This document shows, one piece after another, positions 1 to 64,000 of a stretch of 64,000 nt of DNA (positions within the stretch are counted from its first letter, which is position 1; every line of letters starts with the position of its first letter). The DNA lies in NCBI GenBank assembly GCA_050951325.1, contig JBMNIW010000012.1, positions 544,001-608,000 of the forward strand, in the 5' to 3' direction. The notes beneath the pieces are model-generated. The model was not told the DNA's origin. It made no database searches and worked only from the letters and a program-made list of their open reading frames with translations. A program made the translations under genes and the position numbers. The stretch comes from Clostridia bacterium (GTDB lineage: Bacteria; Bacillota; Clostridia; UBA1212; DUPL01).

Positions 1-642
1 GCGCTTTCCACATATATTGATGCTGCCAATATTTATCTTGCAAGATTCTGGGCAGTTACATCCCATAACGATTGGGAAGTTGCCATGAAATGCGGCGAAT
101 TGCCTGCCATTGTGACTCGTACAACTGAATCATCCCAGCAGTTTATAGCACTTTTATTCAATATATCGGAAACGAATCTGCCTCTTTTGAAAGAGTTTCC
201 CGTTCTTGTTCAGAACATGCTGACTTACACTATGCCCTCTTTGTTGGATGGCGATGTCAAGTTTGTATCTGGAGAGCATATAGAGATACGGGCGCTGCCA
301 AATGCGCAGAAGGTGGAAGTAACATCTCCCAAGAATGTAAAAACCACCGTTGCGCCTCCATTTCCACCAAGAGGATATGAGGCAACAGTGCCTGGACTGT
401 ATCATATAAGACAGGAAGTACGCAGAGGCGAGGATAACATAAAGGTTAATGAAGGTTACTTTACAGTATCAATTCCAGGCAACGAATCAGCATTGCTTTC
501 TAAAGGCCATTCCCTGGATATTGGAGAAAGTACCAATCAAAAAGTCAAGGGAGCGATTGAACTTTGGCCTTATTTACTACTCCTTGTGATTTTTATCGGA
601 ATGACGGAATGGTGGGTGTATTATCGTGGGAATCAGCTTTGA
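1..642 (+). CDS. C-terminal part of a BatA/vWA-associated membrane protein (5' truncated by window edge)
   Basis: Frame is open from base 1 into ORF 85..642. Ends in a TM segment LWPYLLLLVIFIGMTEWW typical of BatA/vWA operon proteins; overlaps the next vWA gene. Confidence 0.65.
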   Translation, partial: ALSTYIDAANIYLARFWAVTSHNDWEVAMKCGELPAIVTRTTESSQQFIALLFNISETNLPLLKEFPVLVQNMLTYTMPSLLDGDVKFVSGEHIEIRALPNAQKVEVTSPKNVKTTVAPPFPPRGYEATVPGLYHIRQEVRRGEDNIKVNEGYFTVSIPGNESALLSKGHSLDIGESTNQKVKGAIELWPYLLLLVIFIGMTEWWVYYRGNQL

Positions 643-3415
643 AAGACCTATGTTTCTTATATTGGCAATTCCTTTGCTTGCCTTTACGCTAATACCCTGG
701 TTCAAGCTTTCCAAAACAACCAGAAGAAGCGGAAAGCATGTTTTGTCCTTGACATTAAGGATAATCTGCATTGTTTTGACTACATTGCTTCTGTCAGGTT
801 TTATGACTGTAAAGCAGACAAAGAAGACCTCGGTTATAATTCTTGCAGACTTGTCCGACAGTACAAGACATGTAAGGCAGCAGATGAACAACTATGTCAG
901 GGATGCTGTGGAGCATGCAGACAAGGAGACCAGAATAGGTCTTATGACTTTTGGGTATGACACGGTATATGAGCTGCCATTGACCACGGATTTGAGATTT
1001 GTTTCTTTTGAGACATCCCCGCAGGGAAACCATACAAATCTGGCCAACGCAATAATTATGGCCAATGCCATGATGCCTTCTGATACCAATAGAAGAATAA
1101 TTATACTGACTGATGGAAAGCAAACCATAGGGGATGCCCTGGAAAGTGCAAGACAGGTGGCTGCACAGGGTGTAAGGATAGATGCTATTCTATTGGAAAC
1201 CGGAACTGTTGGCAAGGAAGTACAGGTTAATAAAATCAACCTGCCTGAAACCCTTTATGTAGGCGAAGAGTATGAACTTGTTGTTGAGATTGAAAGTAAT
1301 TATAAAGCGGATGCTGTATTAAGACTGTTTGATGAGCAGGAACTGAAGACTGTTCAGAACATAAGCCTACAGGAAGGCATCAACAAATTTGTGTTTACAG
1401 ATGTGGCAACCGCACCCGGTGTGAAGAACTACAGGGTTGAAATTGAAACAAAAGAGGACGATATATTAAGAAACAACAGAATGTACAGTTATATTAGGGT
1501 ATTGGGAACGCCCCGTCTTCTAATCATAGATGGTACGGGCAACGAATCCCATGAGTTTGTAAAAATTCTTGGGGATACTGCCAATTATGATGTCGTATCG
1601 CCTAGAATGGCGCCTACCACTTTGGAGAATCTGCGCAAGTATGAAAGTGTTGTAATGATGAATGTTAGCAAGTCCGATCTTCCACAGGGATTTGACGATA
1701 TGCTGGAGCAGTATGTACGTCAGCTGGGAAGAGGTCTCCTTACAGTTGGAGGAGATGAATCCTACGCTCTTGGAGGTTGGGCGGACAGTACTTTGGAAAA
1801 GATTCTACCTGTTAATGTATATCAGAGGGATGAAGGGGAAATCGCAAGTCTGGCCCTTGTAATCTTGATTGACAATTCCGGCAGTATGCAGTCAGGGCAC
1901 AACAGTCCTTTGGAACTTGCCAAGGAAGGTGCGGCAAGAGCAGTCAGATCTTTGAAAAACATAGACGAGGTTGGAGTTATTGCCTTTTCCGACAACGCAA
2001 AAAGAATTGTTGAAATGACCAGTGGGGAAGACAAGGATTATGTCATAAACAGGATTGCCAGGATACCTTCCGGAGGTGGAACCATGATGTATACTGCAAT
2101 GGAAATGGCGTATAACGATCTTGTAAATAGTGACAAGGCGGTAAAGCATGTAATTCTTCTGTCGGACGGTAATCCAGCAGACAAGGGTTTTGACAAAATT
2201 GCACAGATGATGAAAGAGAAAAACATTACATTAACCACCATTGCAATAGGAGGAAGTGCCAATGTTAATTTGCTTGCAAGCCTTGCACGCATTACTGAAG
2301 GGAGGATATATAAGGCGGTTAATGCAAAAGATCTACCTGATATAATGCTTCAGGAAACCTTCCTTGCCATGGGAGAATACCTTAACAACAAAACCTTTAT
2401 TCCATCATTGGTTCAGTCATCACCCGTTGTAAAAGGAATAACTTCTTTCACCCAGCTTCATGGCTATATTGGCACGGAGTTGAAAGATGCTGCCACACTG
2501 GTGCTTGCATCGGACGACGACAGACCAATTTACGCAGAGTGGCAGTATGGCCTTGGTTTTGTAGCCTCCTATACCAGCGATTTAAATGGCAAATGGTCCA
2601 AGACGCTGCTTGAGTGGGATAAGGGTCAGGACTTTATTCTAAACATGGTGTCCAGAATACTTCCTCAGGAAGAGGATCCGGACCTGGGCAGGGTTGAAAC
2701 ATCAAAGTCAGGGGACAAAGGGCATATCAAGGCTATTTTGAATACCGGTATTGAGGGTGGAGAGGACAATATAGAAACAATTGCCCAAGTCATCAGTCCA
2801 TCTGGCAAGGAAATAAATGTGCCGCTGACTCTTTCGGGTCTTGGAGTATATGAAGGAGACTTTGTACTGGAAGAAGAAGGCAACTACCTTATTAATGTTG
2901 TCCAGTACAAGGATGGAAAAGTTATTCTATCCAAGGAGTCTGCCATTGTATCTTCATACAGCGATGAATATGATGCTTTTCTAAAAAGTGGAGAGGTAAT
3001 AAATACAGTGGTAAGCAATGCCAATGGTGAGGTCTGGGACAATATACATGATATTTTAAAAATAAAACTTCTAGGTGCAAAGGAATATATAGGGTATACC
3101 TTGCCACTTTTGATTTTAATAATTATTATATTATTAATAGACATAACGATAAGAAGGCTTCAGTTTGGCAGTTTTATACGAGCTATAACTCAAAAATCCT
3201 CCGCAGGAGTTGAGATGGTTCGGGACGTTTACACAACCAGGGTAAAACCAAAAGTCTTCAAGCCTGAATCAGAAGAGAAACAAAAGGTTGCCAAGACTGA
3301 TAAGAAGGTCAAAGAGAAAAAGGATTTTGGGAAAGAAGCAGAAGAGAAAAAGCCAACCACCAGTGTCAGCTCGTTGCTGGAGGTCAAGGAAACAAAAGGC
3401 AGAAAGAAACTTTAA
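626..3415 (+). CDS. Membrane protein with two vWA domains and a glutamine-amidotransferase-like domain (MoxR/vWA operon type)
   Basis: MIDAS-like motifs DLSDS and DNSGSM, IILTDG/ILLSDG, N-terminal BatA-like TM, GGLLTVGG GATase-like motif, C-terminal TM. Confidence 0.85.
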   Translation: MGISFERPMFLILAIPLLAFTLIPWFKLSKTTRRSGKHVLSLTLRIICIVLTTLLLSGFMTVKQTKKTSVIILADLSDSTRHVRQQMNNYVRDAVEHADKETRIGLMTFGYDTVYELPLTTDLRFVSFETSPQGNHTNLANAIIMANAMMPSDTNRRIIILTDGKQTIGDALESARQVAAQGVRIDAILLETGTVGKEVQVNKINLPETLYVGEEYELVVEIESNYKADAVLRLFDEQELKTVQNISLQEGINKFVFTDVATAPGVKNYRVEIETKEDDILRNNRMYSYIRVLGTPRLLIIDGTGNESHEFVKILGDTANYDVVSPRMAPTTLENLRKYESVVMMNVSKSDLPQGFDDMLEQYVRQLGRGLLTVGGDESYALGGWADSTLEKILPVNVYQRDEGEIASLALVILIDNSGSMQSGHNSPLELAKEGAARAVRSLKNIDEVGVIAFSDNAKRIVEMTSGEDKDYVINRIARIPSGGGTMMYTAMEMAYNDLVNSDKAVKHVILLSDGNPADKGFDKIAQMMKEKNITLTTIAIGGSANVNLLASLARITEGRIYKAVNAKDLPDIMLQETFLAMGEYLNNKTFIPSLVQSSPVVKGITSFTQLHGYIGTELKDAATLVLASDDDRPIYAEWQYGLGFVASYTSDLNGKWSKTLLEWDKGQDFILNMVSRILPQEEDPDLGRVETSKSGDKGHIKAILNTGIEGGEDNIETIAQVISPSGKEINVPLTLSGLGVYEGDFVLEEEGNYLINVVQYKDGKVILSKESAIVSSYSDEYDAFLKSGEVINTVVSNANGEVWDNIHDILKIKLLGAKEYIGYTLPLLILIIIILLIDITIRRLQFGSFIRAITQKSSAGVEMVRDVYTTRVKPKVFKPESEEKQKVAKTDKKVKEKKDFGKEAEEKKPTTSVSSLLEVKETKGRKKL

Positions 3416-3539
3416 CAAAAAATAAATGGAAAATTTATTAAAACGGAAACTTTATTAATGCATGTGTTTAGGAAGTAAGTTATAATACGAGTAGAATGTA
3501 ATAATGTGATATTAACAACACATTGAGAGGAACCTATAA

Positions 3540-5012
3540 ATGACATTCAGACGTTTTGTATTGTATGCTATCCTGTTGATATTCATAGTTTTGCTGTTTA
3601 TCCTGATTCCAAGGACGGCTCCTTGGAAGGCAGGCTTAAGCCGTTTTAAGCCTGTAAGCATATCCTTTGCCTACTGCAGTACCAATGAGGATACGGAGGC
3701 GTTGATAAATGAAATGGTTGAAAGGTTTAACAGGTCTGTAGGAAAAGACGTAGGAATTGTTGTTGAAGCAAGGAATTACAAAAGCATAGATTATTACTCT
3801 AGTTTGGTCAGCGACTATATCGTAGGTGGCGTTACCAACGCAAAAATTAGTGACATAAACATGGTTAATTATGAAACCGCCTACCTTGCAAAGACAATGA
3901 ACAGGATAGCGTCAATAGACGATTATCTCGAAGCTGAGGAATTGTCTGAATTTATTACTGGTTACCTTGAAAGAGGAAGATATACATCCGACAGTAAAAG
4001 ATTTGTTTTTCCAATGAGCAATGATACCAAGATTATTTATGTTAACAATGTTCAGTGGGAAAGATTTAAAGAAGCAAATCCTGAATATGATGAGAGTGTA
4101 TTTGAAACCTGGGAAGACCTGGTTGAAGTATCCATGAGATATTATGACTGGACCGACAGCCTTACTCCTGATATCGAGGGAGACGGAAAGGCGTTTCTTG
4201 CATTTGATTCTCTGTCTGACTACATCTTTACAAGTTCCAACCAACTTATGAATTCCATTATACAGCCTGGCCACAAGGAGGTTAGGATAAACCTTGACAA
4301 GAGAGCCCTTTACAGGTTGTGGGAGCCAGTATACAAGGGTTTCATATATGGTGGGATATCAATTCAGAGAAGAGAAAACAAACCTGAACTTATGACGAAT
4401 GGCGAAATCGTCTGTTATATTGGTTCGACAAAAGACGTTGATGAGTTTCCATTGGCATTCATTTTCATGGATAAGGTTGGCGAAACCAAACTAAAAGTCT
4501 ACGACTTTCCTACCTTTAGAAATCAAAGAAAGGTTTCCCCAATGGAGGGAGAGGGAGTAATTGTATTAAAGTCGGATTCCAAAAAGGAGTTTGCCTGCTT
4601 CTTCTTTCTTGACTGGCTTGTCACGCAAAACGAGTATGTGCAGATGTGTTACAACGAAATGGTCATGCCGGTAAAACACGATTCTTTTTACAGCGAGTAT
4701 GCAACCACGCTTGTTGAGAATGGACTGAAAGCAAAAGAAGCCATGAAGAAGCACAGAGCAATAGTATTTGAAGCAGCTAGTCAACAGGTCTTGGAAGGCG
4801 AACCTTATGCGCCAGTGGCTTTTTCCAAAAGTCACATGTTTAAGCAGGAAGTTGAAGACAGTTTTTATGACAATGTGTTTGCAGGAATAATGGAAGTGGA
4901 TAGACTTATTGAAAAAGGTCATGATAGAAAGGTAAGCGTGGAGCAGGTACTCAGCAATGATCTTTTTGAAATATGGTTTCAGAGAGTAAAAAATATTGCA
5001 GAAAGATATTAG
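3540..5012 (+). CDS. Extracellular solute-binding protein (sugar-type ABC SBP family), N-terminal anchor
   Basis: N-terminal hydrophobic anchor; FETWEDL and FFFLDWL motifs typical of family-1 SBPs. Confidence 0.7.
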   Translation: MTFRRFVLYAILLIFIVLLFILIPRTAPWKAGLSRFKPVSISFAYCSTNEDTEALINEMVERFNRSVGKDVGIVVEARNYKSIDYYSSLVSDYIVGGVTNAKISDINMVNYETAYLAKTMNRIASIDDYLEAEELSEFITGYLERGRYTSDSKRFVFPMSNDTKIIYVNNVQWERFKEANPEYDESVFETWEDLVEVSMRYYDWTDSLTPDIEGDGKAFLAFDSLSDYIFTSSNQLMNSIIQPGHKEVRINLDKRALYRLWEPVYKGFIYGGISIQRRENKPELMTNGEIVCYIGSTKDVDEFPLAFIFMDKVGETKLKVYDFPTFRNQRKVSPMEGEGVIVLKSDSKKEFACFFFLDWLVTQNEYVQMCYNEMVMPVKHDSFYSEYATTLVENGLKAKEAMKKHRAIVFEAASQQVLEGEPYAPVAFSKSHMFKQEVEDSFYDNVFAGIMEVDRLIEKGHDRKVSVEQVLSNDLFEIWFQRVKNIAERY

Positions 5013-5055
5013 AAGGGTTAAAATTATTGAAAACTATTTTTTGGGAGGACGTTCA

Positions 5056-6465
5056 ATGATACGTTTTGGAACAGGCGGATGGCGCGCTATAATTGGAGAC
5101 GGCTTTACGAAAGAAAATGTGAGAATACTTTCACAGGCGATTTGTGAGGATATGAGGGAAGATACAAAAGGAATAGTTATTGGATATGATAGACGATTTT
5201 TATCAGACAGCGCCGCCAGATGGGCAGCTGAAGTTTTTGCAGGAAACAACATTAAAGTGCATTTTATAGACAGAGTATCCCCAACACCCATGGTTATGTT
5301 TGCTGTAAAGGAATTGGGGACAAGGTATGGAATGTCCATTACTGCAAGCCACAATCCTGCTGCGTACAACGGTATAAAGGTGTTTACCGAAGGAGGCAGA
5401 GATGCCGACAAGAGTGTTACGGACAAGCTTGAGAGAATAATGGCTGAGGGAATGGAAGTAAAGGCTTTTGATTTTGACAAGGCTTTGGCTCAGGGGCTTA
5501 TAGTTATAAATCACGGTATCTATAACATCTATATTGACAGCATCATCTCAATGATTAACATGGATGCGATAAGAAGCAAGAATTTAAGAGTTCTACTTGA
5601 CCCCATGTTTGGAGTAAGCAAGACATCCTTGCAGACAATTCTTATGACTGCAAGATGCGATGTGGATATAATTAACGACAGGCATGACACTCTTTTTGGA
5701 GGTAGACTGCCTTCTCCGTCCGCAGGCACTTTGACAAGGCTTTCAGAGCTTGTTGTGGAAAAGGGATATGATATTGGAATTGGTACTGATGGAGATGCGG
5801 ACAGAATAGGTATCATAGACGACAAGGGCAGGTTTATCCATCCCAATGAAATTCTCGTCCTGCTATACTACTACCTTATCAAATACAAGGGATGGAATGG
5901 CGATGCGGTAAGGAATATTGCCACCACCCATATCTTGGATAGGATTGCGGAAGATCATGGCTTTAAATGTCATGAGGTTAAGGTTGGTTTCAAGCACATA
6001 TCATCAAAGATGGAGGAAACCGATGCGTTAATCGGAGGAGAGTCCAGCGGCGGTCTTACCATAAAGGGACATATTAAAGGCAAGGATGGTATTTTTGCAG
6101 CTTCCCTGCTGGTTGAAATGATTTGCGTAACCGATAAAAAGCTATCTGAAATGCTTGATGAGATTTATGAGAAATATGGAAGAACATATATGAAGGAGTA
6201 TGACACCAAGTTTACAGAGGAAAAGAAGCAGTATCTTATTGATCTTTTGTTTGAACAAAAGAAGCTGCCAGATTTTAGAGGCAGACTTGGTTACAAGATT
6301 GAGAAAATTAGTTATCTGGATGGTGTCAAAGTATACTTTGCAAATGGCGGTTGGGTAATTGTAAGATTTAGTGGTACTGAGCCTTTGATAAGGGTGTTCT
6401 GCGAAATGGAAAATGAAAAGGATGCAACTGAAGTTATAGATTTGGTAAAAGAGTTTATAAAATAA
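5056..6465 (+). CDS. Phosphoglucomutase/phosphomannomutase
   Basis: FGTGGWR, ITASHNP phosphoserine motif, DGDADR metal loop, GGESSGG, RFSGTEP. GGAGG RBS precedes ATG 5056. Confidence 0.92.
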   Translation: MIRFGTGGWRAIIGDGFTKENVRILSQAICEDMREDTKGIVIGYDRRFLSDSAARWAAEVFAGNNIKVHFIDRVSPTPMVMFAVKELGTRYGMSITASHNPAAYNGIKVFTEGGRDADKSVTDKLERIMAEGMEVKAFDFDKALAQGLIVINHGIYNIYIDSIISMINMDAIRSKNLRVLLDPMFGVSKTSLQTILMTARCDVDIINDRHDTLFGGRLPSPSAGTLTRLSELVVEKGYDIGIGTDGDADRIGIIDDKGRFIHPNEILVLLYYYLIKYKGWNGDAVRNIATTHILDRIAEDHGFKCHEVKVGFKHISSKMEETDALIGGESSGGLTIKGHIKGKDGIFAASLLVEMICVTDKKLSEMLDEIYEKYGRTYMKEYDTKFTEEKKQYLIDLLFEQKKLPDFRGRLGYKIEKISYLDGVKVYFANGGWVIVRFSGTEPLIRVFCEMENEKDATEVIDLVKEFIK

Positions 6466-6469
6466 AAAG

Positions 6470-6490
6470 GCTGTCGCATATTGCGACAGC
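6470..6490. terminator. Hairpin between convergent genes (probable bidirectional terminator)
   Basis: GCTGTCGCA-TAT-TGCGACAGC inverted repeat with an adjacent A-run. Confidence 0.75.
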
Positions 6491-6494
6491 TTAG

Positions 6495-7265
6495 CTATCT
6501 TATATACTTGAAGGCTTCATCAAACACTTCCTTAAGCATCTTTAATTCATAATCCCTGTCTACGTAATCTTCCCTGACTTCAGTGTTTGTTTCGATAAAG
6601 GAATGCCTGAAATTGTTGTCAGCATTAAAGAACTGTATCGCTTCATCCGCATCTTTAAACTTTAATGCGCATTGGCTTACAAGAATGGTACTTTGTGTTT
6701 TTAGCACCTTGCTGCTTCCTTTTTGTACACTAAGCCATATCTTTGAGTTTTCAACTCCTTCTATTTCCATGGAATAGTTCTTCTTTGACGCGTCTTTCAG
6801 CCACTTGGTCACAACTTCATTACCTTCTTTTCTCAATTCATTCAATGCGCTGAAAATTGTGAAGAAATACATTTTTGCAATAAGTTGTTTCTCATCTTGT
6901 GTTGCTTTTTTGTTATGATAAAGTGATATTGTTTTTTTCAGAAGACTGTTAAATGAAAAAACTTGCAAAGGATTGAAAAATCCCTTTATCATGGGCATGC
7001 CCTTGTTTTCAAGACAGTATTTCGCCAGTTTGTTAATAGATGAAAAATGCAGTATACAGTCAGGCTTGCCTTCAAAAATACCATGTCTTGCAAACACTTC
7101 CTCGTCTTTTATTTCCAAATACATGCCGCTTAATTCTTTCTTGTTGTCAACCGTAATCTGATAAATTTTGTTTCCGCCCGTGTTTCCTAAACTTTCCGCT
7201 ACCAGCTGCATGTTTGGCAGCACAGCATAAAGCATTACAACTTTCTTAAACTTATCCAATGCCAT
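6495..7265 (-). CDS. Hypothetical protein (possibly SCP2-like fold, unconfirmed)
   Basis: Long ORF; GGAGG RBS precedes ATG at 7265 (MALDKFKK); directly downstream of pspC. Confidence 0.6.
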   Translation of the reverse strand: MALDKFKKVVMLYAVLPNMQLVAESLGNTGGNKIYQITVDNKKELSGMYLEIKDEEVFARHGIFEGKPDCILHFSSINKLAKYCLENKGMPMIKGFFNPLQVFSFNSLLKKTISLYHNKKATQDEKQLIAKMYFFTIFSALNELRKEGNEVVTKWLKDASKKNYSMEIEGVENSKIWLSVQKGSSKVLKTQSTILVSQCALKFKDADEAIQFFNADNNFRHSFIETNTEVREDYVDRDYELKMLKEVFDEAFKYIR

Positions 7266-7284
7266 AACCTCCTGATTATTGTAT

Positions 7285-7473
7285 TTATTCCTCCTCAGGA
7301 ATAACCAGGGCACAAATAATATAGATTAGAATTCCGGTTCCATACGCCAGTGTTAGAACTGCCCAAAGAAGTCTTACGATTGTAGGATCCAAATTCAAGT
7401 AGTCAGCAATACCTGAACATACCCCCGCAATCTTCCTGTCGTTTCTTTTTCTATATATCCTTTTCTGGCTCAT
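7285..7473 (-). CDS. pspC: PspC domain protein (copy 1)
   Basis: RKIAGVCSGIADYLNLDPTIVRL...YIICALVIPEE is the PspC signature. Confidence 0.9.
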   Translation of the reverse strand: MSQKRIYRKRNDRKIAGVCSGIADYLNLDPTIVRLLWAVLTLAYGTGILIYIICALVIPEEE

Positions 7474-7557
7474 AAGTTTCCCCTTTGAAGTTAATTTCCA
7501 AAAAAATTATATCACACAATTTTTATGCGAACAAGACGAGATAAACTTTCTCATAAT

Positions 7558-7592
7558 AAAAAAGCTGCACATTGTCTATTCACAATGTGCAG
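7558..7592 (-). terminator. Intrinsic terminator after surface-protein gene, copy 1
   Basis: CTGCACATTG-TCTATTCA-CAATGTGCAG followed by a T-run on the - strand. Confidence 0.75.
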
Positions 7593-7611
7593 TCTCTTTG
7601 AGGACAAATTG

Positions 7612-8247
7612 TTATTTTACTCTTCTTCTCTTTAAGGGTACAAAACCAGCCAATGTAAGTACAACCAGAGGAATCATACCCATGTCAGATGTTTCTGGAT
7701 TTTGCTTTGCTATAAACTTTATGCCAGTGATTACAAACCCTGGAGTGAAAGATGGATCAAGGTGATTTGCTACAAAAACCTCACCTTTGTAGTCTGAATC
7801 AAGGTCAAGAGTCAAATCCACTCTACCCTGCCATCCGCCGGATACACTGCCTTCAAACACATATTTTACAATTACTCCTGCATCCTCGTCACTTACTTGC
7901 TCGCCTCCTGCAGTTTGTAGGGCACCTTTGGTTGTAAAACCGAAAGCTGTATTTTTTTCATCGTAGTTTTCAGCACTTCCTCTTGCATATGTAACCACTA
8001 TGGCCTCATACTTGCTTAAATCAATTTCTCCGAGACTTGCATAAGCCCCAAAGTTACACATGGCAATGACATGCGTCTCGTCATAACCAGCAGCAGGCCA
8101 CAGTCCCAATGGTGAATTATTGTTGAAACCTGCCTTACCTTCGATTTGCGATATATCGATTACCAAATCCTCATTTGCCGATACACCCAAAGAAAGCAAG
8201 CTTAACATTAACGACAATGCTAACACAATAGCAAAAATCCTATTCAT
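7612..8247 (-). CDS. Secreted/cell-surface protein with sortase-like NPETSD motif, TM and basic tail (copy 1)
   Basis: Signal peptide ending VSA; beta-rich domain; NPETSD + hydrophobic segment + KRRRVK. Confidence 0.75.
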   Translation of the reverse strand: MNRIFAIVLALSLMLSLLSLGVSANEDLVIDISQIEGKAGFNNNSPLGLWPAAGYDETHVIAMCNFGAYASLGEIDLSKYEAIVVTYARGSAENYDEKNTAFGFTTKGALQTAGGEQVSDEDAGVIVKYVFEGSVSGGWQGRVDLTLDLDSDYKGEVFVANHLDPSFTPGFVITGIKFIAKQNPETSDMGMIPLVVLTLAGFVPLKRRRVK

Positions 8248-8278
8248 TTTTACACCTCCGATAATGTCTGATATGTTA

Positions 8279-8306
8279 ATTATATTACTTCTCAGTTTTA
8301 TGTCAA
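8279..8306 (-). promoter_or_regulatory. Sigma-A-type promoter for surface-protein gene copy 1
   Basis: TTGACA-16 nt-TATAAT on the - strand; copy 2 keeps TTGACT-16 nt-TATAAT at the equivalent position. Confidence 0.6.
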
Positions 8307-8503
8307 CATTAAATGGTACGATTTATTAATGTTTATTTACTACCAAGTCCAGAGTTAAATCCACTTTACACTAATTATATGATTGTTATTCTATTGTCAA
8401 CACAAACGAAGAATTAAATTATATTGCTGACGGAAAAAGTCAATAATATTAAACGGAAATTAACAAGACTATATGGAAAAATACTGTTAATATTATTATA
8501 ATA

Positions 8504-10435
8504 CCTGACTTTGGTAATAAGCATTGGAAAATGGTGCAAACTAAATGGTAATAGAAGGATGCTCAAGAAAAAGCATCCTTTGTTTGAGTATAATAACTAT
8601 AATTTGTAGTTTAAAATTGAATTTACTTGCGATTTCGATAAGAAGTAGTTCGTGAGAGGGAGATCGAATTTGATTGTAAGTTCATCTATTAACTCTGATG
8701 AAGTAGTTAAGTTGATAAACCTATTATCCACATCGGTAAGATTAAATTTTTTTATAAACTTATATATTTCAGAAGTTGAAAATTTATTCTCCAACACCTT
8801 AAATTGTAACAATCGCTCTAAAAGAACAGCGCAATAGCAAATAAGAAAGTGTCCTTTGATTGAATCAACTTTTTGAAGAAAAACAGGCCTAGCATCTAGG
8901 TCCGACTTCATTATCTTGAACGATTCTTCTATACGCCAAAGGTTATGATATGTTTCGTAGATATCTAGATCATTCATCTTTATTTCAGATGTAACAAGAA
9001 GGTTGTATCCTGCAAGTTCCAGATCTTCGTTTATTGCATCATTGTTTATTACAGCCGCGGCTTTATTTCCTTTTTCATCTACGAACTTAACATATTTAGC
9101 AGACTCTCCGTATTCTGCCTTCTTTGCTTGAGAATGTGTAAGAAACTTTGCTTTTTCAACCATTTTGTTTATTTCACATCTTTTTTTATATGCTAAAGAT
9201 GGATTGTATGTTAAGAGTCTCTTTTCTGTAAATTCTATAGTATAGACTTTTCCTTCATATGTTACATCATACGGAAACTTATCAATACATGTTTTATAAC
9301 GAAATAAAATATTGCCGTTTTTATCTTTAACATCTTTAAAATCTCTATCAAGAAGCACCCATTTCTTCTCTTTATCCGGAAGCTTTTTTACTGCTTTTGA
9401 AAATATGTAACCATCACCATTCTTTTTTGCATACGCTATGTTGTTGGCACAGTTAAGTCCTTTATCTGCTACATGAATGGTTCTTCCTGTTATGTTATTT
9501 TGCTTTTTAAGATTGCTTATTACATCTCTTATTATAGGTTTTTCAGATTCGTTACCAGGATATATCTTCATTCCTACTGGTATTTGATTGCGATCTAGTA
9601 ATAAACCAAGGCCTACTAGAGGTTTCCTTTGATTTTCTTTACTTACACCATTTTTTTTAAAATCATCTTCTCTATCAATTTCAAAATAAAAATTTGTACA
9701 ATCGAAATAGGTTTTAGTAGTATCTAATTTATATATTTTATCAACCTGTGTAGTAAATATTTCAACAATCTTTTCGTAATTGTTGCCTAGAAAAGCTAAG
9801 CCATCTAGTAGCTGATCGTATGAAAAATTATAGGTTTGATAAAGATTAGGTAGCACTTCATGGAATGTCCTATATTTACTGCAGGGATTAACGCTTCTTG
9901 CGTAAATAAGAGATGATAGTAAATCATAAAGATCGAATTCAAACCTAGTAATTAACTTAAAATAGTCGATAAAGTGCTTAATGTTTAATTTCTCCATAAT
10001 ACTTTTCAAAGGAAAATAACCTAGGTGAATAAGTGGAGATTTAGTTGAGATTTTTTTTACGCTTTCTTCTTTTCTATTTTTATTTAATTCATCAACTACC
10101 TTTTGATAATGGGCAATAGGATCTTCTATGCCTTTTTCTTTAAGTGTTTCTATAGACCCTAATGATTTATGACAACGATGAGCAGTGCCCTTTTTTGCAG
10201 GATCGTAAAAACTTTCATAAATTGCAATGTATGTTCGATTTTTCTGCTTTGACTTTTTCAAAAAATATGCCACAACATTCCCTCCAAACTTGCACCATGT
10301 AGCACCATTATTATCTCATAAAAAAATATTTGTGTCAAGTTTTTACGCATAAAAAAACCCTATATTTGGGCGTTTGTTGATGATTATTATCTATTTTTGT
10401 CCTAATTATTCATGGTGCGAACTACGAAACAAGGG
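8504..10435 (-). mobile_element. IS1634-family insertion sequence
   Basis: Single transposase. Imperfect terminal IRs CCTGACTTTGGTAATAAGCA and (reverse complement) CCCTTGTTTCGTAGTTCGCA match at 12/20. Both ends coincide with the flanking repeat boundaries. Visibly more AT-rich than the host genes. Confidence 0.85.
8597..10273 (-). CDS. IS1634-family DDE transposase
   Basis: YFDCTNFYFE, GVSKE, VADKGLN, YHNLWRIEESFKIMKSDL and HFLICYCA motifs; intact 558-aa ORF with GTG start. Confidence 0.92.
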   Translation of the reverse strand: MAYFLKKSKQKNRTYIAIYESFYDPAKKGTAHRCHKSLGSIETLKEKGIEDPIAHYQKVVDELNKNRKEESVKKISTKSPLIHLGYFPLKSIMEKLNIKHFIDYFKLITRFEFDLYDLLSSLIYARSVNPCSKYRTFHEVLPNLYQTYNFSYDQLLDGLAFLGNNYEKIVEIFTTQVDKIYKLDTTKTYFDCTNFYFEIDREDDFKKNGVSKENQRKPLVGLGLLLDRNQIPVGMKIYPGNESEKPIIRDVISNLKKQNNITGRTIHVADKGLNCANNIAYAKKNGDGYIFSKAVKKLPDKEKKWVLLDRDFKDVKDKNGNILFRYKTCIDKFPYDVTYEGKVYTIEFTEKRLLTYNPSLAYKKRCEINKMVEKAKFLTHSQAKKAEYGESAKYVKFVDEKGNKAAAVINNDAINEDLELAGYNLLVTSEIKMNDLDIYETYHNLWRIEESFKIMKSDLDARPVFLQKVDSIKGHFLICYCAVLLERLLQFKVLENKFSTSEIYKFIKKFNLTDVDNRFINLTTSSELIDELTIKFDLPLTNYFLSKSQVNSILNYKL

Positions 10436-10482
10436 CAACTTTCTTAAACTTATCCAATGCCATAACCTCCTGATTATTGTAT

Positions 10483-10671
10483 TTATTCCTCCTCAGGAAT
10501 AACCAGGGCACAAATAATATAGATTAGAATTCCGGTTCCATACGCCAGTGTTAGAACTGCCCAAAGAAGTCTTACGATTGTAGGATCCAAATTCAAGTAG
10601 TCAGCTATACCTGAACATACCCCCGCAAGCTTTCTGTCGTTTCTTTTCCTGTATATTCTTTTCTGGCTCAT
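10483..10671 (-). CDS. pspC: PspC domain protein (copy 2)
   Basis: Differs from copy 1 by a single I/L substitution. Confidence 0.9.
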   Translation of the reverse strand: MSQKRIYRKRNDRKLAGVCSGIADYLNLDPTIVRLLWAVLTLAYGTGILIYIICALVIPEEE

Positions 10672-10807
10672 GTTGTTCCCCTTTAAAGTGATTTCAAAAA
10701 AATTATATCACACAATTTTTATGCGAACAAGACGAGATAAACTTTCTCATAATAAAAAAGCTGCACATTGTCTATTCACAATGTGCAGTCTCTTTGAGGA
10801 CAAATTG

Positions 10808-11443
10808 TTATTTTACTCTTCTTCTCTTTAAGGGTACAAAACCAGTCAATGTAAGTACAACCAGAGGAATCATACCCATGTCGGATGTTTCTGGATTTTG
10901 CTTTGCAACAAATCTGATATCGGTGATAACAAAACCGTGTGGAAATGCTGGATCCAGATAGTTTGCTACAAATACCTCTCCATTGTAATCTGAATTAAGC
11001 TCCAGAGTAACATCAACTCTTCCCTGCCAACCTCCGGACACACTGCCTTCAAATACATACTTGGTAATTACACCTGCATCCTCGTCGCTTACTTTCTCGC
11101 CTCCTGCCGTTTGCATGGCTCCTTTGTTTGTAAAGCCAAACGCTGTATTATAGCTGGCATAATCCACATCTTGGCTTCTTGCATATGTAACCACAATGGC
11201 TTCGTATTTGCTCAGATCTATCTCTCCTAGACTTGCATAAGCCCCAAAGTTACACATGGCAATAACATGCTTGTCATCGTAGCCTGCAGCCGGCCACAGC
11301 CCCAAGGGTGAATTTTGGTTAAACCCTGCCTTGCCTTCAACTTTTGATATATCGATTACCAGATCTTCGTTTGCCGATACACCAAAAGAAAACAAGCACA
11401 ACATTAACATGAATGCTAACACAAAGGCAAAAATCCTTCTCAT
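10808..11443 (-). CDS. Secreted/cell-surface protein with NPETSD motif (copy 2)
   Basis: GGAGG RBS before ATG 11443 (MRRIFAF); 211 aa; about 36 substitutions versus copy 1 by manual count. Confidence 0.75.
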   Translation of the reverse strand: MRRIFAFVLAFMLMLCLFSFGVSANEDLVIDISKVEGKAGFNQNSPLGLWPAAGYDDKHVIAMCNFGAYASLGEIDLSKYEAIVVTYARSQDVDYASYNTAFGFTNKGAMQTAGGEKVSDEDAGVITKYVFEGSVSGGWQGRVDVTLELNSDYNGEVFVANYLDPAFPHGFVITDIRFVAKQNPETSDMGMIPLVVLTLTGFVPLKRRRVK

Positions 11444-11598
11444 TATGTACACCTCCGAAGATTTTTTTGTTAAGTTAATTATATTCCATTGGTACGTAAA
11501 GTCAACCTTTACTCGGTACATTTTATTAATAATTATACGCAATATTACTGCTATAGCAAATATTCTAATCCTGGTGCCTTTTTTACTGTGAACAACAA

Positions 11599-11670
11599 CG
11601 GAAAAAGTCAATAATATTAAACGGAAATTTACAAGAATATATGGAAAAATACTGTTAATATTATTATAAT
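11599..11670 (+). promoter_or_regulatory. Promoter with (C/T)GGAAA direct repeats, putative AraC-type sites
   Basis: CGGAAA at 11599 and 11622, TGGAAA at 11642 (the -35 position), TATAAT at 11665; an AraC gene lies downstream. Confidence 0.45.
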
Positions 11671-11701
11671 ATTATCAATGATTCTGGGGAAGGGAGCGAA
11701 A

Positions 11702-14122
11702 ATGAGAAAATATTTGATGCTTTGCACAAGTCTTTTGTTAATTGTTTTACTTACGGTCACCTTGGGAAAGGAAGGAGAAGACATGCACGGTGGACTGATT
11801 GAAGGACAGCGCTCCGCAGTTGCCATGTACAATGAGACAGATAATTCATTTGGTATGGCCATGGACAAGGGAGACGCACTGGGGGTAAGATTCCATGCTA
11901 CAACCGAGTTTGACGGCTTGGAATTTTATGTTACAAATGCTTTTATCCAAAGGAGTGTAATGCAATTCGACCTCTATGAATGGAAAGGAACATATAAGCT
12001 GACGGTGTCAGGCCATTCTCTTGTGACATTAGAGGCAACACGATTTGCACGAAATGAATGGGCAAGTTTCTCATTTGACAATGTTGTTAAGAAAGGGGAA
12101 TACCTGGCAGTATTGAGTGGTTTTGACGGCAATGTGCAGCTGGGCAAAGTCTCGTTAGATAAAGAGAATATAGCCCTTTATTTTAACGGTTTTGATATGG
12201 CAGGAGCCTTAAGGTCTAGGATAAATTACATACATACACCAACAGTACCGTTTGCAAAACTGTCAAAGGCTGAGGAATCTGAAAATGTAAATATAGTGAG
12301 GCCGGACACATTTGTAGCTACTGACGGGCTGGGCAGGACAGTGTCTGGTTATGGTGAAGTGGGAGATGTAAGAGAAGGAAAATATGTAGGCATGTTTTTC
12401 TGGACATGGCATGCTTCTTTTTCGGGCACAGTGCCAAGAAATGTAACGGAGATATTAAAGGAACATCCCGACATCATACATGACTACAATGCAAAGCAGT
12501 GGGGTGGACCAAACGATTCATACTTCTGGAACGAGCCTATATATGGATACTACAATGGAAAGGATCCTTGGGTGTATAGAAAACAGGCAGAGCTTCTTGC
12601 CGACGCAGGAGTAGATGTAATAATATTTGACAACAGCAACAATGTAGCTACTTTCATCGATGGTGTTAAAGTGCTGCTGGAAACATTTGCACAGGCAAGA
12701 GCTGATGGTGTGAACACTCCCCAGATATCTTTTCTAATGAATTTTTTTGAAGCAGACTGGTCGAGCACCGTAATCCAGTTGAAGGAATTGTATAAAGAGA
12801 TATACAAACCAGGAAAGTACAAGGAGCTGTGGTTTTACTGGAAAGGAAAACCTCTGATGATGGCATACCCTGACAAACTGAATCCAAATGATGCGCTGGA
12901 AGCGGAGATTCTGGAGTTCTTTACATACAGGCCGGCACAGCCTTCCTACACAATTGGGCAGATCCGCCCAAACCAATGGGGATGGTGTTCTGTTTATCCT
13001 CAGCAGGTATACAAGGATGAAAACGGCAATCCGGAGCAGATAACAGTCAGCGTGGCACAAAACCACAATGACAAGCGCGGGCTGACTGCCATGAACGGTG
13101 AAAGGGTATTCGGAAGACACTGGATAAATGCAAAGAAGGATTATGATACCAGAGAAAATGCCATTCTTTATGGAGCGAACTTTGAAGAGCAGTTTAATTA
13201 CGCTCTTGAAGTGGATCCGGAATTCATATTCATTACAGGCTGGAATGAATGGAGAGCGGGAAGATACAGGGAATGGTGCGGTGTTCAAAATGCATTTCCC
13301 GATCAGTTCAATGACGCCTATTCAAGAGATATTGAGCCTTCCAAAGGGGATCTTAAAGACCACTACTATTATCAGCTTGTATCGTTTATTAGAAAATACA
13401 AGGGTGTGGAAAAACCTGAGAGTGCATCAGCAGGCAAAACTATTGACATATATTCCGACCAGGACATGTGGGAGGATGTAAAACCATATTTTGCAGCATA
13501 TGGCGGTAATACATTCCACAGAAACAGCCCTGGTTACGTTGGATACAACTATAAAAACACAACTGGAAGAAACGATATTACAGGGGCAAAAGTAACATTC
13601 GACAAGGATAATGTGTATTTCATGGTTGAGACCAAGGAGAATCTTACTCCACATACGGATCCTGCCTGGATGAGACTGTTTATAGATGTAGAAGGGCAGA
13701 ATGGACCTGACTGGGAAACTTTCGAGTACGTAGTAAACAGGGTAAATCCAGGAGAAAAAGCAGTACTGGAGAAATCTACTGGTGGATGGAATTGGGAGAA
13801 AGTCGGTGATGTGGATTACGCTGTTAAAGACAACAGACTTCAGATAAAAGTACCAAAATCCCTGCTGGGTATTGTGGGTGAAAAGTTTGTAATTAATTTC
13901 AAATGGTCCGACAATATGCAGAACGAAGGTGATATTATGGACTTTTATGTAAACGGTGATGTGGCTCCAGGCGGCAGGTTCAAGTACCAGTATGCTAGTT
14001 ACGAGCTATACAAGGAATCTACTTTTTCTTTAGGAAAAGTAATTACCATTGTTGGTGCTGTTCTTTTTGTAGGTCTTGCGGTACTGTCAGGTATTTTGGT
14101 TGTAAAGAAAAGAAAGAAGTAA
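11702..14122 (+). CDS. Secreted, C-terminally anchored glycoside hydrolase-like protein (GH99/GH71-like barrel)
   Basis: Signal peptide; VGMFFWTWH, WNEPIYGYY, LADAGVDVIIFD, FITGWNEW and SRDIEP motifs; C-terminal TM + KKRKK. Confidence 0.65.
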   Translation: MRKYLMLCTSLLLIVLLTVTLGKEGEDMHGGLIEGQRSAVAMYNETDNSFGMAMDKGDALGVRFHATTEFDGLEFYVTNAFIQRSVMQFDLYEWKGTYKLTVSGHSLVTLEATRFARNEWASFSFDNVVKKGEYLAVLSGFDGNVQLGKVSLDKENIALYFNGFDMAGALRSRINYIHTPTVPFAKLSKAEESENVNIVRPDTFVATDGLGRTVSGYGEVGDVREGKYVGMFFWTWHASFSGTVPRNVTEILKEHPDIIHDYNAKQWGGPNDSYFWNEPIYGYYNGKDPWVYRKQAELLADAGVDVIIFDNSNNVATFIDGVKVLLETFAQARADGVNTPQISFLMNFFEADWSSTVIQLKELYKEIYKPGKYKELWFYWKGKPLMMAYPDKLNPNDALEAEILEFFTYRPAQPSYTIGQIRPNQWGWCSVYPQQVYKDENGNPEQITVSVAQNHNDKRGLTAMNGERVFGRHWINAKKDYDTRENAILYGANFEEQFNYALEVDPEFIFITGWNEWRAGRYREWCGVQNAFPDQFNDAYSRDIEPSKGDLKDHYYYQLVSFIRKYKGVEKPESASAGKTIDIYSDQDMWEDVKPYFAAYGGNTFHRNSPGYVGYNYKNTTGRNDITGAKVTFDKDNVYFMVETKENLTPHTDPAWMRLFIDVEGQNGPDWETFEYVVNRVNPGEKAVLEKSTGGWNWEKVGDVDYAVKDNRLQIKVPKSLLGIVGEKFVINFKWSDNMQNEGDIMDFYVNGDVAPGGRFKYQYASYELYKESTFSLGKVITIVGAVLFVGLAVLSGILVVKKRKK

Positions 14123-14137
14123 TTTGGGAGGGATAAT

Positions 14138-14842
14138 ATGAAGAAAGCAATTATTCTTGTGCTTTTAATTTCATTGTTTGTGTTTTCAGGATGCGCCGAC
14201 AAGAATGCAGGTCAAGAATCAACGCCGACGCCTGAGGCGACACATACTCCAGATCCCACCAGTACACCCACACCAACACAGGAGCCAACCCCAAAGCCAA
14301 CTCCGATGCCTACAGTTGAACCTGGAACAGGTAAATATGCAGGAGAAGTGGACGAAACCAATGGCATAAAAGCGGATTTTTACGAAGGAGGCTGGGACGG
14401 CCAACAGGCACACAGGGTGAATGGAAGTCTTTGCATTCAGTTTTTTGCCACCACAACCTTTGACAAAGTTGGGGTTTGCATGCCTACTTGGACTCAAAAG
14501 CAGGGTCATGCGGCAACAATTTCTCTTTACGCTTGGCAAGGTTCCTTTGATGCAACGTTAATGAAAGATCCTATTGCCACTAAGGAAGTGGCAGATTGGG
14601 CGGATGGTGTGGAAGTTCTTCTGGAACTGGATGAAGAAATGCCGGATGGCGAGTATTTGTATGAGATATATAACGACAATACTAATAATGTCGGTATATG
14701 GTATAAGCCTGGTACTGTAGACTATGTGAGAACGTATTACAACAATGAGATTTGGGATACTGGGACACCCAGGTTGGTTGTGTATTATACAAAAACGCCT
14801 GAGCATTTGCATGGGCCAATTCAGGATTCCGGTCTTGAGTAA
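14138..14842 (+). CDS. Lipoprotein with Pro/Thr linker and putative carbohydrate-binding domain
   Basis: Lipobox FSGC; PT-rich linker; domain resembles the N-terminal domain of the upstream GH-like protein. Confidence 0.7.
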   Translation: MKKAIILVLLISLFVFSGCADKNAGQESTPTPEATHTPDPTSTPTPTQEPTPKPTPMPTVEPGTGKYAGEVDETNGIKADFYEGGWDGQQAHRVNGSLCIQFFATTTFDKVGVCMPTWTQKQGHAATISLYAWQGSFDATLMKDPIATKEVADWADGVEVLLELDEEMPDGEYLYEIYNDNTNNVGIWYKPGTVDYVRTYYNNEIWDTGTPRLVVYYTKTPEHLHGPIQDSGLE

Positions 14843-14860
14843 ATTTCAAGAGGTGACGAC

Positions 14861-15955
14861 ATGTATGGAATGGATGAGTTTTTCGAAAGTGTAAAAGAAT
14901 TGAATGAGGAAGAACTGTTCTACAAGGAGTATTATAGAATAAAGAAAGAGAGTCCGGAAAAACTTGGTGAATATCTCGAAATGCTGGATAGGGAAATGAT
15001 GCAGGAAAAGGGGCTGTGGCTTCCTGAAATCAGGCAGACTTCTGCAAGTTACTTTACCGAGTATTTTGTAGAGGACATTAGAAAGAATGTGGAGATAAGC
15101 ATACATAACAGATACACGCCTCTTTTCTTGCACAAGCATGCCTTTTTTGAGATGGTTTATGTATATTCAGGTCAATGTGAAAATACTATTGATGGCAACA
15201 AGATTGTCATGAACAAGGGGGATATTTGTATAATTGCACCCGATGTAAACCATACGATGGGCGTATTTGATGACGACAGCATTGTTTTTAATATTATCAT
15301 TCGAAGGAGCACGTTCAGGGAAATATTTGAAGGCATTTTTACCGATGACACGGCTTTGTCGCTGTTTTTTAACAGAATTCTATACTCAAATACTACAAAC
15401 AGTCACTTGCTGTTTGTTTCGGAAGACTATGAGTCTCTGCACAGCTGTATTAAGTTCCTGATTTGGGAAGGCAGCAAAAAAGAAAAGTATTACAAGCCTG
15501 CCATGGAGAATCTATTAAGGACAGCCTTTTGCTTAATGCTTAGAAGACAGGAATGCATGGTTGTTTCAAGCTCCCTCACTACCGAAGATCCGGAAATTCT
15601 TCACATTCTAAGGTATATTCAGGATAATTATAAAACTGTGAACCTGAACGACCTTTCAGACAAGTTCAAGTATTCCCCTGATTATATGGGGAAACTGATA
15701 AAAAAGAATACAGGCACCACGTTCATAAAAATCCTGAGGGATATAAAGTTTAAAAAAGCGTGCAACATGCTTTTGAATACAAATCTAAATGTCATTGATA
15801 TTTGCTATGAGGTGGGGTATGAATCTGTTGAATATTTCAACAGGTCCTTCAAAAAGCTTTGCGGCATGACACCCACCGAATACAGAAAGCAGGCATCAAA
15901 TCTCAAAAACATACCTCCATCTCAAAGAAGTATTGAGTTAAATACGATTACCTAA
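14861..15955 (+). CDS. AraC-family transcriptional regulator
   Basis: Cupin HKHAFFEMVYV; C-terminal HTH with VGYESVEYFNRSFKK and TPTEYRK. Confidence 0.92.
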   Translation: MYGMDEFFESVKELNEEELFYKEYYRIKKESPEKLGEYLEMLDREMMQEKGLWLPEIRQTSASYFTEYFVEDIRKNVEISIHNRYTPLFLHKHAFFEMVYVYSGQCENTIDGNKIVMNKGDICIIAPDVNHTMGVFDDDSIVFNIIIRRSTFREIFEGIFTDDTALSLFFNRILYSNTTNSHLLFVSEDYESLHSCIKFLIWEGSKKEKYYKPAMENLLRTAFCLMLRRQECMVVSSSLTTEDPEILHILRYIQDNYKTVNLNDLSDKFKYSPDYMGKLIKKNTGTTFIKILRDIKFKKACNMLLNTNLNVIDICYEVGYESVEYFNRSFKKLCGMTPTEYRKQASNLKNIPPSQRSIELNTIT

Positions 15956-17067
15956 ACAAGTCTGCTGTTTATATTATTTATTACATAAAACCCATTTCTG
16001 TTGCAGGAGTCGTAGCGGTTATAAAAAAGCTCGCTTTGGTTTAAGTTCAGCTGACGCATTATGCCTCCTGCTTCCTCTATGATGATTTGACCCGCAGCGG
16101 TATCCCATTCCATAGTGTGTCCGTATCTGTAGTACACGTCCGCCTTTCCCTCTGCAATCCTGCACATTTTTATTGCGCTACCTTTTGAAACAAGCTTTTC
16201 AATCTTATGAATGTTTTCTGCAAGCAGTTTTTTCGTTTTATCATCAAAGCTGCTTTTGCTGTGCATGCATATGAGTCGATCCGTTCTATTGCTTACTGAG
16301 ATTCTTCTGTTTGCATCAAATATGTTTTCAAAAAACTCCTCGCTGGTTGATTTAAAAGTACCATGACCTCTTGCTGCATAGTACACTTTGTTAAACACAG
16401 GAATAAATATCAGGCCACAAACAGCTCTCTTCTTGTAAGAAAGGGCTATATTTATTGAAAACTCGTCATTCTTTTTAATAAACTCTTTTGTGCCGTCAAG
16501 AGGATCTATTATCAAGCAGTATGGATTTTTAACTCTTTCCTCTATGGTTTTGCTATCATACGTTTCCTCGGCAAGAATTGCATAATCGGGGTATGTTTCC
16601 ATTAAATAATTTGAAATAATGCTGTTTGACGCTCTGTCTGCCTCGGTAACTGGAGACGAATCTTCTTTGTAGGATACAACAAAATCCTTTTTGTAAATCT
16701 TGAGTATTGCCTTTGAGGCTTCAATTGCGCAGGTGGCAAAATGTTTTAGCATGTCCTCGTAGTCAAAATAATAAGGTTCTACGTAGTCGATAATGTTCTG
16801 CAGGTTGGTCGGTTCAATATCGTAAAATCCAGGTATCTGGGATGTGCCTACCGTAACTAGAGGTATGTTGCCCAGTTCCTGCTTAAGATAAATATTATTG
16901 TATAAATAACCGATAACAGTACAGCCTTGGCTGTTTAGATCCTTTATGGTTCCTATACTTATATTTTCTTTTGCACAAAAAGTTTTGATGCCTGACTTTG
17001 ACAGATGTTCGTTCAGGCTGTCCATTAGTTCGTACCCATCCGCAAACAGAATTACAGGGTTTTTCAT
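15952..17067 (-). CDS. cysQ: 3'(2'),5'-bisphosphate nucleotidase CysQ with ~100-aa N-terminal extension
   Basis: KEDSSPVTEAD, IIDPLDGTKEF, GSAIKMCRIAEG and EWDTAAG motifs. Confidence 0.85.
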   Translation of the reverse strand: MKNPVILFADGYELMDSLNEHLSKSGIKTFCAKENISIGTIKDLNSQGCTVIGYLYNNIYLKQELGNIPLVTVGTSQIPGFYDIEPTNLQNIIDYVEPYYFDYEDMLKHFATCAIEASKAILKIYKKDFVVSYKEDSSPVTEADRASNSIISNYLMETYPDYAILAEETYDSKTIEERVKNPYCLIIDPLDGTKEFIKKNDEFSINIALSYKKRAVCGLIFIPVFNKVYYAARGHGTFKSTSEEFFENIFDANRRISVSNRTDRLICMHSKSSFDDKTKKLLAENIHKIEKLVSKGSAIKMCRIAEGKADVYYRYGHTMEWDTAAGQIIIEEAGGIMRQLNLNQSELFYNRYDSCNRNGFYVINNINSRLV

Positions 17068-17071
17068 AAAA

Positions 17072-17665
17072 TCATTCCTTTAAATATCCTTTTTCAATAG
17101 AGTCTTTTATCATTTCATCTATGTTATTCCAAAGGTCTGGACATGCTTCCCTTAACACTCCTATTCGCTTGTATACCATTGCACTGTTCACATTGCCAAG
17201 TTTCCATGTATGACCTTCGGTGTAGTAGTTGAGTATGAAAGGTTGAAGTCTGTCCATGGCAGCAGCAAACTTTGCATCATAAGTCTCCATGGCTTCAAAC
17301 TCTTCCCACAACTCCCTTAGTTCCGTCCCTTGATTTTCAGGCAGCATCCCGAAAATTTTGTCTGCCGCTTCCTTCTCGCGTTTCTGCTTGTCCTTGTAGC
17401 CTTCGATGTCAAAGGCAAAGGTGTCTCCTGCATACACTTCAACAATATCGTGAATCAAAGCCATCTTGACAGCTCTTGCCAGGTCGACTTTGTCTGTATC
17501 ACAGTATTCATATAATATTGTACCCATTATAGCGATGTGCCATGAATGTTCTGCAGAATTTTCCCTTTTTGACTGGTCAATTATTGCACTTTGTCTCAAT
17601 ACTGTTTTTAGCCTGTCGATTTCCACAATGAAATCCAGCTGTTTTTGAAATCTATCCTTGTCCAT
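17072..17665 (-). CDS. HD-domain phosphohydrolase (YfbR/HDDC2-like)
   Basis: RENSAEHSWH, LIHDIVEVYAGD and DRLQP motifs; AGGA RBS before MDKDRF. Confidence 0.88.
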   Translation of the reverse strand: MDKDRFQKQLDFIVEIDRLKTVLRQSAIIDQSKRENSAEHSWHIAIMGTILYEYCDTDKVDLARAVKMALIHDIVEVYAGDTFAFDIEGYKDKQKREKEAADKIFGMLPENQGTELRELWEEFEAMETYDAKFAAAMDRLQPFILNYYTEGHTWKLGNVNSAMVYKRIGVLREACPDLWNNIDEMIKDSIEKGYLKE

Positions 17666-17726
17666 AAGCAATCCTTTCCTAAAAAGATACCTCTTAATTG
17701 TAACAAAAAACTGGTCCGAGCACAAA

Positions 17727-17755
17727 TTGACATCTTGCCCCGTTGGCTATATAAT
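17727..17755 (+). promoter_or_regulatory. Consensus sigma-A promoter
   Basis: TTGACA-17 nt-TATAAT upstream of the gene at 17792. Confidence 0.75.
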
Positions 17756-17791
17756 TTTCAGGAGTGAAAATTTTATTCATGGGAGAAGAAG

Positions 17792-18562
17792 ATGAGAAAA
17801 TTACTTTGTTTTGCTATCATAGTGACGGTACTGTGTCTTGGTGTTGTACATGCGGAAGAAGGTCACAAAATATATTATTTTACCGATGCATCCATTGCTG
17901 ATGCCATAAATAATTCAGAACTTACAAAAAATGCATCTGCCCAGGTGGCGGATGAAACATTGAGAATTACCTTGACCAAGGGAGCGGAAGATCCCCATTT
18001 CATGCTGCCTGTTGAAGGCATGAATGCCGTGGGCGGCGAGGACAACATACTTGCCATATGCGTCAAGACCACATTCCGAACCTTTGAGTACGATTATGCG
18101 TATGCCACCTTTGTTACTGAGGAAGGGGAGGGGGTAGTCACCGCCAACTCTTATGCGGTTACCGAGCGCTGGCAGGTAATATATTTCAGACTAGGTTCCA
18201 ACGAGAATTACAAGGGCAACCTCAAATCCATAAGAATAGATCCGTTTGAAAATGCACCCGACACGGAAGACGATTTGTTGTATCAGATTAAATGGTTTGG
18301 ATTTTTTAAGGATATTAATAGTGCAAATGAGTTTGCGAAGGATTACCTTAAGGAAATAAATCCAACGATGGCACCGGGAGAGACTGAAGTTCCTCACAAA
18401 ACTTCAACGCCACCGCCGGGATCATACGAAGATAATTCCATATGGGGATTTGTATGGACAATAGTTGCCATGCTGGCAGCCACTGTTGTCATTACTTACT
18501 TTTTGGAAAAAATGAGAAAGAAGGAAATGGAGAAAAGCAAAACGAAAAAGAAAATGCGCTAG
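17792..18562 (+). CDS. Secreted protein with CBM-like domain and C-terminal TM anchor
   Basis: Signal peptide ending VHA; DPHF, IRIDPF and IKWFGFF beta-sandwich-like motifs; TM and Lys-rich tail. Confidence 0.6.
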   Translation: MRKLLCFAIIVTVLCLGVVHAEEGHKIYYFTDASIADAINNSELTKNASAQVADETLRITLTKGAEDPHFMLPVEGMNAVGGEDNILAICVKTTFRTFEYDYAYATFVTEEGEGVVTANSYAVTERWQVIYFRLGSNENYKGNLKSIRIDPFENAPDTEDDLLYQIKWFGFFKDINSANEFAKDYLKEINPTMAPGETEVPHKTSTPPPGSYEDNSIWGFVWTIVAMLAATVVITYFLEKMRKKEMEKSKTKKKMR

Positions 18563-19725
18563 ATTGGATTATCTAATCGAATAAAGCAGCGGTATCTTCC
18601 ATCCAGTTCTTTAACTTTCTTGTTTATCCTATCAACTGCCTGGGTCTTTTCCTTGCTCGACATACTAAAAGGAACTACCAAATCAAAAAGCAGATTGACC
18701 CTGTTTTCGCCATCCGTAATCCTGAAGTCGTGGATGCTGAATTCAGGGTTTATGTTTTTTACAATTTCATTTACAATATCTCTGTATTTGCTTGTCTTTT
18801 CATCGTTCATGGATATGGGGTCCATGTGTATGACAATATCCACTCCCAGCTCCTCGTATATTTTAATTTCGGTAAGATCAATGGTTTCGTGAATCTTTAC
18901 CACACTGACATGGTCGGGGACCTCCACATGAACCGATGCAATAAAGTTTCCAGGTCCATATTCATGCACCAGCAAATCATGGAATCCATAGATTCCATCC
19001 ACATTGCTTAGAATTTCGTTAATCTTTGTCACAAGCTCGGGGCTTGGAGGCGTTCCAATCAAAATATCAATAACTTCCTTGGCAGTATCAAATCCTGACT
19101 TGATTATGATTAAAGAAACAACCATTCCTATATAACCATCTGCATTTATGTTTAGGTAATAAGAGATGAGAGTAGATACTATAACTGCGGAAGTTGCAAA
19201 CACATCATTCAAACTATCTGCTGCTGCAGTTTTCAGTATTTTTGAATTTATAAGTTTCCCCATGTATCTGTTGTAGGAAAACATCCATAGTTTTAGCAGT
19301 ACAGAGCAGGTTAGAACAACAACTAAAGCAGGATTAAAACTTATCTTTTGTGGATTTAGAATCTTTGCAAAGGAAGTTCTGGCAAGTTCAAATCCTACAG
19401 CAAAAATAATTGCAGAAACAATAAGTGATACAATATACTCTATTCTTCCGTGCCCGAAAGGATGCTCTTTATCGGGTTTCTTGGTAGCAAGTTTTGCACC
19501 AATTATAGCAAAAAGGGACGAACTTGTATCAGTAAGGTTGTTAAATGCATCGGAAATTATGGCAATACTGTGCATAGCAAAGCCGATAAAAAACTTTGTA
19601 GCAAACAATATTAGATTTATTGCTATGCCCAATGTGCCTGCAAGAAAACCATATCTTTTTCTTACATCCGGAAGATTTGTTTTTTGGTGGTTGGGAATAA
19701 ACTTTTTAATCAGTAGCTTTATCAT
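18559..19725 (-). CDS. Cation diffusion facilitator (CDF) transporter
   Basis: DAFNNLTD, PDKEHPFGHGRIEY, DSLND, HDLLVHEYGPG motifs. Confidence 0.92.
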   Translation of the reverse strand: MIKLLIKKFIPNHQKTNLPDVRKRYGFLAGTLGIAINLILFATKFFIGFAMHSIAIISDAFNNLTDTSSSLFAIIGAKLATKKPDKEHPFGHGRIEYIVSLIVSAIIFAVGFELARTSFAKILNPQKISFNPALVVVLTCSVLLKLWMFSYNRYMGKLINSKILKTAAADSLNDVFATSAVIVSTLISYYLNINADGYIGMVVSLIIIKSGFDTAKEVIDILIGTPPSPELVTKINEILSNVDGIYGFHDLLVHEYGPGNFIASVHVEVPDHVSVVKIHETIDLTEIKIYEELGVDIVIHMDPISMNDEKTSKYRDIVNEIVKNINPEFSIHDFRITDGENRVNLLFDLVVPFSMSSKEKTQAVDRINKKVKELDGRYRCFIRLDNPI

Positions 19726-19798
19726 GTTTTACCTTTCATATAAAATTACCCCAAGTATCGGAAGCCGATACCTGGGTTTGATGGAGTCTTATCCTAAA

Positions 19799-21721
19799 CT
19801 AGATTTCAAGCGCCAGTCTTGCGCCTTCCTCTATAGCATGAATCGCTTTGCGTACCTGTTTTGCATCGCCAATTACGTGAACTTCCACCTTGTCTTTCAA
19901 GTCCTCATAAAAAGGATTGTATGACACGGAACCGATTGCCATTACGATGGTATCAAAGCCTTCCAGGTCAATGGCTCCCTGCAGGTTGACGCAAGCCACG
20001 GTTCTTTCTGTTATGTTTTCAACTCTGGTATCTGTAAGAATCTCAACGCCGGCTTCCTGTAATGTCTTAAGCAGGAAGTATTTTATGTTTGGGTTAAGGT
20101 CGCTTCCAACCTGAGCCTGCATCTCGATAATTGTTGCCCTTCTGTTCTGACTTATTACGTGCTCTGCAGTCTCAAGGCCAACCATTCCACCGCCGACAAT
20201 CAATACGTTGTCTCCCAAAAATGCCTTGCCGTCCAAAACGTCGATGGCATTAACTACAGGCTTTTCGGTTGGAACAGGGCAATCCAGAGGAACGCCGCCG
20301 GTAGCAAGGACCACCACATCGGGCTCAAGAGTCATTACGCTTTCCACAGTTGCCTCTGTATTAAGCCTTATGTCAACACCATATTTCTTGCACATTGTAA
20401 TATAATAGCCAATGGCACGACTTATTTCATGCTTGTTGGGTGGAACTGCTGCAGGTATCATCTGACCGCCAAGTCTGTTGGATTTCTCCAGAAGGATAAC
20501 CTCATGGCCCCTTTTTGCAGAAAGCCATGCGCATTCAAGACCGCCAGGGCCTCCGCCTACGATAACAACTTTCTTTGCGTTCTCAGCAGGTTTTAAAACC
20601 CAGGTGCTCTCGTGTCCTGTAAATGGGTTTACCATGCAGGAAACTCCCTTATCATTAGGATCGCATCCTGGCTCTCCGTTACATCTTGTCAGGCATCCAA
20701 TACAAGGAGAGATTTCGTTTATCCTGTTTTCCTTGACCTTGTTCGGGAATTCAGGATCTGCTATAGCGGCTCTTCCAAGAGCTACATAATCAGCTGCTTC
20801 ATTCTCAATGATTGTTTCAGCAAGTAATGGATCATTGATTCTTCCAACAGCGATTACAGGTACATTAACTGACTTTTTAACTGCGGCTGCAGCCCATATG
20901 TTGAAGCCCGCCTTTACATTGGCTGGTGGAACCATCCATGGCATGCTTGCGTACACGCCGAGGGAAACGTGGATGGCATCAGCGCCTGCAGCTTCAAGAA
21001 GTTTTGCAATTGCAACTGCTTCCTCGATTTCACGGCCGCCGTGTACTTTTTCCTCACCGCTGATTCTGAAGATTACAGGGAAATCGTCACCGCATTTCTG
21101 CTTTATGTTCTTGATGATTTCAGTTGAAAATCTTGCTCTGTTGACCAAATCCCCGCCAAATTCATCTGTTCTTTTATTTGAATAGCCAGACAAAAATTGT
21201 GCTGGCAAGTATCCGTGTGCTCCATGTATCTCAACTCCGTCAAAGCCTGCTTTTTTGGCTCTTACTGCTGCATCCCCGAATTTTTCAATAATTTCATACA
21301 CTTCTTCAGTTGTAAGTGCTCTGGGGATTTCCTTGTTTACAGGACATGGAATTGCTGATGGTGCCACAGGCTGCATTCCTGTGAAATATGAATTGGTTTG
21401 TCTTCCGGAATGCTGAATTTGTAAAAAGATTTTGCTCTTTGTTTCGTGAACAGCATCCGTAAGCTTTTTGAAACCTTCAATATAGTCATCGGAGGTAATC
21501 AAAAGTTGTCCTGGGAGGGCTTTTCCTGGCAAGTCTACGCATGTAAATTCGGTAATGATAAGGCCGAATCCACCCTTTGCTCTTGCCACATAGTAGTCAA
21601 TAATCTTCTGACCTACCCTGCCGTCATCTGTTCCATGGTTTGAACCCATAGCAGGCATGACAAATCTGTTTTCCAATTTGACACTGCCTATTTTTCCTTT
21701 TGATAATACATTACTAAACAT
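19799..21721 (-). CDS. NADH:flavin oxidoreductase (Old Yellow Enzyme family, FMN/FAD/4Fe-4S)
   Basis: GFDGVEIHGAHGYL, CIGCLTRC, two GxGxxG Rossmann motifs. Confidence 0.92.
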   Translation of the reverse strand: MFSNVLSKGKIGSVKLENRFVMPAMGSNHGTDDGRVGQKIIDYYVARAKGGFGLIITEFTCVDLPGKALPGQLLITSDDYIEGFKKLTDAVHETKSKIFLQIQHSGRQTNSYFTGMQPVAPSAIPCPVNKEIPRALTTEEVYEIIEKFGDAAVRAKKAGFDGVEIHGAHGYLPAQFLSGYSNKRTDEFGGDLVNRARFSTEIIKNIKQKCGDDFPVIFRISGEEKVHGGREIEEAVAIAKLLEAAGADAIHVSLGVYASMPWMVPPANVKAGFNIWAAAAVKKSVNVPVIAVGRINDPLLAETIIENEAADYVALGRAAIADPEFPNKVKENRINEISPCIGCLTRCNGEPGCDPNDKGVSCMVNPFTGHESTWVLKPAENAKKVVIVGGGPGGLECAWLSAKRGHEVILLEKSNRLGGQMIPAAVPPNKHEISRAIGYYITMCKKYGVDIRLNTEATVESVMTLEPDVVVLATGGVPLDCPVPTEKPVVNAIDVLDGKAFLGDNVLIVGGGMVGLETAEHVISQNRRATIIEMQAQVGSDLNPNIKYFLLKTLQEAGVEILTDTRVENITERTVACVNLQGAIDLEGFDTIVMAIGSVSYNPFYEDLKDKVEVHVIGDAKQVRKAIHAIEEGARLALEI

Positions 21722-21800
21722 ACTTTTTCATCTCCTTCTAAGTATAATGTTTGAGAATGTTTATGTTGATACAGTGTATTCCAGTTAAATTGTTTGTTAC

Positions 21801-22895
21801 TTATTTAACTAGTGCCAATATTGTACCTAACATATTTGGAATGTCAATACTCTGAGGACATTTCTCCATACAATTTTTACAGTCCGTACAATTGCCTGCC
21901 TGTCTGCTGCTTTCAATATCATTAAGCCTTGCCTTAAGTCTGTCCTTATCCATGTCCAGAACATAATCGTTGTATATATCAAACACTTTTGGAATATCAA
22001 CAGTAGATGGACAATCCAGGCAGTACCTGCAGTTCGTGCAAGGTACCTTGTCTTTCTCTCGATAGATGCGTAAAGCTTTCTCAAGATACTCGTATTCTTC
22101 ATTCCCAAGAGGCTCGAAATTGTTTATTGTGTTTACGTTGTCGACAATCTGCTCCATGTTGGACATGCCGCTAAGTATGGTCTGCACATTAGGGAGGGAT
22201 GCACAGTATCTTATAGCCCAGGAAGCAATACTTTTGTCCGGTCTCAGACTCTTAAGCAAGTTGTTGGCTTTCTCTCCCAGTTCCGCAAGAGCGCCGCCTC
22301 TAACAGGTTCCATAACAATACAAGGTATATTCTTCTCCTCCAAAAGTCTATACTGGGTTTTTGCATCCTGCAGTTCCCAATCCAGATAATTTAGCTGGAT
22401 TTGCGCAAAGTCCCACTCAAACTCGTCTATGAGCTGTTTAAGCACCTGCGGAGTATCGTGGAAAGAAAATCCCAGCTTGCGAATTTTGCCTTCTTTCTTT
22501 TTCTTCATCAAGAACTCGTAACAGTTGTACTTGTAGAAGTTTGGCAGAGTACTCTGGTTGACAGAATGATAAAGATAGTAGTCGATATAGTCGGTTTGAA
22601 GACGTCTAAGCTGTTCATTGAAAATGTTGTCCAGATCCTCTTCTGTTTTTAAGGCCCAACCGGGCATTTTTGTAGCTAAAAGATAAGTATCTCTCGGAAA
22701 CTCCTTTAGAGCTTTTCCTGTAAACTCCTCACTGGTTCCTCCATGATAAAAGTATGCGGTATCATAATACGTTATACCGTTTTCGTATGCGTAATTAACT
22801 ATTTCTTTTGCTTTATCGTAATCAATGTCTTCCTTGTCATTTTGAATCCTGGGTAGTCTCATAAGTCCCAGTCCTAATTTTGATGGTTTCAACAC
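21801..22895 (-). CDS. Aldo/keto reductase with C-terminal 4Fe-4S dicluster
   Basis: LGLGLMRLP, YYDTAYFY, CTNCRYCLDCP, CTDCKNCMEKCP. Start uncertain (GTG/TTG near 22895). Confidence 0.88.
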   Translation of the reverse strand: MLKPSKLGLGLMRLPRIQNDKEDIDYDKAKEIVNYAYENGITYYDTAYFYHGGTSEEFTGKALKEFPRDTYLLATKMPGWALKTEEDLDNIFNEQLRRLQTDYIDYYLYHSVNQSTLPNFYKYNCYEFLMKKKKEGKIRKLGFSFHDTPQVLKQLIDEFEWDFAQIQLNYLDWELQDAKTQYRLLEEKNIPCIVMEPVRGGALAELGEKANNLLKSLRPDKSIASWAIRYCASLPNVQTILSGMSNMEQIVDNVNTINNFEPLGNEEYEYLEKALRIYREKDKVPCTNCRYCLDCPSTVDIPKVFDIYNDYVLDMDKDRLKARLNDIESSRQAGNCTDCKNCMEKCPQSIDIPNMLGTILALVK

Positions 22896-23041
22896 ACTCA
22901 CCCCTGTTGTCTTTTGTGTATAATATATCATTTTTTTAGTCCCTTTCCAAATATTTATTAAAAAGTTTAAAAGGGACAGACACGTTAAACTCGTCCTGTT
23001 CATATGATGTTATGTAACGGTATTATCGGAGTTGCAGATGT

Positions 23042-23698
23042 ATGAATATGACGGGTTATATACACAGCGGAAATGCTTTCCCAAAACCTCTTACATATGA
23101 AGAGGAAAAAATGTATGTCGAAAGAATGCAAAGCGGGGATATGGAAGCCCGGAATATTCTCATTGAACGAAATCTGCGCTTGGTTGCACATATGGCGAAA
23201 AAGTATGTATCACCAAACGTGAGCAATGATGATCTGATTTCTATAGGAACGATTGGACTAATAAAAGCGGTATCTACATTTGACTCTACAAAGGGCAGCA
23301 AGCTGGGAACTTATGCTGTCAAATGCATACAGAATGAAATTCTCATGTACATGAGGACCGGCAAAAAACATCAGAATGAAGTATCGCTCCATGATCCTGT
23401 AGGAATTGATCCGGAGGGCAATGAGATTACTCTGGTTGACTTGCTTTGTAATGAAGAGGAGAGTATCATAGATGAGCTTGATTGCAAATTTAAAACAAAA
23501 AAGCTCAGGGAACAAATAAAGAAAGTATTGGAAGGAAGAGAAAGGAAGGTTATCGAATTAAGATACGGTATCCTGAATGGAATTGAAAAGACTCAAAAGG
23601 AAGTAGGGAATATGCTAGGCATTTCGAGGTCCTATGTTTCCAGAATAGAAAAACATGCTCTTGAAAAACTTTACTCAAGCATGGAAACACAGAACTGA
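23042..23698 (+). CDS. sigK: Sporulation sigma factor SigK
   Basis: AFPKPL, LIERNLRLVAHMAKKY, DDLISIGTIGLIKA, GISRSYVSRIEK motifs. Confidence 0.88.
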   Translation: MNMTGYIHSGNAFPKPLTYEEEKMYVERMQSGDMEARNILIERNLRLVAHMAKKYVSPNVSNDDLISIGTIGLIKAVSTFDSTKGSKLGTYAVKCIQNEILMYMRTGKKHQNEVSLHDPVGIDPEGNEITLVDLLCNEEESIIDELDCKFKTKKLREQIKKVLEGRERKVIELRYGILNGIEKTQKEVGNMLGISRSYVSRIEKHALEKLYSSMETQN

Positions 23699-23713
23699 CT
23701 TTGGAGCATAAAA

Positions 23714-23742
23714 AAGGGTGGTTACGACAGTGTAACCACCTT
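23714..23742. terminator. Bidirectional terminator between sigK and the oxidoreductase
   Basis: AAGGGTGGTTAC...GTAACCACCTT inverted repeat flanked by A- and T-runs. Confidence 0.65.
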
Positions 23743-24780
23743 GTTTTCTTTAGCTGATTCATATATTGCAAGCACAAGTTCAACTGATTTTCTGCCTTCA
23801 TAACCGTCTACAAGGAATGATGCACCGTTGTCAATGGAGTCAATGAGGTTTGCATAAACACCTACATGGCCAAATCCATATACGCTTGTTGTGTGATAAC
23901 TTAGATTTGTGATATCCTTGTCAATTGGCATTTCTTCGTCAAACTTCCATTCAAGTATTTTGTTTAGGCCAAGTCCTCCAAGTTTAACAAATCCTTTTTC
24001 CCCAATAACAGTGAGGCTGCCTTCGTAATCGCCGATGGAGGTCAGCATTGTTACATTCATGTTGCCTATGGCGCCGTTTTCAAACCTGATAATGGCGCTT
24101 CCTGTATCTTCGGCCTCAATTTTCCTGCCCAGATGATCTATGAAAGCGGATACGTTCTTAATGTTTCCCCCGACTCTCTGTACCAGGTCTGCATAGTGTA
24201 CCGCCTGGTTCATAAAGGCTCCGCCGTCAAGCTTCCATGTACCTCTCCAGTCATCGCTGTTGTAGTAATTCTGTCCTCTGTACCAGTACACATTCGACTG
24301 GACCATGTATATCTTGCCAAAGCGATTTGCATCTACTGCCTCTATAAGGGCGGAGCATGTGGGGTTGAGCCTGTTCTGCTTTACTACAAAAAGCTTTACG
24401 TTGTTTTCCTCGCAAGCCTTTATGAGATTATCGACTTCTTCCAAATCACATCCCATGGGTTTTTCAGTAAGTACATGGATGCCTTTCTTGGCAGCCTTTA
24501 TGCCGTGTTCGGGATGCATGCCGCTAGGTGTGCATACTGCAATAACATCTAATTCTTCCTTGTCCAGCATCTCGTCCATAGATGTGTAGCAGTTGACTTC
24601 GGTTTCGTTTGTCTTGCTTATGTAACTTTCTTTTGCCAGTAGTGCCTTTTCTTCCATAATGTCGCACAAGGCAACCAATTTTATTTTGTTTTCCTTGTAG
24701 TGGCGGGCAACCGCATCAAGATGGATTCCGCTTATTCGCCCGCAACCAACGAGTGCATATCTAAGCATAAACGCCTCCAT
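23722..24780 (-). CDS. Gfo/Idh/MocA oxidoreductase (WbpB/WlbA-like nucleotide-sugar dehydrogenase)
   Basis: GCGRIS, CTPSGMHPEH, EKPM, VVKQNRLN, WRGTWKLDGGAFMNQAVH, SVYGFGH motifs. Confidence 0.85.
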   Translation of the reverse strand: MEAFMLRYALVGCGRISGIHLDAVARHYKENKIKLVALCDIMEEKALLAKESYISKTNETEVNCYTSMDEMLDKEELDVIAVCTPSGMHPEHGIKAAKKGIHVLTEKPMGCDLEEVDNLIKACEENNVKLFVVKQNRLNPTCSALIEAVDANRFGKIYMVQSNVYWYRGQNYYNSDDWRGTWKLDGGAFMNQAVHYADLVQRVGGNIKNVSAFIDHLGRKIEAEDTGSAIIRFENGAIGNMNVTMLTSIGDYEGSLTVIGEKGFVKLGGLGLNKILEWKFDEEMPIDKDITNLSYHTTSVYGFGHVGVYANLIDSIDNGASFLVDGYEGRKSVELVLAIYESAKENKVVTLS

Positions 24781-25292
24781 TATTTGTTCGTAAGGAAAGT
24801 GGGTGCGCTTTTGGGCGCTTTTCCTTTTATTACTTCATGGTAATATTTATATGTCATAGGTTCTCCATCGGTTACACAAGTATCAACGAGCTTTCCTATT
24901 AATATGTCATGAGTGTCCACGTTTATATGGTCTACAAGGTCAAAGCATAAAAAGCCCGTGCAATTTTCAAGTATTCTGGGAAGACCATTACAATCCTCAT
25001 ACTCAATTCCGCCCATTTTATCCCTGTTCCTTCCGGATGCAAAACCAAGTCTTTGTATGACTTCTCTGGGAGTATCGACGGAAAGTATGCTGATTCCATA
25101 CTTTTTTGTCCTCTTTATAACTTCATTTGTATAGCTGTCCTTGTTAAGGCTGATTGCCATATAGATAGGTTCAAAAGAAGTGACCTGAATCAGGGTGTTG
25201 ATTATACATCCTGTGGGTCTTCCGTTGTCGTTAACTGTTAGTGCATATAGTCCATATGAAATGTCGCTTAATACTTCCAAATCCAAAGTCAA
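24780..25292 (-). CDS. Flavin reductase-like protein
   Basis: ISYGLY, GCIINT, GFASGR, THDILIG, PMTYKYYH..KGKAPK motifs. Confidence 0.85.
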   Translation of the reverse strand: MTLDLEVLSDISYGLYALTVNDNGRPTGCIINTLIQVTSFEPIYMAISLNKDSYTNEVIKRTKKYGISILSVDTPREVIQRLGFASGRNRDKMGGIEYEDCNGLPRILENCTGFLCFDLVDHINVDTHDILIGKLVDTCVTDGEPMTYKYYHEVIKGKAPKSAPTFLTNK

Positions 25293-25495
25293 TCACCTTG
25301 TGTAATTAATTGTTTGAATTGTATAACTATAATCTGTATTTGTCAACCCGTTTTGTAGCAAATTTTGAGGCTTGGAGGATACAGACATGCGCTAATTCTT
25401 CAATGATGTCTGAATTGTGCATGGACTGGTACAAAATAAACTAGATTAATTCCCTAAGGTATATAGAATATGTAAAAGAAAATCAGAATAGGAGT

Positions 25496-27330
25496 ATGAA
25501 AATGAAGTGGATAGGACTACCATATGAAGCAAAAGAGAACGAAGACGTTGACTACCTATACATTGTAGGTGGTTACCATTCTGTTGATAGCGGAACAGAA
25601 GTCTGGGGCACCACCAGCTATGATAAGATAAGACTTATTGGAGATGGAATGGGTGCTATTGTAATTACATATGAAAGTGGTGCTGTGGATAAAGTGCCTC
25701 TCATATTTGGCTACACCCTTTGGTATTACAAACCCTGGAAGCTCTACAAGGCCCCCTTTGACGGACCAGGGAAGGATGAGAACATGGTAAGTCTTCTTAA
25801 CGAGGCTTTGCATCTTTACGGTGCCATTGAAGGACGTGAAGATTGCGTTCTCAAGGTTAAGCTGAGGGGCGAGAAAGTAATAAGTATAGAAGTGGAGGAC
25901 AATAAAGAAAAAGCAGGCAGTCCAGTGATAAAGGGAGCATATATAGTTTCAGGCGAAGTTAATCAGCTTACAGGCGGTATTGTATCAATCTGTACCGAGG
26001 AAGACTTTTTTAAAAGGTATGTTATTGACTCGCAAAATCCATATCCCGACAATGTAAGGAAAGCCATAGAGGAAATAAGAAAAAGGCTGTACACCTTTGA
26101 GGAAGATTACACTAAAGAACCCATTCCCTTTGAGTATGAAGAGAATTACGACGGAGTCAAAGTACGTTTTTATGGGAACAATATTGCAAAAATTGCAAAC
26201 GGTGTGTTTTATCATAATCTGAAGAATCTTTCTGAAAGAGTGGATGAAGACGGGCTTCTTCACGAATCCAGCAAAAACGCACCTGAATCCTTTGACAGCT
26301 TTGGGACATGGAAACATGACGCTGGTACATTTTATGGAAGATTCTACACACGAAACAGAAGCTTCTCTGTGCTTGCTGCCTTTGGGTACAAGGAGCTGGC
26401 GGATAGGGCTGTGGGGTATGCCAACAGAAAGATGATGTGGCTAAAGTTTGGAGAGAGACGGCAGAGTACATGAAAAAGGGAATAGAGTCATACATGCTAA
26501 GACCCGAAACCAACAAGTGGCATAGGTTTGGATTCCTGCATGACCCTGTCCTTTCAATGCTTGCAGATGTGTACGGTTTTGACAAGGATGACGTCCCGCA
26601 AAAGGATTGGCTTGAATATTCAAATAACACCTACCCCGATGATGTAAGGTCTGTGACCATTAGCGACCATCATGGAGGAAGGGGTGGTCTTGGTTACAAT
26701 CACTGCATTATGACTCAAAATGTTCTGCTTACAGACCATATGAATGATGCCACAAAGTTTGTGGAAAACCTTACTAAAATATGCTATGCCCCAAGAAGGG
26801 ACAACCCATATATCGCACCTGAGAAGTTTTCATATGATTCGGTTAATGGTCTGTATATGAAGCAGGGAGATTTGGGCAACCTTTATCAATTGGTGGAGGT
26901 GTTGAGATGCTATCGTACAGTACTGGGCATATGTTTCAGCAATGATGGAGTATTGAAAATAATCCCCAGACTGCCATACGAGTGGGGTGTGGAAATTGCA
27001 AATATGCCAATTGAAGGTACAGATGCTCATCTGGCATTAAATGTAACATACCCAAAGGATGGAGTTCAATTGGCTGTTCTTCAGCTATCCAAAGAATGTG
27101 CTGTTGGCAGGGCAAAGATCCGTTTTGGTCCTTTCCCAATGAATACAACGTCATGCAGCGTGCAAATAAATGGAAAAGATGTTGGTTGTGAGCTTGTTGA
27201 ATCAGGAGACAGCAAATGGGCAATAGTTGAGTTTGTTCCAACCGAGAGAACGGAAATTGCTGCTTTGTATGCTTGCGGTTGTACTCTGCCACAAGAGTTT
27301 AAAATTAAAGAAAACATTACCAACAGTTGA
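25496..27330 (+). pseudogene. Split gene, probable (alpha/alpha)6 glycosidase-like protein, as two overlapping ORFs (25496-26473, 26437-27330)
   Basis: The frames overlap by 37 nt and the second has no clear RBS. The second part has LKIIPRLPYEW, typical of the barrel/beta-domain junction. Confidence 0.5.
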
Positions 27331-27422
27331 TTGTCACTGAATCTTATAGGGCATAATAAATAGGAAGAATTATACATGTTATTGTACATATAATTGACAA
27401 AACGAGTGCATAAGGTGTATGA

Positions 27423-29408
<1,986 letters not shown>

Positions 29409-29503
29409 TTTTAGTTGCCGGTAATATTTATTTATGGTATACTTTGAAAATGCACCTGGAACAAGGGTTTTGGGCATGAATTAGAGTAGGAGGAATAATT
29501 TTT

Positions 29504-30856
29504 ATGGTTGTAAAATTTGAAGAGATTAGTGCAAACAAGGTGAAATTATATATAGAATCAACACCTGAGCAGGTTAAGGAGAAAATTGCAGAAGCATATA
29601 GACGCAACAGAAAAAAATACAATGTAAAAGGGTTCAGACCTGGCAAGGCTCCTCAGAAGATTATTGAGCAGTACTATGGCAAGGAAGTATTTTTTAGCGA
29701 TGCCTTTGATCTGTTTGTCAATGAGGAATATTTCAAGGCTATTGATGAGAAGAAACTTGTTCCCTATGGCGATCCAAAGATTGCCGATGTAGTAATAGAA
29801 GAGGATAAAATGGCTTTCAGCGCAGAAGTTTCAATTATGCCAATGCCTGAGTTTGGAGAGTTCAAGGGTATTGAGGTTCCCGAGTTGAGTGACGAGGTTA
29901 CAGACGAGGAGCTGGAGGCTGAAATCAAGCAGGAAATCAAAAGAAATTCAAGGCTTGTTGAGGTTACAGACAGACCGGCTCAAAATGACGACGTTTTGAC
30001 CGTTGATTTTGTTGGTACGGTTGATGGTGTTGAGTTTGAAGGCGGAAAAGCCGAAGGAGCTTCCGTTACATTGGGAGAGGGCAGATTCATTCCCGGGTTT
30101 GAAGAGCAGCTCGTTGGAGCTACTGCCGGAAGCGAAGTAACCGTTAATGTCACATTCCCTGAAGACTACTTCGGCGAAGATCTGGCAGGCAAGGATGCGG
30201 TGTTTAATGTTAAGGTACATGATGTTAAGGCTTGGGAAGAGCCTGAGTTCAATGACGATTTTGTATCTGATATCAGTGAGTTTGAGACAGTTGACGAGTA
30301 CAAACAAAGTATCAGGGAAAAGCTTATGGAAGCAAAGCGTCTTGAAAATCGCAAGATTCAGGAAGATCATGCCGTAAGGACATTGGTTGAGACTTCCACA
30401 ATTAACCTGCCTGAGGAAATGATAGAAAACAACATAGAGAGAGATTTTAACAGATTTGCTGAAAATATACAGATGTACGGCATGCAAATTGATGACTATG
30501 CCAGAATGATTGGCAAAACAGTTAATGAGATGAAGGAAGAAATGGCAGAGGAGTCCCGCAGGAGACTTTTTGAAAACTATGCATTGGTTAAGCTTGCCGA
30601 GAAGGAAGAATTGATGCCAAGTCCGGAACAGCTGGATGAGCTTATCAAGCTTAATGCAATGGAGTTTAGAATGACAGAGGAGAATTTCAGGAAGGAAATT
30701 CAAAAGAATCCTGGAATTTTAGACTATTTGGTTGAAGAAGGTATGAGAGATTCTGCAATCAAGCTGATTATGGACAATGTTGTTTACGTTGATCCTGACA
30801 AGTTTCAGGTCGAAGAAGAGGTAGAGGAAGAGAATAAAGAGGAGAAAGAGGAATAA
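29504..30856 (+). CDS. tig: Trigger factor
   Basis: GFRPGKAP ribosome-binding loop; FKBP domain FIPGFEEQL. Confidence 0.95.
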   Translation: MVVKFEEISANKVKLYIESTPEQVKEKIAEAYRRNRKKYNVKGFRPGKAPQKIIEQYYGKEVFFSDAFDLFVNEEYFKAIDEKKLVPYGDPKIADVVIEEDKMAFSAEVSIMPMPEFGEFKGIEVPELSDEVTDEELEAEIKQEIKRNSRLVEVTDRPAQNDDVLTVDFVGTVDGVEFEGGKAEGASVTLGEGRFIPGFEEQLVGATAGSEVTVNVTFPEDYFGEDLAGKDAVFNVKVHDVKAWEEPEFNDDFVSDISEFETVDEYKQSIREKLMEAKRLENRKIQEDHAVRTLVETSTINLPEEMIENNIERDFNRFAENIQMYGMQIDDYARMIGKTVNEMKEEMAEESRRRLFENYALVKLAEKEELMPSPEQLDELIKLNAMEFRMTEENFRKEIQKNPGILDYLVEEGMRDSAIKLIMDNVVYVDPDKFQVEEEVEEENKEEKEE

Positions 30857-30890
30857 ATTTAATTAAAATATATAAAAAAGGAGTGATATT

Positions 30891-31475
30891 ATGCCAAGCA
30901 TTCCATTTGTTGTAGAACAGACGAGCAGAGGAGAGCGTCATTATGATATATATTCACGCCTCCTGAATGATAGAATAATAGTACTAAGTGATGAAGTAAA
31001 TGACGTTACCGCCAGTCTGGTGGTAGCACAGCTTTTATATCTTGAATCGGAGAATCCCGACAAGGATATACAGTTATACATCAACAGTCCTGGAGGAAGT
31101 GTAACTGCAGGAATGGCGATTTTCGACACAATGGAGTTTATCAAGTGTGATGTTTCCACAATTTGTGTCGGTATGGCGGCCAGCATGGGTGCGTTGCTGC
31201 TTGCAGCAGGTACAAAGGGCAAGAGGTATGCTTTGCCCAACAGTGAGATAATGATTCACCAGCCATTGGGAGGCGCAAGAGGTCAGGCTACTGACATCAA
31301 GATCCATGCTGATCATATTATTAAAACAAGAGAAAAGTTGAACAGAATACTTAGCGAAAAAACGGGTCAGCCTTTAAGCAAGATTGAGAAGGATACGGAC
31401 AGGGACAACTTTATGACGGCTCAGGAAGCTTTGGAATACGGTCTTATCGACAAGGTTATGACAAAAAGGGCATGA
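30891..31475 (+). CDS. clpP: ATP-dependent Clp protease proteolytic subunit
   Basis: [22 protein letters not shown] and MIHQP motifs. Confidence 0.97.
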
Positions 31476-31497
31476 CCCAGAGAGGTAAAGGTGAAAA

Positions 31498-32808
31498 ATG
31501 GCAAAGTACGATGATCGTCAGGTAAGATGTTCTTTTTGTGGAAAAAGAGAACAGCAAGTACGCAGGTTGATTGCAGGTCCTGGTGTGTATATTTGTGACG
31601 AATGCGTTGACCTTGCGGTTGACATAATTGAAGAGGAATTCGGAGATGAATATGACGATTTGGAAGAACAGCCTTTTGAACTGCTGAAACCGGCGGAAAT
31701 GAAGGCTGCACTGGACGAGTACGTGATCGGCCAGGAAGAAGCCAAGAAAGCTCTTTGTGTGGCAGTATATAACCACTACAAGCGTATAAATGAATTAAGA
31801 GACAAGAACAAAAAGGAAGATGTTGAGATTTCAAAAAGCAATGTTCTGTTGATAGGCCCCACTGGTGTTGGAAAGACTTATCTGGCCCAGACCATGGCAA
31901 AGTTGTTAAATGTGCCTTTTGCCATAGCGGATGCGACAAGTCTTACAGAAGCAGGCTATGTGGGTGAGGACGTTGAGAATATTCTGCTGAGACTATTGCA
32001 GGCTGCCGATTTTAACATAGAGCTTGCTCAAAGAGGAATCATATTCATTGATGAAATTGACAAGATAGCCAGACGCGGAGACAATCCATCCATTACAAGG
32101 GATGTAAGCGGTGAAGGTGTACAACAAGCACTTTTGAAGATACTTGAAGGTACGGTTGCCAATGTACCTCCCCAGGGTGGAAGGAAGCATCCGCATCAGG
32201 AGTTTATCCAGATAGATACAACAAACATATTATTTATATGTTCTGGTGCTTTTGATGGTCTTCCAAAGATCATTGAAAACCGCATAGGAAAGAATACCAT
32301 AGGTTTTTCAGGTGTTGTTCGTTCCAGCGATTCTTTGGATACCGACGAACTATTATCAAAAGTACAGCCTCAGGACCTGTTAAAATTCGGTCTGATTCCC
32401 GAGTTTATTGGCCGTGTGCCTGTTATAGTAACACTACAGTCACTGGACAAGGAAACTCTTAAGAGGATCCTCACAGAACCAAAGAATGCGATTATCAAGC
32501 AGTACAAGAAGCTGTTTGAGTATGACAAGGTAGAGCTTGAATTCAATGATGAGGCTTTGGATGCGATTACTGAAATTGCAATTCAGAGAAAGACCGGAGC
32601 AAGAGGATTGAGGGCAATTGTTGAAAAGGCTCTTATGGATGTAATGTACGAGATTCCATCGGAGGAGAATGTGGAGAAGTGCATTATAACCAAGGATGCT
32701 ATTGAGAAGAAGGAGAAACCCATCCTGGTCCATGGTAAGGACAAAAAGGCGCTTCCTCCGGGAAAGGGCCCGGGGTCCAAGGGTCAGAGGATGGAGACTG
32801 TATCATAA
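31498..32808 (+). CDS. clpX: Clp protease ATP-binding subunit ClpX
   Basis: CSFCGK Zn finger, [24 protein letters not shown] motifs. Confidence 0.97.
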
Positions 32809-32946
32809 ATTTAACCCGGGAAATATTTCCCAAAAGTTGACACATTATTTTTACAGTGATAACATAAATATTGAAGTAGTAACGGGGTCAATTCTATTGA
32901 CCCTGTTTCGATATCTTTTTACATTTTATCTTGAGGAGCAAGCAAA

Positions 32947-33969
32947 TTGAAAGACATATATATTCTTGGAATAGAGACAAGCTGTGATGAAACAAGTGCG
33001 TCAATCGTCAAAAACGGACGGGAGGTATTGTCGAATATCATCTCGTCGCAGATTGATTTGCACAAGGAATACGGTGGTGTGGTCCCTGAAATCGCCTCGC
33101 GAAAACATGTGGAGCTTATCATACCTGTCATAAATGAGGCAATAAAGAGTTCAGGTATTAAAAAGGAAATGATAAGCGCAGTGGGAGTTACTTTCGGGCC
33201 TGGGCTGATTGGCGCTCTTTTGGTAGGGCTTTCTGCTGCAAAGGCTATGTCATATGCATTGAATGTGCCACTGGTTGGCGTCCACCATATTGAGGGACAT
33301 ATTGCTGCAAATTTCATAGAGCATAAAAGTTTGGAACCTCCGTTTATAAGTCTTGTAGTATCTGGAGGTCACAGCCATATAATCGAATGTACCGACTATG
33401 GAGAATTTAAAATTCATGGAAGAACCAGGGACGATGCTGTTGGTGAGGCCTATGACAAGATCGCCAGAACATTGGGGCTAGGATATCCGGGAGGGCCTGT
33501 AATTGACAAGATAGCCAAAGAAGGAAGTGCTGTCATACAGTTTCCCAGAGTACATTTTGAAAACCTTGATTTTTCCTTCAGCGGGCTAAAGACCGCAGTT
33601 ATCAACTATGTGCATAATGAGAAAATGAGGGGAAACGAGCTTAACATCACTGACGTTTGCGCATCCTTCCAAAGCGCAGCGGTAGACATTCTTGTTGAGA
33701 ATACCATTAAAGCGGCAAAGCTGACAGGCCTTGGTAAAATTGTTCTGGCAGGTGGTGTAGCATCAAATTCATGCCTTAGGGCTAGGATGAATGAGGAAGC
33801 TTCAAAAGAGGGTATGGAAGTATATATTCCGTCTCCCATACTGTGTACGGATAATGGTGCCATGGTGGCGTCTGCTGCATACTTTGCATACATTAAGGGA
33901 AGGAAGTCAAAACTTAATTTGAATGCAATGGCAAATGTGTCTTTGGAGGAAATAGCAAAGCATGCATGA
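32947..33969 (+). CDS. tsaD: tRNA N6-threonylcarbamoyltransferase TsaD
   Basis: [49 protein letters not shown] motifs; TTG start. Confidence 0.96.
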
Positions 33970-33984
33970 TATTTGGAGGAGGCT

Positions 33985-34299
33985 ATGTATAACTGCAACT
34001 TCTGCAAGCATAAAAGTGTGAATACAATAGGTGGCGGATTTTTATGTAGGATACATGGTCCTGTGTCCTGGGCATGCTTATGCAAGGAATTTGTGAGGGA
34101 TGAGACAAAAATTAAAGGAATAAAATGTAAGGATTGTGTTTTCTTCAAACGAATAGAAAGCGTTGATGATACGGATAATAATGGAGCTAATAATGTATGG
34201 TGGGGCACATGCCTTAAATATTTGCTTAGAGAATTTGATGGCAATAGTAGACAAACCTGTTCCCAATTTATCGAAAAAGCACAGAAATATATTACATAA
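33985..34299 (+). CDS. Small Cys-rich protein with two CxxC...C...CxxF repeats
   Basis: GGAGG RBS; CNFC..C..CKEF and CKDC..C..CSQF. Confidence 0.6.
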   Translation: MYNCNFCKHKSVNTIGGGFLCRIHGPVSWACLCKEFVRDETKIKGIKCKDCVFFKRIESVDDTDNNGANNVWWGTCLKYLLREFDGNSRQTCSQFIEKAQKYIT

Positions 34300-34349
34300 C
34301 TGGCAGAAAAAGCAAAATATGTACTGGCTATATAGTGAATTGTTAGTAG

Positions 34350-34482
34350 TTATACACATTATCCACAGAGTTATCCACAGGTTGATTGTTTAAAATTATA
34401 TAGAAATACAAGCTTTCTGAAAAGTTATCCACATTTTGTTGAAAAAAATTATGCACATGCATCTCCTAAAATTTGTGTGAAA
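34350..34482. promoter_or_regulatory. DnaA-box cluster
   Basis: TTATCCACA at 34359, 34371 and 34425; TTATACACA at 34350; TTATGCACA at 34449; degenerate reverse boxes at 34437 and 34474. Confidence 0.85.
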
Positions 34483-34600
34483 AATGGTATCAAAAATTAA
34501 TTTTATAGAATACTTGATTTTTTTATTAAAATATGATTTGTGAGGTTTGCATCACGGTTACCTGCATAGTATAATAGCAAAAAGCAATGGAGTGAAAACT

Positions 34601-35092
34601 GTGCGGATAATTCGAAAGCGGCTAATACCTAACGAGGAAGTGGACATATCACAAGATGAGGTTCTTATCAGGAATAGCGACCATATAATCACCAGATGGC
34701 TGCCAATAAAGCCAAGGGGAGATATAGGTTGGGGGATATCCTATCTTGACCTTAACGGAAACCGTAAAATAAGTGCTTTTTACGGGAAGAATGGAAAGTT
34801 AATGTACTGGTATTGCGATATAGTAGATGTTACATATTTAGAGTATTCCGATTTGTATATAATTAAGGATTTGCTTGTGGATGTTAAGCTCGTACCAGGA
34901 CAGCCGCCTGAAATCCTTGACCTGCATGAACTGGAGATGGCTTTAAAACAAGGACTGATTAACAAAGAAGAATATGCTTTGGCTGTTAGGGTGTCAAAAG
35001 CAACTTTGGAATTGTTAAAACATGAAATACCTGATAAAATTAAAGAGATACTAAAGTATGGACCACCGGTTGGGTTTGAAATAGAAACCTGA
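34601..35092 (+). CDS. DUF402-family protein
   Basis: RKRLIP, YWYCDI, DLLVDV, LDLHEL motifs; GGAGTG RBS before GTG 34601. Confidence 0.75.
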   Translation: MRIIRKRLIPNEEVDISQDEVLIRNSDHIITRWLPIKPRGDIGWGISYLDLNGNRKISAFYGKNGKLMYWYCDIVDVTYLEYSDLYIIKDLLVDVKLVPGQPPEILDLHELEMALKQGLINKEEYALAVRVSKATLELLKHEIPDKIKEILKYGPPVGFEIET

Positions 35093-35131
35093 ACAATAGG
35101 TCCATGTTCATTGTAAAAGAAAGGGCAGGTT

Positions 35132-35599
35132 ATGAAGAAAAACGCAGAAGTAAAGGACAAGTCTAAAAAGGTACACGGTTTATCACTTATTGGAATTATC
35201 GCTTGCACGGTTATTAATATTTTTGTATTCATACTACAGGTAATGGGGATTAATTTTAAGATATATATACCCTACAGTATTCATGCCACCCATTATTTTC
35301 TTCAAATAGGATATTCTTTAAGCGAGAAAACCGGTGCATACATGAAGTTCATGGGAGGCGTTGCCGCATCCATGCTGCTGGTGGGGATTTTTATCCTGCT
35401 TTATTTCTGGTCATTTAAAAATGCTGAGGCTTTCCTTTATGCCTTTATACTGTACCTTTTGGACACGGCTTTTATTTTCTATGTCATTTTCAAGTTTGAT
35501 GACAGTTATGCCTTTGTCGATTTTGTATTTCATTTGTGTGGCCTTCTGGCACTTATTCTGGCATTCAGTGAAGAAAAACACAATAAAAAATATAAATAA
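35132..35599 (+). CDS. Hypothetical membrane protein (about 4 TM)
   Basis: Hydrophobic segments; LYLLDT and DFVFH motifs. Confidence 0.65.
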   Translation: MKKNAEVKDKSKKVHGLSLIGIIACTVINIFVFILQVMGINFKIYIPYSIHATHYFLQIGYSLSEKTGAYMKFMGGVAASMLLVGIFILLYFWSFKNAEAFLYAFILYLLDTAFIFYVIFKFDDSYAFVDFVFHLCGLLALILAFSEEKHNKKYK

Positions 35600-35622
35600 C
35601 AAAAATATATGGAGGAATTGTA

Positions 35623-37158
35623 ATGCAAAAAGTTGAATGGAAGAAGTTACAAAACGGAAGCGACATAAGAGGAGTTGCGCTGGCTGACGGCGGCAATCCC
35701 GTTAATCTTACCACCGATGTTGTAAAGACGATTGGCAGTGCTTTTGCTCTTTGGCTGGCGGATAAGAAGTCAAAGGAGGTAAAGGAACTTTCGATTTCCA
35801 TCGGACATGATTCCAGGCTTACAGCAAAAAGCCTTAGTGCAGCTGCAATTGATGGAATCACAGACTTTGGCGCTGATGTGGTTAACTGCAACCTTTGTTC
35901 AACACCTGCCATGTTCATGACAACTGTAACGGAAGGACATGAATATGACGGTGCTGTCATGCTTACAGCAAGCCATCTTCCTTTTGACAGAAATGGTATG
36001 AAATTCTTTACAAGGGAAGGCGGACTAGAGAAGCAGGACATATCAAAGATACTTGAATTGTCTGAGAAGATATATAATGGTGAAATCAAACCTGATGCCA
36101 ACAAGAAGGGAAGTGTAAAGGATATTGATTTCGTTTCGGTTTACGCAGAGGGCCTGGTTGCAAAGATTAGAGATGCTACAGAAGAAGAAAAGCCCCTTGA
36201 AGGTTTTAAGATTATTGTGGACGCAGGTAACGGAGCAGGCGGATTCTTTGCTGACAAGGTGCTTGAAGTGTTGGGTGCTGATACCAATGGAAGCCAGTTC
36301 CTTGATCCGGACGGAACATTTCCCAACCATATTCCAAATCCCGAGGACAAGGAAGCTATGGAATCCATTTGCGATGCCGTTATAAAGAAAAACGCGGATT
36401 TGGGTATAATTTTTGATACGGATGTGGACAGGGCAGCGGTCGTTGACAGGTTTGGAAGGGATATAAACAGGAATAGAATCATTGCTCTGATTTCAGCGAT
36501 TGTGCTGGGTGAAAGAAAAGGTGCAACCATTGTTACCGACTCCATAACCTCTGAAGGCCTAAAAAAGTTTATAGAAGAGGATTTGGGAGGAGTTCACCAC
36601 CGTTTCAAGAGAGGATACAAGAATGTTATCAATGAGGCCATAAGGCTCAATGAGGAAGGCACATATACGCCTGTGGCTATTGAGACATCGGGGCACTGTG
36701 CTCTTATGGAAAACTACTTCCTTGATGATGGTGCATATCTGATTGCCAAGATATTGATTCAAATGGCAAAGCTCAAGAAGGAAAACAGGACGATTGACCA
36801 GTTAATAGAAAACCTTGAAGAGCCCAAGGAAGAGAAGGAATTCAGGATGAAAATAAATCTTGATGACTTCAAGGAGTACGGTCAAAAGGTTATAGACGGT
36901 CTTGCAGACTATACAAAAGAGCAGGAAGGTTGGATTGTTGAGCCTGTAAACCATGAAGGCATAAGGGTCAAGTGCCACAAGGGCAATGGAGATGGATGGT
37001 TCCTGCTCAGACTATCACTGCATGATCCGATACTGCCTTTGAATATCGAGTCGGATTCCGATGGCGGAGTCAAGGTTATAGCAAAGAGTTTGCTTGAGTA
37101 TCTTGAGCATTACGACAAGCTGGATTTGTCGGGTATTAAGAGTTTTATAGAGGAGTAA
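35623..37158 (+). CDS. Phosphomannomutase/phosphoglucomutase (second paralog)
   Basis: QNGSDIRG, TASHLP, FDTDVDR, IETSGH, RLSLHDP motifs. Confidence 0.92.
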   Translation: MQKVEWKKLQNGSDIRGVALADGGNPVNLTTDVVKTIGSAFALWLADKKSKEVKELSISIGHDSRLTAKSLSAAAIDGITDFGADVVNCNLCSTPAMFMTTVTEGHEYDGAVMLTASHLPFDRNGMKFFTREGGLEKQDISKILELSEKIYNGEIKPDANKKGSVKDIDFVSVYAEGLVAKIRDATEEEKPLEGFKIIVDAGNGAGGFFADKVLEVLGADTNGSQFLDPDGTFPNHIPNPEDKEAMESICDAVIKKNADLGIIFDTDVDRAAVVDRFGRDINRNRIIALISAIVLGERKGATIVTDSITSEGLKKFIEEDLGGVHHRFKRGYKNVINEAIRLNEEGTYTPVAIETSGHCALMENYFLDDGAYLIAKILIQMAKLKKENRTIDQLIENLEEPKEEKEFRMKINLDDFKEYGQKVIDGLADYTKEQEGWIVEPVNHEGIRVKCHKGNGDGWFLLRLSLHDPILPLNIESDSDGGVKVIAKSLLEYLEHYDKLDLSGIKSFIEE

Positions 37159-37161
37159 AAC

Positions 37162-37860
37162 ATGCTTAGAATAAATGAACTGACAAAATTCTATGGACAA
37201 ACATGTGCTGTTAACAATGTCAGCCTTGAGGTACCTGCAGGGTGCATTAGCATCCTGCTAGGTCCTAATGGAGCTGGAAAATCCACTGTTATCAAGAGCA
37301 TTGCTGGGCTCTTAAGATATTCTGGAAGGGTAGAAATAAGTGGACATGAAAACAAGTCCGTGGAAGCTAAAAGATACCTTGGCTATGTTGCCGAGTTTCC
37401 AGCCATGTACGAGCTGCTTACAGTAAGGGAGCACCTGGAGTTTATAGCGAGAGCGTACAAGCTCAAGGATTGGGAGGATAGAGCGGAAAGACTGCTTGAA
37501 GGTTTTCAGCTGACGGACAAAGCGGATAAACTGGGTTCGGATTTGTCCAAAGGTATGCAGCAGAAACTTAGCATAATCTGCGGAGTTTTGCCTCAGCCGA
37601 AAGTATGTCTGTTTGATGAGCCTTTGGTTGGGCTTGATCCTCACGCAATCAAGGAGTTCAAGAATCTGGTTGTTCAGATGAGGGACGAAGGCTGTACAAT
37701 TTTAATAAGCACGCATATGATTGACAGCGTGAAAGAGTTCTGGGACAGCACCTATATTATGATGGATGGAAAGATTGCATATCATACCACAAGAGAGATA
37801 GCGGAAGAAATGAACATTGATATCGAGAAAATCTTTTTTGATATAACGGAGAAAAAGTAA
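37162..37860 (+). CDS. ABC transporter ATP-binding protein
   Basis: GPNGAGKST, LSKGMQQK, FDEPLVGLD motifs. Confidence 0.92.
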   Translation: MLRINELTKFYGQTCAVNNVSLEVPAGCISILLGPNGAGKSTVIKSIAGLLRYSGRVEISGHENKSVEAKRYLGYVAEFPAMYELLTVREHLEFIARAYKLKDWEDRAERLLEGFQLTDKADKLGSDLSKGMQQKLSIICGVLPQPKVCLFDEPLVGLDPHAIKEFKNLVVQMRDEGCTILISTHMIDSVKEFWDSTYIMMDGKIAYHTTREIAEEMNIDIEKIFFDITEKK

Positions 37861-37861
37861 A

Positions 37862-39415
37862 ATGGGTCCATGCATTTATGTTATAAAACGTAGTTGTATA
37901 AACTGGTTAAAGAAACTGAAGGAAAAGCCTGCAGTCATAGTTGGTATTGCGGTCTTCTTTTTCATATTCATAATGCCTCTTTTGTTTCAAGGAAATAGTG
38001 TTGATACTACCAGAGCCGGCGGCCTCAACATATTGTACCTGATATTCTTCGGGTTATCATTATTCTTTGTAGGTGCTTCATTAATAGCAGGGCTTTCCAC
38101 AGGCACATCCTTCTTCACGATGTCCGATGTAAACCTTATGTTCACATCCCCCATATCTTCAAACAAGATACTGCTTTATGGGATTATAAAGCAAATGGGC
38201 AGGTCTATTGTTGTGTCCGTGTTCATGCTGTTTCAGATTGCAAATTTAAGGGCGAATTTTACCTTAAGCATATTTAAAAGTGTTTATGTGATTATTATAT
38301 ACATGATGCTTGTATTTATATCCCAGATGGTATCTCTTGTTATCTATTCCTTTACGAATGGGAATCAGAGGAGGAAAAGTGCTGTCAAATACACAGCGAT
38401 GATTCTTCTTCTGATTGTTATAGCATACATTGTGTATGGTATGATCAACAGGGGAACTGAGGTAATACAGGAATTTTTTATCTTTGCTGTTCCAGTCTCA
38501 GGATGGCTTTTGGGAATGCTTGTCGGCGTTTTGAGCTCAAATTTCGTTTTGCTCGCCATATCCACAGGGGTGATTATTACGTTTGTCCTTGCGGTTATCG
38601 GTGTCATGATTAAGTACAAACCCGACTATTACGAAGACTGCCTGATAAACTCAGAAAACGCATACCATGCAAGACAGGTAATGAAAGGCGACAGGTCGGC
38701 TCAGGCTAACATAAAGAAGAAGATCAGATACAAGAATGTGAAAACCATTAAGTTTGGTGGTGGATGGGGGGCATCCAGTTTCTTCTACAGGCATATGGTG
38801 GAGATAAAACGGGCTGAGAGGTCGGTATTGTTTGGCACGTCTTCTGTACTGTTCCTTGCTCTGGGAGTTGGTATAGGACTTGTTGCAAAGTCGGATTATG
38901 ATTTTGTATATGCAGGTTTTGGGATAATGTGCTACGTTGGGCTTTTTCTGGTGGGTGTAACAAAACTGACGCAGGAACTTTCGAGGCATTTTATATATCT
39001 TGTGCCTGACAGCCCTTTCAAAAAGCTCCTGTATGCATCCTTGTCCAGCATTGTCAGACCGTTTATAAGCGGCATACTCTTATTCCTGCCGCCTGTATTC
39101 ATAAGTGGATTTCCAATTGTGAGAAGCATAGTGCTGATTCTGTGCTTCGCCTCGGTAAACTGTATATACATTTCAGCAAATATTGTAATGCACAATATTT
39201 TTGGCAAGCACAGCAGCATGTCGATCATAATGTTTATATATTTTCTGTTTGCAGTGCTGTTCTTGAGTCCTGCCGCAGGTTTTGGGGTATTGTTTGGCAT
39301 TTTATTCAGCTCAGTATCAATTGGTTTTCTTATTGCTTCTCTTGTCAACTTTGGCACAACCATGATAGTTCTGTTTATCTGCAGAAATCTAGTGCACAAT
39401 ATTGAGTTTAAGTAG
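37862..39415 (+). CDS. Putative ABC exporter permease
   Basis: Many TM segments; FTMSDVNLMFTSP and DYYED motifs; starts 1 nt after the ATPase stop. Confidence 0.8.
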   Translation: MGPCIYVIKRSCINWLKKLKEKPAVIVGIAVFFFIFIMPLLFQGNSVDTTRAGGLNILYLIFFGLSLFFVGASLIAGLSTGTSFFTMSDVNLMFTSPISSNKILLYGIIKQMGRSIVVSVFMLFQIANLRANFTLSIFKSVYVIIIYMMLVFISQMVSLVIYSFTNGNQRRKSAVKYTAMILLLIVIAYIVYGMINRGTEVIQEFFIFAVPVSGWLLGMLVGVLSSNFVLLAISTGVIITFVLAVIGVMIKYKPDYYEDCLINSENAYHARQVMKGDRSAQANIKKKIRYKNVKTIKFGGGWGASSFFYRHMVEIKRAERSVLFGTSSVLFLALGVGIGLVAKSDYDFVYAGFGIMCYVGLFLVGVTKLTQELSRHFIYLVPDSPFKKLLYASLSSIVRPFISGILLFLPPVFISGFPIVRSIVLILCFASVNCIYISANIVMHNIFGKHSSMSIIMFIYFLFAVLFLSPAAGFGVLFGILFSSVSIGFLIASLVNFGTTMIVLFICRNLVHNIEFK

Positions 39416-39442
39416 TGTCGAAAAGGGTCGAAAAACGTCGAT
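39416..39442 (+). promoter_or_regulatory. Three GTCGA repeats at 10-bp spacing including a Spo0A box
   Basis: TGTCGAA (39416), GGTCGAA (39426), CGTCGAT (39436). Confidence 0.55.
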
Positions 39443-39517
39443 AGGTACATTATTAAAAAATATGGATATGTGTTGTTTGAAATGGTAACCTCCTTGCATA
39501 AGGAGGTGCCATTTTTT

Positions 39518-40687
39518 TTGGATATAAGATATCTAGTCGATATAGTTGACCAATATGTCAACTCGAAGATGGACTTGACAAGGGAATATTCAGATTATGA
39601 ATTGAAGGCGCTGATTGGCGGTTGCGTTGAAAAACTGGCAAAAAGGATACCCATGTCTCTGGAAATGAGGGAGGAGATACTTTTAAGGGTCTTCAACAGC
39701 AAGAGAAAGCTGGGAATCCTTCAACCACTTCTGGAAGACGTTACGATTAACGAAATCATGATAAACGGCACCGATGCCATATTTGTTGAGAGAAATGGAG
39801 TTATGGAGGCAGTCAAGGAAAGATTTGATTCCAAAGATAAACTGTTTAATCTGGTGCAAAACATTGTATCGAGAGTAAACAGGACAGTGAACGAGAGCAA
39901 TCCGATTGTGGACGCAAGACTTGAAGATGGATCAAGGATTAATGTGGTTCTGCATCCGGTGGCAATAAACGGACCTGTCGTTACTATTAGAAAGTTTTCA
40001 GACAAGCCCTTTACCATGGAAAAACTTGTTGATATCGGAAGTATCACTCTAGAAGAGGCTGAGTTTTTGATAAAGGCGGTAAGAAGTCGCATGAACATAT
40101 TTGTGTCAGGAGGCACATCAACAGGGAAAACAACATTTTTGAATGTGATTTCAACTTATGTAGACAAGGATGAGAGGATTGTTACTATTGAGGATTCTGC
40201 GGAACTTATGCTTGCGCATGAAAATATTGTGAGACTTGAGACAAGAGATAAAAACAGTGAGGGCAAGGGAGGGATAAGTATGAGGCAGCTAATTAAAGCG
40301 AGTTTAAGGATGCGTCCTGACAGGCTTATTGTTGGAGAGGTAAGGGATGAAAGTGCTCTTGATATGCTGGTTGCACTGAATTCAGGACATGATGGTTCCA
40401 TGTCCACGGGACATGCCAATTCGCCCTCGGATTTGCTTGTCAGGCTAGAGACCCTTGCCCTGTGGGAGGGAAATGTAAGTTCCGAGGCAATAAAGAGGCA
40501 GATGGCATCAGGTATTGATTTGATCGTTCATCTAAAGAGAAATCATTTGATGGAGAGGAAAGTTTCCGAAATTGCAGAAGTTTGCGGTTACGAGGATGGA
40601 GAGGTTGTTTTAAACACATTGTTCAGAGATGGTAAAAAGGTATCTGGTCTGAAGGTAAAAGGATACAAGGTGGAGGGTACTGAATGA
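39518..40687 (+). CDS. cpaF: Tad pilus assembly ATPase CpaF/TadA
   Basis: VDARLEDGSR, GGTSTGKTT, TIEDSAEL, LRMRPDRLIVGEVR, GHDGSMSTGHANS motifs; AAGGAGG RBS before TTG 39518. Confidence 0.92.
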   Translation: MDIRYLVDIVDQYVNSKMDLTREYSDYELKALIGGCVEKLAKRIPMSLEMREEILLRVFNSKRKLGILQPLLEDVTINEIMINGTDAIFVERNGVMEAVKERFDSKDKLFNLVQNIVSRVNRTVNESNPIVDARLEDGSRINVVLHPVAINGPVVTIRKFSDKPFTMEKLVDIGSITLEEAEFLIKAVRSRMNIFVSGGTSTGKTTFLNVISTYVDKDERIVTIEDSAELMLAHENIVRLETRDKNSEGKGGISMRQLIKASLRMRPDRLIVGEVRDESALDMLVALNSGHDGSMSTGHANSPSDLLVRLETLALWEGNVSSEAIKRQMASGIDLIVHLKRNHLMERKVSEIAEVCGYEDGEVVLNTLFRDGKKVSGLKVKGYKVEGTE

Positions 40688-41439
40688 ACAAGACAAGGCT
40701 TGTAGATTACAAAAAGTACGTATTTTCTTTTAAGGACTGGTGTGTTTTTGCGTTTGTGTTGACCGCCATTTCCGTTATGTTTGGCCTTGTTTTGTTTGAA
40801 AGTTTAAAGATTGGCATTGTCTTTTCCATTATTTCCTCTCCTTTTGTTTTTGCAAGATTGAAAAAATACTTTATGAGAAAAAGGCTTGAAGAATTGGAAA
40901 GACAGTTTTGTGATGCGTTGCAGCTTATGTCTGCTTCTCTTTCCGCAGGCTTGAGTTTTACAAGCTGCGTAAGTGAAATTGCGAGTGGCGATTTGTCTGT
41001 TGACGGCAACCTAAGGCTTGTGCAAAAGGAGTTCGCAAATATGCAAAGACTCATTGCTCTTAACATATCGCCTGAAGAAGCTGTGGAGGCTTTTGCAAAG
41101 AGGACCGGCAGCAGGGATATACAAAACTTTTCAAACGCACTTTATGAAAGTCTGCAGGCTGGAGGCAATCTTGTGCAACTTGTCCGTAATTCAGCCAGTG
41201 CATTAAGGGTTAAGTATGACTCGGAAGATGAGATAAGGAGCCTTTTGAATCTTCCCCGATTCAATCACAGGATAATGATGGTCATGCCGTTTGTTTTAAT
41301 ACTTATGGTAAAGGCTATAGCGCCAGGATATGTGGAACCTTTATACACGGAAGGAGCAAGGTGGATTTTGTTTCTTGTAGCATTTCTAATTATTTTGTCT
41401 TGGTATATAGGAGAGAGAATATCAGATATCAAGTTCTGA
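40684..41439 (+). CDS. tadB: TadB-like pilus assembly membrane protein
   Basis: QFCDALQLMSASLSAG and GGNL T2SSF-domain motifs; follows cpaF. Confidence 0.8.
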   Translation: MNKTRLVDYKKYVFSFKDWCVFAFVLTAISVMFGLVLFESLKIGIVFSIISSPFVFARLKKYFMRKRLEELERQFCDALQLMSASLSAGLSFTSCVSEIASGDLSVDGNLRLVQKEFANMQRLIALNISPEEAVEAFAKRTGSRDIQNFSNALYESLQAGGNLVQLVRNSASALRVKYDSEDEIRSLLNLPRFNHRIMMVMPFVLILMVKAIAPGYVEPLYTEGARWILFLVAFLIILSWYIGERISDIKF

Positions 41440-41441
41440 GG

Positions 41442-42176
41442 ATGATTGTAATGGGTGTTGTGGAGAGTATAAAAAAGTATTATGAAGGGGTTTGTGAAAA
41501 GTATGTAAGTTTATATGGGAAAAAAAGAGGCAGCCACGAGTTCAGGAAGGCTGTCAATAAAGCAGTTGTTGGTTATGTTGCTTCTTTTATACTTTTTCCA
41601 TTGACTTATGTTTATGGAAAATCTCTTTTTTTGAGCGTAGTTGTGTTTCTTGTTTTAATCATCTCTTTCATACTCTTGCCCAACTCGCTTATTGAAAGCA
41701 AAATGAAGGATTTGAGAAGATCTTTCAGTTTAAATATGCCGGATTTTCTTGAAAGGGTGGCCATTCTTCTCGACAGCGGCCAGAACCTTTGGGCATCCAT
41801 TGAGAAGGCGGCCATGGTTAATGACGATGAGTTTAGTCTGGAAGGTGAGATATCCAGGACAATGAAGGAGATAAATGAATGCAGAGGTTCTGAAAAGGAT
41901 CCTTGCGATGCGTTTTCTGACATGGCAAAACGCCTTGAATCATCGCATGTCAGCTCTTTTGTTTCATTAATTGTTCAGAATTCAAGAAAGGGGCAAGCAG
42001 AACTGGTTGAAATTATTCGAATGCAGGCTGCAATATACAGAAATGACAGAAAGAATGTTGCCAGGAAACTGGGAGAGGAGGCGACCACGCTGATGTTGAT
42101 ACCGACTACCATTGTTTTTATTGGCATTCTAATTATGCTTCTTTCACCTGCATTTTTAGTAATATATTCGATTTAG
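41442..42176 (+). CDS. tadC: TadC-like pilus assembly membrane protein
   Basis: MPDFLERVAILLDSG and ARKLGEEATTLMLIP motifs. Confidence 0.8.
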   Translation: MIVMGVVESIKKYYEGVCEKYVSLYGKKRGSHEFRKAVNKAVVGYVASFILFPLTYVYGKSLFLSVVVFLVLIISFILLPNSLIESKMKDLRRSFSLNMPDFLERVAILLDSGQNLWASIEKAAMVNDDEFSLEGEISRTMKEINECRGSEKDPCDAFSDMAKRLESSHVSSFVSLIVQNSRKGQAELVEIIRMQAAIYRNDRKNVARKLGEEATTLMLIPTTIVFIGILIMLLSPAFLVIYSI

Positions 42177-42189
42177 GGGGGATTCTGCA

Positions 42190-42381
42190 ATGTTTCTGAA
42201 AGCATACTTTGCCATCAGGAAGATTCTTGACAAAAGAGGTGTGGGCACTGTCGAGATATTGATTATACTTGCGGTACTTGTTGCCCTTGCGCTTATTTTT
42301 AGACAGTTTATTATTGAAGTTGCGGAAAGAATATTTGATAAAATTCGTGAAAATGCCGACAAGGCCATAGAAGGGCTGTGA
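42190..42381 (+). CDS. Flp1-type (type IVb/Tad) pilin
   Basis: Prepilin motif KRG|VGTVEILIILAVLV with E at +5; 63 aa. Confidence 0.85.
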   Translation: MFLKAYFAIRKILDKRGVGTVEILIILAVLVALALIFRQFIIEVAERIFDKIRENADKAIEGL

Positions 42382-43487
42382 GTATGGAAAGTGTAGTTCT
42401 GTATGAAGAAAGAAAGAAGATAAATATTAGTCATGACAGAGGTGGTGTGAGAATTACGGTAAGTACACCCGTGTCACCGTCTGAAATAAAGGAAAAGCAT
42501 GCAGTTGTGGCTGATGTGGCAGATAATGTATACATTCCATCCGAGATAACCCAGGAAGCCAAGGCTTATTCCTTTTACATAAGAAAGAGGCAGACGGTAA
42601 AGGATTTTCTTATTCAAAACGAATGCACAATTTCTGATCTTGTGAGTTTGATAAAGTCCGTCAATGAAATCCTTCAACTCGCAGACAGACTGCATTTAAA
42701 CCGATATGACTTTATTTTCGACTACTCTTGTATTTTTACTGGTCAGACCCTTGATACTGCGGAATTTGTTTACGCACCGGGTGCTGATTTGGATAGGGAG
42801 CAAAACAGCATTTCAAACATGCTGCTGATTGCCTCCTTGCATGTTGCTTGCGATGAAAACTCACAAGAGGCAGTGGCATTGAAAGAAGCAACAGGCATTA
42901 TTATTGAATGGGAAGCATCAGGCACTTCTCCTTTTCCATTTGAAGAGGTATTGGCGGTTCTTGATGTTGAAGAGAAAAACGAAGGAATCTTCTTTACTAC
43001 CTGGAAACCATTCTTATGCTTTCAATTCATAATGCTGCTTGTCTTTATTTTTATCGTATCCCTTGTTCCTTTCAGAGAGAACGGAGTTTTCATTTGGATT
43101 GCATTTGTTTTGTTGACAGTATGTGTTGATTATCTATTGATTCCAGGAAAAAAGAAAAACAAGCCTGAATTCAAGTTGTTAAGAAGAAAAGTTTTAAGAG
43201 GCATGGGGGGTTTAAAAGGAAAGATAATTTATGTGGACTGGGATACAATAAAGATTGGAAGGGATGCAGAGTGGGCGGATGTTGTTATTTCAAACATCTT
43301 TGTCAGTAGAAAGCATGCAATTCTTTATTTTAAAGACAATATTCTGTATGTGAAGGATCTGTCGTCAAGAAATGGCACTTTTCTTAATGGTGTGAGGCTT
43401 GAAGCAAATGTTGAGGTGGTAGTTGAAGCAGGAAGTACGGTTGTATTTGGTCATGATAGTGTTATAATAAAGTATTGTTATTTTTAA
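42378..43487 (+). CDS. FHA-domain membrane protein (Tad-locus associated)
   Basis: IGRD, VSRKHA, DLSSRNGTFLNG FHA motifs; two TM segments. Confidence 0.8.
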   Translation: MSMESVVLYEERKKINISHDRGGVRITVSTPVSPSEIKEKHAVVADVADNVYIPSEITQEAKAYSFYIRKRQTVKDFLIQNECTISDLVSLIKSVNEILQLADRLHLNRYDFIFDYSCIFTGQTLDTAEFVYAPGADLDREQNSISNMLLIASLHVACDENSQEAVALKEATGIIIEWEASGTSPFPFEEVLAVLDVEEKNEGIFFTTWKPFLCFQFIMLLVFIFIVSLVPFRENGVFIWIAFVLLTVCVDYLLIPGKKKNKPEFKLLRRKVLRGMGGLKGKIIYVDWDTIKIGRDAEWADVVISNIFVSRKHAILYFKDNILYVKDLSSRNGTFLNGVRLEANVEVVVEAGSTVVFGHDSVIIKYCYF

Positions 43488-43573
43488 GCTTTCTATTTTT
43501 TAGTACTTGAATAATTAAATTTTATATGTTATGATTTCAAAGGTTATTTAAATTTATTTCAGGGGGAAATTTA

Positions 43574-44596
43574 GTGGGTTTTTTTAGACAAAACATTGCT
43601 GTTGACCTGGGTACTGCTACTATTCTTGTAAGTGTCGAAAACAAGGGCGTAGTTATTAAAGAACCATCAATAGTGGCAATTAAAGATGCAAGCAACAAGA
43701 TTCTGGCAATAGGTGAAGAGGCAAGGAGCCTGATGGGTAGAACTCCTTTTGATATTTCGACTGTAAAGCCGATTCAAAATGGTGTTATATCCAGCTATTA
43801 TACCACTATGCGCATGCTTAAATATTACTACAAAAAAGCTCTCAGAAACCCGCTTAAGAAAATCCTTAAACCCGATGTGATTATATGTGTTCCAAGTCAA
43901 ACTACTGACGTTGAAAAGAGAGCGGTCAAGAAGGCGTCCCAAGATGCTGGTGCTGCAAGAACCTTTATTATTAGCGAGCCATTGGCTGCTGCAATAGGTG
44001 CCGGAATAGATATTTCAAAGCCTACAGGAAACATGATTGTAGACGTTGGGGGAGGAACCACGGATATTGCAGTAATCTCTTACGGTGGCATTGTAGTAAA
44101 CAAAAGTGTAAAAGTTGCTGGAGATGCCCTGGATGAAACCATAAAGAACTATTTGAAGAAAACTCACAATCTGCTTATAGGTGACAGGACTGCAGAACAA
44201 ATAAAGGTGGAGATAGGATGCGTTTACCATGGAATACGCAATGAATCCTTGGAGATTAGAGGCAGTGACCTTATAACAGGTCTTCCAAACGAAAGAATAA
44301 TTACTTCCGAAGAAATCCTTGAGCCTTTGATGGAGGCGGTAATTCCAATTCTTGATGGAATTCACGCAGTGCTTGAAGAGACACCTCCTGAGCTTGCTGC
44401 TGACATATACAGTAGAGGCATAATCCTTACAGGAGGGGGCGCAATGATAGCAGGTCTTGATGAGTTAATCAGAAAGAGTACCGGTATAGATGCGATAATT
44501 GCGGACGAGCCTCAGTACTGTGTGGCAAAAGGATGCAACATGTTTATTATGTCCATGTCATCTAAAGAGAAAATTGAAGCGGGTAAGATTAGCTAA
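43574..44596 (+). CDS. Rod shape-determining actin-like protein (MreB/Mbl family)
   Basis: AVDLGTA, EPLAAAIGAG, DVGGGTTD, LTGGGA motifs; no mreC/mreD follow. Confidence 0.9.
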   Translation: MGFFRQNIAVDLGTATILVSVENKGVVIKEPSIVAIKDASNKILAIGEEARSLMGRTPFDISTVKPIQNGVISSYYTTMRMLKYYYKKALRNPLKKILKPDVIICVPSQTTDVEKRAVKKASQDAGAARTFIISEPLAAAIGAGIDISKPTGNMIVDVGGGTTDIAVISYGGIVVNKSVKVAGDALDETIKNYLKKTHNLLIGDRTAEQIKVEIGCVYHGIRNESLEIRGSDLITGLPNERIITSEEILEPLMEAVIPILDGIHAVLEETPPELAADIYSRGIILTGGGAMIAGLDELIRKSTGIDAIIADEPQYCVAKGCNMFIMSMSSKEKIEAGKIS

Positions 44597-44611
44597 AAAG
44601 ATAGCAATTAC

Positions 44612-44640
44612 GGCAGGTATTATTACCTGCCTCTTTTTTT
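44612..44640 (+). terminator. Intrinsic terminator
   Basis: GGCAGGTA-TTAT-TACCTGCC followed by a T-run. Confidence 0.85.
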
Positions 44641-44692
44641 GTCTTTTAGGTAAATAATTGGTCTGATTGAAGTCTTTAACCGGGTGCTTCAA

Positions 44693-45748
44693 TTATATGT
44701 TTAAGCTCATAGGGTCAAATATCGTCGCCTCAATATGTTGCACGGGTCTTTCTTTTGTAGCTATGTAATATACCACTACACATTTGTCATCCGGTCTTGC
44801 AACAATTCTTGGATATCCCATATCCATGTCTATGGCATCTTGCCTGATGGCCCTGTCACTGTGAAAAGTTAAACCTCCGTCTGTTGATATGCAAACTCTT
44901 AAAGAAGAGTTACCAGGCTCCCGCCTTCCGTATGCAAGAACCAGGGTGCCGTCCGAAAGTTTGCACATTGCAGGCGGATTGCCATTTGTGTTGGCTGCAT
45001 TGTTTATGTTATACGTATCCGCTGCGCGAACCGGAGTGTGCCATGTCCTGCCATTGTCGTTCGATCTTTTAACCTCAATCCAAACATCATCCATGGGCGG
45101 TCTTTTCATTCTTCTTCTTAGTGCGGCGACCAATGTGTTGTCGTCAAGACGGACCACACTTGGCATAACCGATCTTGGCGCATCATCTGTAATATCCCCT
45201 ACAAAACTCCAGCTTTTACAGCCATCTTCTGTTATGGCAACAAAAGCACGGTCGTAAAAGGGTTTGTTTATTGGGTTTTCCAATACATTGTGTGACATAA
45301 AGACCCGCATCTTTTTGTTTCTTTCTATCAGATAGCTGGTTCTTGAGGTGTTTTCTCTGCCAAACGAAGGAAATTCAAAAGGACCATCCCAGGTTTTGCC
45401 TTTGTCGCATGAAACTATGTACACATCTCCCTTGATTGTTATGGCTGGTCGGCCTACTCTCATTACAAAGTTTTCATCAAACTCAAAACCTTCTTCGGGC
45501 ACCTGTTTTAATTCTTTTTCATAAATTGAGTTGTCAAAATCAACTTCTGCCCATGTCAGTCCGCCATCTACACTGCGAGAAAACACGCACTGCATATCTG
45601 ACTCTATAACCCGATGAAATAGATTGTTTTCTTGAAATCTTCCTCTATTGAAGGAAACAAGTATCTCGCTTCCCCAACTCCAGATACCTCCGTTTGCCGG
45701 CCAACCTGAATACTCGTTATCGTTGTAGCAAACCACACTGTGTGTCAT
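44693..45748 (-). CDS. BNR/Asp-box repeat (sialidase-like) protein, no signal peptide
   Basis: Asp boxes SVDGGLTW, SCDKGKTW, TEDGCKSW, SNDNGRTW, STDGGLTF; DMGYP. Confidence 0.8.
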   Translation of the reverse strand: MTHSVVCYNDNEYSGWPANGGIWSWGSEILVSFNRGRFQENNLFHRVIESDMQCVFSRSVDGGLTWAEVDFDNSIYEKELKQVPEEGFEFDENFVMRVGRPAITIKGDVYIVSCDKGKTWDGPFEFPSFGRENTSRTSYLIERNKKMRVFMSHNVLENPINKPFYDRAFVAITEDGCKSWSFVGDITDDAPRSVMPSVVRLDDNTLVAALRRRMKRPPMDDVWIEVKRSNDNGRTWHTPVRAADTYNINNAANTNGNPPAMCKLSDGTLVLAYGRREPGNSSLRVCISTDGGLTFHSDRAIRQDAIDMDMGYPRIVARPDDKCVVVYYIATKERPVQHIEATIFDPMSLNI

Positions 45749-45834
45749 GAAACAACCCCTCCAATTCTACATTGAGTTATAAAATTACTAAATTTAATGG
45801 CAGGGACAAATACCCTGCCATACCAAGTAGGTGT

Positions 45835-47253
45835 TTATTCATTTAAAAACGATACTATATCATTCACATTACCAGCGCCTAGAAGCAGGATAGTGTCGTT
45901 TTCTCTTACTTCTTTCTTTAAATACTCAGCTATTTCCTTAAAATCGCTGATGTATTTTGTATTAATACCTTTTGAGAGAAATTTCTCTGCAAGCATTTGC
46001 GAGTTTATGTCTCCCGGGTTTTTCTCCCTTGCAGCATAAATATCTGTTACAACCAGGTTATCTGCATCTAGTAAAGCCTCTGCAAAGTCGTCCCCGAAAG
46101 CTTTTGCTCTGGAATATGTATGGGGCTGGAATACGCAAAGGACTCTTCCTTTGGTAATTTGTTTTGCGGAATCAAGAGTCGCCTTAATCTCAGTAGGATG
46201 ATGGGCGTAGTCGTCAATAATTGGCGCACCGTTTATAAATCCGCGATTTTGAAAACGTCTGTCGGGTGAAACGAAATTCAGAAGCCCTTCTTTTACTGCT
46301 TCTTTTTCGCAGCCTAGGTTTATGCAAACTGCGCAGGTTGCCAGAGCATTCAGAACATTATGTTTGCCAGGTACTTTCAATACCAGGTCAGTAAGAATTC
46401 CGTCATTGTTATACACCTTGAAACGAGTTTCGTTTTCCTTGTACTGTATGTCTTTTGCTATGAAGTCGCAATCGTCGGAAAATCCATATGTATAGACCTT
46501 GCAGTCTGCTGCTTCTGCTGCAAACAACGCAGGTTTGCTTTCCGCACAAACAACCGCAAAGCCTTCTTTGGGAATAAGTTTAATAAATTTTTTAAACGCA
46601 TATATTATATCATCTATATCCTTGAAATAGTCTAGATGTTCTGCTTCAATGTTTAGAATAACGCCTGCATAAGGAGAAAGGTTTAAAAAATTCTCATGAT
46701 ATTCACAGGCTTCCGTAACAAAGTACGGGCTTTTTGATGATCTGACATTTCCTCCAAGAACAGGTAAGTTCCCGCCAATATGTACGCTGGGATCAAGATT
46801 TGCGTGGAGCATGACATGAGCCAGCATTGAAGTAGTAGTTGTTTTTCCATGAGTTCCTGCAATGCAAATGGAGTAATCGTGTTCCCTTGTTAAAAGGCCG
46901 AGAAAATGGCCTCTTTCCATAACCGGGATGCCCTTTTCAATGGCTTTCAAATATTCGGGATTGTCTTTCGAAATTGCAAGAGTATAAACAACCAGATAGG
47001 TGTCGTCGGGGACATTGAGCGCATCGTGCCCTATATATAATTTGGCACCTTTTTGTCTCAGTTTTTGTGTATTGCAGGATTCGACTCTATCGGAACCGCT
47101 TACACGAAAGCCTCGTTCAAGTACGATCTCAGCCAGACCGCTCATGCTGGAGCCGCCTATCCCTATGAAATGTATTCTACATCCTGCTGGCAGGTTGAGA
47201 TCAGATTCCCTGGAAGGGTTCTCGCGCTCTATATGATTGCCTGTCAAGTTCAT
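45835..47253 (-). CDS. murC: UDP-N-acetylmuramate-L-alanine ligase
   Basis: HFIGIGGSSMSGLA, GTHGKTTTT, EACEY, DDYAHHPTEI, FQPHTYSR motifs. Confidence 0.96.
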   Translation of the reverse strand: MNLTGNHIERENPSRESDLNLPAGCRIHFIGIGGSSMSGLAEIVLERGFRVSGSDRVESCNTQKLRQKGAKLYIGHDALNVPDDTYLVVYTLAISKDNPEYLKAIEKGIPVMERGHFLGLLTREHDYSICIAGTHGKTTTTSMLAHVMLHANLDPSVHIGGNLPVLGGNVRSSKSPYFVTEACEYHENFLNLSPYAGVILNIEAEHLDYFKDIDDIIYAFKKFIKLIPKEGFAVVCAESKPALFAAEAADCKVYTYGFSDDCDFIAKDIQYKENETRFKVYNNDGILTDLVLKVPGKHNVLNALATCAVCINLGCEKEAVKEGLLNFVSPDRRFQNRGFINGAPIIDDYAHHPTEIKATLDSAKQITKGRVLCVFQPHTYSRAKAFGDDFAEALLDADNLVVTDIYAAREKNPGDINSQMLAEKFLSKGINTKYISDFKEIAEYLKKEVRENDTILLLGAGNVNDIVSFLNE

Positions 47254-47465
47254 TTATCAGATCACCGCATCCTTTATCACACTAAATTGATACATAAATA
47301 TATTATTCCTTGAATTATCAAATTGTCCGGAATCAGAACAATTATATCACATATGTTCGTTTATTGCTGAATATTTTTTGACCATGGTATAAAAAAACAG
47401 TATAATTCGAAATATGTATTTTAAAATGCTGTATTAGTAAAATATATTGAGAAGGTAGAGGGTTT

Positions 47466-49781
47466 ATGTTAAAACTTGTAAATGTTACAAAAAGTTATGT
47501 TACCGGCGATTTCAAGCAGGTTGCTTTAAATAATGTGAGTCTTGCATTCAGGGAAAATGAGTTTGTTGCAATTCTGGGTCCTTCAGGAGGCGGAAAGACG
47601 ACGCTATTAAACATCATAGGCGGCCTGGACAGATATGACAGTGGCGAGATGTATATAAACGGCAGACCCACATCCGACTTCAAGGGTGTGGAGTGGGACG
47701 CTTATAGGAACAACAGCATCGGCTTTGTTTTCCAGAATTACAACCTTATTTCCCATATATCTATCCTTGAAAATGTAGAGATGGGAATGACTCTTTCTGG
47801 AATGTCTGCCAGCGAACGAAGGGAAAGGGCCCTTCGATTGCTTGACAGGGTAGGTCTTAAAGACCATGTCAAAAAGAAACCCAACCAGCTGTCAGGCGGA
47901 CAGATGCAGAGAGTTGCGATAGCAAGAGCGCTCGCAAATGATCCTGATATTATTCTGGCGGATGAGCCAACTGGAGCTTTGGATAGCGAAACAGGAGTAC
48001 AAATACTTGACCTTATAAAAGAGATTGCGAAAAACAAACTTGTTATAATGGTTACACACAATCCCGAACTGGCAAACAAGTATGCCACCAGAATTGTCAA
48101 TTTGGTGGACGGACGGATTGTAAGCGACTCCAACCCGTATGAGGAGGAAGAACACAAGCAGTCAGGATACAAACTCAAAATGACTGCCATGAACTTTTTT
48201 ACTGCTTTGAAACTATCCTTTAACAACATAAAGACAAAGAAATTTAGAACAATACTTACCTCTTTCGCAGCAAGCATTGGAATCATAGGGATTGCACTCA
48301 TTCTCGCTCTTTCGAACGGGTTTCAGATAGAAATAGACAAGTTTGAGGAAAACACCATGTCTGGATTCCCCATAATCATAGGACAGCAGGCGACAACTGT
48401 TGATATTGCCGATATGGGTAAAAAGTTTGGAGAGGAGAACAGGAAGTACAAGGAGTTTACAGACAAAAAGGAAGTAATTCCTTTTGACAGGAGCGAAAGT
48501 GAATTAATTCATATGAACAATATTACAGAGGAATATATAGAGTATTTAAAGAGCATTGATCCGAATCTGCTTTTGGGAACCACATATACACGCATGACAT
48601 CTTTGAACTTATTGAAACTTGACAGAGACAATGTGGCAAAGATTGTATCGATGCAAGACCTGGATATGAGTGTGCTTCCAAAAAAGTTTGGTGAAGAAGG
48701 TTTTGTTGAAAAGAACTATGACATACTTTATGGAAAAATGCCAGAGAACAAAAACGAGTTATTGCTGGTTGTGGACAAATTCAATAGACTGGACAAAAGA
48801 GTGCTGGAAACGCTAGGTTTTTCAACTTATGAAAGTATAGCTTTTGAGGACATAATCGGTACCGAGTTAAGAGCCATTCCTAATAATGACTATTACGTGG
48901 AACGGGATGGATTCTTTACACTGGTTGGCAACCCTGCGGACATGACTGAAATATATAATAGGGAAACGGCAATACCTTTAAAAATTGTAGGAATCCTAAG
49001 GATAAAGAAAGACAAGATGCTGGATGTAATCCGTACAGGCGTGGCATATTCTGAAGAACTGATGGAATATATTCTGGAGGATTCGGAAAACAGCGACATT
49101 GCAAAAGCCCAAAGGGAGGCTGATTACAATGTGCTTACAGGCCAACCTTTTGATTTGACAACGGAAAAGGGAAAGGAAGACAAGGAAAATGTTCTCCGGG
49201 TAATTGGAGCAAACTCTGTTCCTTTAATGATAACAATCTTTCCTAGAGATTTTGATTCAAAGGATGACGTATTGGCGTTTTTGGATGCGTACAATGAAGG
49301 CAAAGACAGCAAGGACAGGATAATATATACAGACATGGCCGAGCAGATAACAAAGCTTACGAAAAAGATAATAGATTCAATATCCATTGTCCTTATAGCT
49401 TTTGCTTCAATTTCTTTGTTTGTTTCGTCTATAATGATTGGAATAATTACGTACATTTCCGTACTGGAAAGAACAAAAGAGATTGGAATTCTGAGGTCAT
49501 TAGGAGCAAGAAAATCGGATATTACCTTGGTATTTAATGCAGAAACCTTTATTATAGGGGTGTTTTCAGGATTAATTGGAATAGCCATAGCGTCTTTGCT
49601 GGTCATACCTACAAACATGATAATTGCAAATTATTCAAATCTTGAAAACGTAGCAAAGCTTTCGCCTTTGCATGCAATTATTCTGATTCTTGTAAGCTTG
49701 TTCTTTACAATTGTTGGAGGATTCATACCAAGCCTGATAGCTGCGAATAAGGACCCTGTGGAAGCACTGAGAACCGAATAA
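47466..49781 (+). CDS. MacB-like fused ABC ATPase/permease
   Basis: GPSGGGKTT, LSGGQMQR, ADEPTGALD; FtsX-type SVLERTKEIGILRSLGA. Confidence 0.92.
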   Translation: MLKLVNVTKSYVTGDFKQVALNNVSLAFRENEFVAILGPSGGGKTTLLNIIGGLDRYDSGEMYINGRPTSDFKGVEWDAYRNNSIGFVFQNYNLISHISILENVEMGMTLSGMSASERRERALRLLDRVGLKDHVKKKPNQLSGGQMQRVAIARALANDPDIILADEPTGALDSETGVQILDLIKEIAKNKLVIMVTHNPELANKYATRIVNLVDGRIVSDSNPYEEEEHKQSGYKLKMTAMNFFTALKLSFNNIKTKKFRTILTSFAASIGIIGIALILALSNGFQIEIDKFEENTMSGFPIIIGQQATTVDIADMGKKFGEENRKYKEFTDKKEVIPFDRSESELIHMNNITEEYIEYLKSIDPNLLLGTTYTRMTSLNLLKLDRDNVAKIVSMQDLDMSVLPKKFGEEGFVEKNYDILYGKMPENKNELLLVVDKFNRLDKRVLETLGFSTYESIAFEDIIGTELRAIPNNDYYVERDGFFTLVGNPADMTEIYNRETAIPLKIVGILRIKKDKMLDVIRTGVAYSEELMEYILEDSENSDIAKAQREADYNVLTGQPFDLTTEKGKEDKENVLRVIGANSVPLMITIFPRDFDSKDDVLAFLDAYNEGKDSKDRIIYTDMAEQITKLTKKIIDSISIVLIAFASISLFVSSIMIGIITYISVLERTKEIGILRSLGARKSDITLVFNAETFIIGVFSGLIGIAIASLLVIPTNMIIANYSNLENVAKLSPLHAIILILVSLFFTIVGGFIPSLIAANKDPVEALRTE

Positions 49782-49786
49782 ATAAT

Positions 49787-49822
49787 AAAAGAATCGGCAC
49801 AAACTCTAATGCCGATTCTTTT
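49787..49822. terminator. Bidirectional terminator
   Basis: AAAAGAATCGGCA...TGCCGATTCTTTT inverted repeat. Confidence 0.75.
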
Positions 49823-49905
49823 CTCCATATTCAATTTTTTGTTGCGTCCTTGGCAACACTAGTATTATACTCAAAAAAAGACAAATTATTCATTAATTGA
49901 GAAAT

Positions 49906-50088
49906 TTATCTGTCTACCAGTGCCCTGCTCTTATAGCTTGCACACATGCTTTCATCAATATCTTCAGTTGCGCAGTTCATTTTAGGCGTAACCTTTATAG
50001 CTGACAAAGTACAGCTGTTTTCAAGCGTATCGTTAAAAGAGCAGCTTGCCACATCACAAGAAATAGACTGACATTTTTTATGGCTCAT
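49906..50088 (-). CDS. DUF1540-type small Cys protein
   Basis: ISCDVASCSFN..CTLSAIKV...MCASY; AGGTGG RBS. Confidence 0.75.
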   Translation of the reverse strand: MSHKKCQSISCDVASCSFNDTLENSCTLSAIKVTPKMNCATEDIDESMCASYKSRALVDR

Positions 50089-50188
50089 TTTAGTTCCACC
50101 TTTCAAGTCAACCTTTGTACGGAATTACCGTACAGTTGTATTTTGTCCTGAAAAACGTTATTCTTTCATGTAATTTTAGCCTGATATA

Positions 50189-50217
50189 TTGACAATGGTA
50201 ATCGGTTAGTATAAAAT
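50189..50217 (+). promoter_or_regulatory. Sigma-A promoter of the riboswitch-led operon
   Basis: TTGACA-17 nt-TAAAAT. Confidence 0.7.
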
Positions 50218-50263
50218 CTAAATGCTTTGATATTTTTTTAACAATATTAAAGTGAAAAAAATA

Positions 50264-50365
50264 CTGGTTCCGAGTGTTTTCTACCTAAAGCCAAAATGGC
50301 CATGGGGAAACACCGATAGGGTTGAAAGAGAAATTTTTCAGCCTTCCGGAGTTGAAAAGGAACAG
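50264..50365 (+). ncRNA. Molybdenum/tungsten cofactor (Moco RNA motif) riboswitch aptamer
   Basis: P1 GTTCC/GGAAC; conserved TCCGAG, ACCTAA and ATGG; GAAA-tetraloop stem GGGTTGAAAGA/TTTTTCAGCCT; TTGAAAAGG 3' end; Moco-related genes downstream. Confidence 0.8.
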
Positions 50366-50402
50366 GAAAGAAATCACCCTTATGGGTGGTAATTTCTTTA
50401 TG

Positions 50403-50439
50403 TTCTCTTGTTCCGGACGGAATCAAGAGAATTTTTTTT
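50403..50439 (+). terminator. Riboswitch expression-platform terminator
   Basis: TTCTCTTGTTCC-GGAC-GGAATCAAGAGAA followed by a T-run, ~30 nt upstream of the first ATG. Confidence 0.8.
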
Positions 50440-50468
50440 GATAAAGAAATTAAAAGGAGAAGAATAAA

Positions 50469-51665
50469 ATGAAAAAGCATCTATTAATCTTGGCGATATT
50501 TGTATTAGTTTTAGCACTGGCTGCTGGGTGTGCAAATAATAACGGTCAGAACACCACACCAACACCTACTGATGCACCCCAGTCCTATGAGGATGACGAC
50601 TATATTCTTGAAATTGTAGGAATCGGGGATGAAACCATCAAAGTGACAAAAGGGCAAATCAGGGAACTTGCCGCAGGTGGCAAACTTGTTGAGTACGGCG
50701 AAGACCAGCCTGCATACGCATCCGACAAGACTGACGATGATGGCAACAAAATTCCACACACATTGAAAGGAGTATATTTCGACGATATACTTGAAGTTTA
50801 TGCAGATGACGCAAAAACTTCCGATTTTACAAGCATGTCTATTTATGCCGAAGACGGTTACGAGACAATTCTTTCAGCTGATGTCTTCAACGTAGAACAA
50901 GGCGGAGTTAAAATGATTGTTGCCTTTGAGTATGACGGCATTGAGCTTAATCCAAATGAGAAGAGCGGAGCTTTGAGAGTTGTTTTTCCTGACAAGCCGG
51001 CAAATACCTGGGCAAAACAGGTTTCCAAGATAGTTTTGGCAAGTGAGGAAGATGAGGAAACAGTTCCGGAAACTGAAAGCGTATACTTCTCAGAATCAAC
51101 CGGAGACAAATATGACGGTAGTTATGAGGTAGACGGCACTACATATTATGGAACAAGCTTCAAAAAAATATTTGACGACGGAATATTGAAGAGCGGTGAT
51201 AAGGCCCAGATGTTCGTATATTCGTGGGATGGAACCGAGTATACAAGCTTGAAGACAAAAGAGTATTACGAGGATGCGTTCTTGGTTTATGCATCAAAGG
51301 ATGCTGACAGTGACGAGTTTGCTCAAGAGAAGGACGCACCGGTATTCAATGGGGCAAACATTTTAAAAGGCATGAAGGTAAAACACACCATGTATGTGAC
51401 TGTTGAAAACACTTCTTTTGCAGTACTTGACAAAGTTTTTGAAAAGCTTGATTCCAAAGGCAAAGGCAGTATTCTTGTTAGTGAGCTGCTTGATGAAATA
51501 AATATGAAAGAAGCGTCAATCTATACCATAACCGGGGTTGACGGCACTGAAAAACAGGCAAAGAAAGAAGATTTAAAGGATATAAGGATTGAGTCAACAG
51601 ATGAAGGATACGTTGTTTCAGTTGATGGCAGTGAGTTTGTAATATTGAGCATACAGGCGAAATGA
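50469..51665 (+). CDS. Lipoprotein with repeated molybdopterin-binding (Oxidored_molyb/sulfite-oxidase-like) domains, no catalytic Cys
   Basis: Lipobox LAAGC; KGVYFDDIL..AEDGY..VAFEYDG..GALRVVFP..WAKQVSKI pattern, plus degenerate repeats. Confidence 0.7.
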   Translation: MKKHLLILAIFVLVLALAAGCANNNGQNTTPTPTDAPQSYEDDDYILEIVGIGDETIKVTKGQIRELAAGGKLVEYGEDQPAYASDKTDDDGNKIPHTLKGVYFDDILEVYADDAKTSDFTSMSIYAEDGYETILSADVFNVEQGGVKMIVAFEYDGIELNPNEKSGALRVVFPDKPANTWAKQVSKIVLASEEDEETVPETESVYFSESTGDKYDGSYEVDGTTYYGTSFKKIFDDGILKSGDKAQMFVYSWDGTEYTSLKTKEYYEDAFLVYASKDADSDEFAQEKDAPVFNGANILKGMKVKHTMYVTVENTSFAVLDKVFEKLDSKGKGSILVSELLDEINMKEASIYTITGVDGTEKQAKKEDLKDIRIESTDEGYVVSVDGSEFVILSIQAK

Positions 51666-52228
51666 GGAAGGTTATTAAATCATATTCTGTTTTGGATCTG
51701 GTATTAATAGCGATGCTAGCAGCCCTTGCTACAGGCTTCAAGACTGTTGCAAACACACTGGTCAAGTTAATAACAGGTCCTTTGGGAATCCCAGGAGGGG
51801 CTTTGGCAGGCGGATTTTATATGATGTGGCTTGCCATTGGGCATTCGGTAGTTCGTAAATTTGGGGTATCTTTCATGATATCCCTTGTCCAGGCTCTCGT
51901 ACTATTTACAACCAGCGCACCAGGCAGCCACGGCATCTGGACTTTCATAACGTATTTGATTCCCGGACTTTGCGTTGACATTGTGTTTCTCTTTGCAAGA
52001 AAAAACAATGCCAATGTTCTGCATTTCATGATTGCCGTGATGATGGCAAATGTACTGGGCACACTAGGGAGCTTTTTGCTATGGTTCAGGTTATCCTGGT
52101 TGTGGCTTGCGTTTAGCCTGACTGCAGCGGCTTTATCCGGAGCAATTGGAGGGCTTGTGGCATATTCTGTTGATAAGGGAATTAGGAGAATTGGTTTAAT
52201 TTTCAAAGAGGATGGGGCAGATCAATGA
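51662..52228 (+). CDS. ECF transporter S component
   Basis: ~190-aa, ~6-TM protein with DLVLIAMLAAL (AxxxA) helix 1; EcfA/A'/T in the same operon. Confidence 0.8.
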   Translation: MRKVIKSYSVLDLVLIAMLAALATGFKTVANTLVKLITGPLGIPGGALAGGFYMMWLAIGHSVVRKFGVSFMISLVQALVLFTTSAPGSHGIWTFITYLIPGLCVDIVFLFARKNNANVLHFMIAVMMANVLGTLGSFLLWFRLSWLWLAFSLTAAALSGAIGGLVAYSVDKGIRRIGLIFKEDGADQ

Positions 52229-53670
52229 AAAGAGCACTATTGATACTGACAGTTGTCTTGTTGGTGATTTTTGCAGGATGCACGAACAAGGAAAGTGAAC
52301 CAGGCAAATACATAACCGTAAACGGGGATATAGAAGGCGTCTCTGTAGAAGTGAACTTGAGTGATATTTCAAAAGAAGAGATAGCAATAAAGGATACACT
52401 TTACAAAGGGGTGCGTTTGTCAAAGGTTCTTGAGAAGGTTTCACTACTGGCACCTGTTGATAAGAGCTATGTAATGATAACAGCCATAGACGGAGTGTCT
52501 GCACTAATTGATGCGGAGACTGCCAACTTGTGTCATGTTGTCGAAGTAGAAGGAGTTTTGAACATAAAGGCTCCGGAACATCCGAGGGTTGTTGGTATCA
52601 AGCATGTTCTTGAGATTACAATAGTTGCCCATGAGGATGTGGAAATTTCTGATGAGAATTCTCTAAAAATTGTGGATCAAGAGGGTGACAGACGTATAAG
52701 TTTTGGAAACTGCAAGCTCCTTATGTTTGAGAAATCAGGTGAAAGTAGACAGAACGGAAATCTCGCTGTGAAGTATGTAAAGAAAGCGCCATTAAAGGCG
52801 GAAGAATTCATCGGCGATGATTTCGTACTTTACTTCGACAACTATGACATGCTGAAAGTGGATAGGGATTATGCAGGTGTTTTTGTTTGGGAAAATGGCA
52901 GAATATATTATGAAACGGACGAGAGGTACGATAGTCCTGTTACAGGTATTGTGACAGGCGTCGACACCGTTATATTCGATGCCTTTGACATGATGAAGAT
53001 ATTATTGGATAAGAATGAAATGGTTATGTTTATCCTGCCTGACGGGTTGTCTTACGAGCAGGTGGAATATTACAAGGATAACCTTACAATATTATCAGGC
53101 AATTACAAAAAAGCAGCCAGCGTGAACCCAGCCATATCAAATGTGGCTTTGGCAGCAATAATTACCGGACAATCACCTTTTGCAACAGGCATAACAAAGA
53201 GGGAAGTAAAAGCTCCTAACGTAAAGGACATTTTTGAATACGTTGTCAGTAAAGGGAAAACGGCATCATATATTGAAGGGAATTCAGTATTGGTTGTAAC
53301 CTCGGAAAAGCCAAAACTGAATGTAGCCAACTCGGAAGGATATACTGATAAAGGCGTATTTGAAACAGCCATGTATGAACTGGGCAAAAATCCTGATTTT
53401 TTATTCATACATTTCCACGGCATTGATGATGTAAATCACGAGTACTCTCCTTTGTCAGAGGAAGCCAAGCAGAAGATATATGAAATAGAAGGATATATTA
53501 AAGAGCTGGTTAAAAACTTTTATGGGCATGTGATAATTGTGCCTGACCATGGAGCAGTGACTATAGAAGACACGGATGGGACAAAAAGAGGAAAACACAG
53601 CTTGTTCAAGTATGGAGACATGTATGTGCCCTTCTACTATTTTGAAAGGGGTAGTTTGATTGAAGAATAG
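52225..53670 (+). CDS. Lipoprotein: N-terminal molybdopterin-binding-like domain + alkaline phosphatase/phosphodiesterase-fold domain
   Basis: Lipobox FAGC; YKGVRLSKVL..AIDG; FILPDGL, PAISNVALAAIITG, HFHGIDDVNH and VPDHG metal-site motifs. Confidence 0.75.
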   Translation: MKRALLILTVVLLVIFAGCTNKESEPGKYITVNGDIEGVSVEVNLSDISKEEIAIKDTLYKGVRLSKVLEKVSLLAPVDKSYVMITAIDGVSALIDAETANLCHVVEVEGVLNIKAPEHPRVVGIKHVLEITIVAHEDVEISDENSLKIVDQEGDRRISFGNCKLLMFEKSGESRQNGNLAVKYVKKAPLKAEEFIGDDFVLYFDNYDMLKVDRDYAGVFVWENGRIYYETDERYDSPVTGIVTGVDTVIFDAFDMMKILLDKNEMVMFILPDGLSYEQVEYYKDNLTILSGNYKKAASVNPAISNVALAAIITGQSPFATGITKREVKAPNVKDIFEYVVSKGKTASYIEGNSVLVVTSEKPKLNVANSEGYTDKGVFETAMYELGKNPDFLFIHFHGIDDVNHEYSPLSEEAKQKIYEIEGYIKELVKNFYGHVIIVPDHGAVTIEDTDGTKRGKHSLFKYGDMYVPFYYFERGSLIEE

Positions 53671-54208
53671 GAATGTGCTTATTGCACTGGTTATATTGGT
53701 TGTACTTTCCATTCTGTTTGGTGTTATGCTGTTTGTCTTTATGAATGAAAACAAGAAAAACGTGGAGCAGTATGAAAAAAGGGAAATTGCAATTACCATC
53801 AATGGAGAGAGGGAAGTATATACCTTTGAAGAATTGATGGAGATAAGCCAGCCGGTTGATTTTAAGGCAATATACAAGCCTAGCAACAAGGAACCCATAG
53901 AAAAGACCTATACCGGAATAGAATTGAGGGACCTGCTTGAGAAGTTGGGGGCAGACTTGGAGAACATGAAACAGATTACATTTACTGCAAAAGACGGTTT
54001 TCAGAAAGTGTACCGGGCAGAGGATGTAAGGAAGGAAACCAATGTATTTATAACGCATTTGGTGAATGGAAAGCCTTTCAACGAAGGCATTGATGTGATG
54101 GCATATGAAAAGGAACAGGAAGATGGCGGACCTTTTGTGGTAATAAAGGCGGAAGACAAAGTAAGCCAGAACAGAGTAAAAATGCTTGTAGAGATTGTGG
54201 TGGAATGA
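53660..54208 (+). CDS. Membrane-anchored molybdopterin-binding-fold protein (no Cys)
   Basis: N-terminal TM; YTGIELRDLL..TAKDGF..NGKPF..GGPFVVI..RVKMLVEI pattern. Confidence 0.7.
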   Translation: MKNRNVLIALVILVVLSILFGVMLFVFMNENKKNVEQYEKREIAITINGEREVYTFEELMEISQPVDFKAIYKPSNKEPIEKTYTGIELRDLLEKLGADLENMKQITFTAKDGFQKVYRAEDVRKETNVFITHLVNGKPFNEGIDVMAYEKEQEDGGPFVVIKAEDKVSQNRVKMLVEIVVE

Positions 54209-54870
54209 AACTTACAGTAGAAAATCTAACAGTAATGTTTAAAAACAGAATTATACTTGATAATGTATCATTACAAGTTGAAGCAGGAGAAATTGTTGCA
54301 GTAGTCGGACCAAATGGCAGTGGAAAATCCACACTTTGTACTGCAATTGCAGGTGTGTCTCAAAATTATGGACTGAGTACTGTTGGCAGAATAAGGATAG
54401 GTGACAAAGAGTTGTCCCAACTCAGTATTCATGAAAGATGCGCCTTGCTTGGTGTCATATTCCAGAATTCTGATAACTTTCTTTTTTCTCAATATGTTGA
54501 GGACGAGCTTCGGTTTGCTCCTGAAAATCTATGTGTTCCCAGGGCGGAAATTGAAACAAGAATAAAAGAAGCTTTGGATTTTACCGGTATTAGCTATTTA
54601 AGACATAGAAAAATTCAGGAGCTTTCGGGAGGGGAGAAGAAGCTGGTTTCAATTGCGTCTGTTTTAACCATGATGAGCAAATTCCTAATAGCGGATGAAA
54701 TAACTTCCGGAGTAGACGAGGACAGGAAGGTTCAGATACGGGAGATTCTAAGAAAACTAGCCAAAGACAATATTGGAATACTAATGATATCCCACAACAG
54801 AAACGATATTGAAATTGCTGACAGAATATATGTATTAAAGGATGGCAAATTGCATGATAGAACTGATTGA
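54205..54870 (+). CDS. ECF transporter ATPase (EcfA)
   Basis: GPNGSGKST, FQNSDN, VEDELRFAPEN, LSGGEK motifs. Confidence 0.88.
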   Translation: MKLTVENLTVMFKNRIILDNVSLQVEAGEIVAVVGPNGSGKSTLCTAIAGVSQNYGLSTVGRIRIGDKELSQLSIHERCALLGVIFQNSDNFLFSQYVEDELRFAPENLCVPRAEIETRIKEALDFTGISYLRHRKIQELSGGEKKLVSIASVLTMMSKFLIADEITSGVDEDRKVQIREILRKLAKDNIGILMISHNRNDIEIADRIYVLKDGKLHDRTD

Positions 54871-55507
54871 CGTATCCTTTGCGTATAACAAGAACAACAT
54901 GGTTCTGAGAAATATTACATATACATTCAAAGAAGGTGTACTGTATGTTTTGGGCGGAAAAAACGGCTCAGGCAAAACCACAATGGGAAAACTAATGTGC
55001 GGCCTTGTAAAGACAAAACAAGGTATTGTCAAGGTAAGCGGAACCAATATATATAAAAAGACTGTTGGCGAGATATCAGAACATGTAGGGTATTTGTACC
55101 AGAATCCTGATTTGCAATTATTTGCACCGACCGTTTATGAAGAACTTGTTTTTCCTTATGAACTGAATGGAACACTGACTTATGAAATAAAAGAGAGGGC
55201 GGAAAAGCTGCTCCAGGTCTTCAAGCTTGAAGACAAAAAGGACACCTTTCCTCTGCTCATGTCCTTGGGAGAAAGACAGAGGCTTGCTCTTGCCACAATA
55301 ATGATGAGGGACACCAAATTCATTATATTTGATGAACCGACATCCTCCATTGATGCGGAATGCAAAGCAATGATACATGAATTTATATTAAGCTTTGTTG
55401 AAAATGGAGGAGGAGCTTTTATAATATCACATGATGAGGATTTCAATTTGAACGGAGTAAACGGCATGAATCTGAGGATGGAAGGTGGAATGCTGTATGA
55501 AAAGTAG
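54854..55507 (+). CDS. ECF transporter ATPase (EcfA')
   Basis: GKNGSGKTT, YQNPDLQLFAPTV, MSLGERQR, FDEPTS motifs. Confidence 0.88.
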   Translation: MIELIDVSFAYNKNNMVLRNITYTFKEGVLYVLGGKNGSGKTTMGKLMCGLVKTKQGIVKVSGTNIYKKTVGEISEHVGYLYQNPDLQLFAPTVYEELVFPYELNGTLTYEIKERAEKLLQVFKLEDKKDTFPLLMSLGERQRLALATIMMRDTKFIIFDEPTSSIDAECKAMIHEFILSFVENGGGAFIISHDEDFNLNGVNGMNLRMEGGMLYEK

Positions 55508-56234
55508 ACTGGATCCAAGAATCACCATGTTGTTTATTGTACTGACATCCACACTGTCCGTCCTTGCCTCAAATGTATATTGGCTGCTGCTGGTCTTTTT
55601 ATTGACCCTGTTGTTAAACATTGTATTCAGATTAAATCCATTGAAGACTCTGTACAGAATGAGAAGGCTTGTGTCAATGATAATCTTCATAGCCTTTTTC
55701 CAAAGCCTCACAACTTCGGGAGGGAGACCAATTATTACTTTGCTCGGTGCAAATATTGTAACTTCCAAAGGACTTGTGGACAGCTTGTCTTTTGTACTCA
55801 GGATGGGCAACATAATGCTGGCCGTCATGCTCGGTACAAAACATGACAGTCGTGATATGATAGACGGACTTGCAAAACTCAAGATTCCTTATGAGCTGGC
55901 CTTTATGACAGGAATAGCACTCAAGTTTATTCCACTGTTTGGTCAGGAGTTTGCCGATAGAATAAAAGCCGTAAGTTTGAGAGGAATAAATATTAAGAAA
56001 CTCAAGCTGTCAAAAAAGATAAAAATCTATTCACACATTTTGGTGCCTGCAATTTCCGGCAGCATTATCAAGAGCAGGGATATTGCCTCATCCATGGAGA
56101 CAAGGGGATTCAGGGCGTATCCTGATAGAACCAATTTAAGAGTATTGAAACTAAAATTAGCAGACTATATCGCAATGATAATTGCATCATCAATATTTTT
56201 ACTAATCATATACTTTATGTTTGCAAGGAGGTAG
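55497..56234 (+). CDS. ecfT: ECF transporter T component
   Basis: LDPRI start, ALKFIP, SLRG and METRGF Arg motifs. Confidence 0.88.
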   Translation: MKSRLDPRITMLFIVLTSTLSVLASNVYWLLLVFLLTLLLNIVFRLNPLKTLYRMRRLVSMIIFIAFFQSLTTSGGRPIITLLGANIVTSKGLVDSLSFVLRMGNIMLAVMLGTKHDSRDMIDGLAKLKIPYELAFMTGIALKFIPLFGQEFADRIKAVSLRGINIKKLKLSKKIKIYSHILVPAISGSIIKSRDIASSMETRGFRAYPDRTNLRVLKLKLADYIAMIIASSIFLLIIYFMFARR

Positions 56235-56236
56235 TT

Positions 56237-56977
56237 ATGAAAGTATTAACGGTAACGGGGCTTAGCGGAAGCGGAAAGACCACCGTAATAGAGAATTTGA
56301 TAAAAGAACTAAAAAGAAGAGGTTATTCCATAGGAAGTGTAAAGGAGATTCATTATGAGGCGTTTGCCATTGATACTCCTGGAAAGAACACCTACAGACA
56401 CAGACAAGCAGGAGCAGAAATTGTAACAGCAAGAGCTCACAATGAAACAGACATATTGTATCCCGGACACCTGCCGATTTACGAAGTGCTCTCCCACTAT
56501 AATCAGGACTATGTTTTGCTTGAAGGAGTAAGGGACTGTGTGGCTCCGGAGATTGCTGTTTGCAAGGAAGATGCTGAGCCTGAAATAACTCCTCTTACGT
56601 TTGCAGTAAGTGGAAGGTTTGCAAACACCGGTGTTACGGAGTACAAGGGTCTTCCTGTAATATCAGCAGTTGATGACATAGGAAGACTGGCAGACCTTGT
56701 CGAGGAAAAGGTTCCGAGTTTAATGCATGATATAGAGTATGAATGCTGTGGTGAATGCGGTACGGATTGTAGAGGATTTCTTGCAAGGCTTCTGAAGGGA
56801 GAGGTTGTCAGTTCCGATTGCGAACTGAGTCAAAGAGAAGTCAAGTTGATTATCGACGGTCAGGATATTGTAATGGTGCCTTTTGTTCAAAGGATACTGA
56901 AAAACGCAGTGGTGGGAGTTGTATCGGAACTTAATGGGTACAAGGAAGGAAAGAAGATAGTAATAGAGATAGAATGA
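56237..56977 (+). CDS. mobB: MobB-family P-loop protein with C-terminal Fe-S Cys cluster
   Basis: GLSGSGKTT, GSVKEIH, DTPGKNTYRHRQAGA, LLEG; CCGECGTDC...C; VPFVQRIL. Confidence 0.82.
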   Translation: MKVLTVTGLSGSGKTTVIENLIKELKRRGYSIGSVKEIHYEAFAIDTPGKNTYRHRQAGAEIVTARAHNETDILYPGHLPIYEVLSHYNQDYVLLEGVRDCVAPEIAVCKEDAEPEITPLTFAVSGRFANTGVTEYKGLPVISAVDDIGRLADLVEEKVPSLMHDIEYECCGECGTDCRGFLARLLKGEVVSSDCELSQREVKLIIDGQDIVMVPFVQRILKNAVVGVVSELNGYKEGKKIVIEIE

Positions 56978-57627
56978 TGGGCGAAATTATTAAGCGGTTC
57001 GAGAGCAAGAAAAACAGTGTTTTTCTAGTAAGTGTGGAAGGAATCATGCAAGTTGTAAAGGTGCATGAATCAGAGGAAAAAGCCTACTTTGAATCAGAGG
57101 TTTTAAAAAGGCTTTACTTGTATGCTAACGTACCAAAGGTTATTAAGGTAGAATCAAACAGGATCTACATGGAATACATAGAGGGAAAACTTGCTGTTGA
57201 CTACTTTCTCGAATGCGATACTGAAGAAGTAAAAGAACTGGCAAGACAGATGCTATCCTTTTGCCGGGTTTACTCAGACCAATTTGATAACTTCCGTTTG
57301 TCGGATACAAACTTCCGGAATTTTATCGTGGTTGAAATGGACGAAGAAATTGAATTGTACGGTGTTGATTTTGAGGAAAGGGAAGAAGGCACACTGATAA
57401 AAAGTGCAGCTGAACTGTGTGCTTTCTCGTTTTTGTATGATGTTGATGCTTATAAGAAGAAAACCTTTTACAATACAATTGCATCAAATTGCTCCGAGCA
57501 GGAAGTTGACTTTTTAAACGACTATATTTTTAATAGCTTGAATAAGCTTATTAAAAGACGCAGATTGAATTTAAATGTTAAAAGTGTCTTTGAAGAATTG
57601 GTAATTGGCAACGGGCATATGGTATAA
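56974..57627 (+). CDS. Protein-kinase-like fold protein (APH/Bud32/RIO-like), small-molecule kinase candidate
   Basis: VVK..E, VPKVI, YMEYIEG, DTNFRNF catalytic loop, GVDFE. Confidence 0.65.
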   Translation: MMGEIIKRFESKKNSVFLVSVEGIMQVVKVHESEEKAYFESEVLKRLYLYANVPKVIKVESNRIYMEYIEGKLAVDYFLECDTEEVKELARQMLSFCRVYSDQFDNFRLSDTNFRNFIVVEMDEEIELYGVDFEEREEGTLIKSAAELCAFSFLYDVDAYKKKTFYNTIASNCSEQEVDFLNDYIFNSLNKLIKRRRLNLNVKSVFEELVIGNGHMV

Positions 57628-57673
57628 TATATAATCCATAGAGTTTGAATATGCGAAAAGGGAGTGAGATGGC

Positions 57674-58408
57674 ATGAAGGTAACACTCAAGGACAAGGTT
57701 GTAGTTGTAACTGGTGCGGGAGGCGGCATCGGCAGCGCCATCTGTGAGGGGGTGGCTAAAGAGGGTGCGAGGATTGCACTTTGCGGCGGCAACAACCTGG
57801 AAAAGCTGAATGCCTCAGCGGACATTATTAGGGAATACGGTGTTGACCCATATGTTCTTCCAGGTGATCTTGCCAACATGGATTTTCTGACAACTTGCAT
57901 TGACAAAATAGCACAGCATTTTGGCAGAATTGACATACTTATTAACAATGCCGGAATTGCACACAATGCTCCATTTGAAGAAACAAAAATGGAGGATTTT
58001 GACAGGATAATGAATATAAACGTAAAGGTGCCTTTTGTTTTATGCCAGAAGGTGCTTCCATATTTGCGTGAATCGAATCATGCTACAATTATCAACATTG
58101 CATCTGTTGTTGCCCACAAAGGGTATGTAAATCAGGCAATATACACTGCATCCAAGCATGCCCTGCACGGGTTTACAAAATCGCTTGCAAACGAGGTCTA
58201 TGCTGAAAATATTAGAGTTCATACTGTTTGTCCGGGTGGAGTATTTACCGATATGGTTAAGGTAACACGTCCGGATCTGACTGGTGAGGATATGATTATG
58301 CCTGAAGAGATTGCGGATATTGTCCTATTCCTCCTTACAAGAAGAGGCAATGCTGTCATTGACGATATCTGCGTGCGGAGAGCTGCAAAAAATCCATTTG
58401 ATGTATGA
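57674..58408 (+). CDS. Short-chain dehydrogenase/reductase
   Basis: TGAGGGIG, NNAG, YTASK motifs. Confidence 0.92.
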   Translation: MKVTLKDKVVVVTGAGGGIGSAICEGVAKEGARIALCGGNNLEKLNASADIIREYGVDPYVLPGDLANMDFLTTCIDKIAQHFGRIDILINNAGIAHNAPFEETKMEDFDRIMNINVKVPFVLCQKVLPYLRESNHATIINIASVVAHKGYVNQAIYTASKHALHGFTKSLANEVYAENIRVHTVCPGGVFTDMVKVTRPDLTGEDMIMPEEIADIVLFLLTRRGNAVIDDICVRRAAKNPFDV

Positions 58409-58411
58409 AAA

Positions 58412-58448
58412 AAAGAGGAAAAAACCATAATGGAGTTTTTTCCTCTTT
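58412..58448. terminator. Bidirectional terminator
   Basis: AAAGAGGAAAAAACCA-TAA-TGGAGTTTTTTCCTCTTT hairpin between convergent genes. Confidence 0.7.
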
Positions 58449-58452
58449 GCTT

Positions 58453-58713
58453 TTATCCCGCAATTATGACAGGAAATATTTTTATCCTGTCGCCATCTTT
58501 AATCGGATCGTTCCAGTTGTGTTTGACACTGTTTATGGTTGCAAATCCAACTTCTTCATCAGGAATGTTCAATAACGAAACAAGTTCATCCAATAGGATT
58601 TCATCTCTTCCGTCAATTGAGAGTTCAAAACTGTTCTCGTCGTCCTTGAACCTTTCCTTGTTGTACTTTTTCAATGTGTGAAACAGCTCAACAGTTATAA
58701 CCATCTTAGACAA
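58453..58713 (-). CDS. MoaD/ThiS-family sulfur carrier
   Basis: Ubiquitin-like size; IKDGDRIKIFPVIIAG C-terminus; follows aor. Start may be 58704. Confidence 0.8.
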   Translation of the reverse strand: MSKMVITVELFHTLKKYNKERFKDDENSFELSIDGRDEILLDELVSLLNIPDEEVGFATINSVKHNWNDPIKDGDRIKIFPVIIAG

Positions 58714-60484
58714 ACTCCTTTATTGACTCATCTTCTTCAGCCAAAATTTCCTCGCAACGCCTTGCATATTCTTCTGCAATCTCGTTTGCCATATACTGAT
58801 CAAGTTTGCCTGTTGTTGTTGGTGTTTCAAAAAATCTCTTGGGAAGCTTTACATCCTGTATTGCAAAGCCCAAGGATTTCTTAATCTCTAGCTTTGTTCT
58901 CAGGATACGCTTTGCAATATCTGTCAGTGTTTCGTCAGTATAGTCAAGCCCAACGCATTTAAGGACCATCCTGATATTTTCCCTGCTGTATACTTTACGT
59001 GCAAACAGGCATATGATTAAAGAATTCAGCAGGCAGCGCTCGATTTCCTCGCTAATAAGGTAGTCTACGAGTTTTTCCTTGTCAAGCTCCTTGTCCCTGT
59101 TGGACTGGTCATATGAATAGCCTGCATTACAGAGGTGAGAATGTCTTGCGCCTACCAATGCGCCTACAAGAGAGCCGTAGCCCGTGTGGTAACCAGGCAT
59201 TTCGTTACCAGCAATCTGCATGCCAAAATCATAACCGCCATACTTCTTGGCTACGTGTTTTACTCCCTTGCCCATATCGGTATAGAGCTGATTGACACCT
59301 TGTGCAATGTAGTCGACAGCTTTAGCAAGGTTTACATAATCGCCCATCTTCAAAGGCAGAATGGTTTGCTCTTCTGTAATGATGCCCCTTTCAAGAGCTT
59401 CACAAGCCCATCCCAGAACAACACCGCAGGACATGGCGTCAAGCCCGTTTCTTTCAACAGCATCGATAACGTATAAAACTCCATCCGTATTATCAACACC
59501 AAGGAATGAGCCAAGTGCATAAATTAGTTCGTAGTCGTATCCGACCGAAATCGCTTCGTACTCATAGCCGTGGTCAAATTCACGTCTGAACTGTCCTATG
59601 TGTATGCATCCAACAGGACATCCTGTGCATGCCATTTTTCTAATCAGGTTGTTCTTCGCAAAGGCCTCTCCTGAAATATTTTCAGCATGCTCAAAAGTTC
59701 CAGAGGTAAGGTTTCGGGTCGGAAGACCTCCCATGGCGCTCAATGGCTCTACGTTTATGGGAGTGCCGGCATCATGATATTTTGCCATTACTTCTGTTTC
59801 GGTTACCTGTTTGTACAGTTTGGAGTAGGTCTTGAAATAGTCCTTGAAATTGGGTATTGGCATGGGAAGATCGCCTGTAACCTGCATTGCTTTCATAAGC
59901 TTGCTGCCAAAAACGGCACCCAGGCCCAGTCTTCCAAAATGTCTGTATGTGTCAACGCAAACACTTGCATAGGAGCACAGATTTTCACCTGCAGGACCTA
60001 TGCGGATGATGGAACGCTTTCCGCTTCCATGCTCCCTGTTTCTGATATATGAGCCTACCTTGTCGGAGTCCATTCCCCAAAAAGCGCGTGCGTCCTTTAT
60101 TTCCACTCCTGTTTGTGTAACTGTAACATAACAAGGTTTTTGAGATTTACCTGTAATTACTATGGCGTCATAGCCTGCATGCAGCATTGTGAAGGCGAGT
60201 CTGCCACCTGCATAGGACTCACCCAGTTCTCCTGTTAGAGGAGAAACAAACATGGCTACAGTCTTGGTTATGACTGGAAATACAGATGAAGCTGCGCCAA
60301 TTGCAAAAATTATAGGTTGATCCTCATGAAGGGGAGGCAAATCAGGATTCATGTTTTCCTGTAGGAGTTTTGAGGCAACTCCCACACCTCCCAAATAGGC
60401 TCTAAGATCCTTTCTCTTGTCAACCCTTATGCGGCCTGTTGAGAGATTTATATTCAAAACTCTTATGTAATCTTTATAAAACAT
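58706..60484 (-). CDS. aor: Tungsten-containing aldehyde:ferredoxin oxidoreductase (AOR/WOR family)
   Basis: YLGGVG, SPLTG, GPAGEN, GRLGLGAVFGSK, CTGCPVGC, GLDAMS, ICLFA motifs; GGAGG RBS before MFYKDY. Confidence 0.92.
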   Translation of the reverse strand: MFYKDYIRVLNINLSTGRIRVDKRKDLRAYLGGVGVASKLLQENMNPDLPPLHEDQPIIFAIGAASSVFPVITKTVAMFVSPLTGELGESYAGGRLAFTMLHAGYDAIVITGKSQKPCYVTVTQTGVEIKDARAFWGMDSDKVGSYIRNREHGSGKRSIIRIGPAGENLCSYASVCVDTYRHFGRLGLGAVFGSKLMKAMQVTGDLPMPIPNFKDYFKTYSKLYKQVTETEVMAKYHDAGTPINVEPLSAMGGLPTRNLTSGTFEHAENISGEAFAKNNLIRKMACTGCPVGCIHIGQFRREFDHGYEYEAISVGYDYELIYALGSFLGVDNTDGVLYVIDAVERNGLDAMSCGVVLGWACEALERGIITEEQTILPLKMGDYVNLAKAVDYIAQGVNQLYTDMGKGVKHVAKKYGGYDFGMQIAGNEMPGYHTGYGSLVGALVGARHSHLCNAGYSYDQSNRDKELDKEKLVDYLISEEIERCLLNSLIICLFARKVYSRENIRMVLKCVGLDYTDETLTDIAKRILRTKLEIKKSLGFAIQDVKLPKRFFETPTTTGKLDQYMANEIAEEYARRCEEILAEEDESIKEFV

Positions 60485-60893
60485 CGTCGACTTCCTCCAT
60501 TGTAAGACATTGATGTGGACAGAATCTTGTGCAGGATCCACAGTGTTTGCAGATTATTGGCAAATTCTCTTCCTCGTCAAAAAACACCGCGCCAACTATG
60601 CAAGCATCAACACACTTTTTGCATCCGGTACACATATCCTTGTTAAGCAGGACACCGCCTCCTTTACGTTCAACCAACGCACCTGTAGGACAAGCTTCAA
60701 GACATGCTCTGTCATCCTTGCATGCGTGGCATACAGTTGCATAGAATCCGTGTTTCAAGCCTCCGTTTGTCTTTATTTTTATTGCACTTTTTGAAATGGA
60801 GAAGTTGTGTTTGTTGACAGCTGCACATACGGTCATGCATGAAAAGCAGCCAATGCACTTCCTCATTCCGTCTGTTCTAAGCGCTCTTGCCAC
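60474..60893 (-). CDS. 4Fe-4S ferredoxin-like subunit of AOR
   Basis: CIGCFSCMTVC, CHAC..CLEACP, CTGCKKCVDAC, CKHCGSCTRFCP motifs. Confidence 0.9.
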   Translation of the reverse strand: MARALRTDGMRKCIGCFSCMTVCAAVNKHNFSISKSAIKIKTNGGLKHGFYATVCHACKDDRACLEACPTGALVERKGGGVLLNKDMCTGCKKCVDACIVGAVFFDEEENLPIICKHCGSCTRFCPHQCLTMEEVDDVL

Positions 60894-61045
60894 TTAAATG
60901 ACTTCCTTTCTAAAAAAATTGTACAGTATCTATCATATCATATATTTTATGTATTTCAATATACTTTGTTAAAAAATAATCAATTTCTACATGTCCAATT
61001 TTATTTGTATTATTGAGGGAAAATTAGTATACTAATAATATAGGG

Positions 61046-61783
61046 GTGAACAGAATGAGTACACACAAATCAAGCAAAAGATATGAAAGGCAGATGAATT
61101 TACAGAGTCTTCCCGACAACTTTCAGGACTTATTGCGTAATAGCAAGGTGTTGATTCTGGGAGCAGGAGGCTTGGGCTGTGCAGCCTCCATTTATGTCGC
61201 TGCAGCTGGTGTTGGAAAAATAACGGTGGTGGACAGGGACACTATAAACGAGCCCGACTTGAACAGACAGATACTCTATACACCGGAGGACATAGGAAAA
61301 AAGAAAGCCAAAACATGTGTGGAGAGGCTACATAAATTCAACCCGGATATAGAATGTGTGGGATTGGCAAAGGAGATAAATGACAAACTACTAAAGGACC
61401 TTGTTCCGAAGCATGATATTGTCATGGATTTATGCGACAACTATTCCACGAGAATAAAAATAGCTGAAGCATGTCAAAAATATGGTAGGCAATGTGTGGT
61501 TGCAGCTGTAAATGGACTTGAAGGATTTGTGATGGTTACAGACAAAGGTTCTGCATGTTTTGGTTGCCTTTATCCTGACGAAGTAAAGCTTTCAGTCAGC
61601 CCGCCGAGGGTTTTGGGAGCAGCAGCAGGAAATGTGGGAGTTCTAGCTGCCATGCGATGCATACTGACTTTATGTAATGTTGGAAAGGTCGGTGTCATGT
61701 ATTGTCTTGATTTTATAAACATGATTATTGACGAGATAGAGATAACGAAAAGCACCAATTGTCATGTTTGCTGCAAGGCTTGA
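61046..61783 (+). CDS. ThiF/MoeB/HesA-family adenylyltransferase
   Basis: RYERQ, GAGGLG, DRDTINEPDLNRQ, CDNYSTR, CFGCLYP, CHVC motifs. Confidence 0.9.
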   Translation: MNRMSTHKSSKRYERQMNLQSLPDNFQDLLRNSKVLILGAGGLGCAASIYVAAAGVGKITVVDRDTINEPDLNRQILYTPEDIGKKKAKTCVERLHKFNPDIECVGLAKEINDKLLKDLVPKHDIVMDLCDNYSTRIKIAEACQKYGRQCVVAAVNGLEGFVMVTDKGSACFGCLYPDEVKLSVSPPRVLGAAAGNVGVLAAMRCILTLCNVGKVGVMYCLDFINMIIDEIEITKSTNCHVCCKA

Positions 61784-61854
61784 CGCCTTGTTTTTTAGTC
61801 TTAAAAGTGGGATAATATATATCTCACCGTAAAGTTGATAAAGCGGAGGTTGTT

Positions 61855-62829
61855 ATGAATTATAGAGAATTGAAGATATTTGCAGGGAACTCGAACATAC
61901 CTTTGGCCAGGTCGATTGCCAAAAGACTTGGAAGAGACCTGGGGAAATGTACGGTGGGAAAATTCAGCGATGGAGAGACCAGCATAGATATTGCAGAAGC
62001 GGTGAGAGGAGATGACGTCTTTATCGTACAATCTACCTCAAGACCTGTAAACGATCATCTGGTTGAACTTCTTATTCTTATTGACGCAATGAAGAGAGCA
62101 TCTGCGGGAAGGATTACTGCGGTAATACCCTATTTTGGCTACGCACGCCAGGACAGAAAGGCAAAGAGAAGGGACCCCATATCAGCAAAGCTGGTTGCAA
62201 ATATGATTACCTGTGCAGGTGCCGACAGGGTACTTTCCATGGATCTGCATACAGCACAGATTGAAGGTTTTTTTGATGTGCCTGTGGATCATCTGTCTGG
62301 TGCTCCAATACTGGCAGACTACTTCATGAAAACCTTTGGTGATGAGGAATTTGTAGTTGTAGCCCCGGATGTGGGAGGCGTGGCAAGGGCAAGGAAGTTT
62401 GCCCAGAAGCTTGATGCATCGCCTCTTGCAATTATAGACAAGCGTCGTCAGGCGGCCAATGAATGTGAGATTATGAATATAATTGGAGATGTAAAGGGAA
62501 AACACTGCATAATGATAGACGATATAATTGACACGGCAGGCACTGTATGCAAAGGCGCCGAACTTTTGATGGAGAAGGGAGCGAAGACGGTATACGCATG
62601 CTGTACTCACGGTGTGTTTTCAGGAAACGCAATTGAGAATATAAATAATTCTGCGATAAAGGAACTGATTATGCTGGATACCATTAATACTAACCATGAT
62701 ATTTCTCCAAAGATTAAGATTCTTTCATCCGCACCTTTCTTTGCATGGGCAATAGAAAGAATATCCGGAGACAAATCGCTGAATCAATTCCATGACACGG
62801 ACTGGCAGGAAGATATATTTATACTTTGA
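61855..62829 (+). CDS. prs: Ribose-phosphate pyrophosphokinase
   Basis: FSDGE, PYFGYARQDRK, VAPDVGG, DDIIDTAGT motifs. Confidence 0.97.
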   Translation: MNYRELKIFAGNSNIPLARSIAKRLGRDLGKCTVGKFSDGETSIDIAEAVRGDDVFIVQSTSRPVNDHLVELLILIDAMKRASAGRITAVIPYFGYARQDRKAKRRDPISAKLVANMITCAGADRVLSMDLHTAQIEGFFDVPVDHLSGAPILADYFMKTFGDEEFVVVAPDVGGVARARKFAQKLDASPLAIIDKRRQAANECEIMNIIGDVKGKHCIMIDDIIDTAGTVCKGAELLMEKGAKTVYACCTHGVFSGNAIENINNSAIKELIMLDTINTNHDISPKIKILSSAPFFAWAIERISGDKSLNQFHDTDWQEDIFIL

Positions 62830-63443
62830 CGGGGGATGCGATGTTAAGAAAGATTTTTGGAAATACAAGCAGTGAAAACACCTATGTTGTGATAGGTTTG
62901 GGCAACATAGGTGACGAATATGCCAACACTAGACACAATATGGGCTTCATGGCCATCGATATTTTAGCCAGCAGACTGGGCATAAATATTTCTAGACGGA
63001 AATATCAAGGCTATTACGGTGAAGGCAGGTATGAAGGGAAAAAGGTTGTATTGGTAAAGCCTGCTACGTATATGAACAGAAGCGGCGACTGTGTTGCCCA
63101 ATTACTAAACAGATACAAGATTTCTCTGGACAAACTGATTATTCTCTATGACGATGTGGATATAAAGGCGGGAAGTATAAGAGTAAGGGCTAAAGGCAGT
63201 GCGGGAAGCCACAACGGAATGCGTTCGGTATTGAAAGCGACAGGAAGTGAGGAGTTTCCAAGAATAAGGATAGGTATCGGAAAAAATCCGCCGGATGTGG
63301 ATATTGTCCAATACGTACTTGGAAGAATAGGAAAGGAAGAAGCCTCTGTATTGCGAAAAGGTATTGAAAAAGCGTCGGAAGCTGCATTGCTGATTATGAG
63401 TGAAGGAATTGAAAGGGCAATGAATATATGCAACCAAAACTGA
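62826..63443 (+). CDS. pth: Peptidyl-tRNA hydrolase
   Basis: GLGNIG..Y.NTRHNMGF, KPATYMNRSG, GSAGSHNG motifs. Start may be 62840. Confidence 0.95.
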   Translation: MTGDAMLRKIFGNTSSENTYVVIGLGNIGDEYANTRHNMGFMAIDILASRLGINISRRKYQGYYGEGRYEGKKVVLVKPATYMNRSGDCVAQLLNRYKISLDKLIILYDDVDIKAGSIRVRAKGSAGSHNGMRSVLKATGSEEFPRIRIGIGKNPPDVDIVQYVLGRIGKEEASVLRKGIEKASEAALLIMSEGIERAMNICNQN

Positions 63444-64000
63444 ACCTTTTGTTTGAACCGGTCAGACAATGGGAAGACCTAAAAAGATTGGTCGGTTCAA
63501 TTAAGAATAAGGACAAAACAACAGTGACAGGCCTTTCTGAATCAAGAAAGGTCCATTTTGCGTGCCTGTTGGCAAGAGAAACAGGCAAAAAGATTCTGTA
63601 TGTCGCGTCAAATGAATATGCTGCGTTAAGGGCATATGAGGATTTTTCCTTCTTTGCACCTGACAAGGTTGTTTTGTTTGAACCTAATGAATACATGCTC
63701 TATGATGTGGAAGCCAGAAGTACTGATGTTGGAATCAGGAGAATGATGGCGCTGGAGAAAATCGTCAAGGGAGAATGGGAGATGGTTGTTGTCAGCGTAA
63801 ATGCGTTAATGCAGTGGATGCCTTCTCCCAAGGACTTTGTAAACTCCTTTTTATTTATAAAAAAAGACGATATATTTGAAACAACAGAGATTGCTGAAAT
63901 GCTTGTACAAAGGGGATACGAAAGAGTAACCCAGGTCCTTTCAAGGGGACAGTTTTCCTTGAGGGGAGACATACTTGATGTTTACCCAGTATCTTCAGAG
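63428..64000 (+). CDS. mfd: Transcription-repair coupling factor (5' part, runs off window)
   Basis: Open frame MQPKLNLLFEP..VTGLSES..GYERVTQV..RGQFSLRGDILDVYP; conserved pth-mfd order. Confidence 0.88.
   Translation, partial: MQPKLNLLFEPVRQWEDLKRLVGSIKNKDKTTVTGLSESRKVHFACLLARETGKKILYVASNEYAALRAYEDFSFFAPDKVVLFEPNEYMLYDVEARSTDVGIRRMMALEKIVKGEWEMVVVSVNALMQWMPSPKDFVNSFLFIKKDDIFETTEIAEMLVQRGYERVTQVLSRGQFSLRGDILDVYPVSSE

Follow-up and report, generated by a model that had tools for sequence, protein, structure and literature searches.

The locus described here raises the question of how an AOR-family oxidoreductase obtains its pterin cofactor in a genome in which cofactor synthesis was not recognised. 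A transporter operon at this locus most likely lets the bacterium acquire the cofactor ready-made, and such uptake has not yet been described for any bacterium. In the window (the whole stretch of DNA analysed, 64,000 nucleotides), this operon lies next to the AOR gene, and the initial annotation proposed that it imports preformed pterin cofactor or a precursor to supply AOR. Our analysis supports this interpretation. Each of the three findings that the initial annotation named as refuting it was looked for, and none was made. From these data we infer a substrate, probably W/Mo-pterin cofactor that is already assembled, and an inward direction of transport, so that the operon would serve cofactor uptake and salvage.

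Layout and control of the operon

Nine same-strand ORFs (g1 to g9) occupy positions 50469-57627 of the plus strand, with neighbours overlapping by 4-29 nt or standing 2 nt apart (Table 1). The initial annotation listed a promoter, a Moco-type riboswitch and nine overlapping or abutting genes, encoding three surface proteins with sulfite-oxidase-like folds (one fused to an alkaline-phosphatase-fold domain), ECF S, A, A' and T components, MobB and a kinase-like protein, with AOR, MoaD and MoeB next door. This description was partly confirmed, being borne out apart from one gene, MoaD. For MoeB, the ThiF/MoeB family assignment stood, and the match fell below every equivalog cut-off. The proposed MoaD between AOR and ThiF was rejected; to judge from its Cys motifs, the ORF there is a minus-strand ferredoxin-like gene.

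Table 1. Features of the operon and of the adjoining genes (positions in the window)
Feature	Position	Strand	Basis
Sigma-70-like promoter (TTGACA, 17 nt, TAAAAT)	50189-50217	+	Consensus scan, 11/12 matches
Moco/Tuco riboswitch aptamer RF01055, P3-less class	50256-50378	+	66.7 bits vs gathering score 36, E 7.2e-14
Intrinsic terminator, hairpin and U8	50402-50440	+	Hairpin of -15.2 kcal/mol; U-run read from sequence
g1, lipoprotein, N-terminal Oxidored_molyb (sulfite-oxidase-like) domain	50469-51665	+	Pfam 26.7 bits vs cut-off 24
g2, ECF S component, PF09819	51662-52228	+	Pfam 58 bits
g3, lipoprotein, N-terminal g4-like pterin-binding-fold domain, C-terminal NPP-type phosphodiesterase/pyrophosphatase	52225-53670	+	Pfam Phosphodiest 42.7 bits
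g4, membrane-anchored Cys-less SUOX/PruR-fold protein	53660-54208	+	N-terminal TM helix; Oxidored_molyb 23.3 bits, slightly under cut-off
g5, ECF ATPase A	54205-54870	+	ABC_tran 101.8 bits; best NCBIfam ECF_ATPase_1 177.7 bits, under equivalog cut-off
g6, ECF ATPase A'	54842-55507	+	ABC_tran 97 bits; best NCBIfam ECF_ATPase_1 145 bits, under cut-off
g7, ECF T component	55485-56234	+	CbiQ PF02361, 92.9 bits
g8, MobB-type P-loop protein	56237-56977	+	TIGR00176 83.6 bits vs cut-off 76.2; NF011064 134.9 bits
g9, minimal protein-kinase-like kinase	56974-57627	+	RIO-like, 21.6 bits
AOR-family oxidoreductase	58706-60541	-	AFOR_N and AFOR_C
Cys-rich ferredoxin-like ORF, 139 aa, upstream of AOR	60474-60893	-	Several CxxCxxC-type motifs in translation
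ThiF/MoeB-family gene	61046-61783		Family match under every equivalog cut-off

The aptamer is the sole Rfam match of the window, and RF01055 matches only once in the genome. Its P3 hairpin is deleted in the RF01055 alignment; Regulski et al. (2008, PMC2408646) tie P3-less aptamers to tungsten cofactor use. The aptamer and expression platform fold together with a z of -5.9. The terminator hairpin (50402-50432; -15.2 kcal/mol, z -3.4), which none of 200 shuffles equalled in folding, is followed by eight U, an RBS and the ATG of g1. The terminator in the expression platform implies an OFF switch. Contigs from the RNA-library runs X1 and X2 start at 50246/50247, which hints weakly at a 5' end close by. 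Repression of the operon by this P3-less Moco-class (Tuco-type) riboswitch, through cofactor-triggered transcription termination, thus appears likely; at low cofactor, no terminator would be formed and the operon would be made. An Rfam scan found no TPP riboswitch in the window or in 33 related loci.

Surface proteins, transporter core and accessory proteins

The lipoboxes of g1 and g3 read LAAGC and IFAGC, respectively. The translation of g1, a candidate pterin-capture protein, has no Cys beyond the lipobox. The N-terminus of g3 matched the g4 family with an HHalign probability of 95%, which supports a sulfite-oxidase-like fold. The NPP catalytic set of its C-terminal domain is intact: D273, D401, H405, D441, H442 and H458 do not vary, and 36/36 sequences have Ser or Thr at position 305; the closest solved relatives are ENPP4 and a Xanthomonas NPP. 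In Foldseek, the AF2 model of g4 (pLDDT 96) matched SorA and chicken SO at a TMq of about 0.6, as well as PruR (7KOM and 7KOS; TMt 0.70 and 0.65), which confirmed a sulfite-oxidase-like fold. In their mature form, g1 and g4 of the window lack Cys. SUOX enzymes require a Cys ligand for Mo, and PruR is described as a Cys-less periplasmic pterin binder with a pocket too small for Moco (PMC13259868); g4 might therefore bind a smaller pterin.

Modelling of g2 with g4 gave a complex score of 0.71 in three runs, compared with 0.00 for the best control. Partner pLDDT was at least 83, and at least 78% of contacts agreed between runs. The mark for this score was reached by 58/80 solved complexes and 2/110 mismatched pairs, counts that are only a rough guide here because our own alignments were used. 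Thus, g4 is predicted from the models to dock on the S component.

The S component g2 has 463 relatives in GTDB species genomes. YkoE (5EDL), the one solved and characterised PF09819 member, is a remote relative of the g2 family (E 0.036, 16.9 bits with a 26-sequence profile), and the sequences place g2 in a clade distinct from YkoE. Two g2 homologs carry an automatic thiamin/HMP name. In the P-loop of g8, G8, G13 and T15 are present in 62/62 orthologs and K14 in 61/62; a C-terminal five-Cys motif (Cys170, 171, 174, 178 and 195) is kept in 55-56/62. We regard g8 as a candidate cytoplasmic cofactor acceptor or chaperone. The catalytic set of the kinase g9 is complete, with K29, E40, D111, N113, N116 and D132 invariant in 28/28 sequences, and its AF2 model (pLDDT 95) matched PRPK/Bud32, RIO, WaaP and homoserine kinase in Foldseek.

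Cofactor genes and the operon in related genomes

Searches of the 96.09%-complete genome gave no match to MoaA-C, MoaC, MoaE or MoeA_N. MogA was not found in the genome, its only MoCF_biosynth protein being CinA, and nor was a TupA/ModA-type binding protein; the SBP_bac_11 and PBP_like_2 matches were PotD, PstS and a LysR regulator. AFOR_C matches once, indicating a single AOR, which adjoins the operon, and PF00384 and PF02738 have no match in the genome. The AOR is thus the only recognised Mo/W enzyme and the presumed cofactor client, and presumably belongs to the system.

The order of the operon recurs across 80 fetched loci. Homologs of g4 occur in 76 of them; for A, A', T, g3, MobB, the kinase and g1, the counts are 74, 73, 71, 70, 66, 51 and 36, respectively. 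A clade model of the aptamer (R1) matched upstream on the operon strand in 60/80 loci, 15 of which supplied its training sequences, and had 0 matches on the other strand in 1.26 Mb; among loci with at least 9 kb of flank, the aptamer was found in 47/49.

AOR lies within 12 kb of the operon in only 3/80 loci, and the link between homologous operons and Mo/W enzymes holds at the genome level. AOR was present in 64/71 carriers and, in a class sample of 300 genomes each at least 90% complete, in 15/15 strong carriers versus 22/284 others, as expected from the suggestion that the S component co-occurs with aor. The companion suggestion, co-occurrence with absence of moaA/moaC, held in only 34 of the 71 closest carriers and in 1/15 carriers of the class sample. 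Since 14/15 strong carriers of that sample have MoaA, the operon is not tied to auxotrophy. Neither MoaA nor MoeA was found in 32/71 carriers, a count made in the closest carriers, whose genomes have no reported completeness; AOR was present in 29 of these 32 and TupA in one. Because tup, moeA and moaA share one operon in these lineages, a single missing contig could remove all three. TupA was also present in 29/37 MoaA-positive carriers. The genes tupABC-mogA/moaB-moeA-moeA-moaA-moaC of S. acidaminivorans are under a second riboswitch.

Some relatives differ in arrangement. In G001, the surface module, which includes an FMN_bind gene, and the ECF module each have a separate aptamer. In S. hydroxybenzoicus, the operon is extended by genes for S-layer-anchored Oxidored_molyb proteins, FMN_bind proteins, a Fer4_5/NapH-like protein and an FAD_binding_2 plus FMN_bind protein. 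Uptake does not account for such extracytoplasmic redox proteins, which count against it. The 100%-complete genome G237, with no match to MoaA, MoaC or MoeA, has a P3-containing aptamer, after which come a distant S component, an ORF and MobA, with a formate dehydrogenase alpha gene next to them; it is an independent sister case of the operon. Three complete genomes from two genera (G130, G213 and G289) have AOR without MoaA, the A1-type S component or RF01055; in G130 and G289, both of which were searched, MoaC and MoeA are also absent. Hence the operon is not always present where a genome has AOR but not the pathway.

Substrate, direction of transport and known systems

We consider it reasonably probable that the operon encodes a dedicated group I ECF importer for preformed W/Mo pyranopterin cofactor or its pterin moiety. 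The Cys-less sulfite-oxidase/PruR-type folds of the lipoproteins g1 and g3 and of the membrane-anchored g4 would bind pterin cofactor released by other cells, and the NPP-type domain of g3 would trim dinucleotide forms (MGD or MCD, for example) by cutting off nucleotide or phosphate groups. Docked on the S component as modelled, g4 may pass the ligand over, with import powered by A, A' and T. Inside the cell, the small kinase g9 could restore a phosphate if one had been removed, and the P-loop/Cys protein g8 would take the cofactor and deliver it to apo-AOR. If so, the operon would be the sole cofactor source here and in about 29 related genomes with AOR but without MoaA and MoeA, in all but one of which TupA is also missing; in cofactor-making genomes it would add to the cell's own supply, as other vitamin ECF systems do. 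Against uptake, Moco is described as unstable once it is free of protein (PMC9026282), and against import, ECF exporters exist (PMC9973259).

Export, in which the ECF module moves cell-made Moco/Wco outward to load extracytoplasmic sulfite-oxidase-like proteins, is an unlikely alternative reading. Those proteins would join FMN-binding and NapH-like proteins in a redox system outside the cytoplasm. The model for this is FAD export by EetB/FmnA, which was demonstrated for an ECF system in Listeria (PMC9973259). The extended operon of S. hydroxybenzoicus and the FMN_bind gene of G001 fit such a system, and 14/15 sampled carriers could make the cofactor. However, the 32 carriers and the present genome without MoaA and MoeA would have nothing to export, the Cys that SUOX enzymes need as Mo ligand (PMC13259868) is missing from mature g1 and g4, and the S component matches PF09819 and not PF07456, the family of EetB. 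Further, a cofactor-triggered OFF switch suits acquisition better, and loading offers no obvious use for the intact NPP domain.

Also doubtful, slightly more so, is an ECF-type importer of tungstate (or molybdate), comparable to Co/Ni ECF systems, with the oxyanion bound by the surface proteins and the alkaline-phosphatase-fold domain. Alkaline-phosphatase-type sites bind oxyanions, and the present genome has no recognisable TupA/ModA-type binding protein. Tungstate and molybdate transporters are often under Moco-class riboswitches (PMC2408646), tupABC of S. acidaminivorans being a case. Tungstate would nevertheless be useless without molybdopterin and MoeA in the 32 carriers and the present genome, and most MoaA-positive carriers possess TupA in any case, controlled at least once by a riboswitch of its own. 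The fold of the surface domains is a pterin-binding one, full conservation of the g3 NPP catalytic residues suggests catalysis and not mere binding, and the conserved kinase and MobB have no part in oxyanion uptake. Similarly improbable is another compound, namely a simple pterin of the monapterin/neopterin type, a precursor (cPMP, for instance) or, as with YkoE, thiamine/HMP, with a riboswitch that merely coordinates expression with cofactor status. This would agree with the match of g4 to PruR, a small-pterin binder said not to fit Moco (PMC13259868), with the Pfam family shared with YkoE and with the thiamin/HMP names. On the other hand, importers under riboswitch control normally transport what the riboswitch senses or a precursor of it (TPP, FMN, B12, preQ1; PMC3766115), TPP riboswitches were not found in the loci scanned, and MobB is kept in most operons. 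Since MoaE was not found, cPMP is not usable in the present genome, and simple pterins leave the AOR association unexplained.

A cofactor importer would resemble riboswitch-controlled vitamin ECF importers (ThiT, RibU, QrtT, CbrT and YkoEDC type) in its S, T, A and A' components, in the gathering of all parts in one operon, as in group I systems such as YkoEDC, and in repression via a riboswitch that senses the end-product cofactor (PMC3766115). The sensed cofactor here is Moco/Tuco, for which the survey, in its treatment of coenzyme uptake, has no category (PMC3766115), and the operon adds a phosphodiesterase, a MobB-like protein, a kinase and three extracytoplasmic binding-fold proteins, for one of which modelling predicts docking on the S component. 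YkoE, an HMP/thiamine S component, is equal in length to g2, and the profile aligns end to end (11-184 versus 3-177), but a Moco-class and not a TPP aptamer lies upstream of the g2 clade. The group I metal transporters CbiMNQO/NikMNQO have an extra membrane subunit, CbiN/NikN, that works with the S component. The present system likewise has a small membrane-anchored accessory protein, which differs in that its ectodomain has a pterin-binding fold; the present S component belongs to PF09819 and not to CbiM, and control is by a cofactor riboswitch. TupABC/ModABC/WtpABC importers have the Moco-class riboswitch and W/Mo enzyme supply in common with the operon but another architecture. The operon encodes no TupA/ModA-type binding protein, coexists with TupABC in 29/37 MoaA-positive carriers and occurs where the whole pterin pathway is missing.

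PruR of Agrobacterium and Vibrio (7KOS and 7KOM) shares with g4 a small SUOX-type fold that lies outside the cytoplasm, is non-catalytic and lacks the Mo-ligating Cys, at 16-17% sequence identity. It is a proteobacterial protein that binds tetrahydromonapterin and signals to the c-di-GMP enzyme DcpA (PMC13259868), whereas the domain described here occurs in Bacillota, lipid- or TM-anchored, in an ECF operon that is under a Moco-class riboswitch and has no DcpA-like gene. Dietary uptake in C. elegans is stated to be the only known use of Moco made by others (PMC9026282; also PMC7849362 and PMC9793310); there the user is an animal, and protein-bound Moco is the species proposed to be taken up (PMC9026282).

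Gene content of the operon and its neighbourhood

The operon consists of nine ORFs (g1 to g9) on one strand at 50469-57627, which overlap by 4-29 nt or are separated by gaps of 2 nt. Genes for an S component, a T component and two ABC ATPases lie within this single operon, as in group I (dedicated) ECF transporters, and the ATPase and T scores fell under the NCBIfam equivalog cut-offs. Proteins with weak matches were characterised using profiles built from orthologs in related loci. The S component (g2) had 139 relatives with E-values up to 0.001 in the set of scored proteins, and PF09819 was matched in all but one of the best 120. When the S-component profile (A1) was compared with the characterised YkoE (5EDL), the match had an E-value of 0.036 (16.9 bits), which falls short of close similarity. 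YkoE is thus only a remote relative of g2, although both belong to PF09819; this speaks against membership of g2 in a characterised thiamine/HMP family, which the initial annotation had named as contradicting its reading. YkoE-type S components are controlled by TPP riboswitches. No TPP riboswitch (RF00059) was detected at the gathering score in the window or in sets of 15, 4 and 14 related loci, the last 14 with 1.5-kb flanks. Further, g2 matched PF09819 only, whereas the S-like subunit of the EetB/FmnA ECF exporter belongs to PF07456 according to the accessible text of its description (PMC9973259). No oxyanion receptor with the periplasmic-binding-protein fold (TupABC/ModABC/WtpABC type) was found among the operon genes using Pfam and NCBIfam.

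Three genes encode putative surface proteins; the lipoboxes of g1 and g3 and the membrane anchor of g4 were read directly from the sequence. The SUOX Moco-domain fold was assigned to g1 by a Pfam score above the cut-off and to g4 by its AlphaFold2 model (mean pLDDT 96). A Foldseek search with this model retrieved the Moco domains of SorA and of chicken SO, with E-values from 4.5e-7 to 1e-5 and a TMq of about 0.6, as well as the 'putative pterin binding protein PruR' (target-normalised TMt 0.70 for 7KOM and 0.65 for 7KOS). Residues 24-111 of g3 aligned with the g4 family in HHalign (95% probability, E 3.4e-8, 89 columns). There is no Cys in g4 and none in g1 after the lipobox Cys, so that the mature proteins would not ligate Mo in the manner of sulfite oxidase enzymes. 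Within the g4 family, 14 of 46 members had no Cys past residue 35. PruR is described, in the accessible part of a 2026 review, as a periplasmic protein with a SUOX fold and no Cys, which binds reduced pterins in a pocket probably too small for Moco (PMC13259868). The likeness of g4 to PruR lies in a small, Cys-less SUOX-type fold and a predicted extracytoplasmic location. In contrast to PruR, which pairs with a DcpA/DTB-type regulator gene in the same accessible text (PMC13259868), none of the nine operon genes encodes such a regulator as judged by Pfam.

The nearest solved relatives of the C-terminal domain of g3 are nucleotide pyrophosphatases/phosphodiesterases (NPPs), namely ENPP4 (2.1e-8) and Xanthomonas NPP. 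D273, D401, H405, D441, H442 and H458 were invariant in 36 sequences, and position 305 was Ser in 21 and Thr in 15 of them. We take these residues, based on an HMMER alignment to ENPP4, to be the two-metal site and the nucleophile, respectively. The g3 domain is thus predicted to retain a complete two-metal site and a Ser/Thr nucleophile, as in NPPs.

The predicted complex of g4 and the S component scored 0.71 in each of three runs, whereas none of three controls exceeded 0.00. The mark applied to this score is passed by 58/80 solved complexes and by 2/110 mismatched pairs; as custom alignments were used, these counts hold only roughly here. The partners had a pLDDT of at least 83, and contacts agreed between runs to at least 78%. 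In the model, g4 uses its membrane helix (residues 5-35) to pack against positions 143-165 and 118-123 of the S component, and the ectodomain loop 111-117 of g4, in which D112 is invariant and G113 nearly so, contacts S residues 32-44, in which I43 and P44 are invariant. The model supports binding of g4 to the S component. A docked extracytoplasmic binding protein that serves an ECF S component would, if true, be new for the ECF mechanism.

The MobB-like g8 carries a P-loop that is nearly unchanged among 62 orthologs (G8, G13 and T15 in 62/62, K14 in 61/62). It has a C-terminal extension of the type annotated 'MobB/FeS domain' in NCBIfam, in which Cys 170, 171, 174, 178 and 195 are each kept in 55-56 of the 62. 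In g9, K29, E40, D111, N113, N116 and D132 were kept in 28/28 sequences, and the structures closest to its model (pLDDT 95) were PRPK/Bud32, RIO kinases, WaaP and a homoserine kinase.

The initial annotation had placed MoaD and MoeB next to the operon, together with the AOR. The supposed MoaD is instead a Cys-rich ferredoxin-like ORF. A ThiF/MoeB-family gene is present, but it scored under every equivalog cut-off. Since its homologs lay close to the operon in just 4 of 80 related loci, we left it out of the system. The SDR gene, considered as a possible pteridine reductase, was likewise rejected as a member: it was near the operon in 6/80 loci only, it resembled generic FabG/hydroxybutyrate-dehydrogenase types most closely in NCBIfam and the PDB, and the name pteridine reductase was absent among its 60 best PDB matches.

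Features of the window and of the related loci (window coordinates unless a locus is named)
Feature	Position	Strand	Description
ABC ATPase/FtsX-like permease fusion	47466-49781	+	771 aa; just 5' of the operon, apparently unrelated
Cys-rich ORF	49906-50106	-	66 aa; divergent from the operon promoter region
Sigma-70-like promoter (predicted)	50189-50217	+	TTGACA, 17 nt, TAAAAT; 11/12 matches to consensus
RF01055 aptamer	50256-50378	+	66.7 bits (gathering score 36), E 7.2e-14
Terminator hairpin (predicted)	50402-50432	+	-15.2 kcal/mol, 0/200 shuffles as stable; followed by U8; between aptamer and RBS
g1		+	398 aa; lipobox LAAGC; Oxidored_molyb 26.7 bits (cut-off 24)
g2		+	188 aa; ECF S component, Pfam PF09819, 58 bits
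g3		+	481 aa; lipobox IFAGC; C-terminal Phosphodiest/alkaline-phosphatase-superfamily domain
g4		+	182 aa; N-terminal membrane helix; Oxidored_molyb 23.3 bits, just under the cut-off of 24
g5, g6		+	Two PF00005 ABC ATPases (A, A'); best NCBIfam match ECF_ATPase_1
g7		+	CbiQ-type T component, PF02361
g8		+	MobB; TIGR00176 83.6 bits (cut-off 76.2)
g9		+	Kinase-like; weak RIO match
SDR gene	57674-58408	+	47 nt 3' of the operon
AOR-family gene	58706-60541	-	AFOR_N and AFOR_C
Cys-rich ferredoxin-like ORF	60474-60893	-	Upstream of AOR
ThiF/MoeB-family gene	61046-61783		Under equivalog cut-offs
Long operon form	L028 1555-18035		Sedimentibacter hydroxybenzoicus
Separate surface unit of G001	L092 (G001:C5) 621-4863		g1-like, 170-aa ORF without assigned family, g3-like, g4-like, FMN_bind
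Sister locus of G237	L093 (G237:C2:8000-20000) 1300-7647
G237 aptamer	L093 5893-6029		RF01055 87.6 bits, 137 nt, P3 hairpin present; only one in the genome
AOR-ferredoxin pairs of G130/G213/G289	L097 7988-10539; L098 1095-3405

Riboswitch and conservation of the operon

The Moco-type riboswitch reported by the initial annotation was recovered with Infernal. The RF01055 aptamer was the sole Rfam match at the gathering score in the 64-kb window and the single RF01055 match in the genome. In the cmscan alignment the positions of the P3 hairpin are deleted, which places the aptamer in the P3-less subclass, and in 19 aligned aptamers of the clade a few nt only occupy the P3 position. P3-less Moco-class aptamers (58 of 176) track tungsten-cofactor use, a correlation given in the accessible text of Regulski et al. 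(2008; PMC2408646). Because a hairpin followed by U8 lies between the aptamer and the RBS, the element reads as a predicted OFF switch acting through transcription termination.

Among the sequence-library records that hold the stretch or part of it, 14 were RNA; these metatranscriptomes came from biogas fermenters, anaerobic digesters and bioreactor sludge. Contigs from the four RNA runs examined matched parts of the operon at 95-100% identity. In two of these runs (X1 and X2), contigs begin at 50246 and 50247, cross the aptamer and terminator, and end at 53916 and 52997, respectively. These contigs hint only weakly at transcription from the predicted promoter, since they are assembled, may include DNA carry-over, and do not report transcript ends or levels; uncovered stretches such as 49748-50246 and 57411-57653 carry no evidential weight.

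One genome was scanned for each GTDB species, which gave 463 tblastn-confirmed S stretches; of these, the best 80 were analysed, many of them truncated at contig ends. Homologs within 12 kb of the S gene (BLASTP) were found for g4 in 76 of the 80 loci, A in 74, A' in 73, T in 71, g3 in 70, MobB in 66, the kinase in 51 and g1 in 36, and the shared order was (g1 or g4-like gene)-S-g3-g4-A-A'-T-MobB-kinase. AOR lay within 12 kb in 3/80 loci only.

A clade covariance model (R1) built from 19 confirmed aptamers detected 61 aptamers in 60 of the 80 loci, 15 of which had supplied training sequences; all lay upstream of S on the same strand as the operon, and the opposite strand gave 0 matches in 1.26 Mb. 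Among loci with at least 9 kb of upstream sequence, 47 of 49 had an aptamer (the exceptions were L046 and L067). By a hand tally, the aptamer lay within about 3.1 kb of S, ahead of the first operon gene, in 33 loci and at 7-10 kb in 27. Rfam at its gathering score found the aptamer in 3 of 15 loci, which understates conservation because some loci were without upstream sequence and the window-like clade aptamers are divergent. A regular expression for the aptamer was dropped, as it matched 15/80 loci only and missed Infernal-confirmed aptamers; a poor MAFFT alignment of four aptamers was left out.

The genes intervening at the longer distance were annotated in one locus, that of Sedimentibacter hydroxybenzoicus. 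Between its aptamer and the core lie two S-layer-homology proteins (one with Oxidored_molyb), further Oxidored_molyb proteins, an FMN_bind+Oxidored_molyb protein, FMN_bind proteins and a NapH-like Fer4_5+FMN_bind protein, and a FAD_binding_2+FMN_bind protein follows 3' of the kinase. This extracytoplasmic redox module might keep or restore reduced pterin. In another genome (G001), the ECF/MobB/kinase unit (L009) is far from the surface unit and each has its own aptamer, which ties the two modules to the same signal. Tandem Moco-class aptamers precede one operon (L068, 7983-8096 and 8181-8301; 101 and 76 bits with R1). At L096 (G140:C42:14000-32000), one contig carries S-g4-A-A'-T, a moaA region under aptamer control and an AOR gene, all inside about 17 kb, which we interpret as clustered salvage and synthesis genes. 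At L095 (G276:C41), a second Moco-class aptamer on the minus strand (226-348), directly 3' of the kinase gene of the operon, faces genes outside the fetched stretch.

Cofactor genes in the source genome and other genomes

The source genome assembly (12 contigs, 3.08 Mb) has a completeness of 96.09%. Profile searches for the MoaA C-terminal domain, MoaC, MoaE and MoeA_N each found no match in it; control genomes were matched in 11/14 cases each time. Its only MoCF_biosynth protein is CinA. We found no recognisable ModA/TupA/WtpA-type receptor, the SBP_bac_11 and PBP_like_2 matches being PotD, PstS and a LysR regulator. There was exactly one AOR-family match, and no match to PF00384 (DMSO-reductase family) or PF02738 (xanthine-dehydrogenase family). 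The source genome is therefore predicted to be unable to make the cofactor by any known route. A lone pterin enzyme without a pathway or an oxyanion transporter, adjoining a riboswitch-controlled transporter, would be the expected appearance of a salvage system. The S clade was absent from 24/24 same-order relatives, and S, AOR and MoaA were each absent from all 11 genomes of this order in the class sample; the AOR-plus-operon island thus looks acquired. Its GC content (0.38-0.44) is not anomalous, and composition speaks neither for nor against horizontal transfer.

Cofactor genes were also surveyed in 71 carrier genomes, for which completeness figures were not reported. AOR was present in 64, MoaA above the cut-off in 37, MoeA_N in 37 and a TupA-like protein (E <= 1e-20) in 30. 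Cultured carriers that possess MoaA include Sedimentibacter hydroxybenzoicus, S. acidaminivorans and Maledivibacter halophilus. Neither MoaA nor MoeA was found in 32 of the 71; among these, 29 had AOR and one had a TupA-like protein. TupA was present in 29 of the 37 MoaA-positive carriers, and in S. acidaminivorans a second aptamer governs tupA-tupB-tupC-mogA/moaB-moeA-moeA-moaA-moaC. These results suggest that the ECF operon is not simply a tungstate transporter.

In a class sample of 300 genomes at least 90% complete, the S clade had 15 strong and 2 weak matches. As the initial annotation anticipated, the operon is linked to Mo/W enzymes at the genome level: AOR was present in all 15 strong carriers, which span six families, compared with 22 of 284 other genomes (Fisher p 1.3e-15, uncorrected for relatedness). 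The predicted co-occurrence with absence of moaA did not appear in this sample, as 14 of the 15 strong carriers possess MoaA. The sole exception (G276) has MoaC and a fragmented assembly. Further, AOR is present, and MoaA, an A1-type S component and RF01055 are absent, in three complete genomes (G130, G213 and G289), which represent two genera. MoaC and MoeA were also unmatched in G130 and G289, whose AOR neighbourhoods contain no riboswitch and no operon and whose genomes contain no RF01055 aptamer. These three genomes, in which AOR occurs without MoaA and also without the operon, count against the salvage reading.

One of the two weak S matches was in a 100% complete genome (G237), in which MoaA, MoaC, MoeA and AOR were all unmatched. 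Its aptamer lies directly ahead of the gene for a remote S component (identity to g2 29%, PF09819 score 24.2 bits), which is followed by an ORF of 156 aa with no assigned family and a gene for a MobA-like guanylyltransferase. The divergent neighbour encodes formate dehydrogenase alpha (TIGR01591, 842 bits; cut-off 666) with its NAD-side partner. The aptamer class, downstream enzyme and client enzyme all differ from those of the window and suggest the same logic, import of a pterin cofactor followed by tailoring; the locus is possibly a Mo-cofactor salvage variant. In a phylum sample, 46 of 400 other genomes had S-component homologs. A phylum search for G237-type loci retrieved main-clade operons instead, and the best 14 loci all had g1/g3/g4 neighbours.

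Proposed cofactor salvage and alternative explanations

ECF-mediated uptake and salvage of the preformed W/Mo pyranopterin cofactor, supplying AOR, is the reading that fits most of our observations on the parts list, conservation, regulation and genomic correlations. We consider it probable, and from it we infer the following functional steps. The surface proteins with pterin-binding folds would capture the cofactor, the NPP domain of g3 would trim it, and g4 would pass the ligand to the S component for import powered by ATP. The kinase-like g9 may re-phosphorylate the cofactor, if needed, and the MobB-like g8 would deliver it to AOR. Binding of the cofactor to the aptamer would turn the entire system off.

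The direction of transport could be the reverse, with the cofactor exported to load the surface proteins. Export of FAD by EetB/FmnA is a precedent in the accessible text of PMC9973259, and under this function the flavin and Fe-S proteins encoded by the long operons would have a task. However, export is impossible in the 32 carriers that lack the pathway, the surface domains have no Mo-ligating Cys and the S component lies outside the EetB family; we regard it as unlikely.

The substrate could also be a different one. Uptake of tungstate, which fails for the pathway-less genomes and would be redundant with TupABC in most other carriers, is also unlikely in our judgement. We assign a similarly low probability to uptake of another compound, such as a smaller pterin or thiamine/HMP. 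The fold of g4 and the Pfam family of the S component are compatible with such a ligand, but the aptamer class, MobB and the association with AOR would be left unexplained, and thiamine/HMP has against it the remoteness of YkoE and the lack of a detected TPP riboswitch.

We found no paper on a bacterial importer, ECF or other, for Moco or the tungsten cofactor in a search that covered neither subscription journals, supplements nor RegPrecise. In the accessible text of a riboswitch-regulon survey, uptake categories are given for B12, thiamin, riboflavin, queuosine and folate, and those for Moco are biosynthesis and Mo/W ion transporters only (PMC3766115). A 2021 review, as far as its text is accessible, names C. 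elegans as the sole organism known to take up Moco, and states that de novo synthesis is obligatory elsewhere because Moco is unstable outside proteins (PMC9026282). Passage of pterins across bacterial membranes is of unknown mechanism according to the accessible part of a 2026 review (PMC13259868). In the main text of Regulski et al. (2008; PMC2408646), so far as accessible, 'cobalt' and 'salvage' have 0 occurrences; the gene tables are in supplements outside this search.

If confirmed, uptake would be a biological capability new for bacteria. A bacterial importer, if true, would overturn the view that prokaryotes rely on de novo synthesis only, provide the first named proteins that move Moco/Wco across a membrane, and account for the presence of AOR or formate dehydrogenase in genomes devoid of a cofactor pathway. 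It makes testable whether, and by what, Moco is transported, a question that bears on Moco delivery in human Moco deficiency. It also bears on metabolic reconstruction from metagenomes, in which absent moa genes are now taken as incompleteness, and on W/Mo enzyme activity in anaerobic digesters, the source of operon-bearing RNA libraries.

More tentatively, with a chance that we put a little short of even, this would be the first dedicated transporter of the intact W/Mo pyranopterin cofactor in any organism. Whole lineages would then be true Moco/Wco auxotrophs that strip nucleotides at the surface from the cofactor of other cells, import it via an ECF S component on which pterin-binding proteins are docked, and insert it into AOR; the sister clade would supply formate dehydrogenase in the same way via MobA, and a cofactor-sharing economy among anaerobes would rest on such systems. 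Among known systems, the operon may be likened to the vitamin-type ECF importers under riboswitch control, from which it would differ in its cofactor and accessory modules, both of them new.

Follow-up and report, generated by a model that had tools for sequence, protein, structure and literature searches.

Moco and Tuco are generally viewed as cofactors that each cell must synthesise, and the passage of PMC9026282 that addresses the point describes Moco uptake as impossible in most organisms. How, then, does a bacterium supply a tungstopterin enzyme when profile searches of its genome detect none of the cofactor-biosynthesis genes sought? We examined a 64,000-nt stretch of DNA, hereafter the window, from a Clostridia bacterium (GTDB lineage Bacteria; Bacillota; Clostridia; UBA1212; DUPL01) with a genome completeness of 96.09% (assembly GCA_050951325.1, contig JBMNIW010000012.1, positions 544,001-608,000, forward strand). 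The three open reading frames that drew attention to it, 50469, 52225 and 53660, are present at those window positions. They belong to a single operon (50256-57627) in which three SUOX-fold genes, a full ECF importer, a MobB-FeS protein and a RIO/Bud32-like kinase lie behind a riboswitch, with an aldehyde:ferredoxin oxidoreductase (AOR) gene 4.5 kb from the importer. The features, in window coordinates, are as follows.

50189-50217, plus strand: promoter-like site TTGACA-17-TAAAAT, 5' of the riboswitch (11 of 12 consensus positions, by consensus match alone)
50256-50378, plus strand: Moco/Tuco riboswitch aptamer RF01055, P3-less variant (covariance-model match, 66.7 bits)
50373-50437, plus strand: probable expression platform 5' of the start codon, made up of one or more hairpins and ensuing T-runs (sequence inspection and folding)
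50469-51665, plus strand: lipoprotein 50469, 398 aa; SUOX-fold domain at the N-terminus (about residues 38-190), followed by a C-terminal half without an assigned fold (Pfam, hhalign)
51662-52228, plus strand: ECF S component, YkoE-type (PF09819, Pfam E 1.2e-15)
52225-53670, plus strand: lipoprotein 52225, 481 aa; residues 1-262 comprise a SUOX-fold domain and a beta domain, and an ectoenzyme domain of the NPP/alkaline-phosphatase superfamily follows (model, profiles, Pfam)
53660-54208, plus strand: membrane-anchored SUOX-fold protein 53660, 182 aa, no Cys, predicted partner of the S component (AlphaFold, Foldseek, Pfam)
54205-54870, plus strand: ECF ATPase A (TIGR04520, E 3.1e-52)
54842-55507, plus strand: ECF ATPase A' (TIGR04520, E 2.8e-42)
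55485-56234, plus strand: ECF T component, CbiQ family (E 3e-26)
56237-56977, plus strand: MobB P-loop protein ending in a Cys-rich domain of FeS type (MobB E 2.1e-24; NF011064 E 2.8e-39, under its cut-off)
56974-57627, plus strand: small RIO/Bud32-like kinase-fold protein (RIO1 E 1.9e-4; conserved catalytic-type residues)
57674-58408, plus strand: short-chain dehydrogenase, of uncertain membership in the system because it is not conserved beside the cassette in other genomes
58453-58713, minus strand: small MoaD/ThiS-fold protein, overlapping at its start with the AOR gene's end (weak matches: Ub-Mut7C 3.7e-4, ThiS 4.8e-3)
58706-60541, minus strand: AOR, tungstopterin enzyme family, the genome's only copy (AFOR_N 8.6e-61, AFOR_C 3.7e-63)

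The original prediction held that 50469, the N-terminus of 52225 and 53660 share a molybdopterin-binding fold; structure models, Foldseek and profile-profile comparisons identify it as the SUOX fold. The Pfam family Oxidored_molyb (PF00174) matches residues 99-196 of 50469 (E 4.8e-6, 26.7 bits against a cut-off of 24) and falls marginally under that cut-off on 53660 (E 5.3e-5, 23.3 bits); the same search gave no match to 52225. Pairwise BLAST comparisons of the three proteins are weak (E 0.011, 0.036 and 0.27). By hhalign, the 53660 family aligns with the families of 52225 (91.8%, E 7.4e-7) and 50469 (88.3%, E 2.8e-6), and 50469 aligns with the 52225 N-terminus (95.0%, E 3.6e-8). The AlphaFold model of 53660 (pLDDT 90.5) matches chicken sulfite oxidase (3hbg) with a Z-score of 16.0 (rmsd 2.2 Å, 131 residues) and 1sox with Z 15.6, compared with Z 4.6 or less for unrelated structures. 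For a model of 52225 residues 1-262 (pLDDT 86.1), the top Foldseek matches are nearly all SUOX-family chains, at modest E-values of 4.6e-4 to 3e-2. The proposed comparison with the sulfite oxidase/MsrP fold, run for 53660 and the 52225 N-terminus, thus recovered the SUOX fold; the assignment of 50469 comes entirely from Pfam and hhalign. The C-terminal G-x-(L/P)-R...W/V-K-x-L-x-x-I motif of SUOX enzymes is kept in these proteins.

Because sulfite oxidase, SorA/SorT, YedY/MsrP and assimilatory nitrate reductase have this same fold (Z up to 16.0), the three proteins could be genuine Mo/W enzymes that work outside the cytoplasm with a ligand other than Cys. Unlike the catalytic SUOX enzymes, they have no conserved Cys ligand, Tat motif or redox partner, and they carry lipoprotein or anchor export signals. 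The predicted absence of a Mo-ligating Cys holds: 53660 has no Cys whatever, 50469 has just its lipobox C21, and 52225 has C19 (lipobox), C103 and C163; in sequence alignments of the families (A1, A3, A4) the sole invariant Cys is that of the lipobox. One loop of the 50469 family, P-x-Y-A-S-D-K, calls for caution and lends the enzyme reading some support beyond the fold itself, as S85-D86-K87 are invariant there and half of the homologues (6 of 12) have a Cys at the position of A82 in the window protein. Export by Sec or lipoprotein signals rather than Tat, also part of the original prediction, agrees with the lack of an RR in the first 30 residues of all three proteins, the lipoboxes at C21 of 50469 and C19 of 52225, and an uncleaved N-terminal signal-anchor helix in 53660 (helix 3-39 in the model). 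With no Tat signal to export a cofactor-loaded protein, a Cys-free 53660, no redox partner domain in any of the three and cofactor-biosynthesis genes not found in the host, we regard an enzymatic role as very improbable.

The best small structural match to 53660 is PruR (PDB 7kom, 7kp2, 7kos/7kou, 7rkb; Z 14.7-15.6, rmsd 2.3-2.5 Å, 124-125 residues); HMMER found no sequence-level match between PruR and the window proteins. PruR sandwiches its pterin between a conserved Tyr/Trp pair with an Asn (Y104, W160 and N102 in A. tumefaciens). As characterized in the sections of PMC11194511 that describe it, PruR is non-catalytic and, like 53660, is small, exported, nearly SUOX-only and devoid of a Mo-ligand Cys, but it differs in occurring in Proteobacteria with a DcpA cyclase/phosphodiesterase signalling partner and in binding small pterins in a truncated pocket. 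The window proteins are instead encoded among ECF importer genes, in an operon of Clostridia-type anaerobes with a Moco-class riboswitch upstream. That their closest small structural relatives are PruR proteins would fit a role as pterin sensors for signalling rather than as uptake receptors. We give this little credence: the operon contains no DcpA-type cyclase/phosphodiesterase or other signalling gene, synteny revealed no DcpA-type GGDEF/EAL gene in the operon or in 19 related loci, the SUOX-fold genes are always embedded between transporter genes, and it is the S component with which 53660 is predicted to form a complex.

The operon encodes a complete group I ECF set, consisting of an S component (PF09819), a T component (CbiQ) and two ATPases, both of whose TIGR04520 matches lie below the NCBIfam equivalog cut-offs. 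It resembles YkoEDC and other group I ECF vitamin importers in combining a PF09819 S component with two A components and one T component under a riboswitch for the end-product cofactor. It differs from YkoEDC in that the riboswitch is of the Moco/Tuco class rather than TPP, and in the addition of three SUOX-fold proteins, an ecto-phosphoesterase, MobB and a kinase. Extracytoplasmic receptors are unusual among ECF vitamin importers. The S component and 53660 are predicted to form a complex with a score of 0.70, against 0.01 for the best of three controls. Of 80 solved complexes, 58 attained the mark for this score, compared with 2 of 110 mismatched pairs; given that analysis-specific alignments went into the prediction, these counts hold only roughly. 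At least 82% of contacts are shared between the runs, and the partner pLDDT is at least 84. In the prediction, the anchor helix of 53660 contacts the last helix of the S component, and the invariant D112-G113 loop of 53660 contacts an invariant S-component loop (residues 32-44).

With 66.7 bits, the RF01055 aptamer match clears the gathering score of 36, and it spans model positions 1-135, the full length. This match is the single copy in the host genome and the only Rfam match in the window, where, unlike for YkoEDC, no TPP riboswitch was found. Its alignment lacks the P3 positions, making it a Tuco-type variant by the criterion given in PMC2408646. Downstream are a terminator-like hairpin (50373-50390) and another imperfect hairpin, after which a T8 run ends near 50437; the computed fold of this region is ambiguous. 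In the accounts given by PMC2408646 and PMC11725836, P3-less Moco RNAs correlate with Tuco use and also control tungstate transporters. The tupABC and wor regulons of Eubacterium limosum, as presented in PMC11725836, are similar to the window in that a P3-less RF01055 controls tungsten-enzyme genes. The same account places E. limosum Tuco riboswitches ahead of two ABC transporters for iron as well as a FocA-type gene, so a Tuco riboswitch upstream does not fix the substrate of a transporter.

Profile searches of the host genome returned exactly one AFOR_N match and none for MoaC, Mob_synth_C (the MoaA C-domain), MoaE or MoeA_N, nor for PF00384, PF02738 or MobA TIGR02665. No MogA-type protein was found there, the sole MoCF_biosynth match being CinA, nor was a ModA/TupA/WtpA-like binding protein; the SBP_bac_11 and PBP_like_2 matches are PotD, PstS and a LysR regulator. 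By contrast, organisms of the E. limosum type, according to PMC11725836, have their own pyranopterin synthesis and take up tungstate via TupABC, neither of which we found in this host. Since an AOR is present, the biosynthesis genes were not found and a riboswitch-controlled importer is adjacent, the cofactor is probably taken up ready-made.

The same combination recurs elsewhere. Nineteen other genomes carry an orthologous cassette with conserved gene order, and AFOR_N is present in 18 of them; MoaC, MoeA_N and the MoaA C-domain each occur once, all in one genome. A riboswitch precedes the cassette in 9 of the 19 loci, that is, in 9 of the 12 with upstream DNA present. Within the host's order (45 genomes), the cassette and AFOR_N each occur in one genome, the host's, and MoaC in none. 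More distant cassettes with weaker matches do co-occur with MoaC (7 of 13 genomes), so that auxotrophs are not the only carriers of the system. A sample of 301 genomes contained eight AOR-positive genomes, mostly MAGs for which completeness is not given, that have neither MoaC nor a 53660-type match; one of the eight has an S-component match.

These distributions bear on whether the ECF system instead imports tungstate or molybdate, in the manner of the metal-ion importers CbiMNQO and NikMNQO; the SUOX-fold proteins would in that case be oxyanion-binding accessories. The regulation of tungstate transporters by P3-less Moco RNAs, the MoaC found alongside distant cassettes and the need for some tungsten entry route in a genome without a detected ModA, TupA or WtpA-like protein all speak for such a function. 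The metal, however, would be useless without MPT, and the MoaA C-domain, MoaC, MoaE and MoeA were not found; 18 of the 19 other cassette genomes likewise had no MoaC, MoaA or MoeA match. The S component is moreover YkoE-type, not CbiM/NikM-type, and the conserved ecto-phosphoesterase and kinase have no role in oxyanion uptake. We therefore think oxyanion import unlikely.

The C-domain of 52225 matches the NPP/alkaline-phosphatase superfamily (PF01663) with 42.7 bits against a cut-off of 23, and its nearest solved chains are ENPP7 (E 0.005) and ENPP4 (E 0.009). Ten residues, D273, S305, H396, H398, D401, D402, H405, D441, H442 and H458, which we take to be phosphoesterase metal-site and nucleophile positions, are invariant in all 15 sequences. 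At the sequence level, 56974 scores 21.6 bits against RIO1 (cut-off 22) and matches Bud32/RIO2 chains at E ~1e-3; its kinase catalytic-type residues K29, D111, N113, N116 and D132 do not vary among the 14 sequences aligned. Of the cassette proteins, MobB is conserved best, with 55-68% identity across loci. That conservation, together with the AOR present in nearly every cassette genome, counts against a further alternative, in which the cargo, required for AOR to mature or to function, is a different pterin or an unrelated phosphorylated metabolite and the riboswitch merely co-ordinates expression with cofactor status. Such a cargo would be in keeping with the small non-Moco pterins that PruR binds and with the iron and FocA-type transporters under E. 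limosum Tuco riboswitches, but it leaves the source of the AOR pterin unexplained in a genome without a detected MPT pathway. We consider it improbable, though a more serious contender than oxyanion import.

We conclude, on comparative and structural grounds, that the operon is probably a salvage importer in which the SUOX-fold proteins serve as non-catalytic receptors. Its probable cargo is a pyranopterin cofactor or a derivative close to completion, which would mean Tuco/Moco or a close form, such as metal-MPT or trimmed MPT. Taken together, the riboswitch, the biosynthesis genes not found in the host, the kinase and the link to MobB are the strongest evidence. The idea of an enzyme fold repurposed as cofactor receptors that feed an ECF transporter, which the original prediction put forward, is supported by the PruR-like fold, the lack of a conserved Cys, Sec/lipoprotein export, the ECF operon and the riboswitch. 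In the mechanism we propose, the SUOX-fold proteins would be exported as apo-proteins and catch cofactor that neighbouring microbes release. Trimming it, by splitting the dinucleotides MGD/MCD or by removing phosphate, would fall to the NPP-type domain of 52225, and 53660, anchored on the S component, would pass the pterin to that component for import driven by the ATPases and the T component. The kinase might re-phosphorylate a dephosphorylated pterin, MobB-FeS would deliver the cofactor to apo-AOR, and sufficient cytosolic cofactor would cause the riboswitch to terminate transcription.

Several points weigh against salvage. It does not account for tungsten retention or insertion, nor for the bis-pterin form of AOR without MoeA and MobA. 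Free Moco is also very labile. The pocket of PruR, the closest small solved relative, is too short for Moco according to PMC11194511.

If the salvage reading is true, the prediction of Mo/W-enzyme capacity from genomes changes, AOR genes in genomes and MAGs without a biosynthesis pathway are explained, and the cofactor becomes one of the metabolites that members of gut and digester communities cross-feed. The system could also supply tools for handling so labile a cofactor, in the form of a transporter and of natural proteins that bind it stably. Caenorhabditis elegans obtains dietary Moco from bacteria as a finished cofactor that it does not make itself, with no defined transporter of the ECF kind; what we propose here is a dedicated bacterial ECF system. 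We lean, by a modest degree, towards the broader view that some anaerobic bacteria use a W/Mo pyranopterin cofactor as a vitamin, through a riboswitch-gated ECF pathway with Cys-free SUOX receptors, ecto-pyrophosphatase/phosphatase trimming, re-phosphorylation by a RIO-like small-molecule kinase and MobB-FeS loading of AOR. It would be the first described prokaryotic route of Moco/Tuco uptake and would account for Mo/W enzymes where the moa/moe pathway is absent; our literature search found no description of such an importer. The 'sulphite oxidase' genes behind P3-less Moco RNAs, noted in 2008 as unexplained exceptions in PMC2408646, would also acquire a function. The AOR gene of the window and the AOR/WOR gene of E. 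limosum, as described in PMC11725836, are alike in having a small MoaD-like 'X' gene adjacent.

The three SUOX-fold (sulfite-oxidase cofactor-binding fold) proteins, encoded by genes 50469, 52225 and 53660 (genes are named by their start coordinate in the window), lie within a single tightly packed string of genes on one strand, hereafter the cassette. The cassette and its surroundings comprise the following features:

50256–50378 (+), Moco/Tuco (molybdenum/tungsten pyranopterin cofactor) aptamer, RF01055
50469, cassette strand, lipoprotein
51662, cassette strand, YkoE-type ECF S component (PF09819, E 1.2e-15)
52225, cassette strand, lipoprotein with an NPP/alkaline-phosphatase-superfamily domain as its C-terminal half (Phosphodiest, E 7.2e-11)
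53660, cassette strand, membrane-anchored SUOX-fold protein
54205 and 54842, cassette strand, two ECF ATPases
55485, cassette strand, CbiQ-type T component
56237, cassette strand, MobB with a Cys-rich C-domain
56974, cassette strand, small RIO/Bud32-like protein
57674, downstream of the cassette, SDR
Opposite strand to the cassette, aldehyde:ferredoxin oxidoreductase, AOR (AFOR_N, E 8.6e-61; AFOR_C, E 3.7e-63)
58453–58713 (−), MoaD/ThiS-like ORF

The original prediction was that the three proteins are related, exported members of the SUOX fold, apparently without the Mo-ligating Cys, that act as receptors for the ECF transporter. All three ORFs were recovered where they had been placed. Pfam Oxidored_molyb matched residues 99–196 of 50469 (E 4.8e-6, 26.7 bits against a cut-off of 24) and, at 23.3 bits against the same cut-off, 53660 (E 5.3e-5); 52225 gave no match to this family, and PF00174 matches across the window's genome were confined to 50469 and 53660. 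Pairwise BLAST connected the three proteins only weakly (E 0.011, 0.036 and 0.27), so family profiles were needed. Profiles built from homologues linked all three families: 50469 to the N-terminus of 52225 (95.0%, E 3.6e-8), 53660 to 52225 (91.8%, E 7.4e-7) and 53660 to 50469 across the entire domain (88.3%, E 2.8e-6). NCBIfam had no name for any of them, the best match of note for 53660 being a domain in the GEGP dihaem protein model, far under the cut-off, and the 50469 and 53660 family profiles, run with HMMER against PDB sequences, recovered no SUOX or PruR chain.

Predicted structures bore out the assignment. The AlphaFold model of 53660, from a 14-row alignment (pLDDT 90.5), has an N-terminal helix (residues 3–39) followed by a single beta-rich domain. 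Foldseek placed PruR pterin-binding proteins at the top (7kp2, E 4.5e-7) and ranked sulfite dehydrogenases, sulfite oxidases and YedY next. With VIA-align, the model superposed on chicken sulfite oxidase over 131 residues (Z 16.0, rmsd 2.2 Å) and on PruR chains over 124–125 residues (Z 14.7–15.6), and the first unrelated row had a Z of 4.6. For residues 1–262 of 52225 (pLDDT 86.1), nearly all top Foldseek matches belonged to the SUOX family, at modest E values of 4.6e-4 to 3e-2, and the TM-score normalised to PruR was 0.54–0.59. Pfam and hhalign together point to the same fold for 50469.

Lack of the metal-ligating Cys and export outside the Tat pathway, both part of the original prediction, also held. 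There is no Cys in 53660, 50469 has only its lipobox C21, and 52225 has, besides lipobox C19, the non-conserved C103 and C163; the lipobox Cys is the only invariant one in the family alignments, and 6 of 12 homologues of 50469 have a Cys at the position of A82 in the window protein, directly ahead of invariant S85-D86-K87. The first 30 residues of each protein lack an RR pair. Receptors would have to be empty outside the cell, so Sec rather than Tat export fits this role. We consider it very improbable that these SUOX-fold proteins are true enzymes, which would require a Tat signal and a supply of cofactor; the cassette receptors differ from SUOX enzymes in both Cys and Tat signal. Nearest to them in architecture is PruR (PMC11194511), with which they share the SUOX fold. 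The operon context of PruR is not seen here, however, and signalling of the PruR kind, for which the cassette offers no partner, has equally little to recommend it.

The Moco/Tuco aptamer was the single Rfam match in the whole window and the sole RF01055 match in the genome. Its score of 66.7 bits exceeds the gathering score (36); it covered the full model and ended 90 nt ahead of the 50469 ATG, with a promoter-like site on its 5' side and hairpins with T-runs on its 3' side; RNA fold predictions for the expression platform were ambiguous. The columns of the P3 stem are deleted in the alignment. According to Regulski et al. (PMC2408646), P3 is absent from 58 of 176 Moco RNAs and the P3-less type tracks tungsten-cofactor metabolism, and the P3-less criterion is likewise applied in a 2024 study of Eubacterium limosum (PMC11725836). 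Regulski et al. also list, as unexplained exceptions, two P3-less RNAs of Syntrophomonas wolfei ahead of 'putative sulphite oxidase' genes, and these genes may be relatives of the window proteins.

Import of a substrate other than the cofactor, co-regulated with cofactor status, is possible but unlikely: Tuco riboswitches of E. limosum precede iron and FocA-type transporters (PMC11725836), but such a substrate would leave the AOR without a source of cofactor. With 3.08 Mb in 12 contigs, the window's genome is 96.09% complete and has 0.2% contamination; it carries exactly one AFOR_N gene, the one in the window. Searches of this genome found no match for MoaC, the MoaA C-domain, MoaE, MoeA_N or MobA (TIGR02665), nor for the DMSO-reductase (PF00384) or xanthine-dehydrogenase (PF02738) families, and the one MoCF_biosynth match was CinA. 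No ModA/TupA/WtpA-like protein was seen among the SBP_bac_11 and PBP_like_2 matches, because these were PotD, PstS (adjoining PstC) and a LysR regulator. The genome therefore has a pterin-dependent enzyme without the synthesis, metal-insertion and oxyanion-uptake genes that were searched for. Uptake of tungstate or molybdate by the ECF system would be consistent with both the riboswitch class and the missing Tup/Mod proteins; we nevertheless think it improbable, as it would supply no pterin and offers no function for the phosphoesterase or the kinase.

Both of these proteins have conserved positions of catalytic type. In 52225, the alkaline-phosphatase-superfamily positions D273, S305, H396, H398, D401, D402, H405, D441, H442 and H458 are invariant among 15 aligned homologues, and the closest solved sequences to this domain are ENPP7 and ENPP4. 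In 56974, K29, D111, N113, N116 and D132 are invariant (14 homologues), and the closest solved chains are Bud32 and RIO2 (E about 1e-3).

We co-folded the S component with 53660, each with a 15-row alignment drawn from the same loci. The complex scored 0.70, compared with 0.01 for the best of three controls. The mark applied to such predictions was attained for 58 of 80 solved complexes and for 2 of 110 mismatched pairs, rates that are only rough for self-made alignments. Contact agreement between runs was at least 82% and partner pLDDT at least 84. In the predicted complex, the 53660 anchor helix (residues 5–35) packs against S residues 118–123 and 141–165, and a loop at 107–117, in which D112 and G113 are invariant, contacts, together with residues 143–146, an invariant S loop, residues 32–44. 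The model supports binding of 53660 by the S component; we know of no solved complex of an S component with a protein of the SUOX-fold type.

Comparative and structural evidence thus supports the reading of these proteins as receptors for an ECF importer, and the cassette as a putative system for cofactor import. The computed basis is as follows: the riboswitch is of the end-product type and the ECF importer is complete; three SUOX-fold proteins are predicted to be exported in the apo form; MobB, a kinase-like protein and an ecto-phosphoesterase accompany them; no synthesis pathway was detected; and the cassette co-occurs with AOR. In the proposed mechanism, the SUOX-fold proteins would take Tuco/Moco (or metal-MPT) from the surroundings, the NPP-type domain would cleave dinucleotide forms or strip phosphate, and 53660, docked on the S component, would hand over the cofactor for import powered by ATP hydrolysis. 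The kinase would put back the phosphate, if removed, MobB-FeS would pass the cofactor to AOR, and plentiful cofactor would turn the operon off through the riboswitch. The transporter belongs to the known group I ECF class, with its S component in the YkoE Pfam family. The proposed function was not found in print: a search of openly available full texts, and passages of PMC3766115 and PMC11477304, yielded no account of an ECF importer for Moco/Tuco or of Moco uptake by bacteria.

The 53660 family is small: a word-indexed database contained 14 clusters at E ≤1e-3, and 1.84 billion representatives searched with a profile gave 409 matches at E ≤1e-3 and 143 at ≤1e-10, mostly of 160–190 aa, with a few multi-repeat proteins. 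Scanning GTDB species genomes yielded 19 related loci, mostly in MAGs of Christensenellales and other Clostridia. By tblastn, these keep the order 50469-type, often an extra gene, S, 52225-type, 53660-type, A, A', T, MobB and RIO-like. Several loci are cut by contig ends, which bears on the following counts:

S component, 14/19 loci
52225 homologue, 16/19 loci
50469 homologue, 12/19 loci
MobB, 15/19 loci
RIO-like protein, 15/19 loci

In 9 of the 19 loci the cassette is preceded by RF01055; by our reading, 12 loci include the upstream region, and three of these (L009, L020, L021) have no RF01055 at the gathering score.

AFOR_N was present in 18 of the 19 genomes with related loci (absent from G006), and MoaC, MoeA_N and the MoaA C-domain were each found in one, always G014. 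There, one contig (C24, about 3.9–11.6 kb) carries AOR together with MoaA, MoaC and two MoeA genes; this could be a true dual strategy or a mis-binned contig. Among 45 genomes of the window's own order (24 with a completeness of 90% or more), the cassette and AFOR_N each occurred once, both in the window's genome, and MoaC in none. For a second sample, 301 genomes were drawn from the order to which genome G002 belongs, with 53660-type matches taken at E 1e-10 or better. AFOR_N and MoaC were each found in 47 genomes and a 53660-type match in 18. The five with strong matches had AOR in four and MoaC in none; the 13 with weaker matches had AOR in 12 and MoaC in seven. Another 31 genomes had AOR but no 53660-type match, and 23 of them carried MoaC. 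Cassettes of the same kind surround the weaker matches close to AOR, usually in the form S, 52225-type, 53660-type, A, A', T, MobB and sometimes RIO-like.

A rule that AOR without MoaC implies the cassette proved incomplete. Eight AOR-positive genomes of this sample lacked both MoaC and a 53660-type match, and an S-component match was found in only one of them; these exceptions are mostly MAGs without stated completeness, and genomes that are related do not count as independent samples. The remaining seven (G068, G074, G113, G170, G236, G308 and G352) are possibly incomplete MAGs, carriers of fragmentary AOR genes, or users of yet another cofactor route. At L024 (G345, C31) and L025 (G263, C4), a minimal set of S, 53660-type and short MobB genes lies near AOR with no dedicated A/T genes adjoining, in genomes that carry MoaC.

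Some further features vary among relatives. Many of L003–L021 have an extra gene of 160–450 aa, absent from the window, between the 50469 homologue and S (for example L004:7057–7977, L016:6790–7938 and L018:5445–6806); six of six tested had no Pfam family, and the extra ORF of L008 (5729–6211) encodes a further 53660-like protein. The S components of L014, L017, L018, L019 and L021 have acidic low-complexity C-terminal tails of 60–150 residues that the window S component lacks. Large proteins of 430–1608 aa (P0034, P0074, P0076 and others), with up to 10 stretches matching the 53660-type domain, are tandem arrays of a Cys-less SUOX-like domain.

The SDR at 57674 may be analogous to pteridine reductases, but related loci do not conserve it next to the cassette, and it was therefore not counted in the system. 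The MoaD/ThiS-fold ORF (58453–58713) starts 8 nt inside the AOR gene end and has A-G instead of G-G at its C-terminus. It is unlikely to be an MPT-synthase subunit, because MoaE was not found in the genome; it may be a counterpart of the 'WorX' W-processing genes mentioned in PMC11725836. A 66-aa Cys-rich ORF (49906–50106, −) lies between the riboswitch promoter and an upstream ABC transporter gene. A 771-aa ORF at 47466–49781 (+), with a Walker A motif near residue 40, resembles a fused ABC ATPase and FtsX-type permease and is apparently unrelated to the cassette.
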